A DNA stretch of 64,000 nucleotides from Massalongia carnosa (taxonomy: Eukaryota), in contig OZ287069.1 in the NCBI GenBank assembly GCA_965645245.1, positions 1,860,001 to 1,924,000 of the forward strand. Reading direction: 5' to 3'. Each line of letters opens with the position of its first letter. Position 1 is the stretch's first letter. The notes beneath the pieces were generated by a model, which saw only the letters and a program-made list of their open reading frames with translations, ran no database searches and had not been told where the DNA came from. The translations under genes were made by a program, and so were the position numbers. Below, in pieces: positions 1 through 64,000 of the stretch.

Positions 1-694
1 AAGAGATAATCTTGTTGGTGTATCAGATCAGCTCCTGCAGATCTACCCTACATCCAATTTTAAGCATCTCTAGAGATCTTTTAAGGCTGTGAAACAAAAC
101 TATTCATCAAACCAATCACTTTTACGAGCATAAAAGAAAGGAATGTCAATGAAAGCATTCGCATTGTATGCCGCAGCTGCTTAAACGCAATGGAAAACGC
201 TCTGAAGCAGGACTGGGTCCTATATTAGCCATATCCATGATCACGAGACATGCTCGTTGAGTTTGGCCGGCAAGCAGCCTTCATATTGTAATTGCACGGA
301 GTTTCTCCATGCGATTATGAGCATTAAATAATTTTTCCTCAACCACAACTCTTGTAGACCCCACTGTACAAGATAGAAGTGTTCACCGAAGACTTTGCAA
401 CACATCTGCTTTGAATCATGAACCAACCATGCCGCTTACATACCCAAAGCGAAAAAGGAGAAAGCATGCACTGTATCTGTGCCCCACACACATCGCTGAT
501 GTCGTAATTTTAAGAATAGGAGCTGAAATTACTCACAGGAGAATGCGAACAATTCTCGAATGCTATCATCAAATTGAATACTAAATCTGATAACTCTTCG
601 CTATCAAGGTTATTTGAAATTTGGATGATCATGCTATCGTGATAAGTATCGTTCTGTCTTCACCTTTACACAAGATTTTTCATGCACTGAGAAT

Positions 695-1483
695 ATGTTG
701 GCTAATCCTTGCGTTATTTTTATTTTTGAAAAATTACTGGGCACGCTTCTAAAGAGCGTTTTGATCAGTGTTGGAATGGTTTTTTCTCGAGGTTTTCCTC
801 TGAAGTTGGAAGGGTTGAACCTTGTCCATGTCATCTACAACCTTTTTTCCCCACCCGCTAGCCTTCTCTCCAGGGCTCAAATCATGAGTAGCGAGCAGGC
901 TACCATACGTAGACGCCTTGTAATAATGAATACCGACAAGAAAGATCAAAGCATTACATGGCCATCTGGAGAGGTGGTACAAATTACTCCGGATGAATTC
1001 TCGTCCATCGGCGCGGCTGTCTTACGAGACATTCATAGTAGTGGCCGTCGTCGCCTCGGTTTATCAAGAAGCAAAGCCTTTTTCGAAACACCTAGCGTTG
1101 AAGATATTTTCACCGTGAATGCCTTGGAATATTCTTGAATACACAAATCGCTATGGCGCGGCCTTTCCCCACGTGCATCGAAGTTCGGGAAGCGCGCCTA
1201 CATTCTCACATCGAGTCGTTGATGGAGAGACTGAAGCGGGATGAGGGGATGCGTAAGTAAAGCCAGGGAGTCCGCAATGGTTGCAAACATTGACACTGTC
1301 CAATGGTTCGACTTCGTAGTCTTTGATATCATCGGCGATCTCGCATTTGGTGAGCCCTTTGGCTGCCTACAAGAGATATTCTATCATCCTTTGATCGCTC
1401 TTTTCTGCACTCATGCCAAAGTTCTCAGTAGGCTACCGATCCCCGTTGGATTTCGCCCCCCGAACCGGGTTATCCCGAGATGA
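695..1483 (+). pseudogene. Cytochrome P450 relic (N-terminal half only)
   Basis: GEVVQITPDEFSSIGAAVLRDIH and WFDFVVFDIIGDLAFGEPFGCL resemble the fungal P450 motifs GxVVRIxPxELS and FDIIGDLxFGEPFGCL. They are separated by a stop at 1136-1138 and a frame change; no ExxR or FxxGxxxCxG motif follows. Confidence 0.7.
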
Positions 1484-2036
1484 TGGATGGAAATTGACCC
1501 CGCGTCCCTGTTCGCTCAGGAAAAACGAGACATAATTGATCCATTCAGGGTTGAGCCTGCCACTGCGTGGGGAGGTAAGTGGCGTGGATGCAGATGCGGT
1601 TCAATGGTTGATACTACCCGAAGCAGCGTCCGATCAGCTGAATATCACTGAGCGTGTAGACTAATTGGGTTACTCTACCCACTTCAATTGAGAAAGGGTG
1701 AATAGAAATGCACAGGGAACAGCGCCGTTGCCTTTGCCTTCCCCAGCATCAATGTCGAATTAAATATAAGCCTCGGAACCGTTGTGCCAAGTAGAAATGT
1801 GTATAAGAAATGGTCCGGTTGCAAAGGGATATGCCATGATGCTGCCATAGACTTTGTGATGGCTGGTTCTATCAAAGTCAAGTTTCCTGATGAGAGCCTT
1901 GAAATAATGCAGAGTAGTGACACCCTCGTCGCCTTAAAAACCAGATAGATCATACTCTGACGGCTTTTCATGCCTGCTGCGTATTAGAAGCTGCCTTTTG
2001 GAAAAGCAAAGGTAATGCCATGTTGCTCCACCAGCA

Positions 2037-2131
2037 TAATCGTCGGCCTCGCTTAGCTGCCTCCATACGAGGTGTACCACCTCTGGAGTGGTACACCTCG
2101 TATGGAGGCAGCTAAGCGAGGCCGACGATTA
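2037..2131. repeat. Perfect 44-bp inverted repeat with 7-nt loop (hairpin A)
   Basis: 2037-2080 TAATCGTCGGCCTCGCTTAGCTGCCTCCATACGAGGTGTACCAC is the exact reverse complement of 2088-2131; loop CTCTGGA. Confidence 0.97.
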
Positions 2132-2391
2132 AAAGCCAACGTGTCGTGTTGCTGCCAAGTTATATTCACGTGGTAGATTCTTGTTAAGTTAGCGCACCGC
2201 GTTTATCTTTTCGGGCCGATGATCCGAGCAGATCCCGGTAATTTCGTTGATTTCGAGTTTCTGATAGCGCCCAAGGTGCGCATCCACCGCTTCAACACCT
2301 TAGCATTACCCTCTCGAACCTATGATCAACCTTCGTTTCTTGTATCATATGACTGCTTTCTACTCTTCACAAATGCCGAAAAGCTCTCACA

Positions 2392-5300
2392 ATGGGGCGC
2401 ATTCGACTTCAAATTCACATTTTGCCTTTGCGGGACTCAGGGAGCACAAGCAATCTAGTGCAGTCAACGCGTCAGGAAGTGATTCTACCATGGACAGAAC
2501 CTTGTCCAGAAGATCTCACCATTCAAGAGCTTTCAGAGAAGATAGTCTCTAGCTTTGCGTCTATACATCCGAACAAAGGGTATTTCTTCCACTACATTGA
2601 AGCTTATGAACTGTATATATCTTGGACTAACTCCTTCCTGCGATCAACTAGGGTCCTGAACCTTCACCATGTCGAAGACTTTTACGGGGGAGCGCTACAA
2701 AGTTCATTGACAGTCGGCGATTGCTTTGATGACCGATCGAACAGTACGAAAATCGAGAATTCCATTGTTAAGGCCTTTCGCTTTCCACCTACTGCTAGCG
2801 AGCTGGATGATCCTCTCTGGTTTGCACCGCTAGCTCCAGAATCATCTGCGCGAATACAGAAGCGCCGTTTGGCGCACTGTGCTCCGCTAGGTTGGGAGAT
2901 TCGGCATAATGGGGATGATGCTCAACCCGGGGATTCTGACCTTCTCACCGCAGACGATAGCAGGGCAACTAAGCGACGCAAGATAGAGCATCCGCTGTTG
3001 CATTCAGTACTCGACCCAGATCCATCTATAATTTCCCATCAAGGGTTTGAAAATAGGGTAAACGGTGCTTCTTGGGTTCCCGCTAGATATCTGTCGCCTG
3101 CACTTCAGATAGCAGATTCTCAAGAATCTCCTTCGAGAAAACGTAAGTATCATAATTTTCGACCGTCGTAGATACTAATTATTCCTTAGAACGAAATCCA
3201 TATGGGACCCCAACATCTTTTTCCCTCCAAAGCCCTTCCGGATTAGTATCATTCAAGAAGAACGACTTTCTTACGATTCCAGACTCACCGCCCAATAGGA
3301 CGACTTCATTCTTGAACGGAGCCGACTTGCACACTGGGCCTTTTGAGCCACCTACCGCAAAATTAGAGTCGCCCGAGTTGGATTCAGCCCCCAATGATAT
3401 CCCCGTGGCAACTTCGAGTAGCACTGCTTTGGAGCACGTACGGGTAGATAGCTCAGCCGGTGAAGTTGGCATTGAGGGGTTAATGCCTGTTTCAGAGTCA
3501 TTGATTAAAGGTTCCACTGAGATGTTGGAGCCGGACGTAACTTCAGGAGGCCAGGATGTGTTTCAAGAGCGAAAGACCAAGCAAGGAGCTGCTAGCCACC
3601 TGTTAGCGAAGCAACGTCTTTTGACAAATTCATCCTTTAGATCTGGGCTTCATGGGATGGATGTCATAAAATCAAGTTCTCGAAACATCTTCGACCTAGT
3701 TGATATAGACAGCGAAAACTCCCAGCAGCTCCCAAGGCCATCCACCTTGGAGGAACCTAACAAAATTCAAAAGTCGAAAATCTTCCCTGCTGAGCCCAAT
3801 GATTTTCTTAGACCAACTCTTCCAAATCCTTGGCCGAGCGACCCAATCGCTTTGAAACCACATGCTTCTCACGAGCGGACTGTTTTATTCCCCAAAGCGA
3901 TCGAAAATAAGGAGTCACCAAATAGTAAAATGAATCATCAAGGCTTCGAAGATAGATTACGGAGCGATAAATACATCCACTCAGAAGACCAAGGTCTCAA
4001 AGTGTCCCAGCAGTATCAGACTAAACTGACCATCGCGCCTAGCGAAGCAAAAGAAAGCGTTCAACCGAATTTAATAGGTAAAGCGGCGAGTGTATATTTT
4101 CATGGCGTTCAGTCGTTGGACAGGCTCCAGCCTTTGCCCCAGACAAGCATGTCTGAAGATCAACAACAAGTGGCTGTAGTCAAGGGCATTTTAGAGTCTA
4201 GCTCGACGGTAAATGGAGAGAGCCAGCTGTTGAGCCTAGGTGTTCAAGTTGATGAGTCTCTCCTAGACGTCACAGATCAACCGAATGTAGTAGTGGATTT
4301 GGAAGGGGTTAAGAAGACTGACAATGATTCTCTAATTTCAAAGGATGTTCTGACAACAAGAGGAAATAAATCCGAGGCTGTTGACTCACATATGGTGGAT
4401 GAACAGGCCAAAGAAGAGAAGCTTGCCGAGAAGGAGACGAAACAAACCAGGCTCCCAAAGGATCAGCAGGCCAGAAAGGATGACTTAGCGGAGGAAATGG
4501 TCGGATTTAGGGAATTGATGGCAAAGAAAAGGGCGGATGACGCAAGATTGGCCAGAATGAAGGCTAAAAACAACAATTCCGTAACTGAAAAAGATACTCG
4601 GGCTACTAAACCAAAAGAGGCGAAAGCTAAAGAGACAAAGCATGTTCAAGAGGCGACACTGGCAGAGAAGAAGATAAATTCTACGAAAGTACATGAGACT
4701 CGAGCTGAAGCAGTGAAGCAAACAGAAGAAAAGGTCCGGGAAGCAAGGCTGGCGAAGAGTAATTCTGACATAGTCAAACTGACGGGGAAACGACAGTCAG
4801 CCAGCCTGGCGGATGGTCCTCAAGGACAAGCAAGAGCCGACATTGGGAACTCCAAGCAAAAAAAGTTGACTGGGGATAAAAAGCTTAGCGGCACGAATAT
4901 TTCGATGTCTTCCTGTCAGAGGGAGCCTTTCGAAATCGAGCGCTCTCAAGCTAGGAGTAAAACTATTTCAACGCTGGACCTAGAGGATAGCAATGAGGGA
5001 AGCCCAACATCAGAAAAGCCTCGATTACGATCAAGAGTCGTAAGCCCAAGAGGGAGCAGTTCTATAGAGCAAAACCCAGCAACTTCAAGGAAATCCTGGG
5101 ACGTTCAGGGCCATGGGAATGTGACCCCTTTGGATACACGAAATGATTCAAATCGCAAGCGAAAATCTATGACTCCCGCCTTCCCTACGTCTTCCGCCAG
5201 CATGCTAAGCCAGGGTAGCATAGTCATCTCGAATGGCAAGCCATCCCGCAATCCGATGATTACTGACAAACTACCACGGAGCGCCCTTCGTCAGACTCCT

Positions 5301-6728
5301 AGTACTGCTCGACGCTCTGTGTCCTTCGCAAGTGACTCCGTCACCGTTCCAGACTTTCAAGTGTCTGCAGCTGCAGTTGCTGTTCCGGATGTTACGCATA
5401 GCAAACCCTGCACCGACTTTGGAGTAAGTTCTTTTAAGGGCGACAGTTTGGCTAAGACTCTGTCAAACTTCAAGACTATAAAGAGTAATCCGAGGAAGCC
5501 CAAAGAGTCCCCTGTGATAGATGCTATAAACGATAAGGGACAAGCTAAGCGCAATATTACAAGAGATGTCAAATTGAAAGGACGTTTGAATAAAGCCCCG
5601 CTTCCTCCCCAACAAACAATATCAGAAGAAATAGTGATTTCTTCGGATAGTGAGGAGTCAGCATCATCTTATTATTCAGATGATGATGTTGAGGCTCGAA
5701 CTTCCAAAGCTGGTCCAAGTAAGCGTCGACGATTGAAATCTCAAGCGCATTCTAGCAAAGAAACTCAAATCAAGATTGAGCCAATCTCACGCTCTTCAAC
5801 TCCTCCCAAGAATATTACCAGACCTATTATGAAGCAATCCCCACCTACAATCAATAAAAATGCGAAGCTTATATCCAAGCAATCTTCGACTATAGCTCCT
5901 CAAGTCAAACAACTGGATCAGGAGCTCTCCACCGCTCTGGTAACGGTGATTAGCAAGGCTGAGAAAAATCAACCATCTGCATCCCAACTTAAGGCCGGTA
6001 AGCCCGATAGCAAGCGCTCCCCAACTCTGGATGGAAATATTGATCCTCAGATACTTGCATTTGAGCCCTCTGAGACATCAAGCCCTCGTGCGCCTGCTCT
6101 ATACATGTCCAGAGCTGTGTCGCTCAGCTCCGGCTCTACCAACAGTAGCATGTCTGGCTCTGAATCTGAGGATGGTAATGGCTCATCGCCGATGCAAACA
6201 GAAACCATCCTAGTGAAAAAGGGAGAGGCTAGCCATGGAAGGGTGTCTGGCGGCACCAAGGACAATATTCAGATCTTGCAGGAAAACTCTACCGTACAAA
6301 ACGGCAGCGGATTCTCCTCCCGGTCGTCCAAAGCGTCCTCTATCAGTTCCCGCAGTTCCGAAATAACAGAGCGTAGTGCCTCAAAGCAGACCGAGTGCGA
6401 GGCTGATGAGCAGTTACAACGAGAATCTCGTCAGTCGACAGAACCTTATCGCCTCGAGGACTCAAAATCGGTGCTCCTTAATCCAGTCGTAGCCGGCAAA
6501 CTCAGGAATCCGGCTTCTAAAGCCCGTCCGGCCAATTCCCGTTATCCAAGCATGACCGAGCTAATGAACAAACGATCAGCAGAGGTAATGTCTCGACCAC
6601 TCAGCCACCGCCCAGATTACATTACACCATCAAAGTTCGGCCGATCTAAGGAAGCGGCTCTTTCTCCGTTCAGCGTCTCTGGCTCCAGCAGCAGTGCGTT
6701 ATCAAGCAGTGATGATGGTGACAGTTGA
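2392..6728 (+). CDS. Large low-complexity protein with probable Net1/Dnt1/Tof2-type N-terminal domain (putative nucleolar Cdc14-binding protein)
   Basis: ORFs 2392 and 3312 join in frame through introns 2580-2651 and 3143-3189 (GT..CTAA..AG). The N-terminus RLQIHILP..LTIQELSEKIVSSFASIHP..LHHVEDFYGGAL..TVGDCF resembles the Net1/Dnt1 N-terminal domain; the rest is S/K/E-rich. The gene is well supported, the family call less so. Confidence 0.6.
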
Positions 6729-7316
6729 GGGTGCGTCATGTCTTATTAGTTCCCTCGTATTCGTTGTATTTGTGGGCTGTCAAGAAAGGTGGTTGCCATG
6801 ATGCGTCGTCAGCGAAAAACGAAATGTACATTACGAAGATGCCGATTACAGATTCTAGGATATATTTTGCTCATAAAGATTGGGCTTGGATGAAACTAAA
6901 CATGAATCGGAGGCGTTGCTCTGGCTGCATATTTGGTGACCCCCTTCGAGGAGGGCAATACTAGTTGAGGCAATAATAGGGTTAGTGCTTGTACCCATTA
7001 TTCGTGTTTATGATTTACAACAGCTATATCAATTATCTGGTGAGGTACTCAGCAGGGCGCATTCGAATCCTATCATGGTTTATTGATGCGCCACGTCAAC
7101 TACGTATAGTCGATGCCTCCAAATTGAATTTATACCTAAGTATTTTGACCCTTCTTCCAGCTCGTTGGTTTTTATGAGCCAAGTGCCGTTCTAGAGTCGA
7201 GATACCAATTTTTTATCCACAACTGCATTTAAGAAGAGGAGTTTATGAGGTTGCCTTGGACTTCTCTTCGTTTTCAATCAGATTCTTGCTCATTCTTGGC
7301 AAGAAAAAAACCTAAC

Positions 7317-10300
7317 ATGGTGATCAGTTCCGTTTTGCTGTTGCTCTTGGGAACAGACACGTTTGTTAGTCCTCCGCTAGTGCCTGTCATATTTTGTCGT
7401 GCCGATGTCTGCCCCGATGTCACTGTCGTTGTGACGGTGACCCAAAGCGTAACAGCTAGCAGTCTGCCATTACCTGTGTCAACTTTTCCTTCTACGGAGC
7501 TATTGAGCAAGTTCACAGAGTCCCGACAACCCCATGATCTTGACCCTTTCCTCTCCGACCTTGGCGATCCCTTCCACGGACCTGAGCAATATATTACCTA
7601 CTGTACCAACAGCGCCATTACCGCCCCTTGGGCTATCCCTAAGCACATTCTTGCCTAGCCTTCGAGTGCTCTTTTCCACCAGCGGGGACAGTCTGTAGCT
7701 ACTATTGACGGCATCTTTAATCGATAGTCTTACTACCTCTTCATGGACAAACTCTATTGTTCCATCTTTGCAGTCAATTAAGATCCTAACTCCCACTATT
7801 TCCGTATCGATCTTGCTCCCCTCACGCAAATTTACGGTAGTGTCGCCAATACCTCCTACCCTCTCTGCAGAATCCCTACCGACGACCATTTCGCCAACGG
7901 TCGTCCTACTTTACACGTCCAACTGTACTTTCAACGCGGACTCCCTAACCATTTCCTTGGAAACAGCATCATCTGTGATGGCTTCGTCACCGACGAGATT
8001 TTTTGCCAACCCTTATACCCATCCTTTCATCAACCTTCTCGCAAGTGATTCCTTCCGAAAACCCCCCATTACAGAAATTCTTCTTTATCCACCCTTTCAG
8101 CACTTCCTCGCTGTCGCTCTCGATCTTCTCAAAAATAGATCCATCGCTAACGGTATCTAGACCTATGTATTCCTCGATCCGATCCCTGTTCTTGCTAACA
8201 GCCTCATCTGAAATGATTGATTTCTGATCCCAATGCATTAAGCCTCTCGTCACTATCAGTTCCAACCCTGTTGAATTCTTTACCTTCGCTTTTATCAAGC
8301 CCCTCTTCTCTATCAATTAACTCTCTAACGGTTTTCTCATTTGAGAGTTCCATCCATAAAAATCCCCTCATATGTCTTCAACAACGCTCCCTGCTATGAC
8401 GGTTTCTTCTTTAGGAGAATCTTCATTAATGATTCCCTCCTCATCTATACCATCTATAACAATCTCACCACCCATAATTTCTCTTCAAATGCTTGTGTCA
8501 CCCCTCTCTGTGGAAATTGCTTCAATGATCACAGTATTCGATGTTTCAATCTCAACACTCCCTTCTAAGACAATCCTACCAATAACAAGTCCTTCTCTGA
8601 CGATCTCCTCACCAATAATCCCCTCATTATCTGTATCTTTACCTACTGGTTCTCCACTAATTACATCATCTTTGACAGCTCCCTCACCTATGTTTTCCTC
8701 ATTCCCTCCCTCAACCATAACAACTCCCTCAGGAACGGACTTATCCAGCACATTTCCTTCATTAACGATTTATTTATCAACAACTCCTTCACCAGCTATA
8801 TCATCGTTAATTAGCTCTTTACTTATGTTGTCTTTGGTGGCTCGTCCTTCAACCCTCTCTCTACCAACAGTATTTATGCTAGATTCGTTATCATAAATTT
8901 GTTCATTTCTACATTACCTTTAACATCTTCAACCTCTGATGATTCCTTACTCCCGAAATTATCTATGCCATTTCTAAGCCTGACCTCTACAGGTATACCG
9001 GTTGCCCTGTCCTCATTCTCGCTTCCTGCCACACTACCAACGACCGCAATTTCTATTGATCCTACATTTTCACTATCTATATTAATACTACCCTCCATAC
9101 CAACTTTATCAAGCGTTAGTGTAGCCTCGTCGATCTTATTTATCTTGCCAAGTGATGCCATCTCGATACCGCTCCCAACAACGCTGCAAACCATTGTCTC
9201 CATATCCATGGCCTCGCTAACAAGTTTAGTTTCCATACTCTATCAAAACTCACCAGCCCGACTATTATATTACCAGGCTCAGACTCTCCCAGTACTTCAA
9301 ACCCAGCTTTGCCAATTGCTATACCCTCACTGAGTAGCTTTAGCACCAATCTTGGGAATATCAGCTTAGTCCCTACCAGCAGATTTCCCGAAACGTCGCC
9401 TCTACCCACTAGATACACGATTTTTCAATGTTATTTGAGCTCGATCACCTTGCGAGGGTCCTCGATTCCTTCTATAAATGGCATCTTAACTTTATTACCT
9501 GAATGCATAGATCTTCAATGCACTCTGACATCAATCGCATTGGCGGGAGCGTCGACTGCTACCACCAATACTGTTATCACGCATCCAAGACCCACGCTTC
9601 CCAACTCCACAACTCCACGCTTCCAAACATCGCGGATCCAACTACATCGGCCCCTATCATCATGCTCCCTGTTACCAGCCCTTCAAGTATGTCTCTTCTA
9701 AACATGACGCTTTCAAGCTTCACGCTTCCAATAGTGTTGCTAAGTGATTCAATCTCGGTATCTTTGCAAGTTGTTACTCTGTCCAATGTCCTGCCCTTAA
9801 GCATCATACAACCGTTTCATTTCCGAGCGACTCGGTTTCGATACCTTTACCAAGCGTTTCCCTTCCGGACATTGCGCCTACAAGGCTTCGTACAAGTTTG
9901 CCAACGACCATCGTCCCCATCATTAACATATCATCCATTACGACTCCTGCTGTGGTCATCTCCACCCTCAGTGTCTCAACTGCTTCATCTTTCACTGAGC
10001 CCATAGTTGTTCTCACCACCACCAGCATTCTATTCGTTACCATTCCCGTTGCAGTATTACCTACCATCAGTATTTCAATCGACCCAACTCTCGATGGTTC
10101 ATCTGTCAGTGTCGCCGTTAATCTATCTCCTAGAAGATCCACAGCTAATTTACCAACCATTACCGTTCCCAATGTGGTTGTACCCACCCGCAATGTCCCA
10201 ATCAACACATTCATATGGATGGCTATGAGCAACATATCATTAATTACTATTCTTGCTGTGGCTATACCGACCTTCGGTGTTTCGATCAAGCCATCCGTCA

Positions 10301-11507
10301 GCGTGCCCACCCTCGTCCTTCCTACGATCAGTGTTCCATCTCTTTCTGCTAGTATATCCGTCAGCATACCATCTGTGGTCATTTCCACTCAGCGTGAGAA
10401 TTACCCCATCTGTCAGCCTACCTTCGGGGGTTCTCCCTGCCATCAGTATTCCCACAAATATTATCCCTGTTTTCTTTGTTCCAAGTATTACCAAGCCCGC
10501 TGTCATCACCTCCACGCCCTCACCCACCATAACAACCCTCCCATATGACTTTACTGACCTTCTCTACGTTAGCGCTTCGCTTTCCATGCTTGGCTTTAGT
10601 AGGGGTCTCTGCAAGCATCACAATTATTCCTACCTCCTCTCCGTTGATAAGTTTTGGCGGCACCGTTTCCATTCATATCATCATCTGTCCCGCTCTCTCA
10701 AACTCCTATTCCTGTTGTTACCTTCTCGACTGTTGGTATTCTTTCCGTCAGCATCATGCCAGTACCCATAATTCCCGTCCCTGTTACTCTTGCTATCATA
10801 AAGCCTGGTTTTACTCTGTCGGCTATTATCATCTCCTCATAGGCACAACACTAGCGACCACAACATCGAGTACTCAAACGCTCGTGATCATTACACCTGT
10901 TATAGCCAAGCCGGTCTCTACAATACCCGTCACCATACCGCCGGTGACACTTACCCATGTGACCATAACTCCCGTCACCATCCCGCCAGTCATCATCACT
11001 CCTGTCACAATAATTCCCGTTATCATAACCCGAGCAATTATTTCCCTTGCAGCCACCCTCGCCACCTCCATCACAAAACTCCGCTTCGGCTGCGTCGACC
11101 TAATCTGCTTCAATATTTTCCTCGCCGGCATCGGCCTCAACGCCAACATCCTTCCCACTACCATTACCGGCGGTGCCATCATTGGCGTCGGTGTTAACCT
11201 CGACTTGAATCCCACCACCATCGCTGCCGTTGCCGTCACAGCAAAGCCTAGTACCCTTGTCACGCAAATCTCTTCCCCATCAACCGCCACAACGAGGATA
11301 ACCTCATCACACGCAACGCCAGCTTCAGTGGTATTCACATCATCTAGCATGGTGGCCGTGCTCCCGCTCACCTTCAAGATTGGCATCAGAGAGGAGAGCA
11401 CGCCCGCGATGGAGGAGACGGAAGCGAGTGTAGGGAAGAGAACTGGGGGGGGGGGCGAGAGGAGGTGCCGCTGCCGTGAAGGCTCGGTTAGCTTAACAGA
11501 TCCCTAA
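7317..11507 (+). pseudogene. Decayed secreted Ser/Thr/Pro/Ile-rich mucin/adhesin-like gene
   Basis: Hydrophobic start MVISSVLLLLLG at 7317. The same S/T/P/I/L/V composition (PSISI, PTITV, PVTIP) continues for ~4.2 kb but switches among all three + frames, with many stops. Confidence 0.6.
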
Positions 11508-12841
11508 CCCGCCAAAAAAAATTTGACGCCCTTCTTCATGGTCGGGCATGCTAGTCGGGTCGGGAAAGACCTCGTTTATCAAGATGACCGGGATGGCTAT
11601 CAGGGCACTGGGCCACTTAGAGTACACTGCGCGACAAGATTTTCCAAGCCGTGGTGTTTGTTGTTTTCTCTTACAGAAATTCCAAACAACCATAAACCAA
11701 AACCCAAAGACGAAATACATATCGCGGGCAACCCGGTCCGAAGCTGAAGAACTGCACACAAAACCCCGGACAGACCTTCCTTCTTCTTCTTCTTCCTCCC
11801 TTCTCATTATTTTACTTTCCCTCCTACCCCGGCACGGCACACGTCCGATTTTCCCAAAAAGCACGGGGAAATCGCATCCATATATGCAAACATGCAATGA
11901 TCCCCAACGTATCTGTCGCCTGAGGGTTGGGTAAAAAAAAATTTTAAATCACCTTACTCCTTAATGTTTGTTTATGTGTTTTTTTCCCCGATGGTTTATT
12001 AAATAATGAAATGAGTGGATAAGCTCTTTTCTGGGAGCGGGAGGGGGGAAAGGTTTGGATATGGGATGTGGGATATGGGATATGGGATATGAAATGCATT
12101 GAAGGGGGAAGTGGTGAGTGTGTTATGTAACGTGCAACTTCGGTGGACGATGCAACGGGTTTTCTGAAATAGTATTTAGTGATGGGTTTCGCTTCTTTTT
12201 TTTGGGGGGGGGGGGGGGGGGCTGGCTTTAATGGTACAGGAGCTTCCGAGATTATGGTCAAGTTATGTGTATAGCTGTGTGGACGGGCTTAGGGGGGAAG
12301 GTTCGAGGGGATACATAGGTATTTTGTATGGGATACCTAGGTAGGAGTGACGCATTCCTAGTTGAGGGGGGCGGGGTATGGAGGACATGTGGTTTCATCA
12401 GAAGGGTCGCTGGATCAGCGGGTGGAGGGGAGGGGAAGGGGGGGGGGTTCCGGCAGGCGGGTATGGGGATTAATGTTTTTCTTTGAAGGCAGCTTTTCCG
12501 TATTGAAGGCAAATCTTTATTCTTTTCCAATCGATTGCGGGATTTGTATTCTGAACGCTCTTTGTAGTGCAACACCTGGAAAGAAACCATCGATCGCTGG
12601 CAGTTGTCCATTCTTTAAAATCACGGTCATACAGATCGTTTTTACCATAGTGCCCCAGAGCCATGTATTATTCAACGCCTGCCCGTCCCTGGTTCACCCA
12701 CAGCACCCGGTAACCTCCCTCTCGTCACTACATAGGCGCAGTAAGCGTCAGCTAGAATACTTTAAATAGATGTTGTAAACATCCGGTTTTTATGTTGCGG
12801 TGGGAGAGTTTTGGGGCGGGGGGCGGGGGAAATATCAAGAC

Positions 12842-13703
12842 CTACTTCGTAGCCAGCTGCTCCCAATTGAAGATGAACGCGCCGCCGAAAGCTCCGATCA
12901 GGATGCAGATGATAAAATAGCCGTTGTAGTACATGGCCAGGAGCATGACAAAGTACGCCACTGCGAATTGGATCATGTGCAGGCCAGCGCGGACTAACTG
13001 CTGAAGGAAACTTGGGCGAAAAGGTCGAACGTTGCGGGAGTTTCTCGGTCCATACGGCTGGTTCTCAGAGAATGTCTCATCGACGCGACCCAGGTCTTTG
13101 CTATTGCTATCAGCGCGGCCGGTCGAGGAAGGACTCCTGGACGACGTGTTTTCATGGGCGCTTGAGAAACGGGGGATTTGGTGCTTGAACTGGTCGACAA
13201 TGTAGCGATCATACTCTCGCCCAGCACGACGCAGAAATTCAAGGGAGATCACGAGGAGAATGACTCCGAGGCAGGAGCCTGCAAACATCCCGTTGGAAGT
13301 GATACGCCATGTGGACGAGATGAAACCTAGCATTCCCTGATAAGATACTGACGTTTCACCCAGAACGCTAGGCAGGACGAATAAGTCATGATGATTGACC
13401 TACATGCGTCGACCGTATTCCAGTTCCAAAGCATCTGACATTGATCAGCAAGATTAGACCGACAATCTATCAGCAAGGCAAATATACCGAGATTTTGCAA
13501 AGACTAGCTCCCCCCATACTCATGTGGCTTGTGCTCGTGGGCATAGCCATTACCGCGGTGCTCGCTGCACTTGGAGCCATGTTCATCGCTGTAGTAGAGG
13601 CCATGTCTAGCTTCTATGGCGATGATAAAATGAGTTTGGCTGCAACTCAACAACTAGATGTTGGCTAACACACTCCCTGGACAAAGTCTGTAAAAGCCAT
13701 CAT
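12842..13703 (-). CDS. Ctr-family high-affinity copper transporter
   Basis: Spliced exons give a Met-rich N-terminus (MASTTAMNMA..VMAMP..HMSM), CKIS|MLWNWNTVDA|CFISSTW, the MxxxM motif MLLAMYYNG and GxxxG (GAFGG). Start is either 13703 (extra short exon) or 13604. Confidence 0.92.
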
Positions 13704-13870
13704 TTTCCTGTAGTCTCCGAGAATGAATGTCATCCATATATCTTGAGCGACACTTACCTTGGGATGTAAATTAGTAGGATCCCTGATGCTGTTGAAGGTA
13801 GATGAACCCGAGGCTCACTTCAGGCAATCCCAAAGGCGAGAAGCTAGGGGAACATTAGAGAGAGACTCGA

Positions 13871-13946
13871 ATATTTATAATCAGTTCCCTTTTTGGGGGG
13901 GGGGATTTTGAGCAAGTTGCTGGGATTAAGCAAATATGAGCAAGTT
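13871..13946 (-). promoter_or_regulatory. Putative TATA box plus tandem Mac1/CuRE-like copper-response motifs
   Basis: TTATAAATAT on the minus strand at 13871-13880. Direct repeat TGAGCAAGTT at 13909-13918 and 13937-13946 (minus strand TTGCTCA), with TTTGCTTA between; yeast Mac1 CuRE is TTTGC(T/G)C(A/G). Confidence 0.55.
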
Positions 13947-14047
13947 CCTTCCATCAATCGACTATCGAAGCGAGTGGCCCGATCTTTCATCCCATCATTA
14001 GACCACCCACATGTGCATGGCCTCCCGTGCCTCCTAAGTTGCATCTA

Positions 14048-15395
14048 CAGTACTAGGTCAAAAGTTTCCGACAGCCCATCAACTTTTTACCCCCCCACTG
14101 CTTTGAATTATCAACCACCAAGTTTTTATTTTGATGCCTTGAAACTTCGTACGATGATTACATATATTCTAGCAACGAGTTTGGGCTGAGAAATATATTT
14201 TGAATATTTCGTATACCATCCTTTCGATTGGATGCAAGCTTCAATCCTCCTTTCCATGCTCACTATTCCATGCTCACTATTAAACTTCTCAACATTTCCT
14301 CATCTATCAAGGCCCATGCTTCTTCCAACGCTTTCCAAAGTACCTCGTGGACCTTATCATCACTACTAGTCACCGAATCGATGTCCGGATTGACTTGATA
14401 AACGAGCTGTTTGAGCACATACCAAACGTGCTCGATGGGATTCAAATTAGGAGAATAAGGAGGCCAATCGATGATTGTTATACCGTTTTCATCGAACCAT
14501 TTCTTCACCTTTTTGGTAGTATGAATCAGTGCATTATCCTGCATGAAAATGAGGCCCGGTTCCCAAATTCCAAGCAGATTATCGTTCAATAATTCCAAAT
14601 ATGAATTCGCGGAGTACCCCATCTTCTTTGCTTCGAAATCGCGGGCCAATTTATAAAGATCTGACCTTTCTCTCCTCCAAAAAGCTCCCCATACCATAAC
14701 CTTGACCTCCTTGCCTTTGGCGTACGGTTGTATCATAGGTTTTTCCATTTTTCCTCCGGAAATCTGAACATCCATTGACGCTGTTTTCCTGACCCCTTTC
14801 CCACCGAACACTCGTCTGACCATATAATTTTTTACCATTGCTCAGAAGTCCACTCACGCCGAAGCAAGCACCATTCCAATCTCCTCTTTGCCACCTCGGG
14901 CGTCAATAAAGGCCGCTTTTTAGCCAGCCAGTTTGTTAGACCGTAGTCTTTGAGCGTCCGATAGAGAGTGGATCGACTGCATTGCACCCCGGCCTCCGTA
15001 CGCAGCTGCGCATAGGTGATGCGAGGATTGATTCGTGCAAATTTGATGGTACGTCTTCTATCGCGATCCGAAAATATTCCAGGCCGACCCGATCGCGATT
15101 TGGACTTTTCGTTGTTGCGTTCTGGGTGCTTTTGAAGAGTGTAAATGACGGTGGTTCGAGGCACATTTAATGTCTTTGCAATTTCGGCCGGTGCATGCCC
15201 CAACGCCTGGGCTCCAATAACCATTCCTCGTTGAAATTGATTCAATTCGGTGTTACGAGGCTCATTACCAGAAATTGAAGCCAACGTAGTGCGTGGCATG
15301 GTGAAATGATGAGGTCAAAGTTGATGGGTTGGAGGGGTTGAAACGCGAAATCAAGAAAATCGCGGGTAGAGTCGGAAACTTTTGACATGGGACTG
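14048..15395 (-). mobile_element. Tc1/mariner (DD34E, impala-like) DNA transposon, copy 1, defective
   Basis: TA at 14046-14047 and 15396-15397. 25-bp imperfect TIRs CAGTACTAGGTCAAAAGTTTCCGAC / CAGTCCCATGTCAAAAGTTTCCGAC (3 mismatches). Confidence 0.95.
14200..15299 (-). pseudogene. Tc1 transposase pseudogene (copy 1)
   Basis: HTH region, GRP, WSDE, FMQDNA-34aa-E in WPPYSPNLNPIEHVW. Premature TAA at 14832-14834, frameshift near 14740 and a 14-bp tandem duplication TTCCATGCTCACTA at 14252-14279. 3' end approximate. Confidence 0.92.
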
Positions 15396-16458
15396 TATCT
15401 GCCCAGACCCTCTGAAAAGAAGCAAAGAAGAAATTCGGACTTGATCATCTCTAAGTCCTCGTCGCCACGATCTCTAATTGGTTTCTCAAGTTTTACTACA
15501 AGAATAGGTAAGAATAAGGTCTATCAGCATTTGTACCTCTCGATCACGATATCGATCATCGATACATGGTCGTTTTTGCTGCAAGTATCTGACGACAACG
15601 TAGAGTACTGCAAACGTTTTCCATCTTTTGACGATGCATTGGAAAAAGAAGAAATGTTGGATTGATAAGGCCGAAACCCCTCTTTCATCAGAGTTCGGAA
15701 TCTGCTTCGTGGTCAATGTTGTGCCGGAACAAGACTTTCAACTTTTGGGAGACTGGAGCACACTGGAGAACAGTGAAAGTTGACCTCTTTGGTTTCGTCC
15801 GTTGAGTGTATGAAATGCAAATAGTTGCGGTTTCTTAACCTTACAATGTCCCACAACTTCACGGCGTGCAAAGCAATGGAGAGTCGTCAGCCTCCTCTGA
15901 ACACACGTGAGAAACCTCTTCTTGCTGCGTACCATCTGTTGTCAGGAATTACTCGCCCTCAAACATTCACTGATTGGCGTGTCTGCTACCCAAGAACCTT
16001 GAGCAGCGGCCTCTCTTACACAAGGTTGATAACTTGCCAAGACTACGACCGTCGCCCGTATCGTGGCTTTAGAGTCTCGGCCACCACCAGCTATTTGAAG
16101 AAAAGGGACATTTGAAATTCTTGCATGCAGAGCACTTCTTCCTTCTCTATTCGACATGGCGCATGCTGGCCATCTGCTGGGAGGAATAGTCGATTGATAC
16201 AGGCTTTCTGTATTGTCACGTGAGGGCTTGGGAAATAGATACAATCCATGATGGTCATTCTTAAAGGAGTCTCAACTGCGCTGGAATTCTGAGAGCCAGT
16301 CTTGTTGGCAGGCAGTTTCCCTCACCGCTAACAAAATGGCCGGACTGGAGAAGCAAAACTCTCACCACATATTTCACAATTTAACGTGAGACGAACGGGA
16401 AAGCGAGTGACAATAACTACACATATCACTATCTAGGGAGGAAGAGGGGACACTTCTG

Positions 16459-16581
16459 AGTGTACCGAGTATCGTACAGTGTACCGAGTATCGTACAGTG
16501 TACCGAGTATCGTACAGTGTACCGAGTATCGTACAGTGTGCCGAGTATCGTACAGTGTACCAAGTATAGTGTATCGAGTAC
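16459..16581. repeat. 19-bp minisatellite AGTGTACCGAGTATCGTAC, 5 full plus 2 truncated units
   Basis: Units start at 16459, 16478, 16497, 16516 and 16535 (one A>G), followed by 14-bp degenerate units at 16554 and 16568. No spacers. Confidence 0.95.
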
Positions 16582-16656
16582 AGAATTGCCTAAAGTAGCA
16601 GCAGCGCAAGGCAGCTCTGCGGGTTAATGATTAGGGCTAGTGGAGGCATATAGTGT

Positions 16657-16730
16657 TAATCGTGCTAGACCACTTTCGGAATGCAGATAAGGGGTGCTCT
16701 CTGCATTCCGAAAGTGGTCTAGCACGATTA
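16657..16730. repeat. Perfect 31-bp inverted repeat with 12-nt loop (hairpin B)
   Basis: 16657-16687 TAATCGTGCTAGACCACTTTCGGAATGCAGA is the exact reverse complement of 16700-16730. Confidence 0.97.
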
Positions 16731-17028
16731 GGGTTAACTAGTTGGGTTCTATCCGTATTCTTGGCAGGCGGGTTTTAATCTTCAATCGGACTTGACTTAT
16801 CTCTCCTCACCCTACTGATCCGTGCACGCACCAGATCACACCCAAACGCAGGGCTCTAGCCAGCATTTACCCTCCCTATCTCGTACCTCGACACTTCGGA
16901 GTTGAATAGCGAGTGATATGTGGGCATTTCAGGACCATGATTCCCCAACGATGTCATGATCCGGCGGCACTGTATGGAGAATACGACCTGGTAGACCAGT
17001 CGAGCCAATCAGCCGTCGGAGGTCTTTG

Positions 17029-17086
17029 CACGTGCAGTCGCGATAGATCCCCATCAACACTTGAGAGGCAATACTGCATACACGTG
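17029..17086. promoter_or_regulatory. Two CACGTG E-boxes (putative Pho4/NUC-1/PalcA sites) upstream of alkaline phosphatase
   Basis: CACGTG at 17029-17034 and 17081-17086, within 175 bp of the ATG at 17202. Confidence 0.5.
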
Positions 17087-17201
17087 GGCATGGAGCTGGG
17101 ATGTACCCAGACAATGACGAGGCTATGCATTTTGCTACAAAATCCAGGCTGGATCTTCCATGCGACAACTTTCAAGCTGCGAACGATCCCTCGCAAACAC
17201 C

Positions 17202-19320
17202 ATGGCCTTCAAGATACCATACATCGCTGCCGCGGCTTCTTTGCTGCTTGGTTTGACGGGAGCACAAACGTTCCAGAGATTGGGGGGTTGTCCAACGTTG
17301 GGATGTATTATTCCTCCGGATCAGTAGGTCCCACCTGGCCCTGGACGAGTCTGTGATCAAGTTAATGAGGGTCAAAGGACCGACTTTCTGGCTGGGCAAT
17401 TCTTCGACATTCGTCTCGAAGTACATGCACCTGTCAATGGAAGTCAAGCGAATGGGGGCATTCCAGATCCGAATTTCACCTTCTCAATTGAAAAAGTTGG
17501 CGGAAGCCCCAAGAATGCTTCACTCTTCTTCAAGGTGGCAGAACCGGCTCTCGAAAGATGGAACTTTACCTGGTATGAAGGTACGTACTGTGCTCCTTTC
17601 ATTTCCATTTCAGCTCTGAATTATGATCCAAACAGATCTCTTCGCTCGTGACGCTTATAAACCCTCGGTTGTCCGTGTCACCTCTAAGGCGTACCGCAGA
17701 GTCGCCTTATACGAGCCAGGAAAGTACACTGCGACCCTCACGTACTATGATGGCACCAAGACCACTGCTTCATGGCTAGTACGCGACCTTGCCACCGTCC
17801 GGAAAGCCAAGAACATAGTGCTTTTCATTGGCGACGGCATGACCACTAACATGATTACTGCGGCACGTCTCATCGCCCACAAGCAGGTCAACGGGCGATA
17901 TCAGTCCCGCTTGCAGATGGACAAGTTCCCAGTCTTGGGTCATCAGATGACGCATTCATTAGATAGCTTCATTACCGACAGCGCAAACAGTGCGACTGCT
18001 TTGTATTCAGGGCATAAAAGCTCGGTCAATGCACTTGGAGTGTACGCTGATAGCTCTAAGAACCCTTTTGACGATCCAAAAGTCGAAAGTATCGCTGAGA
18101 TATTCCACCGGGTGACTGGCGGTGGTGTTGGCATTGTCTCCACAGCATTCATCGCAGATGCCACACCAGGAGCATTGACAGCTCACACGCGCGATCGATC
18201 GCAGTACGGGCAGGTCGTTGATTCTTTCCTCAATGGCAACACAAACTACACTTGGACAAACTGGACCGGCCCTGACGTTCTTTTTGGGGGTGGAGCTGAA
18301 CAGTTTATTCCTGGGCCGGAATCGTATTTGGGTAAAGACTATTATGCCGAGTTTGCTAAGAAAGGCTACAACGTTGTCCAAAATAAGACTTCGCTCGCCA
18401 AAACCTCCAACAAAACCAAGACTCTTGGTATCTTTTCCATCTCCAACATGGCCAAATGGCTGGATCGAAACGTGTATACAGCCAACCTAATCGGAAATCA
18501 AGACTCGCCTGATGGAAGTGGAGGCTCCGCAAACGACCAGCCAGGACTCAAGGAGATGACGCTTAAGGCGATTGATATCCTGCAAACCCGCAACAGCGAG
18601 AAAGGCTGGTTTCTGATGTCTGAAGCAGCATCAATCGATAAACAGATGCATGTTCTGGACTATGACCGTGCCCTAGGCGAGCTCCTCGAGCTTGATGACA
18701 CCATCAAAGCTACATTTGCCCACCTCGCTGCTCTAGGGACGTTAAACAATACCCTGGTCCTTGTGACAGCTGACCATGGCCATGGATTCGATGTGATGGG
18801 AAGCGTAGACACCAAATATCTTGCAGCCCAAGGAACCGATCGCAGCAAGCGCAGCGCAATTGGCACCTATGCCCAAAGTGGCCTGAGCCAGTATACCAAC
18901 CCCAACAGCGAGAGTGGTCCAAGTTCCAATTCATCTTCGCACAACAACAACTCCCTCACTCATATGAATGATACTTTTTTTCCAGCGAATTGGGATCCAC
19001 GCTACACGCTTTTTTCTGCTCTGGGAGCCGATCCGGATCGCCGGGAAAATTATCAGGTTCACAAGTCAGGTCCACGCAAACCCGCTGTCAACATCACAGG
19101 GTTTCCCGCCAACGAATACTTTGTGAACTACAAAGACGCGGTATCGGGATTCATTATCAACGGAACCCTGCCAACCGATGCAGACCAGGGTGTACACAGT
19201 CTAACAGATGTACCTGTCTTCGCCAGTGGGCCATGTCAAGAGCTGTTTGGAGGTGTCTATAACAATATAGATATTTTCTTTGGGTTGGCAAATTGCTTTG
19301 GCCTTGCAAGGAAAAGTTAA
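17202..19320 (+). CDS. Secreted alkaline phosphatase
   Basis: Signal peptide MAFKIPYIAAAASLLLGLTGA; introns 17324-17377 and 17581-17635. Motifs NIVLFIGDGM, TDSANSATA (catalytic Ser), EAASIDKQMH, VTADHGH, GVHSLTDVPVFA. Confidence 0.95.
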
Positions 19321-19391
19321 GGAAAATGAGTGAGGTTAGGAAATCGCCAGGCGATATAAAAGCAGTAAAGCGAGGCAAATGGTGACAATAT

Positions 19392-19612
19392 GATGATGAT
19401 GATTGATTCTTGTACCGATCTGACACCGGCCGAAGGCCGGCCCATGCGGGCTATCTACTTATTCTTACGGGGAAAACCTTTTAAAGGGATAAAAACCATG
19501 CAGACTGCGCCATTATCCCAAACGTGTTCCGTTTCTGGACTGCATTCTTCGCTCGATGTTCTGTGAAATCCTTGACAAAATGAGAGTTATCACTCGTATA
19601 ACAGTTGCGATG
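19392..19612 (-). mobile_element. 3' part of an old 5'-truncated Tad1-like LINE (ORF2 end SQLLYE*, 3' UTR, (CAT)4 tail)
   Basis: The reverse complement is clearly similar to the LINE 3' end at 26076-26229 (ATGGTTTTTA..AAAAGGTTTTCC..TAGATAG..GCCCGCATGGGCCGGCC.). It abuts the TSD copy ATGGTGACAATAT at 19379-19391. Confidence 0.9.
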
Positions 19613-19748
19613 ATGTTTTCCTGACGAATTACTTCAAACTTGCCTTGTAACGGTTATGATACTTTCATTTGTTTGTAAACATCTTGAGATATTGAAATCA
19701 AGAAATTCCATAGCATTGAGTAACAACCCGCTAGTGAGTCATTATATA

Positions 19749-21090
19749 CAGTACTAGGCCAAAAGTCTGCGGCCCCGCACCCCACCAACATTTCAATCAT
19801 TCTATTTCAATCAACAATCAACCACGTCACGATTGCTGAAATGTCTTGAAACTTTACATAATGATTACATACATACTAAACAAGAATTCCCCCAAAAATT
19901 GATTTTTAATATTTAGTATACCATCCTTCCGACGCTATACACGCTTTTATCCTCCTATTCATGCTCTCTATTAACCTCCTCATCATTTTCACATCTATCA
20001 ACGTCCAGGCTTCTTCTAACGCTTTCCAAAGTACCTCACGAACAGTTTCATCACTGCCGATCACCAAATCTATGTTCGGGTTGACTTGATAGATGAGCTT
20101 TTTGAGCACATACCAAACGTGCTCGATGGGATTTAAATCAGGTGAATAGGGGGGCCAATCGATGACCTCTATGCCGTTCTCATTGAACCATTCCATCACG
20201 TTTTTAGCCTTATGTATAGGTGCGTTATCCTGCATGAAAATGAGGCCCGGTTGCCAAATTCCAAGCAGATTATCGTTCAATAATTCCTTCCATATATGAG
20301 TTCGCCGAGTACCCCATCTTCTTCGCAGCAAAATCACGAGCCAATTTGTAAAGATCTGACCTGTCATCTCCCCAAAAAGCTGCCCAGACCATGACACTGA
20401 CTCCTTTGCCTTTGGGGACAGGTTGTATCATCTCTTTATTCCATTTTTCTTTCGGCAATCTGAACACCCACTGACGCTGTTTTCCTGACCCCTTTTCCAC
20501 CGAGCACTCATCTGACCATATAACTCTTGACCAATGCTCAAAAGTCCACTCACGCCGCAGCAAGCACCAATCCAATCGTTTCTTGGCCACCTCAGGCGTC
20601 AATAAAGGTCGTTTTTTAGCCACCCAGTTGGTTAAACCATACAGTTTGAGTGCCCGATAAATAGTCGTACGACTGCAGCCGAGCCCCACTTCTAGTTTGA
20701 TTTGTGCATAAGTGATTCGTGGATTGATTCGTGCATGCTTGATGATATAACGTCGATCGCGTTCTGACAGCACTTCAGGCCGTCCAGAACGTGATTTAGA
20801 CACGCCGTCGTTGCGAATTGAGTGCTTCTGAATGGTGCTCTGCACGGTCGATTTAGTGAAATTAAGAGTCTTCCCAATCTCGGTCGGTGTGTGCCCCAAC
20901 GCCTGGGCCCCAACAATCATACCACGTTGATATGGCGTCAATTCAGTGTTACGAGGCCGATTACCACTTATGGGGGTCAAAGAAGCACGAAGCATGGTGA
21001 AATGATGAGGTGGAAGATGGGGGTTGATGAGTTGAAAACGCGAAATCACGAAAATTACGGGTTGGGCCGTAGACTTTTGGCACGGGACTG
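19749..21090 (-). mobile_element. Tc1/mariner (DD34E) DNA transposon, copy 2, nested in the LINE 5' region
   Basis: TA at 19747-19748 and 21091-21092. 27-bp imperfect TIRs CAGTACTAGGCCAAAAGTCTGCGGCCC / CAGTCCCGTGCCAAAAGTCTACGGCCC. Confidence 0.95.
19906..20995 (-). pseudogene. Tc1 transposase (copy 2) with a single frameshift
   Basis: MLRASLTPISGN..WSDE..FMQDNAPIH..WPPYSPDLNPIEHVW..GWYTKY*. A 4-bp GGAA duplication near 20284-20291 (relative to copy 1) splits the frame. Confidence 0.93.
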
Positions 21091-21123
21091 TAGGTACGCC
21101 TATTACATCGATATCTAAGGGCG

Positions 21124-22605
21124 ATGATGAATTCATTCAATCAGCAAAACGCGTTCTTGAATGAACATAGCGAAAAGAAGGAAAGCTTGCGTGAGAAAAT
21201 CAAGGAGTATCTTGATCGTGTAGGCACTGTGGGTGACCCGGTGGCGTTACAGTTGCTGAAAAATTCAGCAGAGCTTTTGCAAGCGCAAAAGCAGATCGAC
21301 GACGAAGTCGCAAAGGCGCCCAATATCCTTAATGCCACTCTACAATCTATTCAACAAACACTGACACGCATAGAACAGAAGGATACAACTCCCCAAAGCT
21401 ACGCCGCTGCCGCCACGGGGCGAGGTCGTGATGGACCCGCACCCCCAGCGAAGAAAAATGTCAAGTCCCAACCGACTTCAAAGGACAAAACACCTACACC
21501 GAAGGAAGCGCGACGCGCTCGAGAAATCACTGTTCACATAACGGAGAATGCAGATAAGGAAAAAATAAAGCTGATGCCAACCAAAGAGCTGGTAGAAACA
21601 TTGCAAAATGGAGCGGAAGGAATACGAGGAGTGTCGCGCTTGTTAAATGGCGACATAAGGATTCAGACCGAGTCATTGGAGGCAAAGAAAATTCTGCAGG
21701 AAAAGACCGACTGGACCCGCATGATGGCCGCCTCCGCAGCGGTGAATACTCGTACCTTCACTGTAAGGGCAAATGGAATCAGGGTGGAAAACATCAAAGT
21801 GGCCAATCAATCAACTGCTATCGCGTACCTGCAGGCCGCCAACGCACGCCTGCATCCTGCCCTCAAGATCATCAAAGTAGCTTGGTCAGTCAAGGCCATC
21901 AGGGAGAAGAAAGCATACTCCACGCTACACATGGAGGTCGCTACCGCCGAGATGGCCAACCGGCTCATCACCGAGGGTCTGATGGAGGACTACGAAATAA
22001 AAGACTGTGAGCGTTTTACACGCGGTTGCACCATGACCCAATGCTTCAATTGTCAGAAATATGGCCACATAGGTAGATCATGTCGCAATCCCGCCGCTTG
22101 TGGCCACTGTGCCGGTGGACATCAAAGTAAAGAATGCAACTTGGAGACAACGGGGCAATACCGTCGATGTGCCGTATGCGGAGAGAAGGGACACGAGGCG
22201 TGGTCTACAGCATGCAAAATCAGAAAGGCTGAAAAGCGAAAAACTGAAATTGCTATGCAAAATCGCGCTCCACTATACACAATCGAGTCACAATCGCCCT
22301 CATTCCAGTTTCAAGGAGCGCCGACACTCGCAGCTACACAAACGAACGAAATTTCGTCAACATGGAAGATTGTGAACGGCAAGAAAAGAAAAATGCACAA
22401 CGCGGGGCTCTCAGCCGATTTATCACCGGGCTTCCCCCGAGGAGAGCAAGTATCAACCTGGGCTAATATAGGCATTATGAATCCTGAAAACATGATCAAA
22501 GCCTTAGCAAAACCAGCGCTAGGTAGACCCCGCGCAGAATCCGTAGTAACGACAGGTACCCAGGCCACCCCAGTCACAGTGGTCGAAATCATGGAAATCC
22601 TATGA
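21124..22605 (+). CDS. LINE ORF1 gag-like nucleic-acid-binding protein
   Basis: Open 493-aa ORF with a coiled coil, SYAAAA motif and three knuckles CFNCQKYGHIGRSC, CGHCAGGHQSKEC, CAVCGEKGHEAWSTAC. Overlaps ORF2 by ATGA. Confidence 0.9.
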   Translation: MMNSFNQQNAFLNEHSEKKESLREKIKEYLDRVGTVGDPVALQLLKNSAELLQAQKQIDDEVAKAPNILNATLQSIQQTLTRIEQKDTTPQSYAAAATGRGRDGPAPPAKKNVKSQPTSKDKTPTPKEARRAREITVHITENADKEKIKLMPTKELVETLQNGAEGIRGVSRLLNGDIRIQTESLEAKKILQEKTDWTRMMAASAAVNTRTFTVRANGIRVENIKVANQSTAIAYLQAANARLHPALKIIKVAWSVKAIREKKAYSTLHMEVATAEMANRLITEGLMEDYEIKDCERFTRGCTMTQCFNCQKYGHIGRSCRNPAACGHCAGGHQSKECNLETTGQYRRCAVCGEKGHEAWSTACKIRKAEKRKTEIAMQNRAPLYTIESQSPSFQFQGAPTLAATQTNEISSTWKIVNGKKRKMHNAGLSADLSPGFPRGEQVSTWANIGIMNPENMIKALAKPALGRPRAESVVTTGTQATPVTVVEIMEIL

Positions 22606-25600
22606 GGGACACAAAATCCCTCTCGATATTGCAGTATAATGTCAGAAATGACAGAGTGAGTACTATGATACCCCTCTTAGCAGACACAAACACCCAGGAC
22701 TATGATATCATTGCAATACAGGAGCCGTGGCGCAACCCAACCGCCCCCACATCGCTCAGTTCACATCAAAGTGGCTTTCACCTTATATACCGCCCAGGAG
22801 GCGACACCAGAGTGTGCTTCTATATCAACGATTCAATAGACACTGACAGCTGGGAAGTAGAATTTCCCTCGGCCGACATGTGCACGCTAAAAATAGAAAC
22901 ATGCACCGAAGGCGTAGCGGAGGTGATCAATATACACAACGTATACAATCCCTCCCCTGCCTCCTATTCGTCCACTGACAGCCCCTCCACTCTATCGACC
23001 GCTCGGAGCATGCTAACCCAAGGCGTGCATCATATCCTGCTTGGTGATTTCAATCTGCATCATCCATTTTGGAACGGTTCTTCAAGACCCACACAACATG
23101 CTGCAGCGGATCAATTGTTAGATATCATCGATGAATTCAATCTCTCGCTAACATTGCCGAAAGGCACCGTAACATGGGAAGCAAGAAACACGTTTAGCAC
23201 GATCGATCTAGTTTTCATGTCAGAATATCTAGTTGAAAGACTTGAACACTGCATGACCAGACCAGAATTAAATCAATCGTCCGATCACGTACCGATATCA
23301 ACCCGCATCCTACTCGGTAGTGAGTCGCAACCAAAAAGTAAACGCAGGGCATGGAAACTTCTGAATTTGGAAAAATTAAGGGAAGCCGAGCGCCACGCAC
23401 CTCCACCGACGTCTCCCTGCACACCTGCCGAGATCGATACGTACACAGAATCGATTCAAAAATTCCTACAAAATGTCATCAATGCAGCCGTTCCATGGGC
23501 GAAACCTAGCGAATATGCTAAGCCTTTCTGGACAGAAGAATGCAATATTGCCACCAAAGCCACACGAACCGCATATGGTCTGACACACGAGATCCAGCGG
23601 ACTGGTCCAACTACATGAAATCTAATGACAAGAAACAGAAAATTATCCAAAAAGCAAAGAGGACAAATTTTCGTCAAGAGATCAGTAAGGCTACCGAAAC
23701 GCCTCAGGGTCTGTGGCGGCTAGCGAAATGGGCCAAAGACAAAAGTCACTCAGCTAGAGAAGTACCCAAAATGCCGACTTTAAAGTTCAATGATCAAATA
23801 GCAGACACGTTTGATGAGAAAGCCGAAATGCTGAAAAGCATTTTCTTTCCCGCACCACCACCGGCCGACTTAAGCGATATAGAAAGATCCTTCTATCCAG
23901 CATCGCCGCACTGTCCAATGATCATCACCAGGTCAGAAGTGTCGAAGGCCCTGCATCGGCTCAAGCCCGATAAAGCACCGGGTCCTGACGGCATATCTAA
24001 TATAGTACTCAAGGCATGCGCGGAAAAACTTGTTGAACTATTAACACCTCTGTTTCAGGCGTGCGTTACACTTTCGTACCATCCCCGAGCCTTCAAAATG
24101 GCAAACACAATAGCATTAAGAAAAATAGACAAAGGGAATTACACCACTCCAAAGGCTTACCGACCAATTGCATTACTCAACACTCTCAGCAAAGTAATGG
24201 AATCTATCATAGGATCAAAAATAACCTATTTAGCGGAAACACATCGGCTCCTACCCGACACACAGATGGGAGCGAGAAAGGGCAGATCTACAGAATCAGC
24301 TCTAGAGTTGTTAACCGAACAGGTTCACACGATTTGGGGACAAGGAAAAGATAAAGTAGCCACACTTTTAAGCATGGACGTCGCCGGCGCGTTTGATACA
24401 GTTTCACATAAAAGACTAACGCACAATCTACGTAAAAGAAAAATCCCGAAATGGATTACTGATTGGTTAAACAGCTTTTTAAATGATCGTAGCACAACTC
24501 TAGCTATAAATCGAAAAGCGACCGGACGATTCGCGGTGAGAACTGGCATACCACAGGGCTCTCCTCTCTCATCCATCCTTTATCTATTCTATAATGCAGA
24601 CCTATTGGAAATATGTGAGCGACCAGGCACAAACACAAGTGCCATAGGATTTGTAGACGATGCCAACATTTTGGCATACGGAAAAAGCACCGAAGAGAAT
24701 TGCAAGACTCTGGAGTCAATACACAGACAATGCGAAAAGTGGGCTTCCCGACACGGATCTCTATTCGCTCCGACGAAGTACGAACTCATTCACTTGTCTA
24801 GAAATCCCAAAAGATTCAATATGGCTGCATCTATCAACATTGCAAGCACCGAATTTGAACCAAAAACGGACATTAGAGTCTTAGGCTTGCAAATTGACAC
24901 CAAATTGAAATGGGGACCGCACGTTCGCAAAACGCAAAAGAAAATGGTTAAACAATCCATGGCATTGACAAAAATCTCCACATCGACTTGGGGTGCCACC
25001 TTCACCAAAGCAAGGCAAGTTTACAGCGCCGTAGTGCGTCCGGTCATGACATACGGGTCAACCGTATGGCACATGCCCAAAGAAGTCAAAAAGTCAAAAA
25101 CGTCAACGAGCAAGCTCTCCGTTATGCAAACAACTGCCTTCGCACCATAGCCGGTGCCTTTAAAGCCACTCCCATTCCAGTTCTTGAAGCAGAGACATAC
25201 ATAGCACCCATAGATGTACACCTCGACACGCTACAGGCGCAGGCCAGACATCGACTCCGAGCCGGAGGTCAATCGAAGGTCATTTCTTCCGCATGCAACA
25301 AAATAGTTAACAAAATTCAAGGCAAGGCAGGTCGCAAACGCCTTCAAAAACCCACTCCGGGAGAGCTGAAGCACACCTGGGCCAAAAACCTACTGATCGA
25401 CGCAAAAATCGTTCAACCACCCAAAGCACACCCACCATGGTCCGACCCCTCCCCAGCGCATCTCCGCGAAGTCTCCGTAGCAGCGTTGGCTCGTCAAAAA
25501 CAAATGCAGACAATTAAAGCACGACAGCTGAAAGTCTGGAACGACTCGTGGAGCGCATATCAAAATCGCGTCACCGAACCCTCCATAGCGCAATCAGTCC

Positions 25601-25953
25601 CACTGAGCAAAAAACGACTGAAAATACACACGCTGCTAAAAAAGGCAGAAAGCGCCCTGACAACACAGATCCGCACCGGTAAGATCGGTCTAGCTGACTT
25701 CCTCTACCAGCGACGGGTCCCCGCCGTCACCTCACCGGCCTGCCCATGTGGCTGGCACAGACAAACTCCAGAACATGTAATTATGTTCTGTAGACTTATT
25801 GACAATAGAGAACAGATGTTTTGCGCCGCTGGCACGAACAACTATCAACAGCTGACCGAAACATCAAAAACTCTAAAGATATTAACTGCTTGGCTAATGA
25901 AAACAGGTCTACTGACCCAAGTCTCACTGGCATCTACACTATTGTACAATTAA
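22602..25953 (+). pseudogene. LINE ORF2 (AP endonuclease, reverse transcriptase, C-terminal CCHC), two frameshifts
   Basis: APE motifs QYN, IQEPW, GDFNLHH, SDH; RT motifs KAPGPDGI, YRPIALL, DVAGAFD, GIPQGSPLS, FVDD; CPCG..TPEHVIMFC. Frameshifts near 23568 and 25128; no RNase H domain seen. Confidence 0.93.
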
Positions 25954-26174
25954 CAGTAGTTTCACTTCTCTTTTCCTTCTTATCTCACAAGGCGTCACAG
26001 TTCTCACATGATTTTCGCTCTGCGTCTCCTGTCCGACGTCGACCTGGTGTCACATCGGACAGGTATCAAGGGATATGGTTTTTACACCTGAAAAAGGTTT
26101 TCCATGTAACATAACTTAGATAGCTTTGCCCGCATGGGCCGGCCTACGGCCGGTGACATATCGGAGTATGAATA

Positions 26175-26229
<55 letters not shown>
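26175..26229 (+). repeat. (CAT)~18 microsatellite forming the LINE 3' tail
   Basis: Pure CAT run directly after GAATA at the LINE 3' end and directly before the right TSD. Confidence 0.95.
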
Positions 26230-26230
<1 letters not shown>

Positions 26231-26609
26231 ACAGTTGCGATGCTAGTGAAAATTGGGTCAGCAAATTTGCTTTTATTATCCATGTGGTTAGTTTTTTCAA
26301 CATTTTCGACGAGCTCATGATCGTTCGATAGTCGTTGGTGCCTATTTGTTTTAGCACTTCGTATCTGCCGTCGATTAGCCTGCAATGTAGAATAATGTGT
26401 TTGGCTGTCTGCTTCTGCCATCCTTGCCAAGCCTATTTTTTTGGTGCGGATTTGCGTGGTTAGCGCGCATTCCGCTTTCATCAGGTTGTTGTGAATCTTC
26501 AGTCTCGTCCTACTGAGAGATCCCAACTGTGCCTCTGTCGGGCGGGAAATGCGGTTCTGTTACGTCTTCCATTTGGAGTCCCAGCGTTCCTTGATACGTT
26601 CTGTGGTGG
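26230..26609 (-). mobile_element. 5' part of the old truncated LINE (ORF2 C-terminus)
   Basis: Minus-strand peptides ERWDSKWKT*QNRISRPTEAQLGSLSRTRLKIHNNLMKAECALTTQIRTKKIGLA and LLTQFSLASQLL align with the younger ORF2 C-terminus. Bounded by TSD copy ATGGTGACAATAT at 26610-26622. Confidence 0.9.
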
Positions 26610-26718
26610 ATGGTGACAATATAAAACAGCAGTATATAAGATAAAGTAATACCTCCAGAGCGTTATTGCCAAAACGAAGATGCCCAACAGGTGCAGGATT
26701 TATGTGCACGTGTCCAGG

Positions 26719-26980
26719 CACGCGGCTGACAAAAAAACCGGACACCAAAACCTGCTTCCTGGAACAAATCAAGCAAACTTTTCAAAAAAACATCTTTTCT
26801 TGAAAATCATTCAGCAACAAAAAAAACCTGAAAAACCTTGAAGTCTTCTCAGATGACAGAACACATATCAATCTTAAATTCCTGAAATTATTAAGTGTAG
26901 GAAAAAATAATTGCATGATATTGTTCTACGCGTAAGAGTGCTCAAGTTTTTGGTGTCCCGGTTTTTTTGTCAGCCGCGTG
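26719..26980. mobile_element. 262-bp MITE with ~32-bp TIRs at a CCAGG site
   Basis: CACGCGGCTGACAAAAAAACCGGACACCAAAA (26719-26750) is inverted at ~26948-26980 with one indel. CCAGG on both flanks (26714-26718, 26981-26985); AT-rich non-coding interior. Confidence 0.9.
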
Positions 26981-27202
26981 CCAGGGTAGGGCAAAAGGTA
27001 AGGTTAAGGCGTCCAATCCACAAGAGGTCTAACGTAATCGATTCCTAGAAATCATCCATCCGTAATTCGACCCCATTTTGCAACGACACCCCATTCTTGT
27101 ACGGTCACCACCATCGCAAGATCAACACCGGCATCTTGTTGCTGAATCCTCGAATGCCTAGGATGTTGGTAGAGATATAATCTCACTTCCAGAGCAGCTA
27201 AT

Positions 27203-28561
27203 ATGTTCGGTGTCCTTAGGCCCCCCGAATCCCCAGATCAAATGCCAACATCACCCGAAGCTCCTGCACCAAGGTCAATGGCTCCCATTCCTGCCAGTCA
27301 ATATAACAGTAGAGAAGAGCTCCTTAGCTATGCAAAACAGTGGGCAGCTCATCAAGGCTACGCGATCGTGATCGCACGCTCTCGCTTCAACAGGCTATGG
27401 CTTAAGTGCGACCGCGGTGGTCAGTACGAGAATCGACGCAATCTCACTCCCGATCAACGTAAGCGCAAGCGCGGGGATAGCCGGTTGCTCGGATGCCCAT
27501 TCAAGATGCTGGCCATTGTGCGCAAGGATGGAGTTTGGAGGTTACAGACGGAGATCGCAGAGCATAACCACGGGCCATCTGAAGATTTGAGCTTGCACCC
27601 TACTCTGAGGCGCTTGACGGATGCGCAGACGCAGAAAGTCAACGACATGACAGACAACGGCAACAGCCCCGCGGAAACGCTGGAGGAGTTGCGGAAGCTC
27701 TGGCCGGAAATCAAGGTGCTAACAAGAGACATCTACAATGCGCGCAAGAAGTACAAGACGCAAAAGGAGTTGGCGGAACTGGCAGCGGGGCTTCCGGAAG
27801 AGCAGCCGTTCGAAGACCCCAACGGATCATTCCCCGGACCAACGCCCAATGGCCGCTGGGAATGGGTGCCGGACGGCGAAGAGGTGACAAGCAAGAACAA
27901 GAAGCGGAAGCGCCGCCCACCCGTTGAGCAGCAAAACCTGGATCCGCAACTCCAAACCCCAACCCCCTCGCAGCAGCCTCTGTTGTTCTCCCCCAGCCAA
28001 TCAGCCTCTTCTCAGCACTTCCTTCATCAGCTGCAGGAAGCCCAATCTTCGCAAGCCAACCAGAACACCCGCCCTGCTACTGCTGCTGCCGCCGCCGCCG
28101 GCGGCTTGGAAAGTGAAGACTCAGCACATACCCAAGCCCGCCTCCAGCACCACAATTCCTCCTTCACCAACGCCTCCGATTCCAGAGACGTCACAAATGG
28201 CCACACAGACGACGATTCCGCTGCCCTCCTCTCGCCCAACCGCCCCTCTCGCCACCGCCAACCATTTCCCTCCCACCAGCATCCACATGCCCGCGCCGCA
28301 GCGGTAGCGACAGAAACCGCAATTATGTCCTCTTCCTCTCCCTCCACCGCACGACCCCCGGAGCCGGTTGCCTTGGGACAATCGAGCGTAAACGGCGCTG
28401 GCGGTGTTGGGCATAGTCTCACTAACCCGGCGCCAAAGGCAGCGCAGAGCGGGCAGGTGCTTATGTCCCGCATCGAGCGCATGGAGAAAGAGCAGCGGGA
28501 TCAGAAAAACATGCTCGCGCGCATCTTGGGGGCGGTGCAGGGGATGCAGGGCGGTGGGTAG
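27203..28561 (+). CDS. FAR1/MULE-type (WRKY-GCM1 fold) DNA-binding protein without transposase catalytic domain
   Basis: Intact 452-aa ORF: SREELLSYAKQWAAHQGYAIVIARS..LKCDRGG..SRLLGCPFKM..W..EHNH, then the MULE HTH segment ..TRDIYNARKK, an NLS-like KNKKRKRR and a Q/S/A/P-rich tail. Confidence 0.85.
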   Translation: MFGVLRPPESPDQMPTSPEAPAPRSMAPIPASQYNSREELLSYAKQWAAHQGYAIVIARSRFNRLWLKCDRGGQYENRRNLTPDQRKRKRGDSRLLGCPFKMLAIVRKDGVWRLQTEIAEHNHGPSEDLSLHPTLRRLTDAQTQKVNDMTDNGNSPAETLEELRKLWPEIKVLTRDIYNARKKYKTQKELAELAAGLPEEQPFEDPNGSFPGPTPNGRWEWVPDGEEVTSKNKKRKRRPPVEQQNLDPQLQTPTPSQQPLLFSPSQSASSQHFLHQLQEAQSSQANQNTRPATAAAAAAGGLESEDSAHTQARLQHHNSSFTNASDSRDVTNGHTDDDSAALLSPNRPSRHRQPFPSHQHPHARAAAVATETAIMSSSSPSTARPPEPVALGQSSVNGAGGVGHSLTNPAPKAAQSGQVLMSRIERMEKEQRDQKNMLARILGAVQGMQGGG

Positions 28562-29520
28562 GCGTTGATAGGGACTACATGGATCGCTGGAACCCGAGGG
28601 GGTAGAGGGACTCGGTCGGGTCGATTGGGACTAGGTTTAGGTCCATTAGGGTTAGGTGGCGTGCAAAAAGGAAAGGGGTCTCAAAGCTGGTGGGCGGAGC
28701 AGCGTCTTGCTCCTTTCTCTGTTTTTATAAACTCTTTGCACAATCGGCGTGGGAGGTTAGATTGAGGGGGAAAATCGCTCAATCTATCGCTGAATTTCGC
28801 AGGGGGTTGGGGAAGGAATCGCTAGCCCCCCTATGTAGAATAGGACTCTAGGCTATGAGAATCTTGTTCCGACGTCTTTCTTCTCTTCTTTCGTTTATGG
28901 CGAGCGAGAAACGGGAGCGCACGATGTGTGCTGGACAGGATAGGTTTGTGACGTACGTATATGCCTGATTGCGGACGGCGTAGATAAGTGGACGAGCGGA
29001 TGATGGGAAAGGGGGTAATGTCATGTGCGTCGCTGTATGGATACGGAGGGAGGGTGGGAGGGAGGATATGTTTTTTTGTGGGTCTCTTTGTAGAATCATC
29101 CAGGCCGCCAGCCGCTTCCCCTCCTATGAGAAACTATCCCTCGGTCTTGCCTCTCTCCCTATAGATATTTCGCAGCATAACTCCTTACCCAACCCATCGC
29201 ACACCCCGCCTTGTTCGCTAGCGGAGAACTTTCCGTTCCCCCTTTACTGTTTCTCGTCCTGTTCCTTAGATTGTGGGGTAAGGGATCCCTGTTACACAAC
29301 GGAATTCGCTGCGTGCAAGGTCCCAACCTGTCGGGATTCGTGGCTGTTTATCCGCTCTTCCTTTAAATTAGCAACTGGCCGCTGTTTTAATCGGCCTTTC
29401 TCCTTTCTCTCTTTAAATTGGGGTCAATCAGGTCAGACACCCAATCCTAAAACGTACTTTACGTTCTTGAGCATGTCGCCGAGAAGCATTATCAACAACC
29501 AGCCGCTTGGGACTGTCTCG

Positions 29521-30284
29521 TTAACCTCCCTGAGTCGGTCTAAAAGCATGGCCATAGGTCAGCCCAACTAAAACCAGATTGAAAATGCTGGGAACGATGC
29601 CACTGACCCTCCCGTCCGCTCCACCCGAACGTCAATCCTGTCCTCCTTGGGCTTATCGCTATCTTCGGAGCAACCACAATCGTAAAAATCGCCGATCTTG
29701 GAGCAATCGAACAACCCCTTATTCAAAGACTTGTTGACCTCGTTGTGTACGTGACATGCCCAGGCCGCGGCGGTCGAGCGCGTCGCTACTTGCGGTGGAA
29801 ATTTGGTTAGGATCTGACGGAAATGGCTAGCGCATTCGCCGCTGCGTTTCGCTTTAGAGGTTGTACTTTGAGGATTGAGTGCAGATGAGCTGAAAGGAGG
29901 CACTTACCAAGGATATAGGCGCGCGAAGAGATGGAGATATGAAAACAATGCGGTCTTCTCATCCTTGCTGGGCTTGTCGGGAAATTTGGCCATGGTGGTG
30001 TGAAGGAGTTTCCATGCCGCTCTTCCCACTTCAGCTCTATAAAACACATGGGTTAGAAACCGGATCAGCCAGTAATTTGTTCATTGCCCTCACTTTAACG
30101 TCTCATTCCCAATTTTCCCCATGACTGCATCTCCTTTCAAGACCGTATCATCGACCGACACATGATGTATTGGAGTATTAGCCAAGGCTGCACCAGTGCT
30201 TTGGCGCCGACTAAAGAGAAGACTAATGAGTGAGAGCAGCCCCGCTGCTGCTATCAGTAGGACGAGAAAGCGTCGATTCGCCAT
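29521..30284 (-). CDS. ERV2: FAD-linked sulfhydryl oxidase, Erv2-type (Erv1/Alr family)
   Basis: Signal anchor MANRRFLVLLIAAAGLL, then ELGRAAWKLLHT, YPC|GECASHF (CxxC), WACHVHNEVN and YDCGC (CxC). Three introns; last mini-exon PTQGG* is inferred. Confidence 0.9.
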
Positions 30285-30726
30285 GCTTAAGTTGCTTAGG
30301 CTGGACATGGGAGCTTGGTTCTCAAGGGCTAGGAAACTTGAAGGCGATTGTCCATTGAACACGGAGAGGAACAAAGGGCATTTCAAGAGCGATCGGAGCA
30401 CCGTACCATCACGATTGGCGCCCTTAAGATTATCATCGTTCTGATTGACCCCTCGGATAGAAATGGACTCAAAATACCTCCTTAGGAACTAGTTAACTAA
30501 TTAAGGTATTGTACATACCTAACCACCTAAATCACGAGACTTAACTAGGCACTTTAGGTACTCGCTTGTACCTGCAGTAATTCCCAACTTACCAATTCAG
30601 ATCTTGAACTCGGGAAATTCAGAGGCCCATTGCATACTTGGTACTTTAATTCATACTACTTCAATATGCGCTAAGCTGCTTTAAACCTATTTGGACTGCT
30701 ACTTATTCTCCTCTCTTCTTTTCAAC

Positions 30727-31912
30727 ATGCATTTTCCGCCTGAACCGACAAATGCCATCGGTATATTTCGAATCCACTACTCAAGGACAAAGGACTGACA
30801 GTTCACAGACTGGGGCGATATAGGCTTTCAAGTGAGAGAGGGTGTGCCAAGCATATAGCCATGGGCGATACTGTGTATCTAATGTTTTCTCAGTGAACGG
30901 CCATATTGAATCCCACTTTAGTGTCAAAACAGGACGATGGAGTTCGCCTGAGTTCATCGAAGACCCATTCATCAAAGTTCATGGACTCTCCACAGGCTTG
31001 AATTATGGTCAGCAAGCATATGAAGGCATCAAGGCTTTTCGGACACCCAATGATCAGATCGCTATCTTCCGCCCATCTCAAAATGCCGCCCGAATGGCCA
31101 ATTCTGCTTCATATATATCAATCCCTCCGGTGCCAGACGCTCACTTTCTCAAATGCGTACATTTAGCCACTTCGCTGAATGCAGAGTTTGTACCGCCTCA
31201 TCAGAGCGGAGCTGCATTGTACATCAGACCGATAGTATTTGGCAGTGCCCCAAATATTAAATTAGATCCACCAGAGGAATTTACTTTCTGTGTTTTTGTG
31301 TTACCGGTCGGAGTATATCACGGAGAAAAGCCGGTCGACGCTCTTGTTTTGGAAGAATTCGATCGAGCAGCACCTAAAGGGACCGGGTCAGCCAAGATAG
31401 GGGGTAATTACGCACCTGTTATGCGTTGGAGTGATAAAGCGAGAAGTAATGGGTTCGGCATCACTCTGCACTTGGATAGCCAGACAAGATCAGTCATTGA
31501 TGAGTTCTCCACATCTGGGTTTGTCGGGGTAAAGGATAATCAAGGAAAATACACTCTCGTTGTACCAGATAGCGAAAATGTGATCAAGAGCGTGACGTCA
31601 GACAGCGTCTGTGAAATTGCTAAATCATTTGGATGGAATGTCGAGTGCAGGCCTATTCGTTACGACGAACTCTCGTCTTTCACAGAGGTCATGGCGGCTG
31701 GCACCGCTGCTGCGCTACTTCCAATTAAGTCGATTACAATGATGTCGAAGAATGATAAATTTGTGTATCGGAACGGGAGTGACGAATATGGGCCGATATG
31801 TTTCAAGCTTTTAAAGACCTTGCAAGACATCCAGCAAGGTAAGATTAACGATAGCTTCGGTTGGTTGGAACAAGTGCAAGACGCCAAGGATTTTTATCAA
31901 GGAGAATGGTGA
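30727..31912 (+). CDS. Branched-chain amino acid aminotransferase (PLP fold type IV)
   Basis: Two short 5' exons (MHFPPEPTNAI|DWGDIGFQVRE|VNGH); motifs LNYGQQAYEGIKAFR, LYIRP, AKIGGNY, EVMAAGTAA. Confidence 0.95.
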
Positions 31913-32559
31913 ATGGAAAAGATGCTTCCAAAGGAGTGGATACGTTATAGTTAAGATTCTTTCTACCGAGTTATAGCAATTTTTTTATAATACTCTCTAT
32001 ATTTCTATGAGTCAACGTTAGGGCCTCCGAAACCACTCAAGCTTTCCTGTTCAGCCTGAATGTGACAGAATGGGTATTCTTTCATGTGTTAATTGTTTAT
32101 TTCGAAGATTCTCTACATTTTTCGTGTAGAAGGCACGAGTCTCACCATGCATGTGCCAAATTTACGCCTTCGAAGCTTTCTATAAACGTCATTAATCGTC
32201 TTTTTTTTTAGGTTTATAGACTCGTCTTTATCTCCGGTCAACTGTGTACAAACCTCTTGCCGTTATCTTAATAACCCAAGCGTTTTAACACCCCCATATT
32301 ATATTGAGCCATCAGACTTGTCAGGTCATCTTTTATCTTCCGCCGGTTTCATCGCTGGTCCTCTACCATCACCTTCTGTGGTTTTCTTCTCTATCGTTTA
32401 GCAGTCTTGCTACTGTCACTCAAACCCCATCCTCTCCCACTACTCGGACTCTATTACACAACTATAGCCATATTGGCACGAAAAGACGCCAAAGCCCAGT
32501 TCTATGCGAAACACTCCGCCCAACCCCAGTAAACCACCCTTTTCAACCTCGACCTCGTC

Positions 32560-33660
32560 TTCCCGAAACTGTCGTTCTCTCCTCCGGGAAGACCTCATCA
32601 ATATTGGTATAGAGCAAGCTCGGATCTGACTCCTACACGTCGATAACCTGCGCGAGCTGCAGACTATCTTCTGTAACAGCGGAATCTTTTCCTTTAATCC
32701 TATCATCGCCCTCACTCCACCGGTCTTCGACAAAGCGACCAAGGCCACACTGGCCTTTTATTGGGCACTATGCAAGTTCGTGGCTATGATGTTTCCAGGC
32801 GGACTTACGAAGGAGCCGATCATATCAAGAGAGCTATGCGTGACGTACTTTGAGGATATCGGATATCTTTGGTGTATTGGCGGCGATGAGGCTGGTTACC
32901 AGCCGTATCAGAATGTCTGGGAATGGGTAGCGATCCGGAAGCTGGATCTAGGGGACTAAGACTCAAGGTTTGGGCAGCCACGCTTTTGGGTTTACAATGA
33001 TGATGAATGATTATCAAAGCAGGTAAGCACGGAACCCATGGACACTTAAATGACCTAACGCGGTCGTGGTAAGGATCCTACCTAGATTTTATGAAAGAAT
33101 GTAATGCTCTAGCGGAGACTTTAGCATCAACGGCAAGTACGTCTAGCTCGGAAGCGCGACACCTCTAGAAACTACGCATCCTATCAAAGGCATAACTTAC
33201 CAAGATATCCCGACTTCGAATAGGCCTCCAGCCCATACAAACTCCTTTGATATCCTGCAAGTCTCACAAACACGGGGCTCCGAATACCCTAGTAGCAACC
33301 CGAAAACTTCAACTGGAACCTCTCAAGCGCCACTAAACGATCTGGCTCCACCTGATGCGCCTCCGCTCCCTGACAATGAGGGAAGCTTACAAAAGCAAGG
33401 TCCTGCAGTTCCAAAGATGGACAGGGGTCTTACTGGTGTGCCAAAGAAAAGGAGTACCACTGCTTCCTACATGCGAGGTGTATTATCTACATGTTGGGGA
33501 GGCGACCCCCCTACTTACCGTCCCCAGTATCGACACCGAGGCTCCCACCAAACCTAAATCTGATCAGAGCAGGGGCGATGAGGATGGCGTAATCGCCAGG
33601 GCTAGCCGAGAGAGCGGGGATATAGTTTTTCAAACGGTGAAGATGGCATCACCCTAGCGT
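32560..33660 (+). pseudogene. Possible decayed coding relic of unknown family
   Basis: One + frame reads LREDLINIGIEQARI*LLHVDNLRELQTIF..YQPYQNVWEWVAIRKLDLGD* over ~380 bp with one internal stop; further broken frames follow. No recognised motif. Confidence 0.25.
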
Positions 33661-34110
33661 TCCAAGCGTTTGTGGCGTTTTCAAGCCATCTGGGTTTGAG
33701 AATAACCATATCTTCATGCTTGTATTGTAACTATGTACACAATGTTCGGATTAGATGGACGTTGGGAACGGATTAACGTTTAGAGCCTCGGAATAACCAG
33801 TAGAATCATGGTATCTTCGAAAGCATACTTCCTCCCTGTATTGAGTGCTCGGTATGTACCATTATATTGAGTTTTTATACGTACCGACTTTCCCAACTCT
33901 GCCTCAAACTTCCATTACATTTAGCCAGCCTCCGTGCAAATAAACCACTTCGCCCATAGACAATCATTAAATCCCTTCCCTTCCCCATTTCTAGTTGGTC
34001 AGCATGAAGAAGAAGAAACAATCCACTGTATCTCTGCTTCTCCCCAATAAATGACACAACCGTTCCATCTGCGATCTGTTGCTACTCTACTATTTGTCTT
34101 GTGAGTCACC

Positions 34111-37100
34111 ATGGACTCGGACTGGGGTGAGGTATGTCGTCCGACATTGACGTCTCTAACCCTTCAGCTGCCTAGTCCCCATTACCTGGATCATCACGCA
34201 GGAACAAATCAGGTCAAGAGAATCACTAAACGCTTTTAGGTCAATCGTCGCCAGTTGCTGCAACCAGAGAAAAATTCTCTGGCGAGCCCAGCTATTGGGA
34301 CGCTCGCATTTGACACGCACCAGGAACTCTTGTGGGTCGGTAATGAATGTGTAAGAACCCATCTGCATGTATGTTAAATGGGCATCAACCTCTAACCGTC
34401 ACCTCCTCTAGGGGCGCATAACATCCTATTCCGGTCTTGAACTGACGAAGTACACGTCAATTCGCGCGCATTGCGCCGCCGAAGGACCTGTCCGTCAGTT
34501 TCTTTTTCATGAGAAAGGTGTCTTATCTTTAGCGTCTAAAAGCGTTCATTTTGGGTTGAGAAGATGCTTGTCGCTTTGGCACATCGAGTATGTTTCTCAG
34601 TTAGTGTTGATCTGGCACTAGCTAATCTCAGTACTTCATAGGGAGAAATCCATGACGAATCTATGCTGTATGAGCTTCATAGGCAAAGATCAGTCCGAGA
34701 TTCTGGTGGCAGGATGCCAGAACATAATGTACAGGATAGATGTAGAAAGAGGCCAAGTGATCCAAGAGGTGCTTAGTCCGAAAATCTTAGAAGACCATCA
34801 GTTAACGGATTCTTAGATCCCAACGGATTTTGAATATACGATAATGAAAAACGCACACTATATATGTGCTGCGACGAATGCAGGAGCAGTGAATTTCTTA
34901 GACCCAGAGACTCTTACCGTCGTGAAATCGTGGCAGGCACATTCTATCAGCATCCACAACATGGACGCTAGAGACAACTACCTCGTGACATGTGGCTGGT
35001 CTAACCGAAATTATGGTCCTCCAATGCTGGACATCCTGGCCAAGATTTTTGATCTCAGGAAGCTGGAGCAGCTGCCTCCGATTCCTTTTCCGGGGGGCGC
35101 AGCCTTCGCCCAAATGCATCCCAAGATGTCAACAACCAGCATCGTAGCATCCCAGACTGGACAGCTTCAAATTGTCGACTTGATGAACCCGAACACCTCG
35201 AACATCCACCAAGCCCGGCTTTCGAGCTATATGCTGGATCTGGTGATAGCCCCATCGGGTGCAGCATGGGCTTTGATAGACCAGGAAAACGCTGTTCACT
35301 TATGGGGCTCCCACACCAAGATGCAATTCTCGGAATTTGCCAATCCCACAGAACATGCAGATCCAGTCACTCCGCTACCCTTAGTGCCTTTGGATTCGAA
35401 TCTGTAGGTACCACGCGGAGGCTCTGGGCCTCAATCACTACTAACTCCATCTAATTTCAGGCCGCTAAGCACAATCGGTATGCCGTTCTATCGGGAGGTA
35501 CTCCTGTCGGCTTGGCCCGAAGATCTTATCTTCGAAGTGGGCCATTTACCTGGGAAGATCGACGCAGAGGTTCTGAAGAACATGCTTCCAGCAACAGTCG
35601 GCTACCGCGCGGCGAATCCACGAACAGGTCTACGAAACCAAGTCGAGAGAACCAGATTTGCCCATCCCAACGGAACAGCCTTGGCAGCACCGAGGTTTCT
35701 CAGCCAAAAGGCTCGAGATGCTCAACACGTTCGGAACGAACATCAACGAATGAGCGACGCCGCCGAAGCCTTTTCTAATCTGTCTCTAGTAGGGAGCACC
35801 AAAGCAGAGGTGCCAGTCATCTACCGAAACGTGGAGATCAAGTACAGCAGGTTTGGCGTGAACGACTTTGATTTCCAGTAAGTTCATGTAAGGAACAACC
35901 GGCTTTATACTGAGATATTTGTTTTAGATACTACAACCAAACCAGTTATTCTGGTTTGGAGACGCACATCACTAATTCCTACTTGAACCCACTGCTTCAG
36001 CTTTTTAGATTCACTCCCCTTATCCGCAATCTTGCTCTCCACCACACTGCTAGCAACTGCACCTCGGAAGGTTGCCTACTTTGTGAATTGGGATTTTTAT
36101 TTGATATGCTCGAGAAGGCGGAAGGTCTGAGCTGCCAGGCGACCAACTTCCTCAGGGCTTTTAGCAACATACCAGAAGGTGCACGCCGCCGCCTAGCCCT
36201 CAAATTTCGACTAACCGATTCCTATAGCGGCAAGATTAGGAGCCCTAGAAGATAACTCCTCGCAGAGCTCCCTCGAAGTAAAACTACAAATCGCCAATCG
36301 CTTCTTGCTGGAGCAAATTGCTTTTGACTCGAAGAGAGTCTTTCCGGAGAATACGAGCATTGAACAGGTTAGTCATTTTTCTTCCGAACTACACGTGCAG
36401 ACTTCTGACCTGGGGGTTAAACCTAGACTCTTGTCACGAGGGCTACGTCGAATATTAGCTGTGTTCATTGTCAAGCCGAAAGCTTCCGCTCCGCAGATAG
36501 CTACCTTCATGATCTAAACTATTCATCTTTAGTAGGTCTGTTGAATCCGCGGTAAGTAGTGAGCTTATGAGTACTAGGAGTCTCGGTTGCATAACCAAAC
36601 CCCTTGCTTTACTAGCATCCTCAAATCAAGCCTTGAACGAAACCCGCAGATTCGTGCATGGTGCGATAAATGCCGCCGATATCGATATCTTAATACACGA
36701 ACTACCCTTCTTTCGGCTCCCCCGGTCTTGATTATTAACACTGGCCTGGACAAAAGTCCTGAGGGTAAACAGCTTTGGGCCCGTCCGAACTGGCTCCCTG
36801 AAAAGATAGGCCTTCTCGCTGATGGTAGACATGTTTCTTGCCATGAGGGTGAGTATCTTCGCGTTCGCAACGCTACCAAGTCGTCGTTTCAGCAGTCTCT
36901 CCCGGTGTACGAGTTGGTGGGAATGGTGGCAGACATCAACAGTGGAGAGCACCAGAAACCTCATTTGGTCTCAATCGTCAATGGTTCGTTTCTTGAGATC
37001 GCTAGATTCTCCGAAACCAAATCTGACCCCATGGTGATGACAGTTGCAATATCAGAGACGAATCCGATCCGCCAGAACAAATGGCATTTGCTGAACGACT

Positions 37101-38193
37101 TTCTGGTCCGAGAGATCCCTACCATTGAAGCACTTCAGTTCTCGACCAGCTGGAAAATGCCCGTGACCTTGGTATATCAAATTAAAACCTTTAGGCACGC
37201 TATCGACGACAGCTGGAAGCAGGCTCTAGACACTAGTTGCCTGTATTATGAGAAAGCGTTATCACCAACGTACGTGCATATTCTATTCAGCCCTGTCTAT
37301 CTCCAAGCTAACCATCTCCACACAGCGTCCCCCAGTCGACGCCTGCACCTGTATTCCCTCTAGATCCTAACACTGAACCGCCCCACCAAGGCACCTTGGT
37401 AGCCATTGACTCAGAATTCGTTGCCCTACGTGCGGAAGAGATTGAGATCTCTGCTACTGGGGAGCGGGAAGTCATCCGCCCGACACGCCTCGGCCTTGCT
37501 AGAGTCTCTGTCCTTCGTGGTAACGGGCCGCATGAAGCTCTTCCGTTCATTAACGATCATATTATCATCCGAGAACCTATCGTAGACTACCTAACTAAAT
37601 ACTCGGGCGTGAAACAGGGCGACCTCGACACTAATCGCAGCACTTACGCACTTGTCACTCTTAAGGTTGCCTACAAGAAAATCTGGCTACTGCTCAACCT
37701 CGGCGTTGTCTTCGTTGGGCACGGTCTAAGCAGTGACTTCCGCACCATCAACATCCACATTCCCAAGGCGCAGGTGCTAGACACGGTGGAAAAGTTCTAC
37801 ATCCCCGCCCGGGCCCGGAAGCTAAACCTACGCTTTCTAGCATGGTACCTACTTCAGGAAAACATTCAGAGCAAGACGCACGACAGCGTCGAGGACGCGC
37901 ACACGGCGCTTCGGCTATGGCGCAAATATGAGGAATTCTACGACGCCGGGATCGTGGAGGAGATGCTTGACGAGATTTATCGCGAAGGGCGTAAGTATGG
38001 CTTTAGGGCTCCCGAGGCGGGCGCCAAGGCCGAGAGCAGCACGAGCGGAAGCATTAGCGGAAGTGGAAGGTTCACGCCGCCTGCTGCTTCTGGTGGTACT
38101 TCGGCTGCTGGGATTTTTGTTGGGCCGGAGACACCGTCAAGGCGAAGGGGTACGGAAAGCCAAAGCGAGTATTTTGAAAGTCCATTGAGGTAA
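34111..38193 (+). CDS. PAN2: PAN2 poly(A) nuclease catalytic subunit
   Basis: Multi-exon gene starting MDSDWGE; WD40 region, [17 protein letters not shown]-like domain ([12 protein letters not shown]) and DEDDh exonuclease ([21 protein letters not shown]). Confidence 0.96.
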
Positions 38194-41100
38194 GTAGATG
38201 ATGATTTGGATGCCTTGAGTGGTGTTTTAGCGCTGGGAACAGGTCAAAGGGGGGAAGGGGGGGGCCGGTTTAGGGGAAATCGGTGTGAGAGGATGCAAGA
38301 GGGGTTTTTGCTTGCGTATATACCTATATGGCATGAATGAGGGTTTGATAGTGTTTTGCGAGGCGCTATAGTTTCTCTTGAGAATCAATTTGCAAATAAG
38401 TTGCTCAATTTAAGCATTTTGGCCTTGTTACATAAGGATGTAATAAAGTATCAATCACCATGACCATGCCAACGATCTGCAAATCGTCTCTGTTGACGAA
38501 TAGCTTAAAAAACACTTCAACTTCCTACTCTCAAATCCTTTACCCCCCCCAGAAGAAAGGCCTTACTTGCATTTCCAAAGAGACCGCCGCTCAACTTTGA
38601 CATCCCCTTTCACACCCTCTTCCCCTCCCTTCCCTCCCTTCTGGCTTTATGTTTTGTGGGGGGGGGGGGTGATTAGGAGGAAAAGAATGCGAGAAGGGAG
38701 GCAGGGCTTGGGGCTCCGGGAAGGGGGTTTGATATAGATCCCTAGATATTTTATTGTGGGTGCTGTTTTGCATTGCGCTCGTGAGGAAAAAAAGGCAAAG
38801 GGGATGTGTAATTTTTTTGGGGGGGGGGGGTGGTTTGGAAGACAGAAAGAAAAGAAAAGAACAAACAAGGAGGGAGTGGGAAGAATTTTGGGGGTTAGCC
38901 GTTAGCGTTGGGGTTTACGGGGGCCATGACGAAAACTGAAGCCGGGTTTCTGGGGGTTTTGGGGAAGGTGACGGTGGCAGGCAGGCAGGTGCAAAGAGGC
39001 CTGGGATATTAATTACCCGGGCCTGCGATAAAAGAGGGAAAGGAAGGAAGGGGAATTTGAGACCGATTCGTTAAGGGTGAGGGGGGGAGGGGAGCTCTTG
39101 GTTATTAACACGATCAAGGTTCGGGCTGAGGGTTCCCGTCTCTCATGGGGATGTAGGCGGCTACTGCGGTGAATGTCTGGTGGAACGATTCCAGATCCCA
39201 AATCTGGCCATCTTGGGTTCTTGGGCATCTTGGTGGTTGTCACCGCTACGTACGCATGGGTGGTATGTTCTGATCATGTATGGCTCCTCGGGGCAGAGGA
39301 GATAAAAAGGCCATAATAGAGACAGGTTCTTGACTGGTAAGAAGGGCGATGGCTTTGCTGAGGAAGATAGAAGCTAAAAGGAAAGGGCTGTGTGGATTGG
39401 CCTCGGATCGAGAGTTGGGTGGGATGGTCCGATGCTAGTCCTGTGAGCTGGCAACAGCGAAGGAGCGAAAGGCTTTTTGGGCGGCGCTTGATGGTTGATG
39501 ATTGGTAGGGCTCTGAATCGTTGAAACGAGAATTGAGCGAGAGTAGCACCGAGTCATAAGTGACATGGTGTTAGCTAGCAGGTCAACGAACCCAGAGACC
39601 TGGTGTGATTCCTAGGAGAAAACTCAAGGCCGATTCGTCGAGGAGCGGCAAAATGTTGGTTTTTGATCCCGAGGAGTACTAGAAGACAAGATCTCCAAGA
39701 ATGTCCTCGAAGCAATCCGGAGCATGATGCGTTCGGAAATACCCGGGGCCCATATGCAGGTAAAGCTTAGGGGTAAGCAACTACTGCAGTGAAAGCGCTT
39801 CCGACACATGAACTCTGGAGGAGCAAGGGATCTCGCTTGTAATCAAATAGGACCGTGGAAGCGCCAATAGGATGTGCCTTTTCCCATGTTACCGCATTCG
39901 GAAAAGTAAAGAAACCACACAAAGAGTGATATAATCGTAAAACTAGCAGCATTACTATGTACAATAAAGAGTGAGTTGATATCGCCTGAGCCTGCCGACA
40001 GCTCGTTAGCCACTGAAACAAGGCAAAAAGCAAAAGAACGGCAACCAATGATACTGCGATCGACTGACGGATTAACAATCGCCGCGCCTAACGAGTTCCA
40101 TGATGCCCATTGGCTTACCTTCCCAAACTAAGCTTAAACTGGCGGAACCAATCGGTTCTAGCACGCTGGGACAATCAACACGCTATGCACTTCCTCTGAA
40201 TGCAGACCTGTTTGCAGGCCTTTGATTTGCTAACTGGTCGCGTCTCCTCTGCTTGCGCTCGCAGCAAAAGCTGCCCATGTGAGAGGAAATGAACCCAGAA
40301 TTGAGGTTACGTTTAAGGACGTGCATGAACTAAAATTCAACGACGGTCGACGTGCTCTCTCTCTGTAAATTTTAGATATTTCGCATTCTTGACCGATCAG
40401 CTCAATTCTGAAGCATTGGCGATGACGGGGTCGGCTGCGTTGTTATTGGCTCGTTCTGTTGTTTATATTCCGGCGCAGCAGTGTCAAGTTGGAAAACAAA
40501 ACAATAGGGGGAGGAAGCGAGACACCAACGCGGCAGCAAACGACGAGTTTGTAAAACTTCAGCCTCCCGCATTGTTTTGGTCCGGTAGGACTGGAATTAT
40601 AGCCAGAACAATCTATCCAAGCCTCGTATGATACCGAATCGACGATTTAGGCAGATGCTTTGAGTGGCGGTAACAAGCTCTAGGTTGCCTGGTTTCAAGT
40701 ACCAGCATCTGGCAAATAGGATTGGTAGGTTGATCATGTGCTCAAGCTGTCGAGATGGCAGCCATCAGGCTGCCAGTGATTGCCAAAATTGGAGTTGCTA
40801 CCATAATAGAGCAAGCATCCTTGCGGGCTGGAAGGGTGACATCTCGGGCAAGGGGAACCTCGTAGCACCAACGCAGGAGGTCCAAGAGAAGCTAGGAACA
40901 GTCAGGATGACACAAGATTGACCTTCTTTAAAGCTCGGCTGAGCATCACAGTGCCACCGGAAAGGACTAGAACTCGGAAATGACGAAAGCAAGGCAGCCT
41001 AATGTAATCATGGAACGAAGAAGAGAAAGATCAACAGTGCGTGTGGGCCCAATTGCCATGAAGGTCGTTGCAGGCCAAGAAAATGGACGAGTAAAATTGA

Positions 41101-42214
41101 AGTTCCGACACCCACCCTGACGCAACTTAGGAAACGCCAAGGCAGTGCAAACCTTGAGGGCTGACAGAGATTGACATTGTACTAGCCTTGAAATTCGAGT
41201 GGACGACGGACAAGGAAAACGCGTCCCGGATGTGAATGCCCTAAGGAGCTGAGAAATCGTAGCGTTCATGTTTGAACTGGAACCATTTTGTTATCCTGAG
41301 CACGGCAATCGAGCAAATCATGGAGCACATTATTTCACAACATCCAGACTAAGCCTTTGCTTGGAGTGGGTCTCAGAAACGCGGATACGCTCCCCGTCAC
41401 CGGACTGGAGTCTCCTCCAGTCAAATGATGCAACTCCAGGGTGGCATCCATTCACAAAACGCCCAGACTCTCATGTGACAGGTAATCAATGAGAACCGCA
41501 TGCAGCAAGGATAGATGAGACTGTGTGACGAGGCAACTGCTTCATACGGATGCAGTTCCATAGCACAGAAACTAGCGAACTGATAGCTCGTTGCTCGGTG
41601 GCTGGATGCAACGTAGGTCTGAACGCTGCTAGTCTCAGGCCAAGGCGTAAGATCAGCTTTTCCTCTTGATGTCCATTGGCCGAATATGTCTTGTGGATCC
41701 CTCGTACGTTCTCCGTGAATGCTGCACGAGCACGAAGTTGTGGAATGGTTGAGTTGAAGAGCACGATTGGTGGATTTTGACACGGCTGGATGGGCTCGAG
41801 GCTAGAACGAACAAGTACAGCCGTTTGGGTTTGTTGATATGTCCAAGAACCGAGACGACAGAGACAGATCACAACAAGCTTTATCGAAAGATAAATATCG
41901 TGCTTCGTTCCCTCAACGTTTCAAATTGTCATCAACAACTCAACCTCGAAAGACTCCAGCCATTGAGAAACGTTCTATAGCCTCAGTCCACCGACTACCT
42001 TGACTCTTCTCGTAATACCATCTCAAGGGTAGCTTCACCTTGCTTTTCCATTTCGATAGAAACCTGGCTTACATTGGCTGTAGAGCCCCCTTAACGCCTG
42101 CGGCACGCAAAGCAACCTTCAGACATTTCGAACCAACAGGCTGAGTAATACGGAACACAGGCACCGTTTTGGAACGACTCTGACCAATGAAAATAGGAAA
42201 GCTATAAATCAAAC

Positions 42215-42547
42215 ATGTGTTTCTTCGATCAACACCGGTTTGCCTGCGGCGATTGGAAATGGGGACACTTTCGACAGCATTGCAACAGAGAGTACCGGAC
42301 AGGTGAAACGTGCGGAATGAAACTCATCATGCAAACGGTCCCGGTCAGTCAGAAATGCAAGCTCTGCGACAAAATCGACACGAAACAACGCCGGCGAAGC
42401 GCAGAGATTGATCGCATCAGCCGCTGGCAGCGAGAGGGTAACAAGTTCCGGGCCTCGATCGACCGATCGTATGACATGATCAAGGTTTTGGACAAGGAGA
42501 TTTTCGATTTGGGCAGTGAGCGTCAGAGAAGACTTCAAGCCATTTAG
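42215..42547 (+). CDS. Small Cys-rich/coiled-coil protein (110 aa), conserved fungal hypothetical type
   Basis: Good start context AAACATG. MCFFDQHRFACGDWKW..HCNREYRTGETCGMKL..CKLC followed by a heptad-like helix; acceptor-like CTGAC..ATAG just upstream suggests 5' UTR introns. Confidence 0.8.
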   Translation: MCFFDQHRFACGDWKWGHFRQHCNREYRTGETCGMKLIMQTVPVSQKCKLCDKIDTKQRRRSAEIDRISRWQREGNKFRASIDRSYDMIKVLDKEIFDLGSERQRRLQAI

Positions 42548-43623
42548 AATGGCTGGCAACTGCTGGACAGAAGCAGCAAGGCCATGGGTCCATTGCTTCA
42601 AGGGATTTGAGACGGGGGGGTTTCGGAGCATCGAGTCTTGTTTTTGTTCTTTCTTCACACCTGGTTACTGAGCTTGGGGGAACGGGAGTGATTGGAAGCG
42701 CCGTGAGGCTGAGATGAGGGTCTTTTTCGTAGGGGGAGTTAAACGTGTTCTTTTCGGGGTCATACTTTATCTTTAAAAATGATGCTATCTCTTGAAATGC
42801 TGCAACTTCATTTGTTGATGATCGGGGCCAATAGCAACCGAGACAGCTGATGTAGCCGCCAGAAATGGGATCGCCGAACTTTGGCACAAACTCAGGCGGG
42901 CCGTCCTAGTGTGAGCCAAGTTGGGGCGAGTTTACTTTTCTAAACGGGGTGTTTTGAAAGTGAAAGAGGTAAGGGAAAAAAGGGATTTCGACGGAAGGGA
43001 GGGACGAAGGTCATATAAACGGGAAAGACGAGGAGAGTTGAGCAATATGTGGCAATCTATGCGTTGGCAGGTTTCTATAGGGCGGAGTGCTCAGCGGGGG
43101 TTGAATTGAGGCAATGTTGGGGGGTGCAGTGAGTTTTGTGAGCTGTTCGTGTGTGGGGGGAAAAATGAAAAAAGCCTCGGGTGATTAACTAACTGCGGAG
43201 TAGTTGTCGACCATTTGTGGCATCGGCTGACTCAGCACCTCACGTGCACTCCATACGAGCACATCGGACTCAGTAACCTACATTCCCGATCGACCTCGTG
43301 GGGATGGTTATAATGAGGATATCCTTCTCGGTCGCCAGTCGCCAGCCTCAATGTAGCGCAAAGCACAAGGAGAACACGCCATGGGCAGGCGGTGAAAGGG
43401 TGGGTGGGTTGTCGTCATCACCGATGTGATGATGATCCTTCACAACCTGAGCGTACCGATGGAGTACTTCAGTTCTGCTGCAGCCTCCAAGTGTCCTGTC
43501 AGCAGCCCGACTGCACCTTCAAGGTCACAAGAAGTCTAGAATCTTCCTGACGTCTATGGGTACACACTTTCAAGCGCTCCTGCACGCCAACATGCAGGAA
43601 AGCTAAAATGTCAAACACCCTCG

Positions 43624-44556
43624 CTATCCCGTATCCGCTTCCTCCTGTTTCGCTAACCCATGCTCGTTCAACAGGGTCGTGATTTCATCCGCACCCCATA
43701 GATGATGATACACTTTACCATCCTTCGTCTTTCCTACCGTCGCAAATTCAACTACGAGACAATGTGAGCGACGGACACGGTAGATGTGGCGGAAGATCTG
43801 GAAGCTTACTCTTTTCGCTGCTCAGCTTGGTGGAGTCCATGGTTTTGCTAAGAACCTTGACGGCGAGCCCACATGCTTCCTTCAGATCACACTCTTCTTT
43901 GTAGTCTTGTTTCAGCAGGCTCTGTGCGCTAGCGTTGTTGGCGCCCACGCTTGTTGCCTTCCATCCACCATAGTTGCCGCTTGGATTGCTTTGGTAAAGC
44001 TGGAATTGCCGATGAGGATCGTAGCCAGCGTAGATGAATGAGACCCCAAACGGTCGAAGTCCGCCATGTTGTGTGTAGCCTTGCTTAAGGTCGCATAGTC
44101 GCCGAACGAGTTGTTCGCAAGGGATCTCTTCGTTATACGTCAGAAGGTATCTTTGCGCGGCTTGACGGGCATAGTTGATCAGGATGTTTGCATCGGCAGT
44201 CATTCCTGCTACCGCGCAAATCATGTTGCTACATGATCAGTATTAACACTGAAGATTCTTCATAGTCATTACTGAGAGCGCTCATACTCGTTGAGAATGT
44301 ACAGTTTCTCCGCTGATGTATCTTGTTCGAGTAATTTGCTTGTCACTTTCCTCTCCGCGGCCAAGACGATGCCATCACTGGACAGAATACCTATAGCTGT
44401 ACCGGCGTGTGATATTGCTTCCAGTGCATATTCTACTTGGTATAATCGCCCTTCAGGAGAGAATATGGTAGTCTGTAAGCTACATTTTAGCTACCTCGGA
44501 TTTTTTGAAAACGGAAAGTTGGAATGGGCTACCCTCGAATCATATCTTCGTGACAT
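43624..44556 (-). CDS. PRE9: 20S proteasome subunit alpha3
   Basis: [48 protein letters not shown]; three introns. Confidence 0.97.
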
Positions 44557-44829
44557 TATGAGATTATAGAAAAGTTTGAGCCAGGAAACTTGATAATAAT
44601 ATACCTTTGGAGCTTGAGATAGAGAGTGATTGCAAGCTGTCGTCAAACTCGTTGAGCTCCAGCAGTTGACAGAGAACAGAGTACAGTTAGGCAATTTCCA
44701 CGCGTAAGGTAGGGATAAATACGGATACGAGAAACAGCTTACCTAAGTCACTCTGTCCTTAGTTGCTGGTCTATCTTCCAAGCCAGTGACCTTCTATATA
44801 CACGGTCACACATCGCTCAGATATCTTGA

Positions 44830-46660
44830 ATGATGCTAAAATCAACGCATAGGCCTATAGCAAGCCTACCCCCATTACCATCAGGCTGGACTGAACACAA
44901 AGCACCCACCGGTAGGCTTTCTTAAATTATTTTTACCACGTTCGAGTTTACTGACTTGCCTAGTCGACATGCTGATCTTTTGTAATTGAGCTAGGGCACT
45001 CCTACTATTTCAATGCTACAACAAAGCAATCCACTTATACTCGACCCCTAGAGGCGCAACCAACTATCCAGCAATCTTTTGCCGCGGTCTCGAATCCTCG
45101 CCAAGGAAAGAATCAAGCTCTCTTTGATGGGTATTCTGATGGGACTTCTGGAGGCTCTGAGCTGCTCAAACATACACACTCTTCTCAATGGGCCACCACT
45201 CGGGGGAGGGAACGCTTTAGAGGCGGGTATAATGACAGGCCACGGCCGGCTCTTCAGGACAGACCAAAGTCAAAGTACCCCATCCCGGACTGCGCACCTT
45301 GGCTGCTGGTAAAAACAAAATTTGGGCGACGCTTTGTCTATAATCCTGAGAAAAGGGAAAGTTTCTGGAAATTCCCGCTGGATGTTATGAAAGGCGTTGT
45401 CGAGTTTGATAGACAAGGACGGGAGAGGCAGTCAAAAAAGGAAGCAGAAAACGATGGCGATCTGGACCAGGAACGAGTTGCTGCGTTTACGGAGCTTACA
45501 AAAGTAGGCCAACATCCAGCCGCAGCTTCGGCTCCGGTTGCTCGCAACACTGCCACGGTATATAGAGACAATGACAGCGAAGAGTACGAAGAGGTGGAAG
45601 TCACCGATAACGAAGATGACGAGAACCCTTCAAAGAGGCAGAAGACTGGTCATGATGAGCCTGACCAGCCAGTGGAGTTTAACGAAGATGATATAGCTTA
45701 TCAGCTTGCAGCCATGGGTGAAGACTACGGACTAGACCCCGGAGAGTATGGGGTGGAGCAAGACGAGGGCTTACAAGAAGGTGCTGAAGGTTTAACATTG
45801 ACAGAGGAAGACGCAAACGCACTCTTCAAAGACATGCTGGATGAATACAACGTTAGCCCATACGCAATCTGGGAGAAGGTAATTGAAGGGGGCCAAATCG
45901 TGGAAGATGAGCGCTATACGGTTTTACCTAATATGAAATTTAGGAAAGAAGTATTTAGCGATTGGAGCAGAGATAGGATTCAACAGCTTAAGGAACAGCG
46001 TGAGCGAGAAGAGAAGAAAGATCCACGAATACCGTACTTTTCATTCCTTCAAAGCCATGCAACGCCAAAGCTATACTGGCCTGAGTTTCGACGGAAATAC
46101 CAAAAGGAAGTCGCGTTGCGAGACGGAAAGCTCTCTGATAAAGAACGAGAAAAGGCGTATCGTGGATATATCAATCGTAGGCTACTGAGCTCCCTTCAAA
46201 ATATTTGCTAATAGATCTCGCAGGCCTAAAGCTCCCAGAGAGTACTTTGAAATCCGATCTAGTCTCTCTCCTAAAGTCCATTCCATTACACACTCTTAAT
46301 CGGTCAACACCTCCTGACGCTCTCCCGCCAATCATGCTTTCAGACCTCCGATACATATCTATCCGGCCATCCGTTCGGGATCCGTTGATCGAAGCTCACA
46401 TTGCAGCGTTGCCACCCGCACCCGTAAACCTCGACATATCCCCCGGGGGACAGGAATTGCTGTTAAAGCAACGAGATGAGATGGAAAGGAGAGATAGGGC
46501 GTTGGCTGAACGCCAGAAACAGGTCCAGGACGAGAAGAGGAGGCAGAAAGGGGCACTTCAATTTAGCAAGGGCATGTTGCGAGAAGGCGAGGAGGAGATT
46601 GAGCGGGCTTTGAGGGTTGGCAAGGAAGGGTTGAGGGGGTATATGGAGGCTGAGGAGTAA
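44830..46660 (+). CDS. WW/FF-domain pre-mRNA processing protein (Dre4/Urn1-like)
   Basis: WW motif LPSGWTEHKAPTG|HSYYFNATTKQSTYTRP; FF-like segments FKDMLDEYNVSPYAIWEK..DERY and LYWPEFRRKY; two introns. Confidence 0.85.
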
Positions 46661-46847
46661 ACAAACACAATAGCACGGTACGGCATGGCTGCCTGCAGCT
46701 ACTGCGAAATGAACCGAAGATATAAGTACATTGCTCCAGGCATACTTTAAGCTGAAAAACAACATAATCAACCTGCTGGCTAGAGATAAACATAGGTAAA
46801 GGGGACGCCTGCTAGTTTAGTACGATTGAGGGTTTCAAAACACGTCC

Positions 46848-47852
46848 TCACCTCCCCCATTCATCCCAATCATCATCATCGCTACCAGCATTATCGTCGT
46901 CCGCATCATCGCCTCCTTCGCTCCCGCCCTCCCGGTCCCCATCTGCATCGTCGTCGTCGCTATCCTCATCGTCCCCAATACTCCGCATCTGTTCTCTCCT
47001 CTCCTTCCTCAACATTTCCCTTTTCTCCCTCAGCCGCCTCACCCGCTCCTCCAACTCTGCCATCTCGTCAAATTCCTCTTCCAGCCTCCTCGCGGCGTCT
47101 TCCTTCTCCCCCTCGATCACGGCCTCCATCCTCTCTTTGGTCTGCAAGCTTGCTTGCTTACGCGCCTGGGCAGCAATTTCTGCAGCTGTCAGTGGGGCAG
47201 CGGTGATCGTTGCTGTAGAGGTTAGGATAGAGGGTGGAGGCGGTGGGGTGGCGACGTCGCGCTCAAATGCAGCCCATTCGTTTTCGTCGATGACTTGTGT
47301 TTGAGCGTTTTGGGGGGGGTGTGGGTTATCGAGAAAACTCGAGGGAATGATATTGTTTAATGAAGGCTTTTGTAGCATGAATGTAGGTTCTGTTGGAGGT
47401 GTAGATGGTTGGGATATCGACGCTGCACCCATGGGTTCTCCGAGGCCCTCCCCATCCTGGCGCGGTAAATCCTCTTCCGATTCCACCTCCTGCGCGTTTT
47501 CCTGGAAAACCCCCTCTGGCACCCCTTCCTGTGCCTTGGCCTTCTTCTTGGTTGTCACCGGTTCCTCTTCCCCATCTGCTTTTCTCTTCTTGCTAGTTCC
47601 GTTTAAGGGCTCGTCAGCTGGCTTTGGAGCTGGGGCACCCGGCGGACGACCGAGCGTGTTGTCTCGGATGCGCTGAAGACGCATGGCGTGCTGTGCCGAT
47701 CGGAGATGTTTGTCCCATAGCGACTCGGCTTTGAGCTGGATGTGGCAGACGAGGCAGACCAGGGTGCCGGTGGTGGAATAGGTAGCCTGTGGGTGGACGA
47801 CACGACGGGCGGTCCGCTCGTTACGGAGGAGGGAGCGAACATCTGCCATCAT
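46848..47852 (-). CDS. ZNF830/CCDC16-like zinc-finger coiled-coil protein
   Basis: Single-exon ORF with HPQATYSTTGTLVCLVCHIQLKAESLWDKHLRSAQH, an EWAAFE motif, a coiled coil and an acidic tail. Confidence 0.8.
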   Translation of the reverse strand: MMADVRSLLRNERTARRVVHPQATYSTTGTLVCLVCHIQLKAESLWDKHLRSAQHAMRLQRIRDNTLGRPPGAPAPKPADEPLNGTSKKRKADGEEEPVTTKKKAKAQEGVPEGVFQENAQEVESEEDLPRQDGEGLGEPMGAASISQPSTPPTEPTFMLQKPSLNNIIPSSFLDNPHPPQNAQTQVIDENEWAAFERDVATPPPPPSILTSTATITAAPLTAAEIAAQARKQASLQTKERMEAVIEGEKEDAARRLEEEFDEMAELEERVRRLREKREMLRKERREQMRSIGDDEDSDDDDADGDREGGSEGGDDADDDNAGSDDDDWDEWGR

Positions 47853-48349
47853 TTAATGGAGTGAGTTATGGCTGTGTCAAGTTGAGCGTTGTACATATAG
47901 AGTAAGCTAATTGGAGTCATGATGTCTAGGGCAGGGACTTGAATTCATAGCTTCTTATCACATGACTGAACTGCTAGCTCACTAGTGGTGCTTCCCGTTG
48001 GCGCTAGTATTACTTCACTACCGCATCTCCGCTTTTCGTTCTTCAACATCATCGCATTCGCAACTCACATAACGTTCTCATTCGTCGAGACGCTTATGGT
48101 GTTTCGTTATTGATTAACATCAGGTACTTGTGGAAGAAGGCGCAGTGCGCTTTGGGAAAGGGCTTGGAAGTTTTCTTTGACAAGCCTTATCTCGTATAAG
48201 TGAATGCGCATTGGCGTCGGGTGATCTTGGTGTACTGCGAGGTCTCTGAGTAACTTAGAATTTATTTGAAAGCCTATTAGGCGTCCGACTGAGCATATAA
48301 ACACTCCTCCTTGAAGAATAGTAGATTGCGCAGTATATCATTTGCAGTC

Positions 48350-51300
48350 ATGGGCGGTAAGCATCTCAAGTCAATATTGCTGTGGTGCGCCGTTTGGCGT
48401 TATCGCCGTCTTGTCTTCTCCATTGAGAAAACAACCTGCTAACTGCGATTTTCTAGACGAGGTACGACGATCTGGACGTGCAACCAAGGGCCAGCACACC
48501 AAGAATCTTGAAGCTCCCAATGTCTCCACTCCCAAAGCACGAGGCAAAGGGGGTCGCTCTAAGACTACTAAAGCTGCTGTGGAAGCTACGCCTCCGCCGG
48601 ATGATGATGCCGATGCCATCATTCGCTGCATCTGTGGCTACGTGGAAGAGGACGAGGATGACGACAGGGTGATGATTATATGTGACAACTGCGATGCATG
48701 GCAGCACAACGAGTGTATGGAGGTGTCCGAGATTGATTCAGAGTTACCTGAAAAGTACTATTGTGAAGAGTGTAGGCCGCAAGATCATCGGGAGCTCTTG
48801 GCTAAGGTTGCACGCGGGGAGAAGCCTTGGGAGGAACGTGCATTACAGAGAGAGCGGGAGGAGGAAGAGCGTAAGGCGCGGAGGCGCAAAGGTGGCAAGA
48901 AAGGCAAAAAGGGAAGAGCGAGTGAGGTGAAAGCGGACCATCCGAAAACTAATGGCACGCCTGTCGTTACGCCAGTGAAGAAGCCAGTGGCCACACCATT
49001 GAGCGAGCCAGTGACTACGCCAATCATTCCGCCTGTCGTTCCGCCTATCGTTCCACCTGTTGTTCCACCTGTCGTTCCATCTGTCGTTCCATCTGTCGTT
49101 CCATCTGTCGTTCCATCTGTCGTTCCCATAGTCGTTCCACCAGTCGCTCCGCCAGTCGCTCCGCCAGTCGCTCCGCCAGTCGCTCCGCCAGTCGCTCCGC
49201 CAGTCGCTCCACCAGTCGCTCCGCCGGTCATCCCTGCAGCTGTTACACCGGTTGAAAGATCTTTTCCAAGAGCAAGAAACCCCCCTCCTGCCAGTGTAAG
49301 ACAGCCTCTGTCTATCCCAGCCGCTTTATCGTCGCCTATCCATGACAGTAAACCAGAGGCTCGTGTCGAAAACGGTCAGAAAAGGAAGTTACCTGAAGAA
49401 ATTGTAACAGAACCCAAGGATGTAGATCAGCAAGTGAGTCAGATTCTTAAGCGTTGCGAAGTTTGTCTGCTAACAACCATCAGGGTCCGTCTGCTAAAAT
49501 ACGTAAAATCTTGAGCCCGGTGGAGACCAAGCCTCCTGCATCTCCTGCCCAGCGGCGAAAGTCAAACGTCTTGGCAAGTGCATCTAAACGTGATGCGAAG
49601 GGAATGGTGCTTCAGACGGAACTAGTGCAGAATATATCAGATCTTCAAAACCTGTCGCGCAGGAAAATTGCAGAAGCTTTAGTCAGACTTTTCGTAGAGC
49701 AAACCCAGCAAGCCCAAAAGCAGGGTGCATTCAATCTTCCCCAAGGCCAAACCCCTGATGAGTTTGGTCTTAGAATGGGACTTGCTGTAGAGTATGCGGT
49801 TTATCTGAATTTCTGGGGCCAGGCCGAACAACCCAGTAAAGATTATGGCGAAAAATTCAGGACGATTTCTTACAATGTGAAAGCCAATACTGCACTACGA
49901 GATCGTCTACTGAGCGGATCGCTGTCACCAAATGAGTTCTCCAAGATGTCCTCGTTTGATATGGCGAGCAAGGAGTTGCAGGAGAGGACGGCGGAGATGA
50001 TGAAGGAGGCTGAAAAGCAACATATGCTTATCCACGAAGAAGGGCCAAGGATTAGAAGAACCCATAAAGGAGAAGAACTAGTTGGTGACGATTCGAACAC
50101 GGCAACAGTGGCTGATCAAGTCTTCTCCCAGCCCATTATGCGTAGGAGAGACACCGACTTGGATCTCAGTGGCCCGAAACCAGCAAGTCCAGAAGCAGCA
50201 GCTCCACATAGTCCGGCTGTTGTTGAGTTACCGGACAATATTATCTATTCGGGCAATGTGGGCTCTCCTACCACCGCGCAGCCTTTGGTGGTGGACACCA
50301 AAGCACCACCGCGACCCTCCACGGCAACCGATAGGAAATCATCAGCCGCTTTCAACATTCAGGACGTTTGGTCCAGCGTCACTGGACCAGACGGGGACAA
50401 TCAGCGCGCTCGTCAAGCGCTCAAGCCTGCAGAATCGGGAAACCTACCCGTGCAGCGCCCACCAGGACCTTCTGTAGAAGCCGATGCAGACATCGACCAT
50501 CTTCTAAAAGACGAAGAACCCGAAGACGAAGAGCCATATTCCCCGGCTGACTTCACTACAGAGCCAGGCTCTTCAATTTGGCGTGGCAGAATGTCCATGG
50601 CTGGCGTTGCAGTATTCACATGCCTAGCAAAATATGTGGCCGGCGCAAACCTCAGTACCACCTATCCATGGTCGCAACTGATTCCTAGCACCTTAAGTAT
50701 TGAAGGCCGCATCGACATCGAGCGTGCCAGCGACTACCTCTGTGGCTTACGATGGAGTCACACCAGTGACGTATCCGTTGTGGCCATCACGCCGATTGAC
50801 GAGCCCGAGGCACACGCCCAGTTCGACAAGCTGTTTCAGTACTTTACCGAGCGCAAGCGCTACGGTGTCATCGGCAAAAACCCGGTCGCCGCTGTTAAGG
50901 ATACCTACCTGGTCCCGCTCGAAGCCGGCATGAGCAAGAAACCCGATTTTGTCGAGCTCTTGGAACACTGCACTATCGAGGACCCTAGCCCCGAGCGTAT
51001 GCTCCTGCTCACCTTCGTCATCAAGTCTAATAACTCCCCCTCCGCCCAAGCTACTCCGCGCCACCACCTTGATGCTTCCTCCGTCGCCAGCCCTATCGGC
51101 GTCAGCGGTGGCGCCCCAAATCAAGCGGCCTACCAACCTATCGGCCAGCCTCCCTCCCAAGCTTCGCTACGCCAAGCATACCCCAGTCCACAATCCGTCC
51201 CCTCGACAGCAAGCGCTCCTACCCAACCGCATTCCCATGCCTTCATCCCCGCGCATCAAGGCCCCTACCCGCCTCCACAGCAGCCCCAACCGCAGTCGCC

Positions 51301-51550
51301 AGTCCAACAACCACCCCAGAACTACATTACCGGGCCAACAGGGATAGAAGCAGCGCGCGTCGCGCTGGGGGATCTTGCCAACGCGCCTACTGTTGCGCAG
51401 CTCCTGGCCGAGGCGCCCCATACGGGCGTGCCAGAGTTTCGCGTGATCCGGGACTTGCTAGAGGGTGTGCCAGCCGCGCGGAACGATTTCGGCATGCTTA
51501 AGGGCATGTTGACGGTGAAGCATCAGCAGGGCGGCAGAGGAGGCGTTTAG
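48350..51550 (+). CDS. BYE1: BYE1-like transcription factor (PHD, TFIIS-M, SPOC)
   Basis: MG|DEVRRSGRATKGQH; PHD IRCICG..MIICDNCDAWQHNECM..YYCEEC; TFIIS central domain YGEKFRTISYNVK; RRTHKGEE; SPOC IEGRIDIERASDYL..KDTYLVP. Confidence 0.93.
49029..49232 (+). repeat. Coding 12-bp minisatellite, 17 units (PPVV/PSVV/PPVA) within BYE1
   Basis: Units CCGCCTGTCGTT, CCATCTGTCGTT and CCGCCAGTCGCT read directly; in frame. Confidence 0.95.
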
Positions 51551-52308
51551 GAGGGTCGGTTTCATGCTCATGACGTGAAGGTGGGATATGGGCAAGAGGA
51601 TGGGAGGATCAGCGGCAGTGATGATAGTATTAGTAGTAGGGGATATGCGGTACGAAAGTGTGTCTTCTTTCATCCTTTCGTTACCTATTGCGGATTCCGC
51701 TCTAGGGGTTGGTTTTCAAAGAGTATTCTTATTTAAAGGGGCGGCACGGAGCCCTCCCCCCCCAAATGGCTGGGCAATGGACTTCGGATTTCCTTTAGTC
51801 TTCCACTTTTCTAGCCAATCCTACCATTTTCTTTGATTCTTCTTCTCGCTGCGCTTTTCCCCCACTTCTTCCCTCCCCGGCAAAGAAAGCTGTAGGTACA
51901 GCCTTTTTATTTCCTTTTCGGCTAGCTCTCCGGCTTGCTGTGGGTAGGAATGGGGGGTTGGAGGGTAGGATCACTTTGGGAGTGATGGAGGATGGATCAG
52001 AAAAGAGGGTTGCGCAAGAGCGAGGTGGAGCGGAGCGGGTAGGGGAGATTCTGTGTATATATGATTCCTTTTCTTTGTCAAAAGAGACGGTTTGTAGTTT
52101 TCGGTAGTCAGAAGTGCTGTTCAACTACTGGTTTCTAGGTGGTTTTGGTAGACACCAGTGAATGATTAAGTTGTTGCCAGGTATTTAAATTAGGCTTGCT
52201 ACATTGTGTGACCAAACCCTCGAAGAAAGGCTGCAACTATTCAATCAATGATGTAATTATGCATAGAAAACTTATTCGTATCTTGCGACTAACAAACACA
52301 ACGAGGTA

Positions 52309-54204
52309 TCACTGCACTTTCTTCTCGCGTCTAAAAACCTGATCGCGAAGCATCAACATTCTGCCTCTAACCTTGGCGCGAATCCTCGCGAAATCATAGC
52401 CCTCCACCTCATCCGCACCCACAAAGCGCCTCACCAACAAATTGAAAATGCTTCCGAACGCGAGCGCCATGACTGTACTTGTCAGGATGATGACGTTGTA
52501 CGGCATGCTGAAGTCTGGTGTCGGCAGCGGAAGCAATAAGCTCGTGGTGCGCAAATAGACCGGTTGGGCGGGGAGGAGAGCGCTCCTATTTGAGGGCGAG
52601 GAAAGAAGACGGATGACAGCTGGGGCAATGTCGAAGCCGCGATTTGCGTCAGGAGGGTATTCAGTATACCGCAGGATGGCTTTGTCAAAGTCGTATGTTA
52701 GCACCACAGTTGAGGCGGCCGGAACGGAGATAACGAGTTCGAGCTGGGTACCGCGGCGACGATCGAGGGCGGGACGGTAGTAGATCGATTTTATGATGTT
52801 CGTATCGGAAGGATGATGGGAAATCCGGGCAGTCAGTGTGTGGAGGTAAGGTTTCATGAACCAGGGAAGAGATTCGAAGTAAACAAACTCAATGGAAGAG
52901 TTTAGGGATGGGTTGGTAAGGAGGGTTTGCACACCGCCGCGCTCTTGGCCATGACCTGTGAAGGAGCGGGAAGCATAAAGAAAGGGCTCGATAAGTGGGC
53001 TGGTAGTTTCAAGGACCTGCTGGGGGAGCACCATCTCGAATGGGTTGGAGGTAGGTAGGGTGAAGCAGCGCGAAACCCCCCCTTCTATTTTACGTTCCTT
53101 TGCTCCCTCGGAAGTATATACATCTCGCTGATGGGGGACATTCAGACACAAAGTTTCAGTTACTTTGCCGTCTGAATCAATAGCAAGGCAGGAGCCGCTA
53201 ATGGGACGTCCGAATACTTCCGCTAAAGTCCACGACTGCCCGGAAACCGTGTCCAGGGGGTAGCAAGCATCGTGAGAAGCATAGGATTTTGTTTGATCGC
53301 AAATGAGTTCTTCCTGAGGCACAGGTCTTGGTATCGGATTATCTAGGACGATCAGCGGCTTGCTCATCTCCTGGGTTATAACGACCACGATGACCAACCT
53401 CGAGGTCTTTTCGACCTTTCAATATCGAGCACCATATCTACTGTCTGCTCCATTTCGATGATGCATTCCAACCCACCAGGAGGGCAAACAGGGCGTACGT
53501 CAATAGCCATGCTCTGCCATGATGAATCGAAGAGCTTGTGTCCATCTAATAGGCTTGATATGCCAGCTTTTCCTTTGCAAGGCAAGAGCTTCAGGAATGG
53601 AGTTAAGTTCTCGGTGCAGACAACCTCACGAGGCAAGCTTCCGTGAAGCAGGTGAAGCTTTGACAAGGAGCTATTTGAGTGATCACCAGCAGGCTCAAAG
53701 GTCACTACAGGCCTAGTAGTTCGTGTAGAGTCAATGAAATTGAGTGACGCACAGAACAGGCCTGATAAGGCGTTGTTGAGAGTTATCCATCGCGAAAAGG
53801 CTCTGGTATGGTCAACCACGTAATCCATCAATTGAAAAGCTCATTCCTTACTCCTCGTCTGTATCAGCTTCAATCCAAGCCCAGAGCTCAACCCCGGTCC
53901 CTCCCTCCTTTGCTCCTCCCCATGGCCGCGCGCCCCAGCTCTCGGCGTCCCATCTTCCGGAGCTGAATCTCAAATGGAGTTCTCGAGTCCTTGCATGCTG
54001 TAAGATTTGACCTAGCGATCTCGGGATGTATTTGAAATGCTGCTGTTCGAAACTGGTTATGGAGGAATTACTGCGGAAATTGAATGATGCTAACAACGAT
54101 GAGGGAGGTAAAGGTTGGAGGAGGAGATTTTCATGATAATCAGCATCGGCGACCACTGTCCATAAGATTGTTAATAAAAAGAAGATATAAAAGATAGTAT
54201 TCAT
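52309..54204 (-). CDS. GPI16: GPI transamidase subunit Gpi16/PIG-T
   Basis: Signal peptide, ELHLRFSSGRWDAESWG, LSGLFCASLNFID, EVVCTENLTPFLKLLPC, EYPPDANRGF, LPTPDFSMPYNVIILT plus a TM helix; two introns. Confidence 0.96.
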
Positions 54205-54582
54205 GCCAGCATTTGAAGCCCTTTCGGCCTATGTCCAACCAAGATGACCGAAATTGGTCAGTTGATTTCTAAGAAACATTAGAAAGCGGAAAGCGGAGAG
54301 CGGAAAACGGAAAGCGGAGTGCGAGGGAGGAAAGGGAGCGCTTGGCACCTTGGCAGCTCCCACTTTAATGAACGAACTATCTATCAACTATCAACATACA
54401 AGCTCTTCAAGCAGGAAATATTTACGGTATTCCAACTTATATATGTCCCAACTACGGTCTAAACATATCTTCCTTCTCACCAGTGTCTCATCCACGTCGA
54501 TTCCTGTAGAAGATCTGAGATCCTAAAATCTCGCAGATTTTCCTCGAGGACTTACCAATCGCATATTAATCACCATTCATTT

Positions 54583-55636
54583 ATGGCGGCGGAGCAAAGG
54601 AAGCTGCTTGGTGAGTCTTCCACTCGAATCTGCAGCTTGTTCCTGCAGATGCTTTCTTTCTAGGCCTTCACAACCTTTTAACATACTCCTTCTACTCTAG
54701 AGCAGCTTATGGGTGCGGGTGCCTCCTCACGACACGCTCAACTATCTCTCACCGACCCCAAAGTTTGCCGCTCTTACCTTGCCGGCACATGTCCGCACGA
54801 CCTCTTTACAAACACGAAACAGGACCTAGGCCCTTGCCCTAAAGTCCACAGCGAGCCCCTCAAAACCGAGTATGAGAGCGCGCCAGACAAGAGCAAGTAC
54901 GGTTTTGAATATGACTACATGCGCGACATGCAAAAGTACATCGACGAATGTAACCGAAGAATTGATGCAGCGCAGCGGCGGCTGGAGAAGACCCCCGACG
55001 AGATCCGGCAAACGAACGATCTAGTAAGCCTCTCCCCTCTTATCTCCCCTCTTAATTACTCTACCCGACCACTATCATTTTCTTTAGAGCCGATCCTCAA
55101 AAACTAACAAACGCTTAACCCCATAATAGCTTAAGCAAATCTCCGACCTTTCCCGCTCCATCAACACAGGTCTACTAGAAATCAGTATTCTTGGCGAATC
55201 CGGCAGCATCGCTACCGCTGTAACGGAATTTTACAAGATTCGCACCGCCAAAGCAGCCAAGGAGGAAAAGGAGCGAGAGCTAAAGGCTCTGTCGGACACG
55301 TCGGGCCCGAGCGGGCATCAGAAGTTGCAGGTCTGCGACGTGTGCGGCGCGTACCTGAGCCGGCTGGACAACGATCGGCGGCTAGCGGATCACTTTTACG
55401 GCAAGATGCACTTGGGCTATGCGCAGATGAGGCGCACGTGGGAGGGGTTGCAGAGGGAATTGAAAGGGCGGCCGCCACCTGGGAGGGGACCTGAGGAAGA
55501 GAAGGGGAGGGGAGACGAGGGCGACGGAGGGTATGGTGGAAGAGGAGGGTTTGGCGGGCGAGGGGGGTTTAGAGGGGGAGGGAGTGGGTTTCGAGGTGGA
55601 TTTAGAGGTAGAGGTGGCTATGGGGGAAGATGGTAG
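54583..55636 (+). CDS. LUC7: U1 snRNP protein Luc7
   Basis: MAAEQRKLL|EQLMG; ZnF1 VCRSYLAGTCPHDLFTNTKQDLGPCPKVH; ZnF2 VCDVCGAYLSRLDNDRRLADHFYGKMH; RGG tail; two introns. Confidence 0.97.
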
Positions 55637-55988
55637 GATATTAATGACTTCGGAGGGTAGGGGAAAGCTTGGCGTTTGTGCAGGGAAGATTATTTCCAGA
55701 CGCTTTGGATTTATGACCCAGTGTCCTCTTAAAAGATACCCAAATCCCCGTCTCCAGCAAAGGGTTTCAGATCCTGGTAAATATTCGTCCAAGAAGCACT
55801 CTCTGGTTTCCTTCTTTCCCTGCAAAACCCGCCCCCCAATGCCATTCTTTCCGAAAGCACAAGACGACCGCCGAACCAACCATAGACGCTTTTATGTCAG
55901 GGTATCTCCTTCATCCGCGCCATTGCATCCTGTCAATGCTTCCAGAACCAATCACCTCATAAGAAAATCGGAGCTTCTCAGTCACCAT

Positions 55989-57080
55989 CTACCCAGAAGC
56001 TCCTTTGTTTGCCTCCACCTGGTCGGCCCAACTCTCAGTCTCCACTACAGGTGAAGAAACCACGCCAGCATCCTTGCTCTCCACCATTATGGCGACCCTA
56101 TCTTCCTCGGTCTTGCTAGAAGAACTTGCAATGTCGTTTTGCGATGATGCTAGAGGTTCCTGTAGTGGCCCTTTAGACTCTTTGGACCGAGGTCCAGGCT
56201 TAGGGCCGGGCCTCGAGGTAGAGAGGGATGGGAATTCGGAGTCCGCACGGAGGTTTGGAGGGGTGGTTTGGTTGTTGGGGTAGACATTCTGGATTCCTTT
56301 TCCGCCCTCAAATCCGCTTCCACGGCCCCTGCCGCCTCTTGGTGCCCGCACTCTGTCCCCTCGGCTTCTGTCTCCTCGACCCTTATCGCCTTTGCCCCTT
56401 CCTCCTCGATGCCCAAAGTAACCACGCTCAGTTTCTTCTTGATACCGAGGTTCATGTTCAGTAGAGCCTCCTTGCTGCCTCCCACCGTCTCTGTAAGCTA
56501 CCCCCCCATGTGCCCCCCTACGGTACTGGCTCTCCCTTGGAGAGCTGACCTGCTCCTCATCCTTTCCCTCATCCCACTCCCTCCCCGCCCTCGCTCCCAG
56601 CTTCCGTAATCTGTTCTTCTCTCGTTCGCCCTCCATCGCTCTCCTCGTCACCCCTTCCTGGGTTCTCTTCTGGCTTGCTTGCGCCTCACGCTTTTGAAAG
56701 CTAGCTTCGTCGGCTTCAGCCAGGCGATGGGCTTCTTCCCTACGGGCGCTATTCACCTTTGCGGCTTCAAGACGCTTGCTGAGCTCAGTCTCGGTAAGCT
56801 TAGGCTTGTTTATTCCGCCAGTGGCGGAACGATCTCCTCGAACGGCGGCTGAAGGCTTAGGTCCCAGACTAGCTTTGTTCTTCTGGGACTCGGCTTCCTC
56901 AACCTGATTCGCTGCATTGGGACGAGAGTTTTCCTGACCTCGTGGATGATTGGCCTGGTTATTACCTTGGGGCCTTAACTTCGTAGACTTTTGCGTTGTT
57001 CTATCAACTCTTTCAGTAAGCGGCGTGAAGTCATCCTCAAAAAGGCTATCTAATCCACGGGTTTGGGCGAATTCCTCCAT
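55989..57080 (-). CDS. Hypothetical RGG-rich coiled-coil protein
   Basis: Long open frame; first ATG at 57080 gives MEEFAQTRGLDSLFEDDF; AVRGDRSATGG, GREWDEGK and several RGG/RG repeats. Confidence 0.8.
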   Translation of the reverse strand: MEEFAQTRGLDSLFEDDFTPLTERVDRTTQKSTKLRPQGNNQANHPRGQENSRPNAANQVEEAESQKNKASLGPKPSAAVRGDRSATGGINKPKLTETELSKRLEAAKVNSARREEAHRLAEADEASFQKREAQASQKRTQEGVTRRAMEGEREKNRLRKLGARAGREWDEGKDEEQVSSPRESQYRRGAHGGVAYRDGGRQQGGSTEHEPRYQEETERGYFGHRGGRGKGDKGRGDRSRGDRVRAPRGGRGRGSGFEGGKGIQNVYPNNQTTPPNLRADSEFPSLSTSRPGPKPGPRSKESKGPLQEPLASSQNDIASSSSKTEEDRVAIMVESKDAGVVSSPVVETESWADQVEANKGASG

Positions 57081-58504
57081 TGCGGAGTCGTGTGATTCCG
57101 AGCCTTCAACGATACAAGTTAGTCGATTCGAATCTACCAAGTAATGGGCAATTAAAAATATGTGAGAGTCAAACCTCGAATGGAAGAGCTGTTACGACCT
57201 TTTTGAGAATTTGCAGACCAAGCAACTTAGATTGTGGCCGCAGGTGGTAATAATTGCACAAACGGACAACTTTAGAACGTTTTACAGTAGATGTCGCTCT
57301 TTTCTTGTGGTAAAATTTCCCTGCTCGGAGCCTAGATTTTTTAGAGCGCGCAGAACCGCACCTATATCTACCATGAGCGTTGATGAACGTTTGTCCAATA
57401 GATGAATGACGTTTTGACAGGCAAAGGAATAAGCTTGATCCGGTTCTAGCCAGAGCGGGTTAGTTAGCTAACTACGATTAAAGTCGATTATCGAAATGAA
57501 TAGCCCTGAACTGATTAATTCATAAAGCACCACGTGATCGCAAGAACTCCCAACGTCCTACCGATTAACGTAAATGAATCGTACGGGAAATTGATTCGAA
57601 CAGCGGAAAGCAGTTGATGCTGCATTTATATCGAACAGCGCACGCAAAACATAGAGCCTGAGAAGCATAAGCTTTGGAATGTAACTCTGCTATGCCCGGG
57701 CGAGGGGCCAGATCATAGCTACAGAGTACATGATATGATGCTTTCTGATCCCAAATCCGATAGAGTAGCAAATACCTTAGATACATACCTACCTGAGTAG
57801 GTACGAGCCTATATGGGTCAGTATTCAACTTCCAGAGGGTCGCCGATAGATCTTCCTCCCTTCGATGTGATTTGGTGTATCATGTACAAGTACTCGGTAC
57901 TCCGGCAAAGAGACAGATACGGGCAGTGAGCCAAGTGGGGTTAGGCCTCATCCCTGCCACCTAAAGTGTTCCTCCACTCGCTCAGGTACAGAGTATTGCG
58001 GTTTGCCAATACATGATTCTGCTGGCGAAGCCCGTCATTTATCCCATTACAGAAGAAAAAAATCTTCCTTCAACACTCGCTTCCATTTAACTTACTTGCC
58101 TAACTATCATTATTCACACCCCAGGACCTTATCTCATATCGCCAAAACCCTCCACTTCTACAAAGGCCAAAACGGGACTCTAGCCTGGTCTAGAATATGT
58201 GACAACCTCGTTCACTCTAGGATAGATCTCCGCGAATGGAGGCTTAAAACGCATGGCCCGGGCTCCTTCTTCAACGCTCGAATTCCCAAACAACGAATCC
58301 ATCCCAGCCTCACTCATACCCAGGTAGCTACTACTCATTCTACTTCTCATTTGTTCTGCGGTGTCGTTTCTGAGCTCCACCGGCAGCGGCAACCTCAGAT
58401 CTGTACCACTGCCCACACCAACACAAGAACACACCCATCCACATATATGATCGTTTGTCCTCTTCGCAGGACCTTACCGCCATTGAGTCAAGAAGCAAAT
58501 TCTC

Positions 58505-61500
58505 ATGTCTTCCAGAGTGACTCGCTCTTCAGCGAGACTCGCAGCAGATACCTTGCCAGCAGCCGCTTCGGCATCTACCACCGCCCCGGTTCCCCTTCAA
58601 CCTCCATCCAGATCTCGAAAACGGAAGGCGACAGCGCTTCGTGACCCAAGCCCAGAAGACACCCCAGCTACAAAACCATCGCCCCCAAGGCGGGCCAAAA
58701 AGGCAAAACTAGCACAATCCGTACCCTCACCGCCACCGTTACCCAGAGCTCGACGCCGAGCTGCCGGACAGTCGACTGTTATGGCACATCCAGGGTGAGA
58801 TCAAGTTTAGTATCTGTTTGTGCTATTCTTACATCAAACAGTCCATCTTCAGGTCCAGCAGGTAGCAACGATACCACTCCATCCGCTAAGCAGGATGTAT
58901 CAAGGAGGAAATCGGGCCGTAACAAAAAAGTCTCTCCGGGTATTATCCCCGCTACGATCAAGTTTACTCACAGCCTGTTAACTATCTCTCAGAGGTAGAA
59001 CCATCGGCTGCGCCGACGGCATCTACAGCTCGACGCCCAAAAAAGGCTTTAGCCAAGAAAAATGAAGATGCTCCGGCGAAAGGTACGGAGATTACTTTGA
59101 AGGCTGACTTGAGACGTCCTGATACCAACTCGAAAGGTGGAGGATTTAGCGATGATGAAGATGCAGGAGGTCGCCGAGGATATGAAGAGGAGGATGATGG
59201 AGATGATCCATTTCAAGGAAGCTTCCTCGGTCATGAAGGTTCAGCTAGCGGGATTTCAAGCACTCTCCGTGCACTAAGTGGCATGGTATCTGGCGTGTCC
59301 TCACGGCTACGGGAGATATTGGCAAATCTGAGGCATAAGGATGATCCTTCCGTTCAGCTAATTGCCTTGCAGGAGCTTTCCGAGATTTTACTCGTCTCAA
59401 CCGAGGATAATCTCTCCGGCCACTTCTCACCAGATCAATTCGTGAAAGAACTTGTCACGTTGATGCAGCCCAGTGAATACGGGGAGGAGAATCCAGAAAT
59501 GATGCTACTAGCATGTCGTTGTATCGCCAATCTTATGGAAGCTCTACCGCCATCTACAGCCAACGTTGTCTATGGGGGCGCTGTACCCATACTATGTCAA
59601 AAGCTTCTAGAGATCCACTTTATTGATCTTGCTGAGCAGGCACTAAGTGTTAGTTTTCCCGGTTTTGGTCAGTCCAAAAAAGCTAACGTTAGCTTTAGAC
59701 GTTAGAGAAAATATCTGTTGAATTTCCGACTTCCATCGTCCGTGAGGGAGGCCTTACAGCATGTTTAACGTACCTTGACTTCTTTGCCACAAGCACTCAA
59801 AGGACTGCAGTTACGACTGCGGCTAATTGTTGTCGAAACATCCCTCAAGACTCTTTCCCCGTGATCCGAGATGTCATGCCCATCCTCCTCAACGTACTCG
59901 GTAGTAGCGACCAGAAAGTCGTAGAACAAGGTTCCTTATGTGTTTCTAGAGTTGTTGAGAGCTTCAAATACCAGCAAGACAAGTTGGAGGAACTGATTAG
60001 CACAGACCTACTCAAGGCAATTCGGCGTCTTCTCTTGCCAGGTACTACCAATTTGATAGGGCCGAGCATTCATACACAGTTCCTCAGAGTTCTCGCCATC
60101 ACAGCTCGTGCAAGTCCTACACTTTCAGCAGAGCTTTTTAAGATGAACATTGTTGATACCATATATCAAATACTTACAGGGGTATCTCCACCTACTGGGG
60201 TAGAGGACATCGCTTCCCAGATCGACAGCGTAATTATCATGCAAGCTTTAATACACAGACCACGAGAGCAAGTCTATGAGACGCTAAATGTAATCTGCGA
60301 GTTACTGCCTGGGATTCATAGCGAAAGTTTGCCCTTTGGCGATGATCTACTTGCCGCAGGGTTTGCGGCTGACGACTTGATTGCTATGGGGGATCCCAAG
60401 ATGGCTATATCGCCTAATACAAAACGAGTTGAACTGTTGAAAAGCTGCAAGGAGGAGCTCAAGCGCTTCGCCCTCGTGCTCCTTCCGACTCTCACCGAAG
60501 CATATTCCAGCACGGTCAATCTTAGTGTGCGACAGAAAGTGTTGACGGCTCAATTGAAGATGCTTTCCAACTTAGATACGTCTATATTAGAGGATGCATT
60601 GCGTACAGTGCCTTACGCCTCATATCTAGCATCAATACTATCTCAACAGGATCATCCTTCGTTGGTGACCTACGCCCTGCAAGCGGCCGAGTTATTGCTG
60701 GTGCGGTTGGAATCGATCTACCGCTATCAATTTTATCGAGAGGGAGTAATGGCCGAAATTTTGAAGCTTGCTAGTCAGCCATCAAAGGCCGTCGAGCATA
60801 AATCTAAAGCAATTAAGGTCGATCCGGATGTCACCTTGTTAGTAATGCTTGGGGAGGAGCCCGACGAAAAGACTGCTGGGAGCGAGCCTTCTGATGAAGA
60901 GAATGATCAGGAGGAGGATGACGATGATGACGACGACGACGAACCGAGTCATGCTCATGAAGATGTCTCGCCCTCACCATCTGAGTCTTCGGCATCGGAT
61001 CAGAATGAAACAGGCCAATCTCATTCCACCAACCAACAAGATTATATCGCTCTACGCGCGAAGAGACTTCTAGACGTTCATGAGAGTTCAAAAGGAACAG
61101 ACATTCGCGATAAAGCCACCGCAATTCTCAACGAACTTAAAACACTTGCAAAGGATATTGAGGCCTGCTACCTTGGTGATGGTGATGGCAACGGTACTGA
61201 GCTTTTCATACGGTTGTCAAAACATTTCTTTGGAGATGCTTTGGAAAGCATTACAAGCTCCGAGCTACTTCATTCAGAAATCGTCCAGGTTCTACTAAAC
61301 GTTTTCAATAATCCAGATGGTAAGCTATTGACCCAGACTGAATCGTGCTCTACTGCCTTCTGACCTTGAATCAACACAGAGGTTCTTAAGGCAAGCGCTC
61401 GCAAATCATTTCTTGAAGTTTTCATGCACGCACCAGTTGAGAGCTATTCGAGAAAGCAAGGCTTTAAGACCTCAACAACGCCCTTTGGCGTCCTTGTACA

Positions 61501-64000
61501 CAAGTTACAAGATCTCCTAAGCCGTGCTGAGCATTTCGAAGTTGTCACTGTTCATCATAATGCGCTGGACAGCAACCGTAGTAGCGCTGCCTCCATGCTT
61601 TCAAAACAAGTTCGCCTGAAACTTGTTGCTGATGAAGAGGCCGAAATGCCTCGACCGTATAGGAATCTTATGATCTCCATTCACGCAATTGCAACCTTTA
61701 AATCGTTGGATGATTATTTACGTCCTCGTATAAGTTTATCAGAGCGGCCTCGGGGCGCAAGACATCGAGAAGGAGTATCCAATGCTCTAGCAGCGTTTGC
61801 TGCAGCTGCAGGTCTCCCAAATCCTCAACAGAGACGTGTAGAAGGGGGCGAGGCAAGTAGTGGCGGGACAGCAACTCTCCCCACTCCGTCAAGTGTGCCT
61901 ATACCAGGACGTGGTAGTCGTAAACCCACCAAGACTAAGAATGCATCTACCGCACCGGAAACGACTCCAGCGAAAGAAAAAGGTACCACCGTCCGTCGAT
62001 CCAGTCGTCGGCATCAAACCGCTACTCAGACTTCACCAGACGCAGCAGTAAGGGTTCCAGAGAGGGCTCCAGAGCGGGCGCAAACTCCTCTAGAATGCGC
62101 AGATGAGAGGCAGCTTACGGATGAAGATGACCTCGACGAAAGCAATGCGCTGGACGCGATTGTAGATGATCTTGAAGATGGCATGGAGACTGACAGTTTA
62201 CCAGACCCGACCGCTGTTAACATGGAAGTGGCTCCAACTGGTAAAGTTACTGCCAGAAAGGAGGACGGGACCCGAATATCCACTCCATCTCAAGCTATGG
62301 CATCTGTGAATGCTTCTCTTTCCTCACATAGTCGGGAATTATTGGCCGCTGGCCTGAATCCTGCCTTGGCAAATCGTGCGATGTCTTATGCAGCAGCTCT
62401 TCAAGCGATACCGCAAGACTGGCACATTGAGTTCAGCCTCGATGGTCAAGTTATTCCAAATGATACCACCATATATGCGGCAGTCCATTTTAATAAAGTC
62501 CAACAAACCGAACCTATGCTACGGAATGTCTGGTCTGCCATCCACACCATCAAATTCAAGCGAGTATCCGGTCCACCACCATCAGAGTCCTCGTCTCCCC
62601 TGCCCCCTCCCGACCAATTTTCTGCGACGTCTTCTGTTATGCCAATTTCGCTGCATGAACATCCGGCAACATCGACAATACTGTGCCTGCTGAACATACT
62701 TCATGACCTAAACGCTAATTTGGATGATGTGCTGGACGAGAGTAAAGAAGTGATCAAGTTGAGCGCTGAGCCAGTAGCTCAGTTTATCAACACAAAACTT
62801 ACAGCTAAACTCAATCGGCAGCTCGAGGAGCCACTCATCGTCGCCAGCAAATGTCTTCCTAGCTGGAGTGAAGATCTCGCGCGTTTCTATCCTTTTCTAT
62901 TTCCTTTCGAAACCAGACATCTCTTTCTTCAATCAACCTCATTTGGTTATATGCGCTCCTTGTCTAGATGGCAGAGCGCTCAATCTCTCGATGAAGCACG
63001 TCGTGATCGTCACCGTGAGGACCGTCCTTTCCTTCCTAAGCTACAGCGACAGAAGGTTCGTATTTCCCGGACTAGGATTCTCGAGTCTGCTGTTAAGGTT
63101 ATGGAACTGTATGGCGCCTCGCCCAGCGTGTTAGAGGTTGAATACTTTGAAGAGGTTGGTACGGGCTTAGGACCTACATTGGAGTTCTACTCCACAGTCT
63201 CTAAGGAATTTTCGAAAAAGAAAATAAGTCTGTGGCGCGAAAATGATGCTAATCCTGACGATGAATATGCATTTGGTAAACTTGGATTGTTCCCCGCTCC
63301 AATGAGCCCAGAGCAAGCAGAGACCGAAGCCGGCAAGAAGGTCCTTCATCTCTTTAAGATGCTCGGAAAGTTTATCGCACGATCCATGTTAGACTCCAGA
63401 ATTATTGATGTATCGCTCAATCCAACCTTTTTCCGTATTGGCAATCATCCCAGCACGGTCCCTCTCTCCCTCGGAGCAGTCAAGACTGTTGACAGTCATC
63501 TAGCTAAATCTTTGATGCTTGTCAAGCAGTTTGCTTTCGCAAAGAAGAAGATCGATCGGATTGTTTCTCTCTCTGCCGCCCAAAAAGCCCGTGCTATTTC
63601 GGAAATCGAGGTTCATGAGGTTCGAATAGAATCTCTTAGCCTTGATTTCACACTTCCAGGATATCCCGAAATAGAGCTAGTTAAAGATGGAGGGAATATA
63701 TCGGTCACAAACGACAACGTTGGAAGTTATGTCGAGAAAGTCATCGATATGACACTGGGCAGCGGTGTGCAGCGGCAGGTTGAGGCATTTCGAATCGGAT
63801 TTTCCCAAGTATTTCCTTATTCAGCCCTCAAGGCCTTTACACCAAACGAGCTAGTGATGCTTTTTGGAAGGGTTGAGGAGGATTGGACCCTTGAAAGTAA
63901 GTTAATTCTCCTCAAATTTTGGTTGGCGCTAATACAGATTCTTCAGCACTTCTGGATTCAATCAAAGCCGATCATGGCTTCAACATGGACAGCAAGAGTG
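58505..64000 (+). CDS. UFD4: HECT E3 ubiquitin ligase Ufd4/TRIP12 (3' end outside the window)
   Basis: ARM region QLIALQELSEILLVSTED..MMLLACRCIANLMEALP..FIDLAEQALS; FINTKLTAKLNRQLEEPL; HECT LEVEYFEEVGTGLGPTLEFY, LDFTLPGY, IKADHGF. Confidence 0.96.

Follow-up and report, generated by a model that had tools for sequence, protein, structure and literature searches.

In Foldback (FB) elements of Drosophila, long inverted repeats that can fold back make up most of the length, and the arms are built from tandem sub-repeats. Full DNA elements usually give rise to MITEs by interrupted gap repair after excision or by end-joining. Internal deletion of Tc1/mariner elements is reported to have given rise to MITEs in Aedes aegypti, where Gnome, Elf and Goblin come from Ozma (PMC3814204). 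Also reported are mimp of Fusarium oxysporum, a Tc1/mariner-derived MITE, and Guest of Neurospora, a 98-bp inverted-repeat element of the Tc1/mariner superfamily (PMC3227409).

Here, we describe two perfect hairpins, A and B, in a 64-kb window (the whole stretch of DNA that was analysed), which probably derive, as gene-less miniatures, from two distinct families of multi-copy DNA transposons in a lichen-associated fungus. Hairpin A (2037-2131, unstranded, 95 bp in total) comprises two complete inverted ends of 44 nt (2037-2080 and 2088-2131, 44/44 complementary) separated by a 7-nt loop, CTCTGGA, whose sequence is known from the assembly alone. Hairpin B (16657-16730, unstranded, 74 bp in total) has 31-nt arms (16657-16687 and 16700-16730, 31/31 complementary) and the 12-nt loop TAAGGGGTGCTC. 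Both start with TAATCGT and end with ACGATTA, and each reads as TA + ATCGT...ACGAT + TA. Pairing stops at the hairpin edges and does not extend into the flanks (flanking bases a/a for A and t/g for B), and both hairpins are small and have no coding capacity. Recomputed coordinates bore out a sequence-only reading of this DNA, which had reported mismatch-free hairpins with 44- and 31-bp arms, 7- and 12-nt loops and identical ends.

When the window was searched for perfect stems whose loops measured up to 30 nt, 31 stems of at least 8 bp were found; 20 have 8 bp, nine have 9 bp, and the remaining two, A and B, are the only ones of at least 10 bp. In 20 resamples of the window under a first-order Markov model, the longest stem measured 9-11 bp. 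The + strand of the window contains the motif TAATCGT four times, twice as the start of a hairpin. Past the 7-mer, 1407 of 2000 shuffles reached at least the local score observed between the ends of A and B, and further likeness of the arms was rejected on this comparison, in agreement with the earlier statement that the two hairpins are alike only in their outer 7 bp.

FB elements resemble A and B in being mostly inverted repeat and capable of folding back, but FB arms are long and made of tandem sub-repeats, whereas the arms here measure 31-44 bp and no tandem array was found within 2037-2131 or 16657-16730. Gnome, Elf, Goblin and mimp are like A and B in being non-autonomous, in keeping the inverted ends of a parent that has lost its interior, in their TA flanks and in their proximity to genes. 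However, those elements retain hundreds of base pairs of interior and form homogeneous amplified families, whereas A and B keep almost only their ends, and their junctions look single- or few-copy. Guest shares with A and B an ascomycete host, a length of about 100 bp with little beyond the inverted repeat, and a link to a TA-targeting superfamily, which is presumed for A and B; A and B differ from it in their two unrelated arm sequences, their perfect arms and their smaller size.

To assess the genomic context, contigs of four public runs (X1, X3, X4 and X5, the last with fragmentary coverage) were mapped onto the region. Summed contig depth, which is not equivalent to copy number, was 23-76 times the flanking depth in the two hairpin bins. 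In bin 2034-2567 it was 4988.5 versus 118.6 in the neighbouring bin for X1, 30135.1 versus 875.4 for X3 and 1912.3 versus 25.1 for X4. Bin 16452-16985, which includes a 19-bp tandem array as well as hairpin B, reached 3565.7 (X1), 30588.7 (X3) and 584 (X4). Since a single X1 contig (record 2, depth 118.6) spans 2104-14074, the excess in the first bin can come only from the hairpin.

The flank contigs end at 2065 (X1 and X3) and 16685 (X4) and begin at 2104 (X1 and X4), 16703 (X1) and 16704 (X3). These break points fall within the arms, 27-29 nt from the outer ends, as one would expect if the repeat begins at the outermost bases and the Logan contigs consist of 31-letter words, k = 31 being the setting with which we take them to be built. 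The repeat boundary therefore coincides with the hairpin ends at both A and B. Moreover, X1 contigs of approximately single-copy depth (145.6 and 138.6) connect the right arm of A (2088-2131, + strand, which repeats the left end in inverted orientation) to unrelated flanks across the family boundary at 2131/2132; the joints are 2131 to 14046 and 2132 to 12086, and one of them leads to the TA-CAGT end of a Tc1 family. The depth excess, the arm-edge breaks and the joints thus place the same termini at other loci with different flanks, and the arms of A and B are multi-copy in the genome. Single-copy arms had been named beforehand as one of the outcomes that together would make the common 7-mer a coincidence; contig depth and the other flanks revealed multi-copy arms instead.

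At other loci, the arms run on into longer sequences. Behind 2084, eight X3 contigs and one X5 contig have loose ends in which the family-A left end (2037-2084, + strand, the 44-nt arm plus CTCT) is followed by a common other sequence, with an agreement of 0.97 among the X3 loose ends (n = 8). Before 16688, loose ends of three X3, three X4 and two X5 contigs show a common other sequence that leads into the family-B right end (16688-16730, + strand), which consists of the 12-nt "loop" and the 31-nt right arm, with an agreement of 0.97-1. The left arm of B (16657-16687, + strand), in which the X4 flank contig ends, abuts this right-end sequence directly. The termini of A and B are common to longer elements, and longer copies exist. 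Because the arms continue into longer internal sequence elsewhere, each arm represents the terminal inverted repeat of an element that is longer and multi-copy.

Neither a full-length parent nor a transposase between these ends was seen in the 64-kb window or in arm scans of contig collections. Within the window, the internal sequences of families A and B had no match with up to 3 mismatches, blastn-short located the arms only in the hairpins themselves apart from chance matches of at most 14 nt, and no other TAATC...GATTA pair within 12 kb had inverted-repeat ends. A 28-mer of arm A and a 24-mer of arm B had no exact match in metagenome_contigs or in genome_contigs. Full-text searches with an arm-A 10-mer and with TAATCGT yielded no described element with these ends among the matches listed. 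Arm A may resemble a pogo-type inverted repeat, a putative likeness that carries no weight here.

The repeat boundaries at the hairpin ends also bear on whether A and B are palindromes left by fold-back or cruciform repair, or assembly artefacts, with a common 7-mer that is coincidental or a recognition site. Palindromes assemble poorly, and the exact B junction was not found in the X1 and X3 contigs, as such an origin would allow. However, copying by fold-back at a break would include flanking DNA, whereas neither palindrome goes past the family boundary; X1, X3 and X4, which are independent samples, all have flank contigs that enter the arms at the same sites; and contigs that link the left arm of B to its loop, with 1-3 additional nucleotides, do exist. 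Moreover, the outer 7 bases of two given hairpins would agree by chance with a probability of about 4^-7, or 6e-5 by arithmetic, which argues against coincidence. We therefore regard an origin of this kind as extremely unlikely. The site-specific fold-back mechanism suggested by the sequence-only reading found no support, as the palindromes end at the repeat boundary and the arms continue elsewhere.

Because the palindromes stop at the repeat boundary and the arms extend further in longer copies, A and B can be understood as internally deleted elements with terminal inverted repeats, and most likely as MITE-like derivatives of a known kind. Each miniature would keep only its terminal inverted repeats (44 and 31 bp) and 7-12 nt of adjoining interior. 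The common TAATCGT/ACGATTA would then consist of a duplicated TA target and a 5-bp tip, ATCGT, which may be recognized and cut by related cut-and-paste transposases of the TA-targeting Tc1/mariner-pogo type. The interior was most likely lost through interrupted gap repair after excision, or through end-joining, and along this presumed route the miniatures would either have arisen in place or have moved here. We propose that the arms owe their perfect match to parent ends that were young and identical to each other, and A and B may also be too short for repeat-induced point mutation.

Among the three earlier suggestions, that of a family of fold-back transposable elements comes closest and can be kept in part: the ends are of transposon type (TA and ATCGT) and the arms are multi-copy, but the hairpins do not form one self-contained family, as the arms continue at the loose ends at 2084 and 16688. 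With the common 7-mer read as transposon tip plus TA flank, no new hairpin-making mechanism is needed, and what had been called the least explained pattern of the window would be accounted for. A and B would be DNA transposons cut down nearly to the minimum of two putative transposase-binding ends, an unusually small case of ordinary transposon biology that is unsurprising to transposon specialists. The mobile elements of lichen-associated fungi are little studied, and the same 5-bp tip in two unrelated families hints at related transposases.

A different view of copy form is that A and B belong to amplified families of ultra-short MITEs (74-95 bp) that transpose as hairpin-only units and account for most arm copies, with the longer copies as a minority or as the source. 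The arm depth of tens to hundreds of times the flank is consistent with this view, as is the fact that both family occurrences in the window are minimal forms, with no other copy. In X1 and X3, every contig that crosses from the left arm of B into the loop has an additional G or GAG at that point, and exact-junction contigs numbered 0 in these two runs; the +G and +GAG contigs may be other mini-B copies, and these two approximately single-copy variants with 1 or 3 extra bases would also suit amplified hairpin-only units. However, their depth was not high, at 137.2 and 177 in X1 against a single-copy level of about 118-131, and at 842.9 and 795 in X3 against about 830-900. Longer-copy contigs were found in three runs, and neither an empty site, that is, a joint skipping hairpin A or B, in the four runs (X5 being fragmentary) nor a second identical hairpin in the run contigs was seen. 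These data make most arm copies rather unlikely to be hairpin-only units.

A and B keep almost exactly their inverted repeats, which is tidier than random internal deletion predicts, but only tidy deletions would stand out as hairpins. On a bolder view, which we consider quite unlikely, A and B would represent a large population of hairpin-only elements (74-95 bp), and an undescribed ATCGT-tipped, TA-targeting transposon clade in lichen-forming fungi would move mainly in this form. Miniaturization might then halt where the inverted repeat meets the interior, for example when a hairpin in the nascent strand ends repair synthesis. Such a favoured halt would explain both the near-exact retention of the repeats and the B junctions that differ by 1 and 3 bases, and A and B would rank among the shortest mobile elements of eukaryotes.

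Internally deleted transposon ends can also be weighed against a function of the hairpins themselves. The ATG at 2392 lies 261 bp downstream of A and the ATG at 17202 lies 472 bp downstream of B, matching the earlier remark that each hairpin is a few hundred base pairs upstream of a gene start; the latter ATG opens a reading frame leading to an alkaline phosphatase (Pfam PF00245, E 8e-67). As single-stranded DNA, A folds at -59.9 kcal/mol (z = -21.1) and B at -37.9 kcal/mol (z = -15.7), and none of 200 shuffles folded as well in either case. These folds, the long perfect stems, their intergenic position upstream of gene starts and weak matches to Rfam miRNA-precursor models are compatible with precursors of small RNAs (milRNA or hairpin RNA), or with structures that regulate the two downstream genes in cis. 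However, all Rfam scores were below gathering, the best being 38.8 bits against 57 for A and 35.8 against 100 for B, which leaves the suggested hairpin/milRNA precursor unsupported. Moreover, the scores of A are alike on both strands, the matched animal miRNA families reflect a generic hairpin shape, and multi-copy transposon-end arms account for the stems without any RNA function. A role as RNA precursor or regulatory structure is therefore very unlikely to explain the hairpins, and perfect 31-44-bp palindromes upstream of genes could nevertheless influence those genes by forming cruciforms or double-stranded RNA.

Regarding the target site of the presumed transposons, no direct repeat of 2-10 bp other than TA can flank A or B, which leaves ATCGT...ACGAT as the element; longer target duplications, of 3, 4, 8 or 9 bp, were likewise rejected. 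The X1 contig joints show ACGAT followed by TA at two further loci. We infer that TA is the duplicated target site of A and B, and it could instead belong to the repeat, as no empty site was seen in 4/4 runs. Two TA-flanked Tc1-like elements with CAGT tips are located in the window, at 14046-15397 and 19747-21092. Their tip differs from ATCGT, as had been noted before and was confirmed here, and the superfamily call for A and B is thus based on TA, which suggests elements of the TA-targeting Tc1/mariner-pogo type. The Tc1-like elements resemble A and B in their TA flanks, terminal inverted repeats and high genomic copy number, as judged from the run contigs, but differ in their tips, in their imperfect repeats (83-84% complementary over 29-32 nt) and in having no sequence likeness to the arms. 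Their presence fits the interpretation of A and B as transposon derivatives, and one of the two copies is missing from run X4.

Hairpins A (2037-2131) and B (16657-16730) are non-random features, well past chance expectation. The arms of A (2037-2080 and 2088-2131, 44 nt each) enclose the loop CTCTGGA, read from the assembly alone, and those of B (16657-16687 and 16700-16730, 31 nt each) enclose TAAGGGGTGCTC. Both pairs have 0 mismatches, and both hairpins start with TAATCGT and end with ACGATTA, exactly as the sequence-only reading by a model had described their coordinates, arm lengths, loop lengths and shared ends. Pairing stops at the hairpin limits, leaving the flanks outside the palindrome. 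A scan of the window for perfect stems with loops of at most 30 nt returned 31 stems of at least 8 bp (20 of 8 bp, 9 of 9 bp and the two hairpins), and the longest stem in 20 Markov resamples did not exceed 11 bp. The folding energies as single-stranded DNA are -59.9 kcal/mol (z -21) for A and -37.9 kcal/mol (z -16) for B. The + strand of the window has only four occurrences of TAATCGT, and two of these are hairpin starts. Past this 7-mer, 1407 of 2000 shuffles scored equal to or better than the comparison of the A and B ends, which are otherwise unrelated and belong to distinct families.

The window content is fungal and encodes a Ctr copper transporter, an alkaline phosphatase, a class IV aminotransferase, two Tc1-like transposase remnants (DDE_3 and HTH_Tnp_Tc3_2) and a LINE (endonuclease and reverse transcriptase). 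At least half of the sampled words of 1500-11499 are present in five public runs, three of 'organism A', one of 'organism B' (share 0.56) and one lichen metagenome (share 0.84); the organism therefore lives in lichens. The ATG at 2392 is 261 bp downstream of A, and that at 17202 is 472 bp downstream of B. Upstream of A, a + strand open frame (1235-1483) resembles by eye a cytochrome P450 fragment; if so, A lies between two + strand genes.

Contigs of four public sequencing runs (X1, X3, X5 and the lichen-metagenome run X4) were aligned to 1500-17500. Summed contig depth in the bin with A (2034-2567) was 4988.5 versus 118.6 in the neighbouring sequence in X1, 30135.1 versus 875.4 in X3 and 1912.3 versus 25.1 in X4. 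The bin with B (16452-16985) was also far above its neighbours (X1, 3565.7; X3, 30588.7; X4, 584) but is less clean, as a 19-bp tandem array lies inside it. A single X1 contig of depth 118.6 covers 2104-14074 without a break, so the excess of bin 2034-2567 is attributable only to hairpin A; placed wholly on these 95 bp, it is ~200-400x single-copy depth, summed contig depth not being equal to copy number. The number of termini is therefore put no more precisely than at roughly a hundred or above. Unique flank contigs stop at 2065 (X1, X3) and 16685 (X4) and start at 2104 (X1, X4), 16703 (X1) and 16704 (X3), 27-29 nt within the arms. For contigs built from 31-letter words, breakpoints at this depth are expected when the repeated sequence starts with the terminal bases of the hairpin. 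Moreover, two X1 contigs, each at ~single-copy depth, run from the right end of A (2131, 2132) into other flanks, one being the TA-CAGT tip of the Tc1 family; the same end is therefore present at other loci. Arm copy number, which the sequence-only reading had proposed to check, is thus multiple by both contig depth and breakpoints at the arm edges.

Longer copies were also seen. The left arm of A and the first four loop bases occur in eight contigs of X3 and one of X5, followed there by a common different sequence (AGTCGGGGAAAGCGG...). As only these four bases match, the A loop is a junction with a few bases from each side. Eight further contigs (3 X3, 3 X4, 2 X5) run from a common sequence (...GAGCCGGTAAGCAC) into the loop of B, match all of it and continue through the right arm, so the B "loop" is its right end continued. 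The arms of A and B are terminal inverted repeats belonging to longer elements that are multi-copy. No parent element of A or B was found within the window, in metagenome_contigs or in genome_contigs, and no transposase of either family was seen. Site A is occupied in three samples (X1 on both sides, X3 left, X4 right), as is site B (X1 and X3 right, X4 both sides), and no joints bypassing either hairpin were listed in X1, X3, X4 or X5.

The ordinary explanation, which we consider probable, is that A and B derive from two DNA transposon families and keep only the two ends. The hairpins would be copies stripped of all sequence between their two repeats, and the two distinct families have TA and ATCGT in common. 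Among direct repeats of 2-10 bp, only TA can flank A or B, and it also follows ACGAT at two other loci seen in X1 contigs. On the simplest reading, TA would be a target-site duplication, as in Tc1/mariner-pogo elements, and ATCGT a 5-bp tip conserved between related putative transposases; the adjacent Tc1 copies have the tip CAGT instead. The interior may have been lost through interrupted gap repair or end-joining following excision, an established route to MITEs. The perfect arms, unlike the inverted repeats of the Tc1 copies of the window (83-84% complementary), are consistent with young parent ends. They would also fit if A and B are too short to undergo repeat-induced point mutation, which has a length threshold that very short elements escape.

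Fold-back copying at a break would be expected to yield palindromes that include flanking DNA. A and B end at the family boundary, so this mechanism is unsupported. Rfam returned nothing above threshold for either hairpin; its matches were to animal miRNA precursor models (A, best 38.8 bits versus a gathering score of 57, the same on both strands; B, 35.8 versus 100) and reflect generic hairpin shape.

The left-arm/loop junction of B (16687/16688) is crossed in X1 and X3 only by contigs with an extra G or GAG, and none with the exact assembly junction was counted. These contigs are of ~single-copy depth (X1, 137.2 and 177; X3, 842.9 and 795), and a longer left repeat of B would read GAG here. 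They could be other two-ends-only copies of the B family with slightly different junctions, or the assembly may have a small error in the loop, or the palindrome may have affected alignment or filtering.

Among known elements, A and B come closest to Guest, a 98-bp inverted-repeat element from Neurospora crassa that was subsequently placed in Tc1/mariner (PMC3227409); mimp in Fusarium (PMC3227409) and Ozma-derived MITEs (PMC3814204) are further precedents, and for a Tc1/mariner element, miniaturisation mediated by microhomology has been documented (PMC3814204). A and B work in the same manner but are smaller, and they come from two families. Amplification of the element itself is a defining trait of MITEs; the amplification seen here is that of the arms. 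No described element with the A-arm motif or the 7-mer was found among the papers listed in literature text searches, which are distinct from repeat-database entries.

Other elements lie nearby. A Tc1-like element at 14046-15397 reads TA-CAGT...ACTG-TA, has 84% inverted repeats over 32 nt and retains a DDE_3 remnant; its family stands at roughly 250x flank depth. It is a presence/absence polymorphism: it is missing from X4, where one contig links 14025 to 15396 through 17 other letters, which resemble the diverged pre-insertion flank, and leaves a single TA. The 19-bp array (16459-16567; 5.7 copies, 96% matches), 90 bp upstream of B, has two units fewer in X4 (joint 16458->16497, skipping 38) and so varies in copy number. 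A large inverted-repeat pair (19390-26189; 62 nt at 85% and 50 nt at 78%), adjoining (ATG/CAT)n runs, surrounds a Tc1 copy (19747-21092) and the LINE (21094-25953; zinc knuckle, endonuclease, reverse transcriptase); the whole is possibly composite or nested. Finally, a MITE-like element of 272 bp occupies 26714-26985; its 28-nt terminal inverted repeats are 96% complementary, and the sequence between them is A/T-rich.
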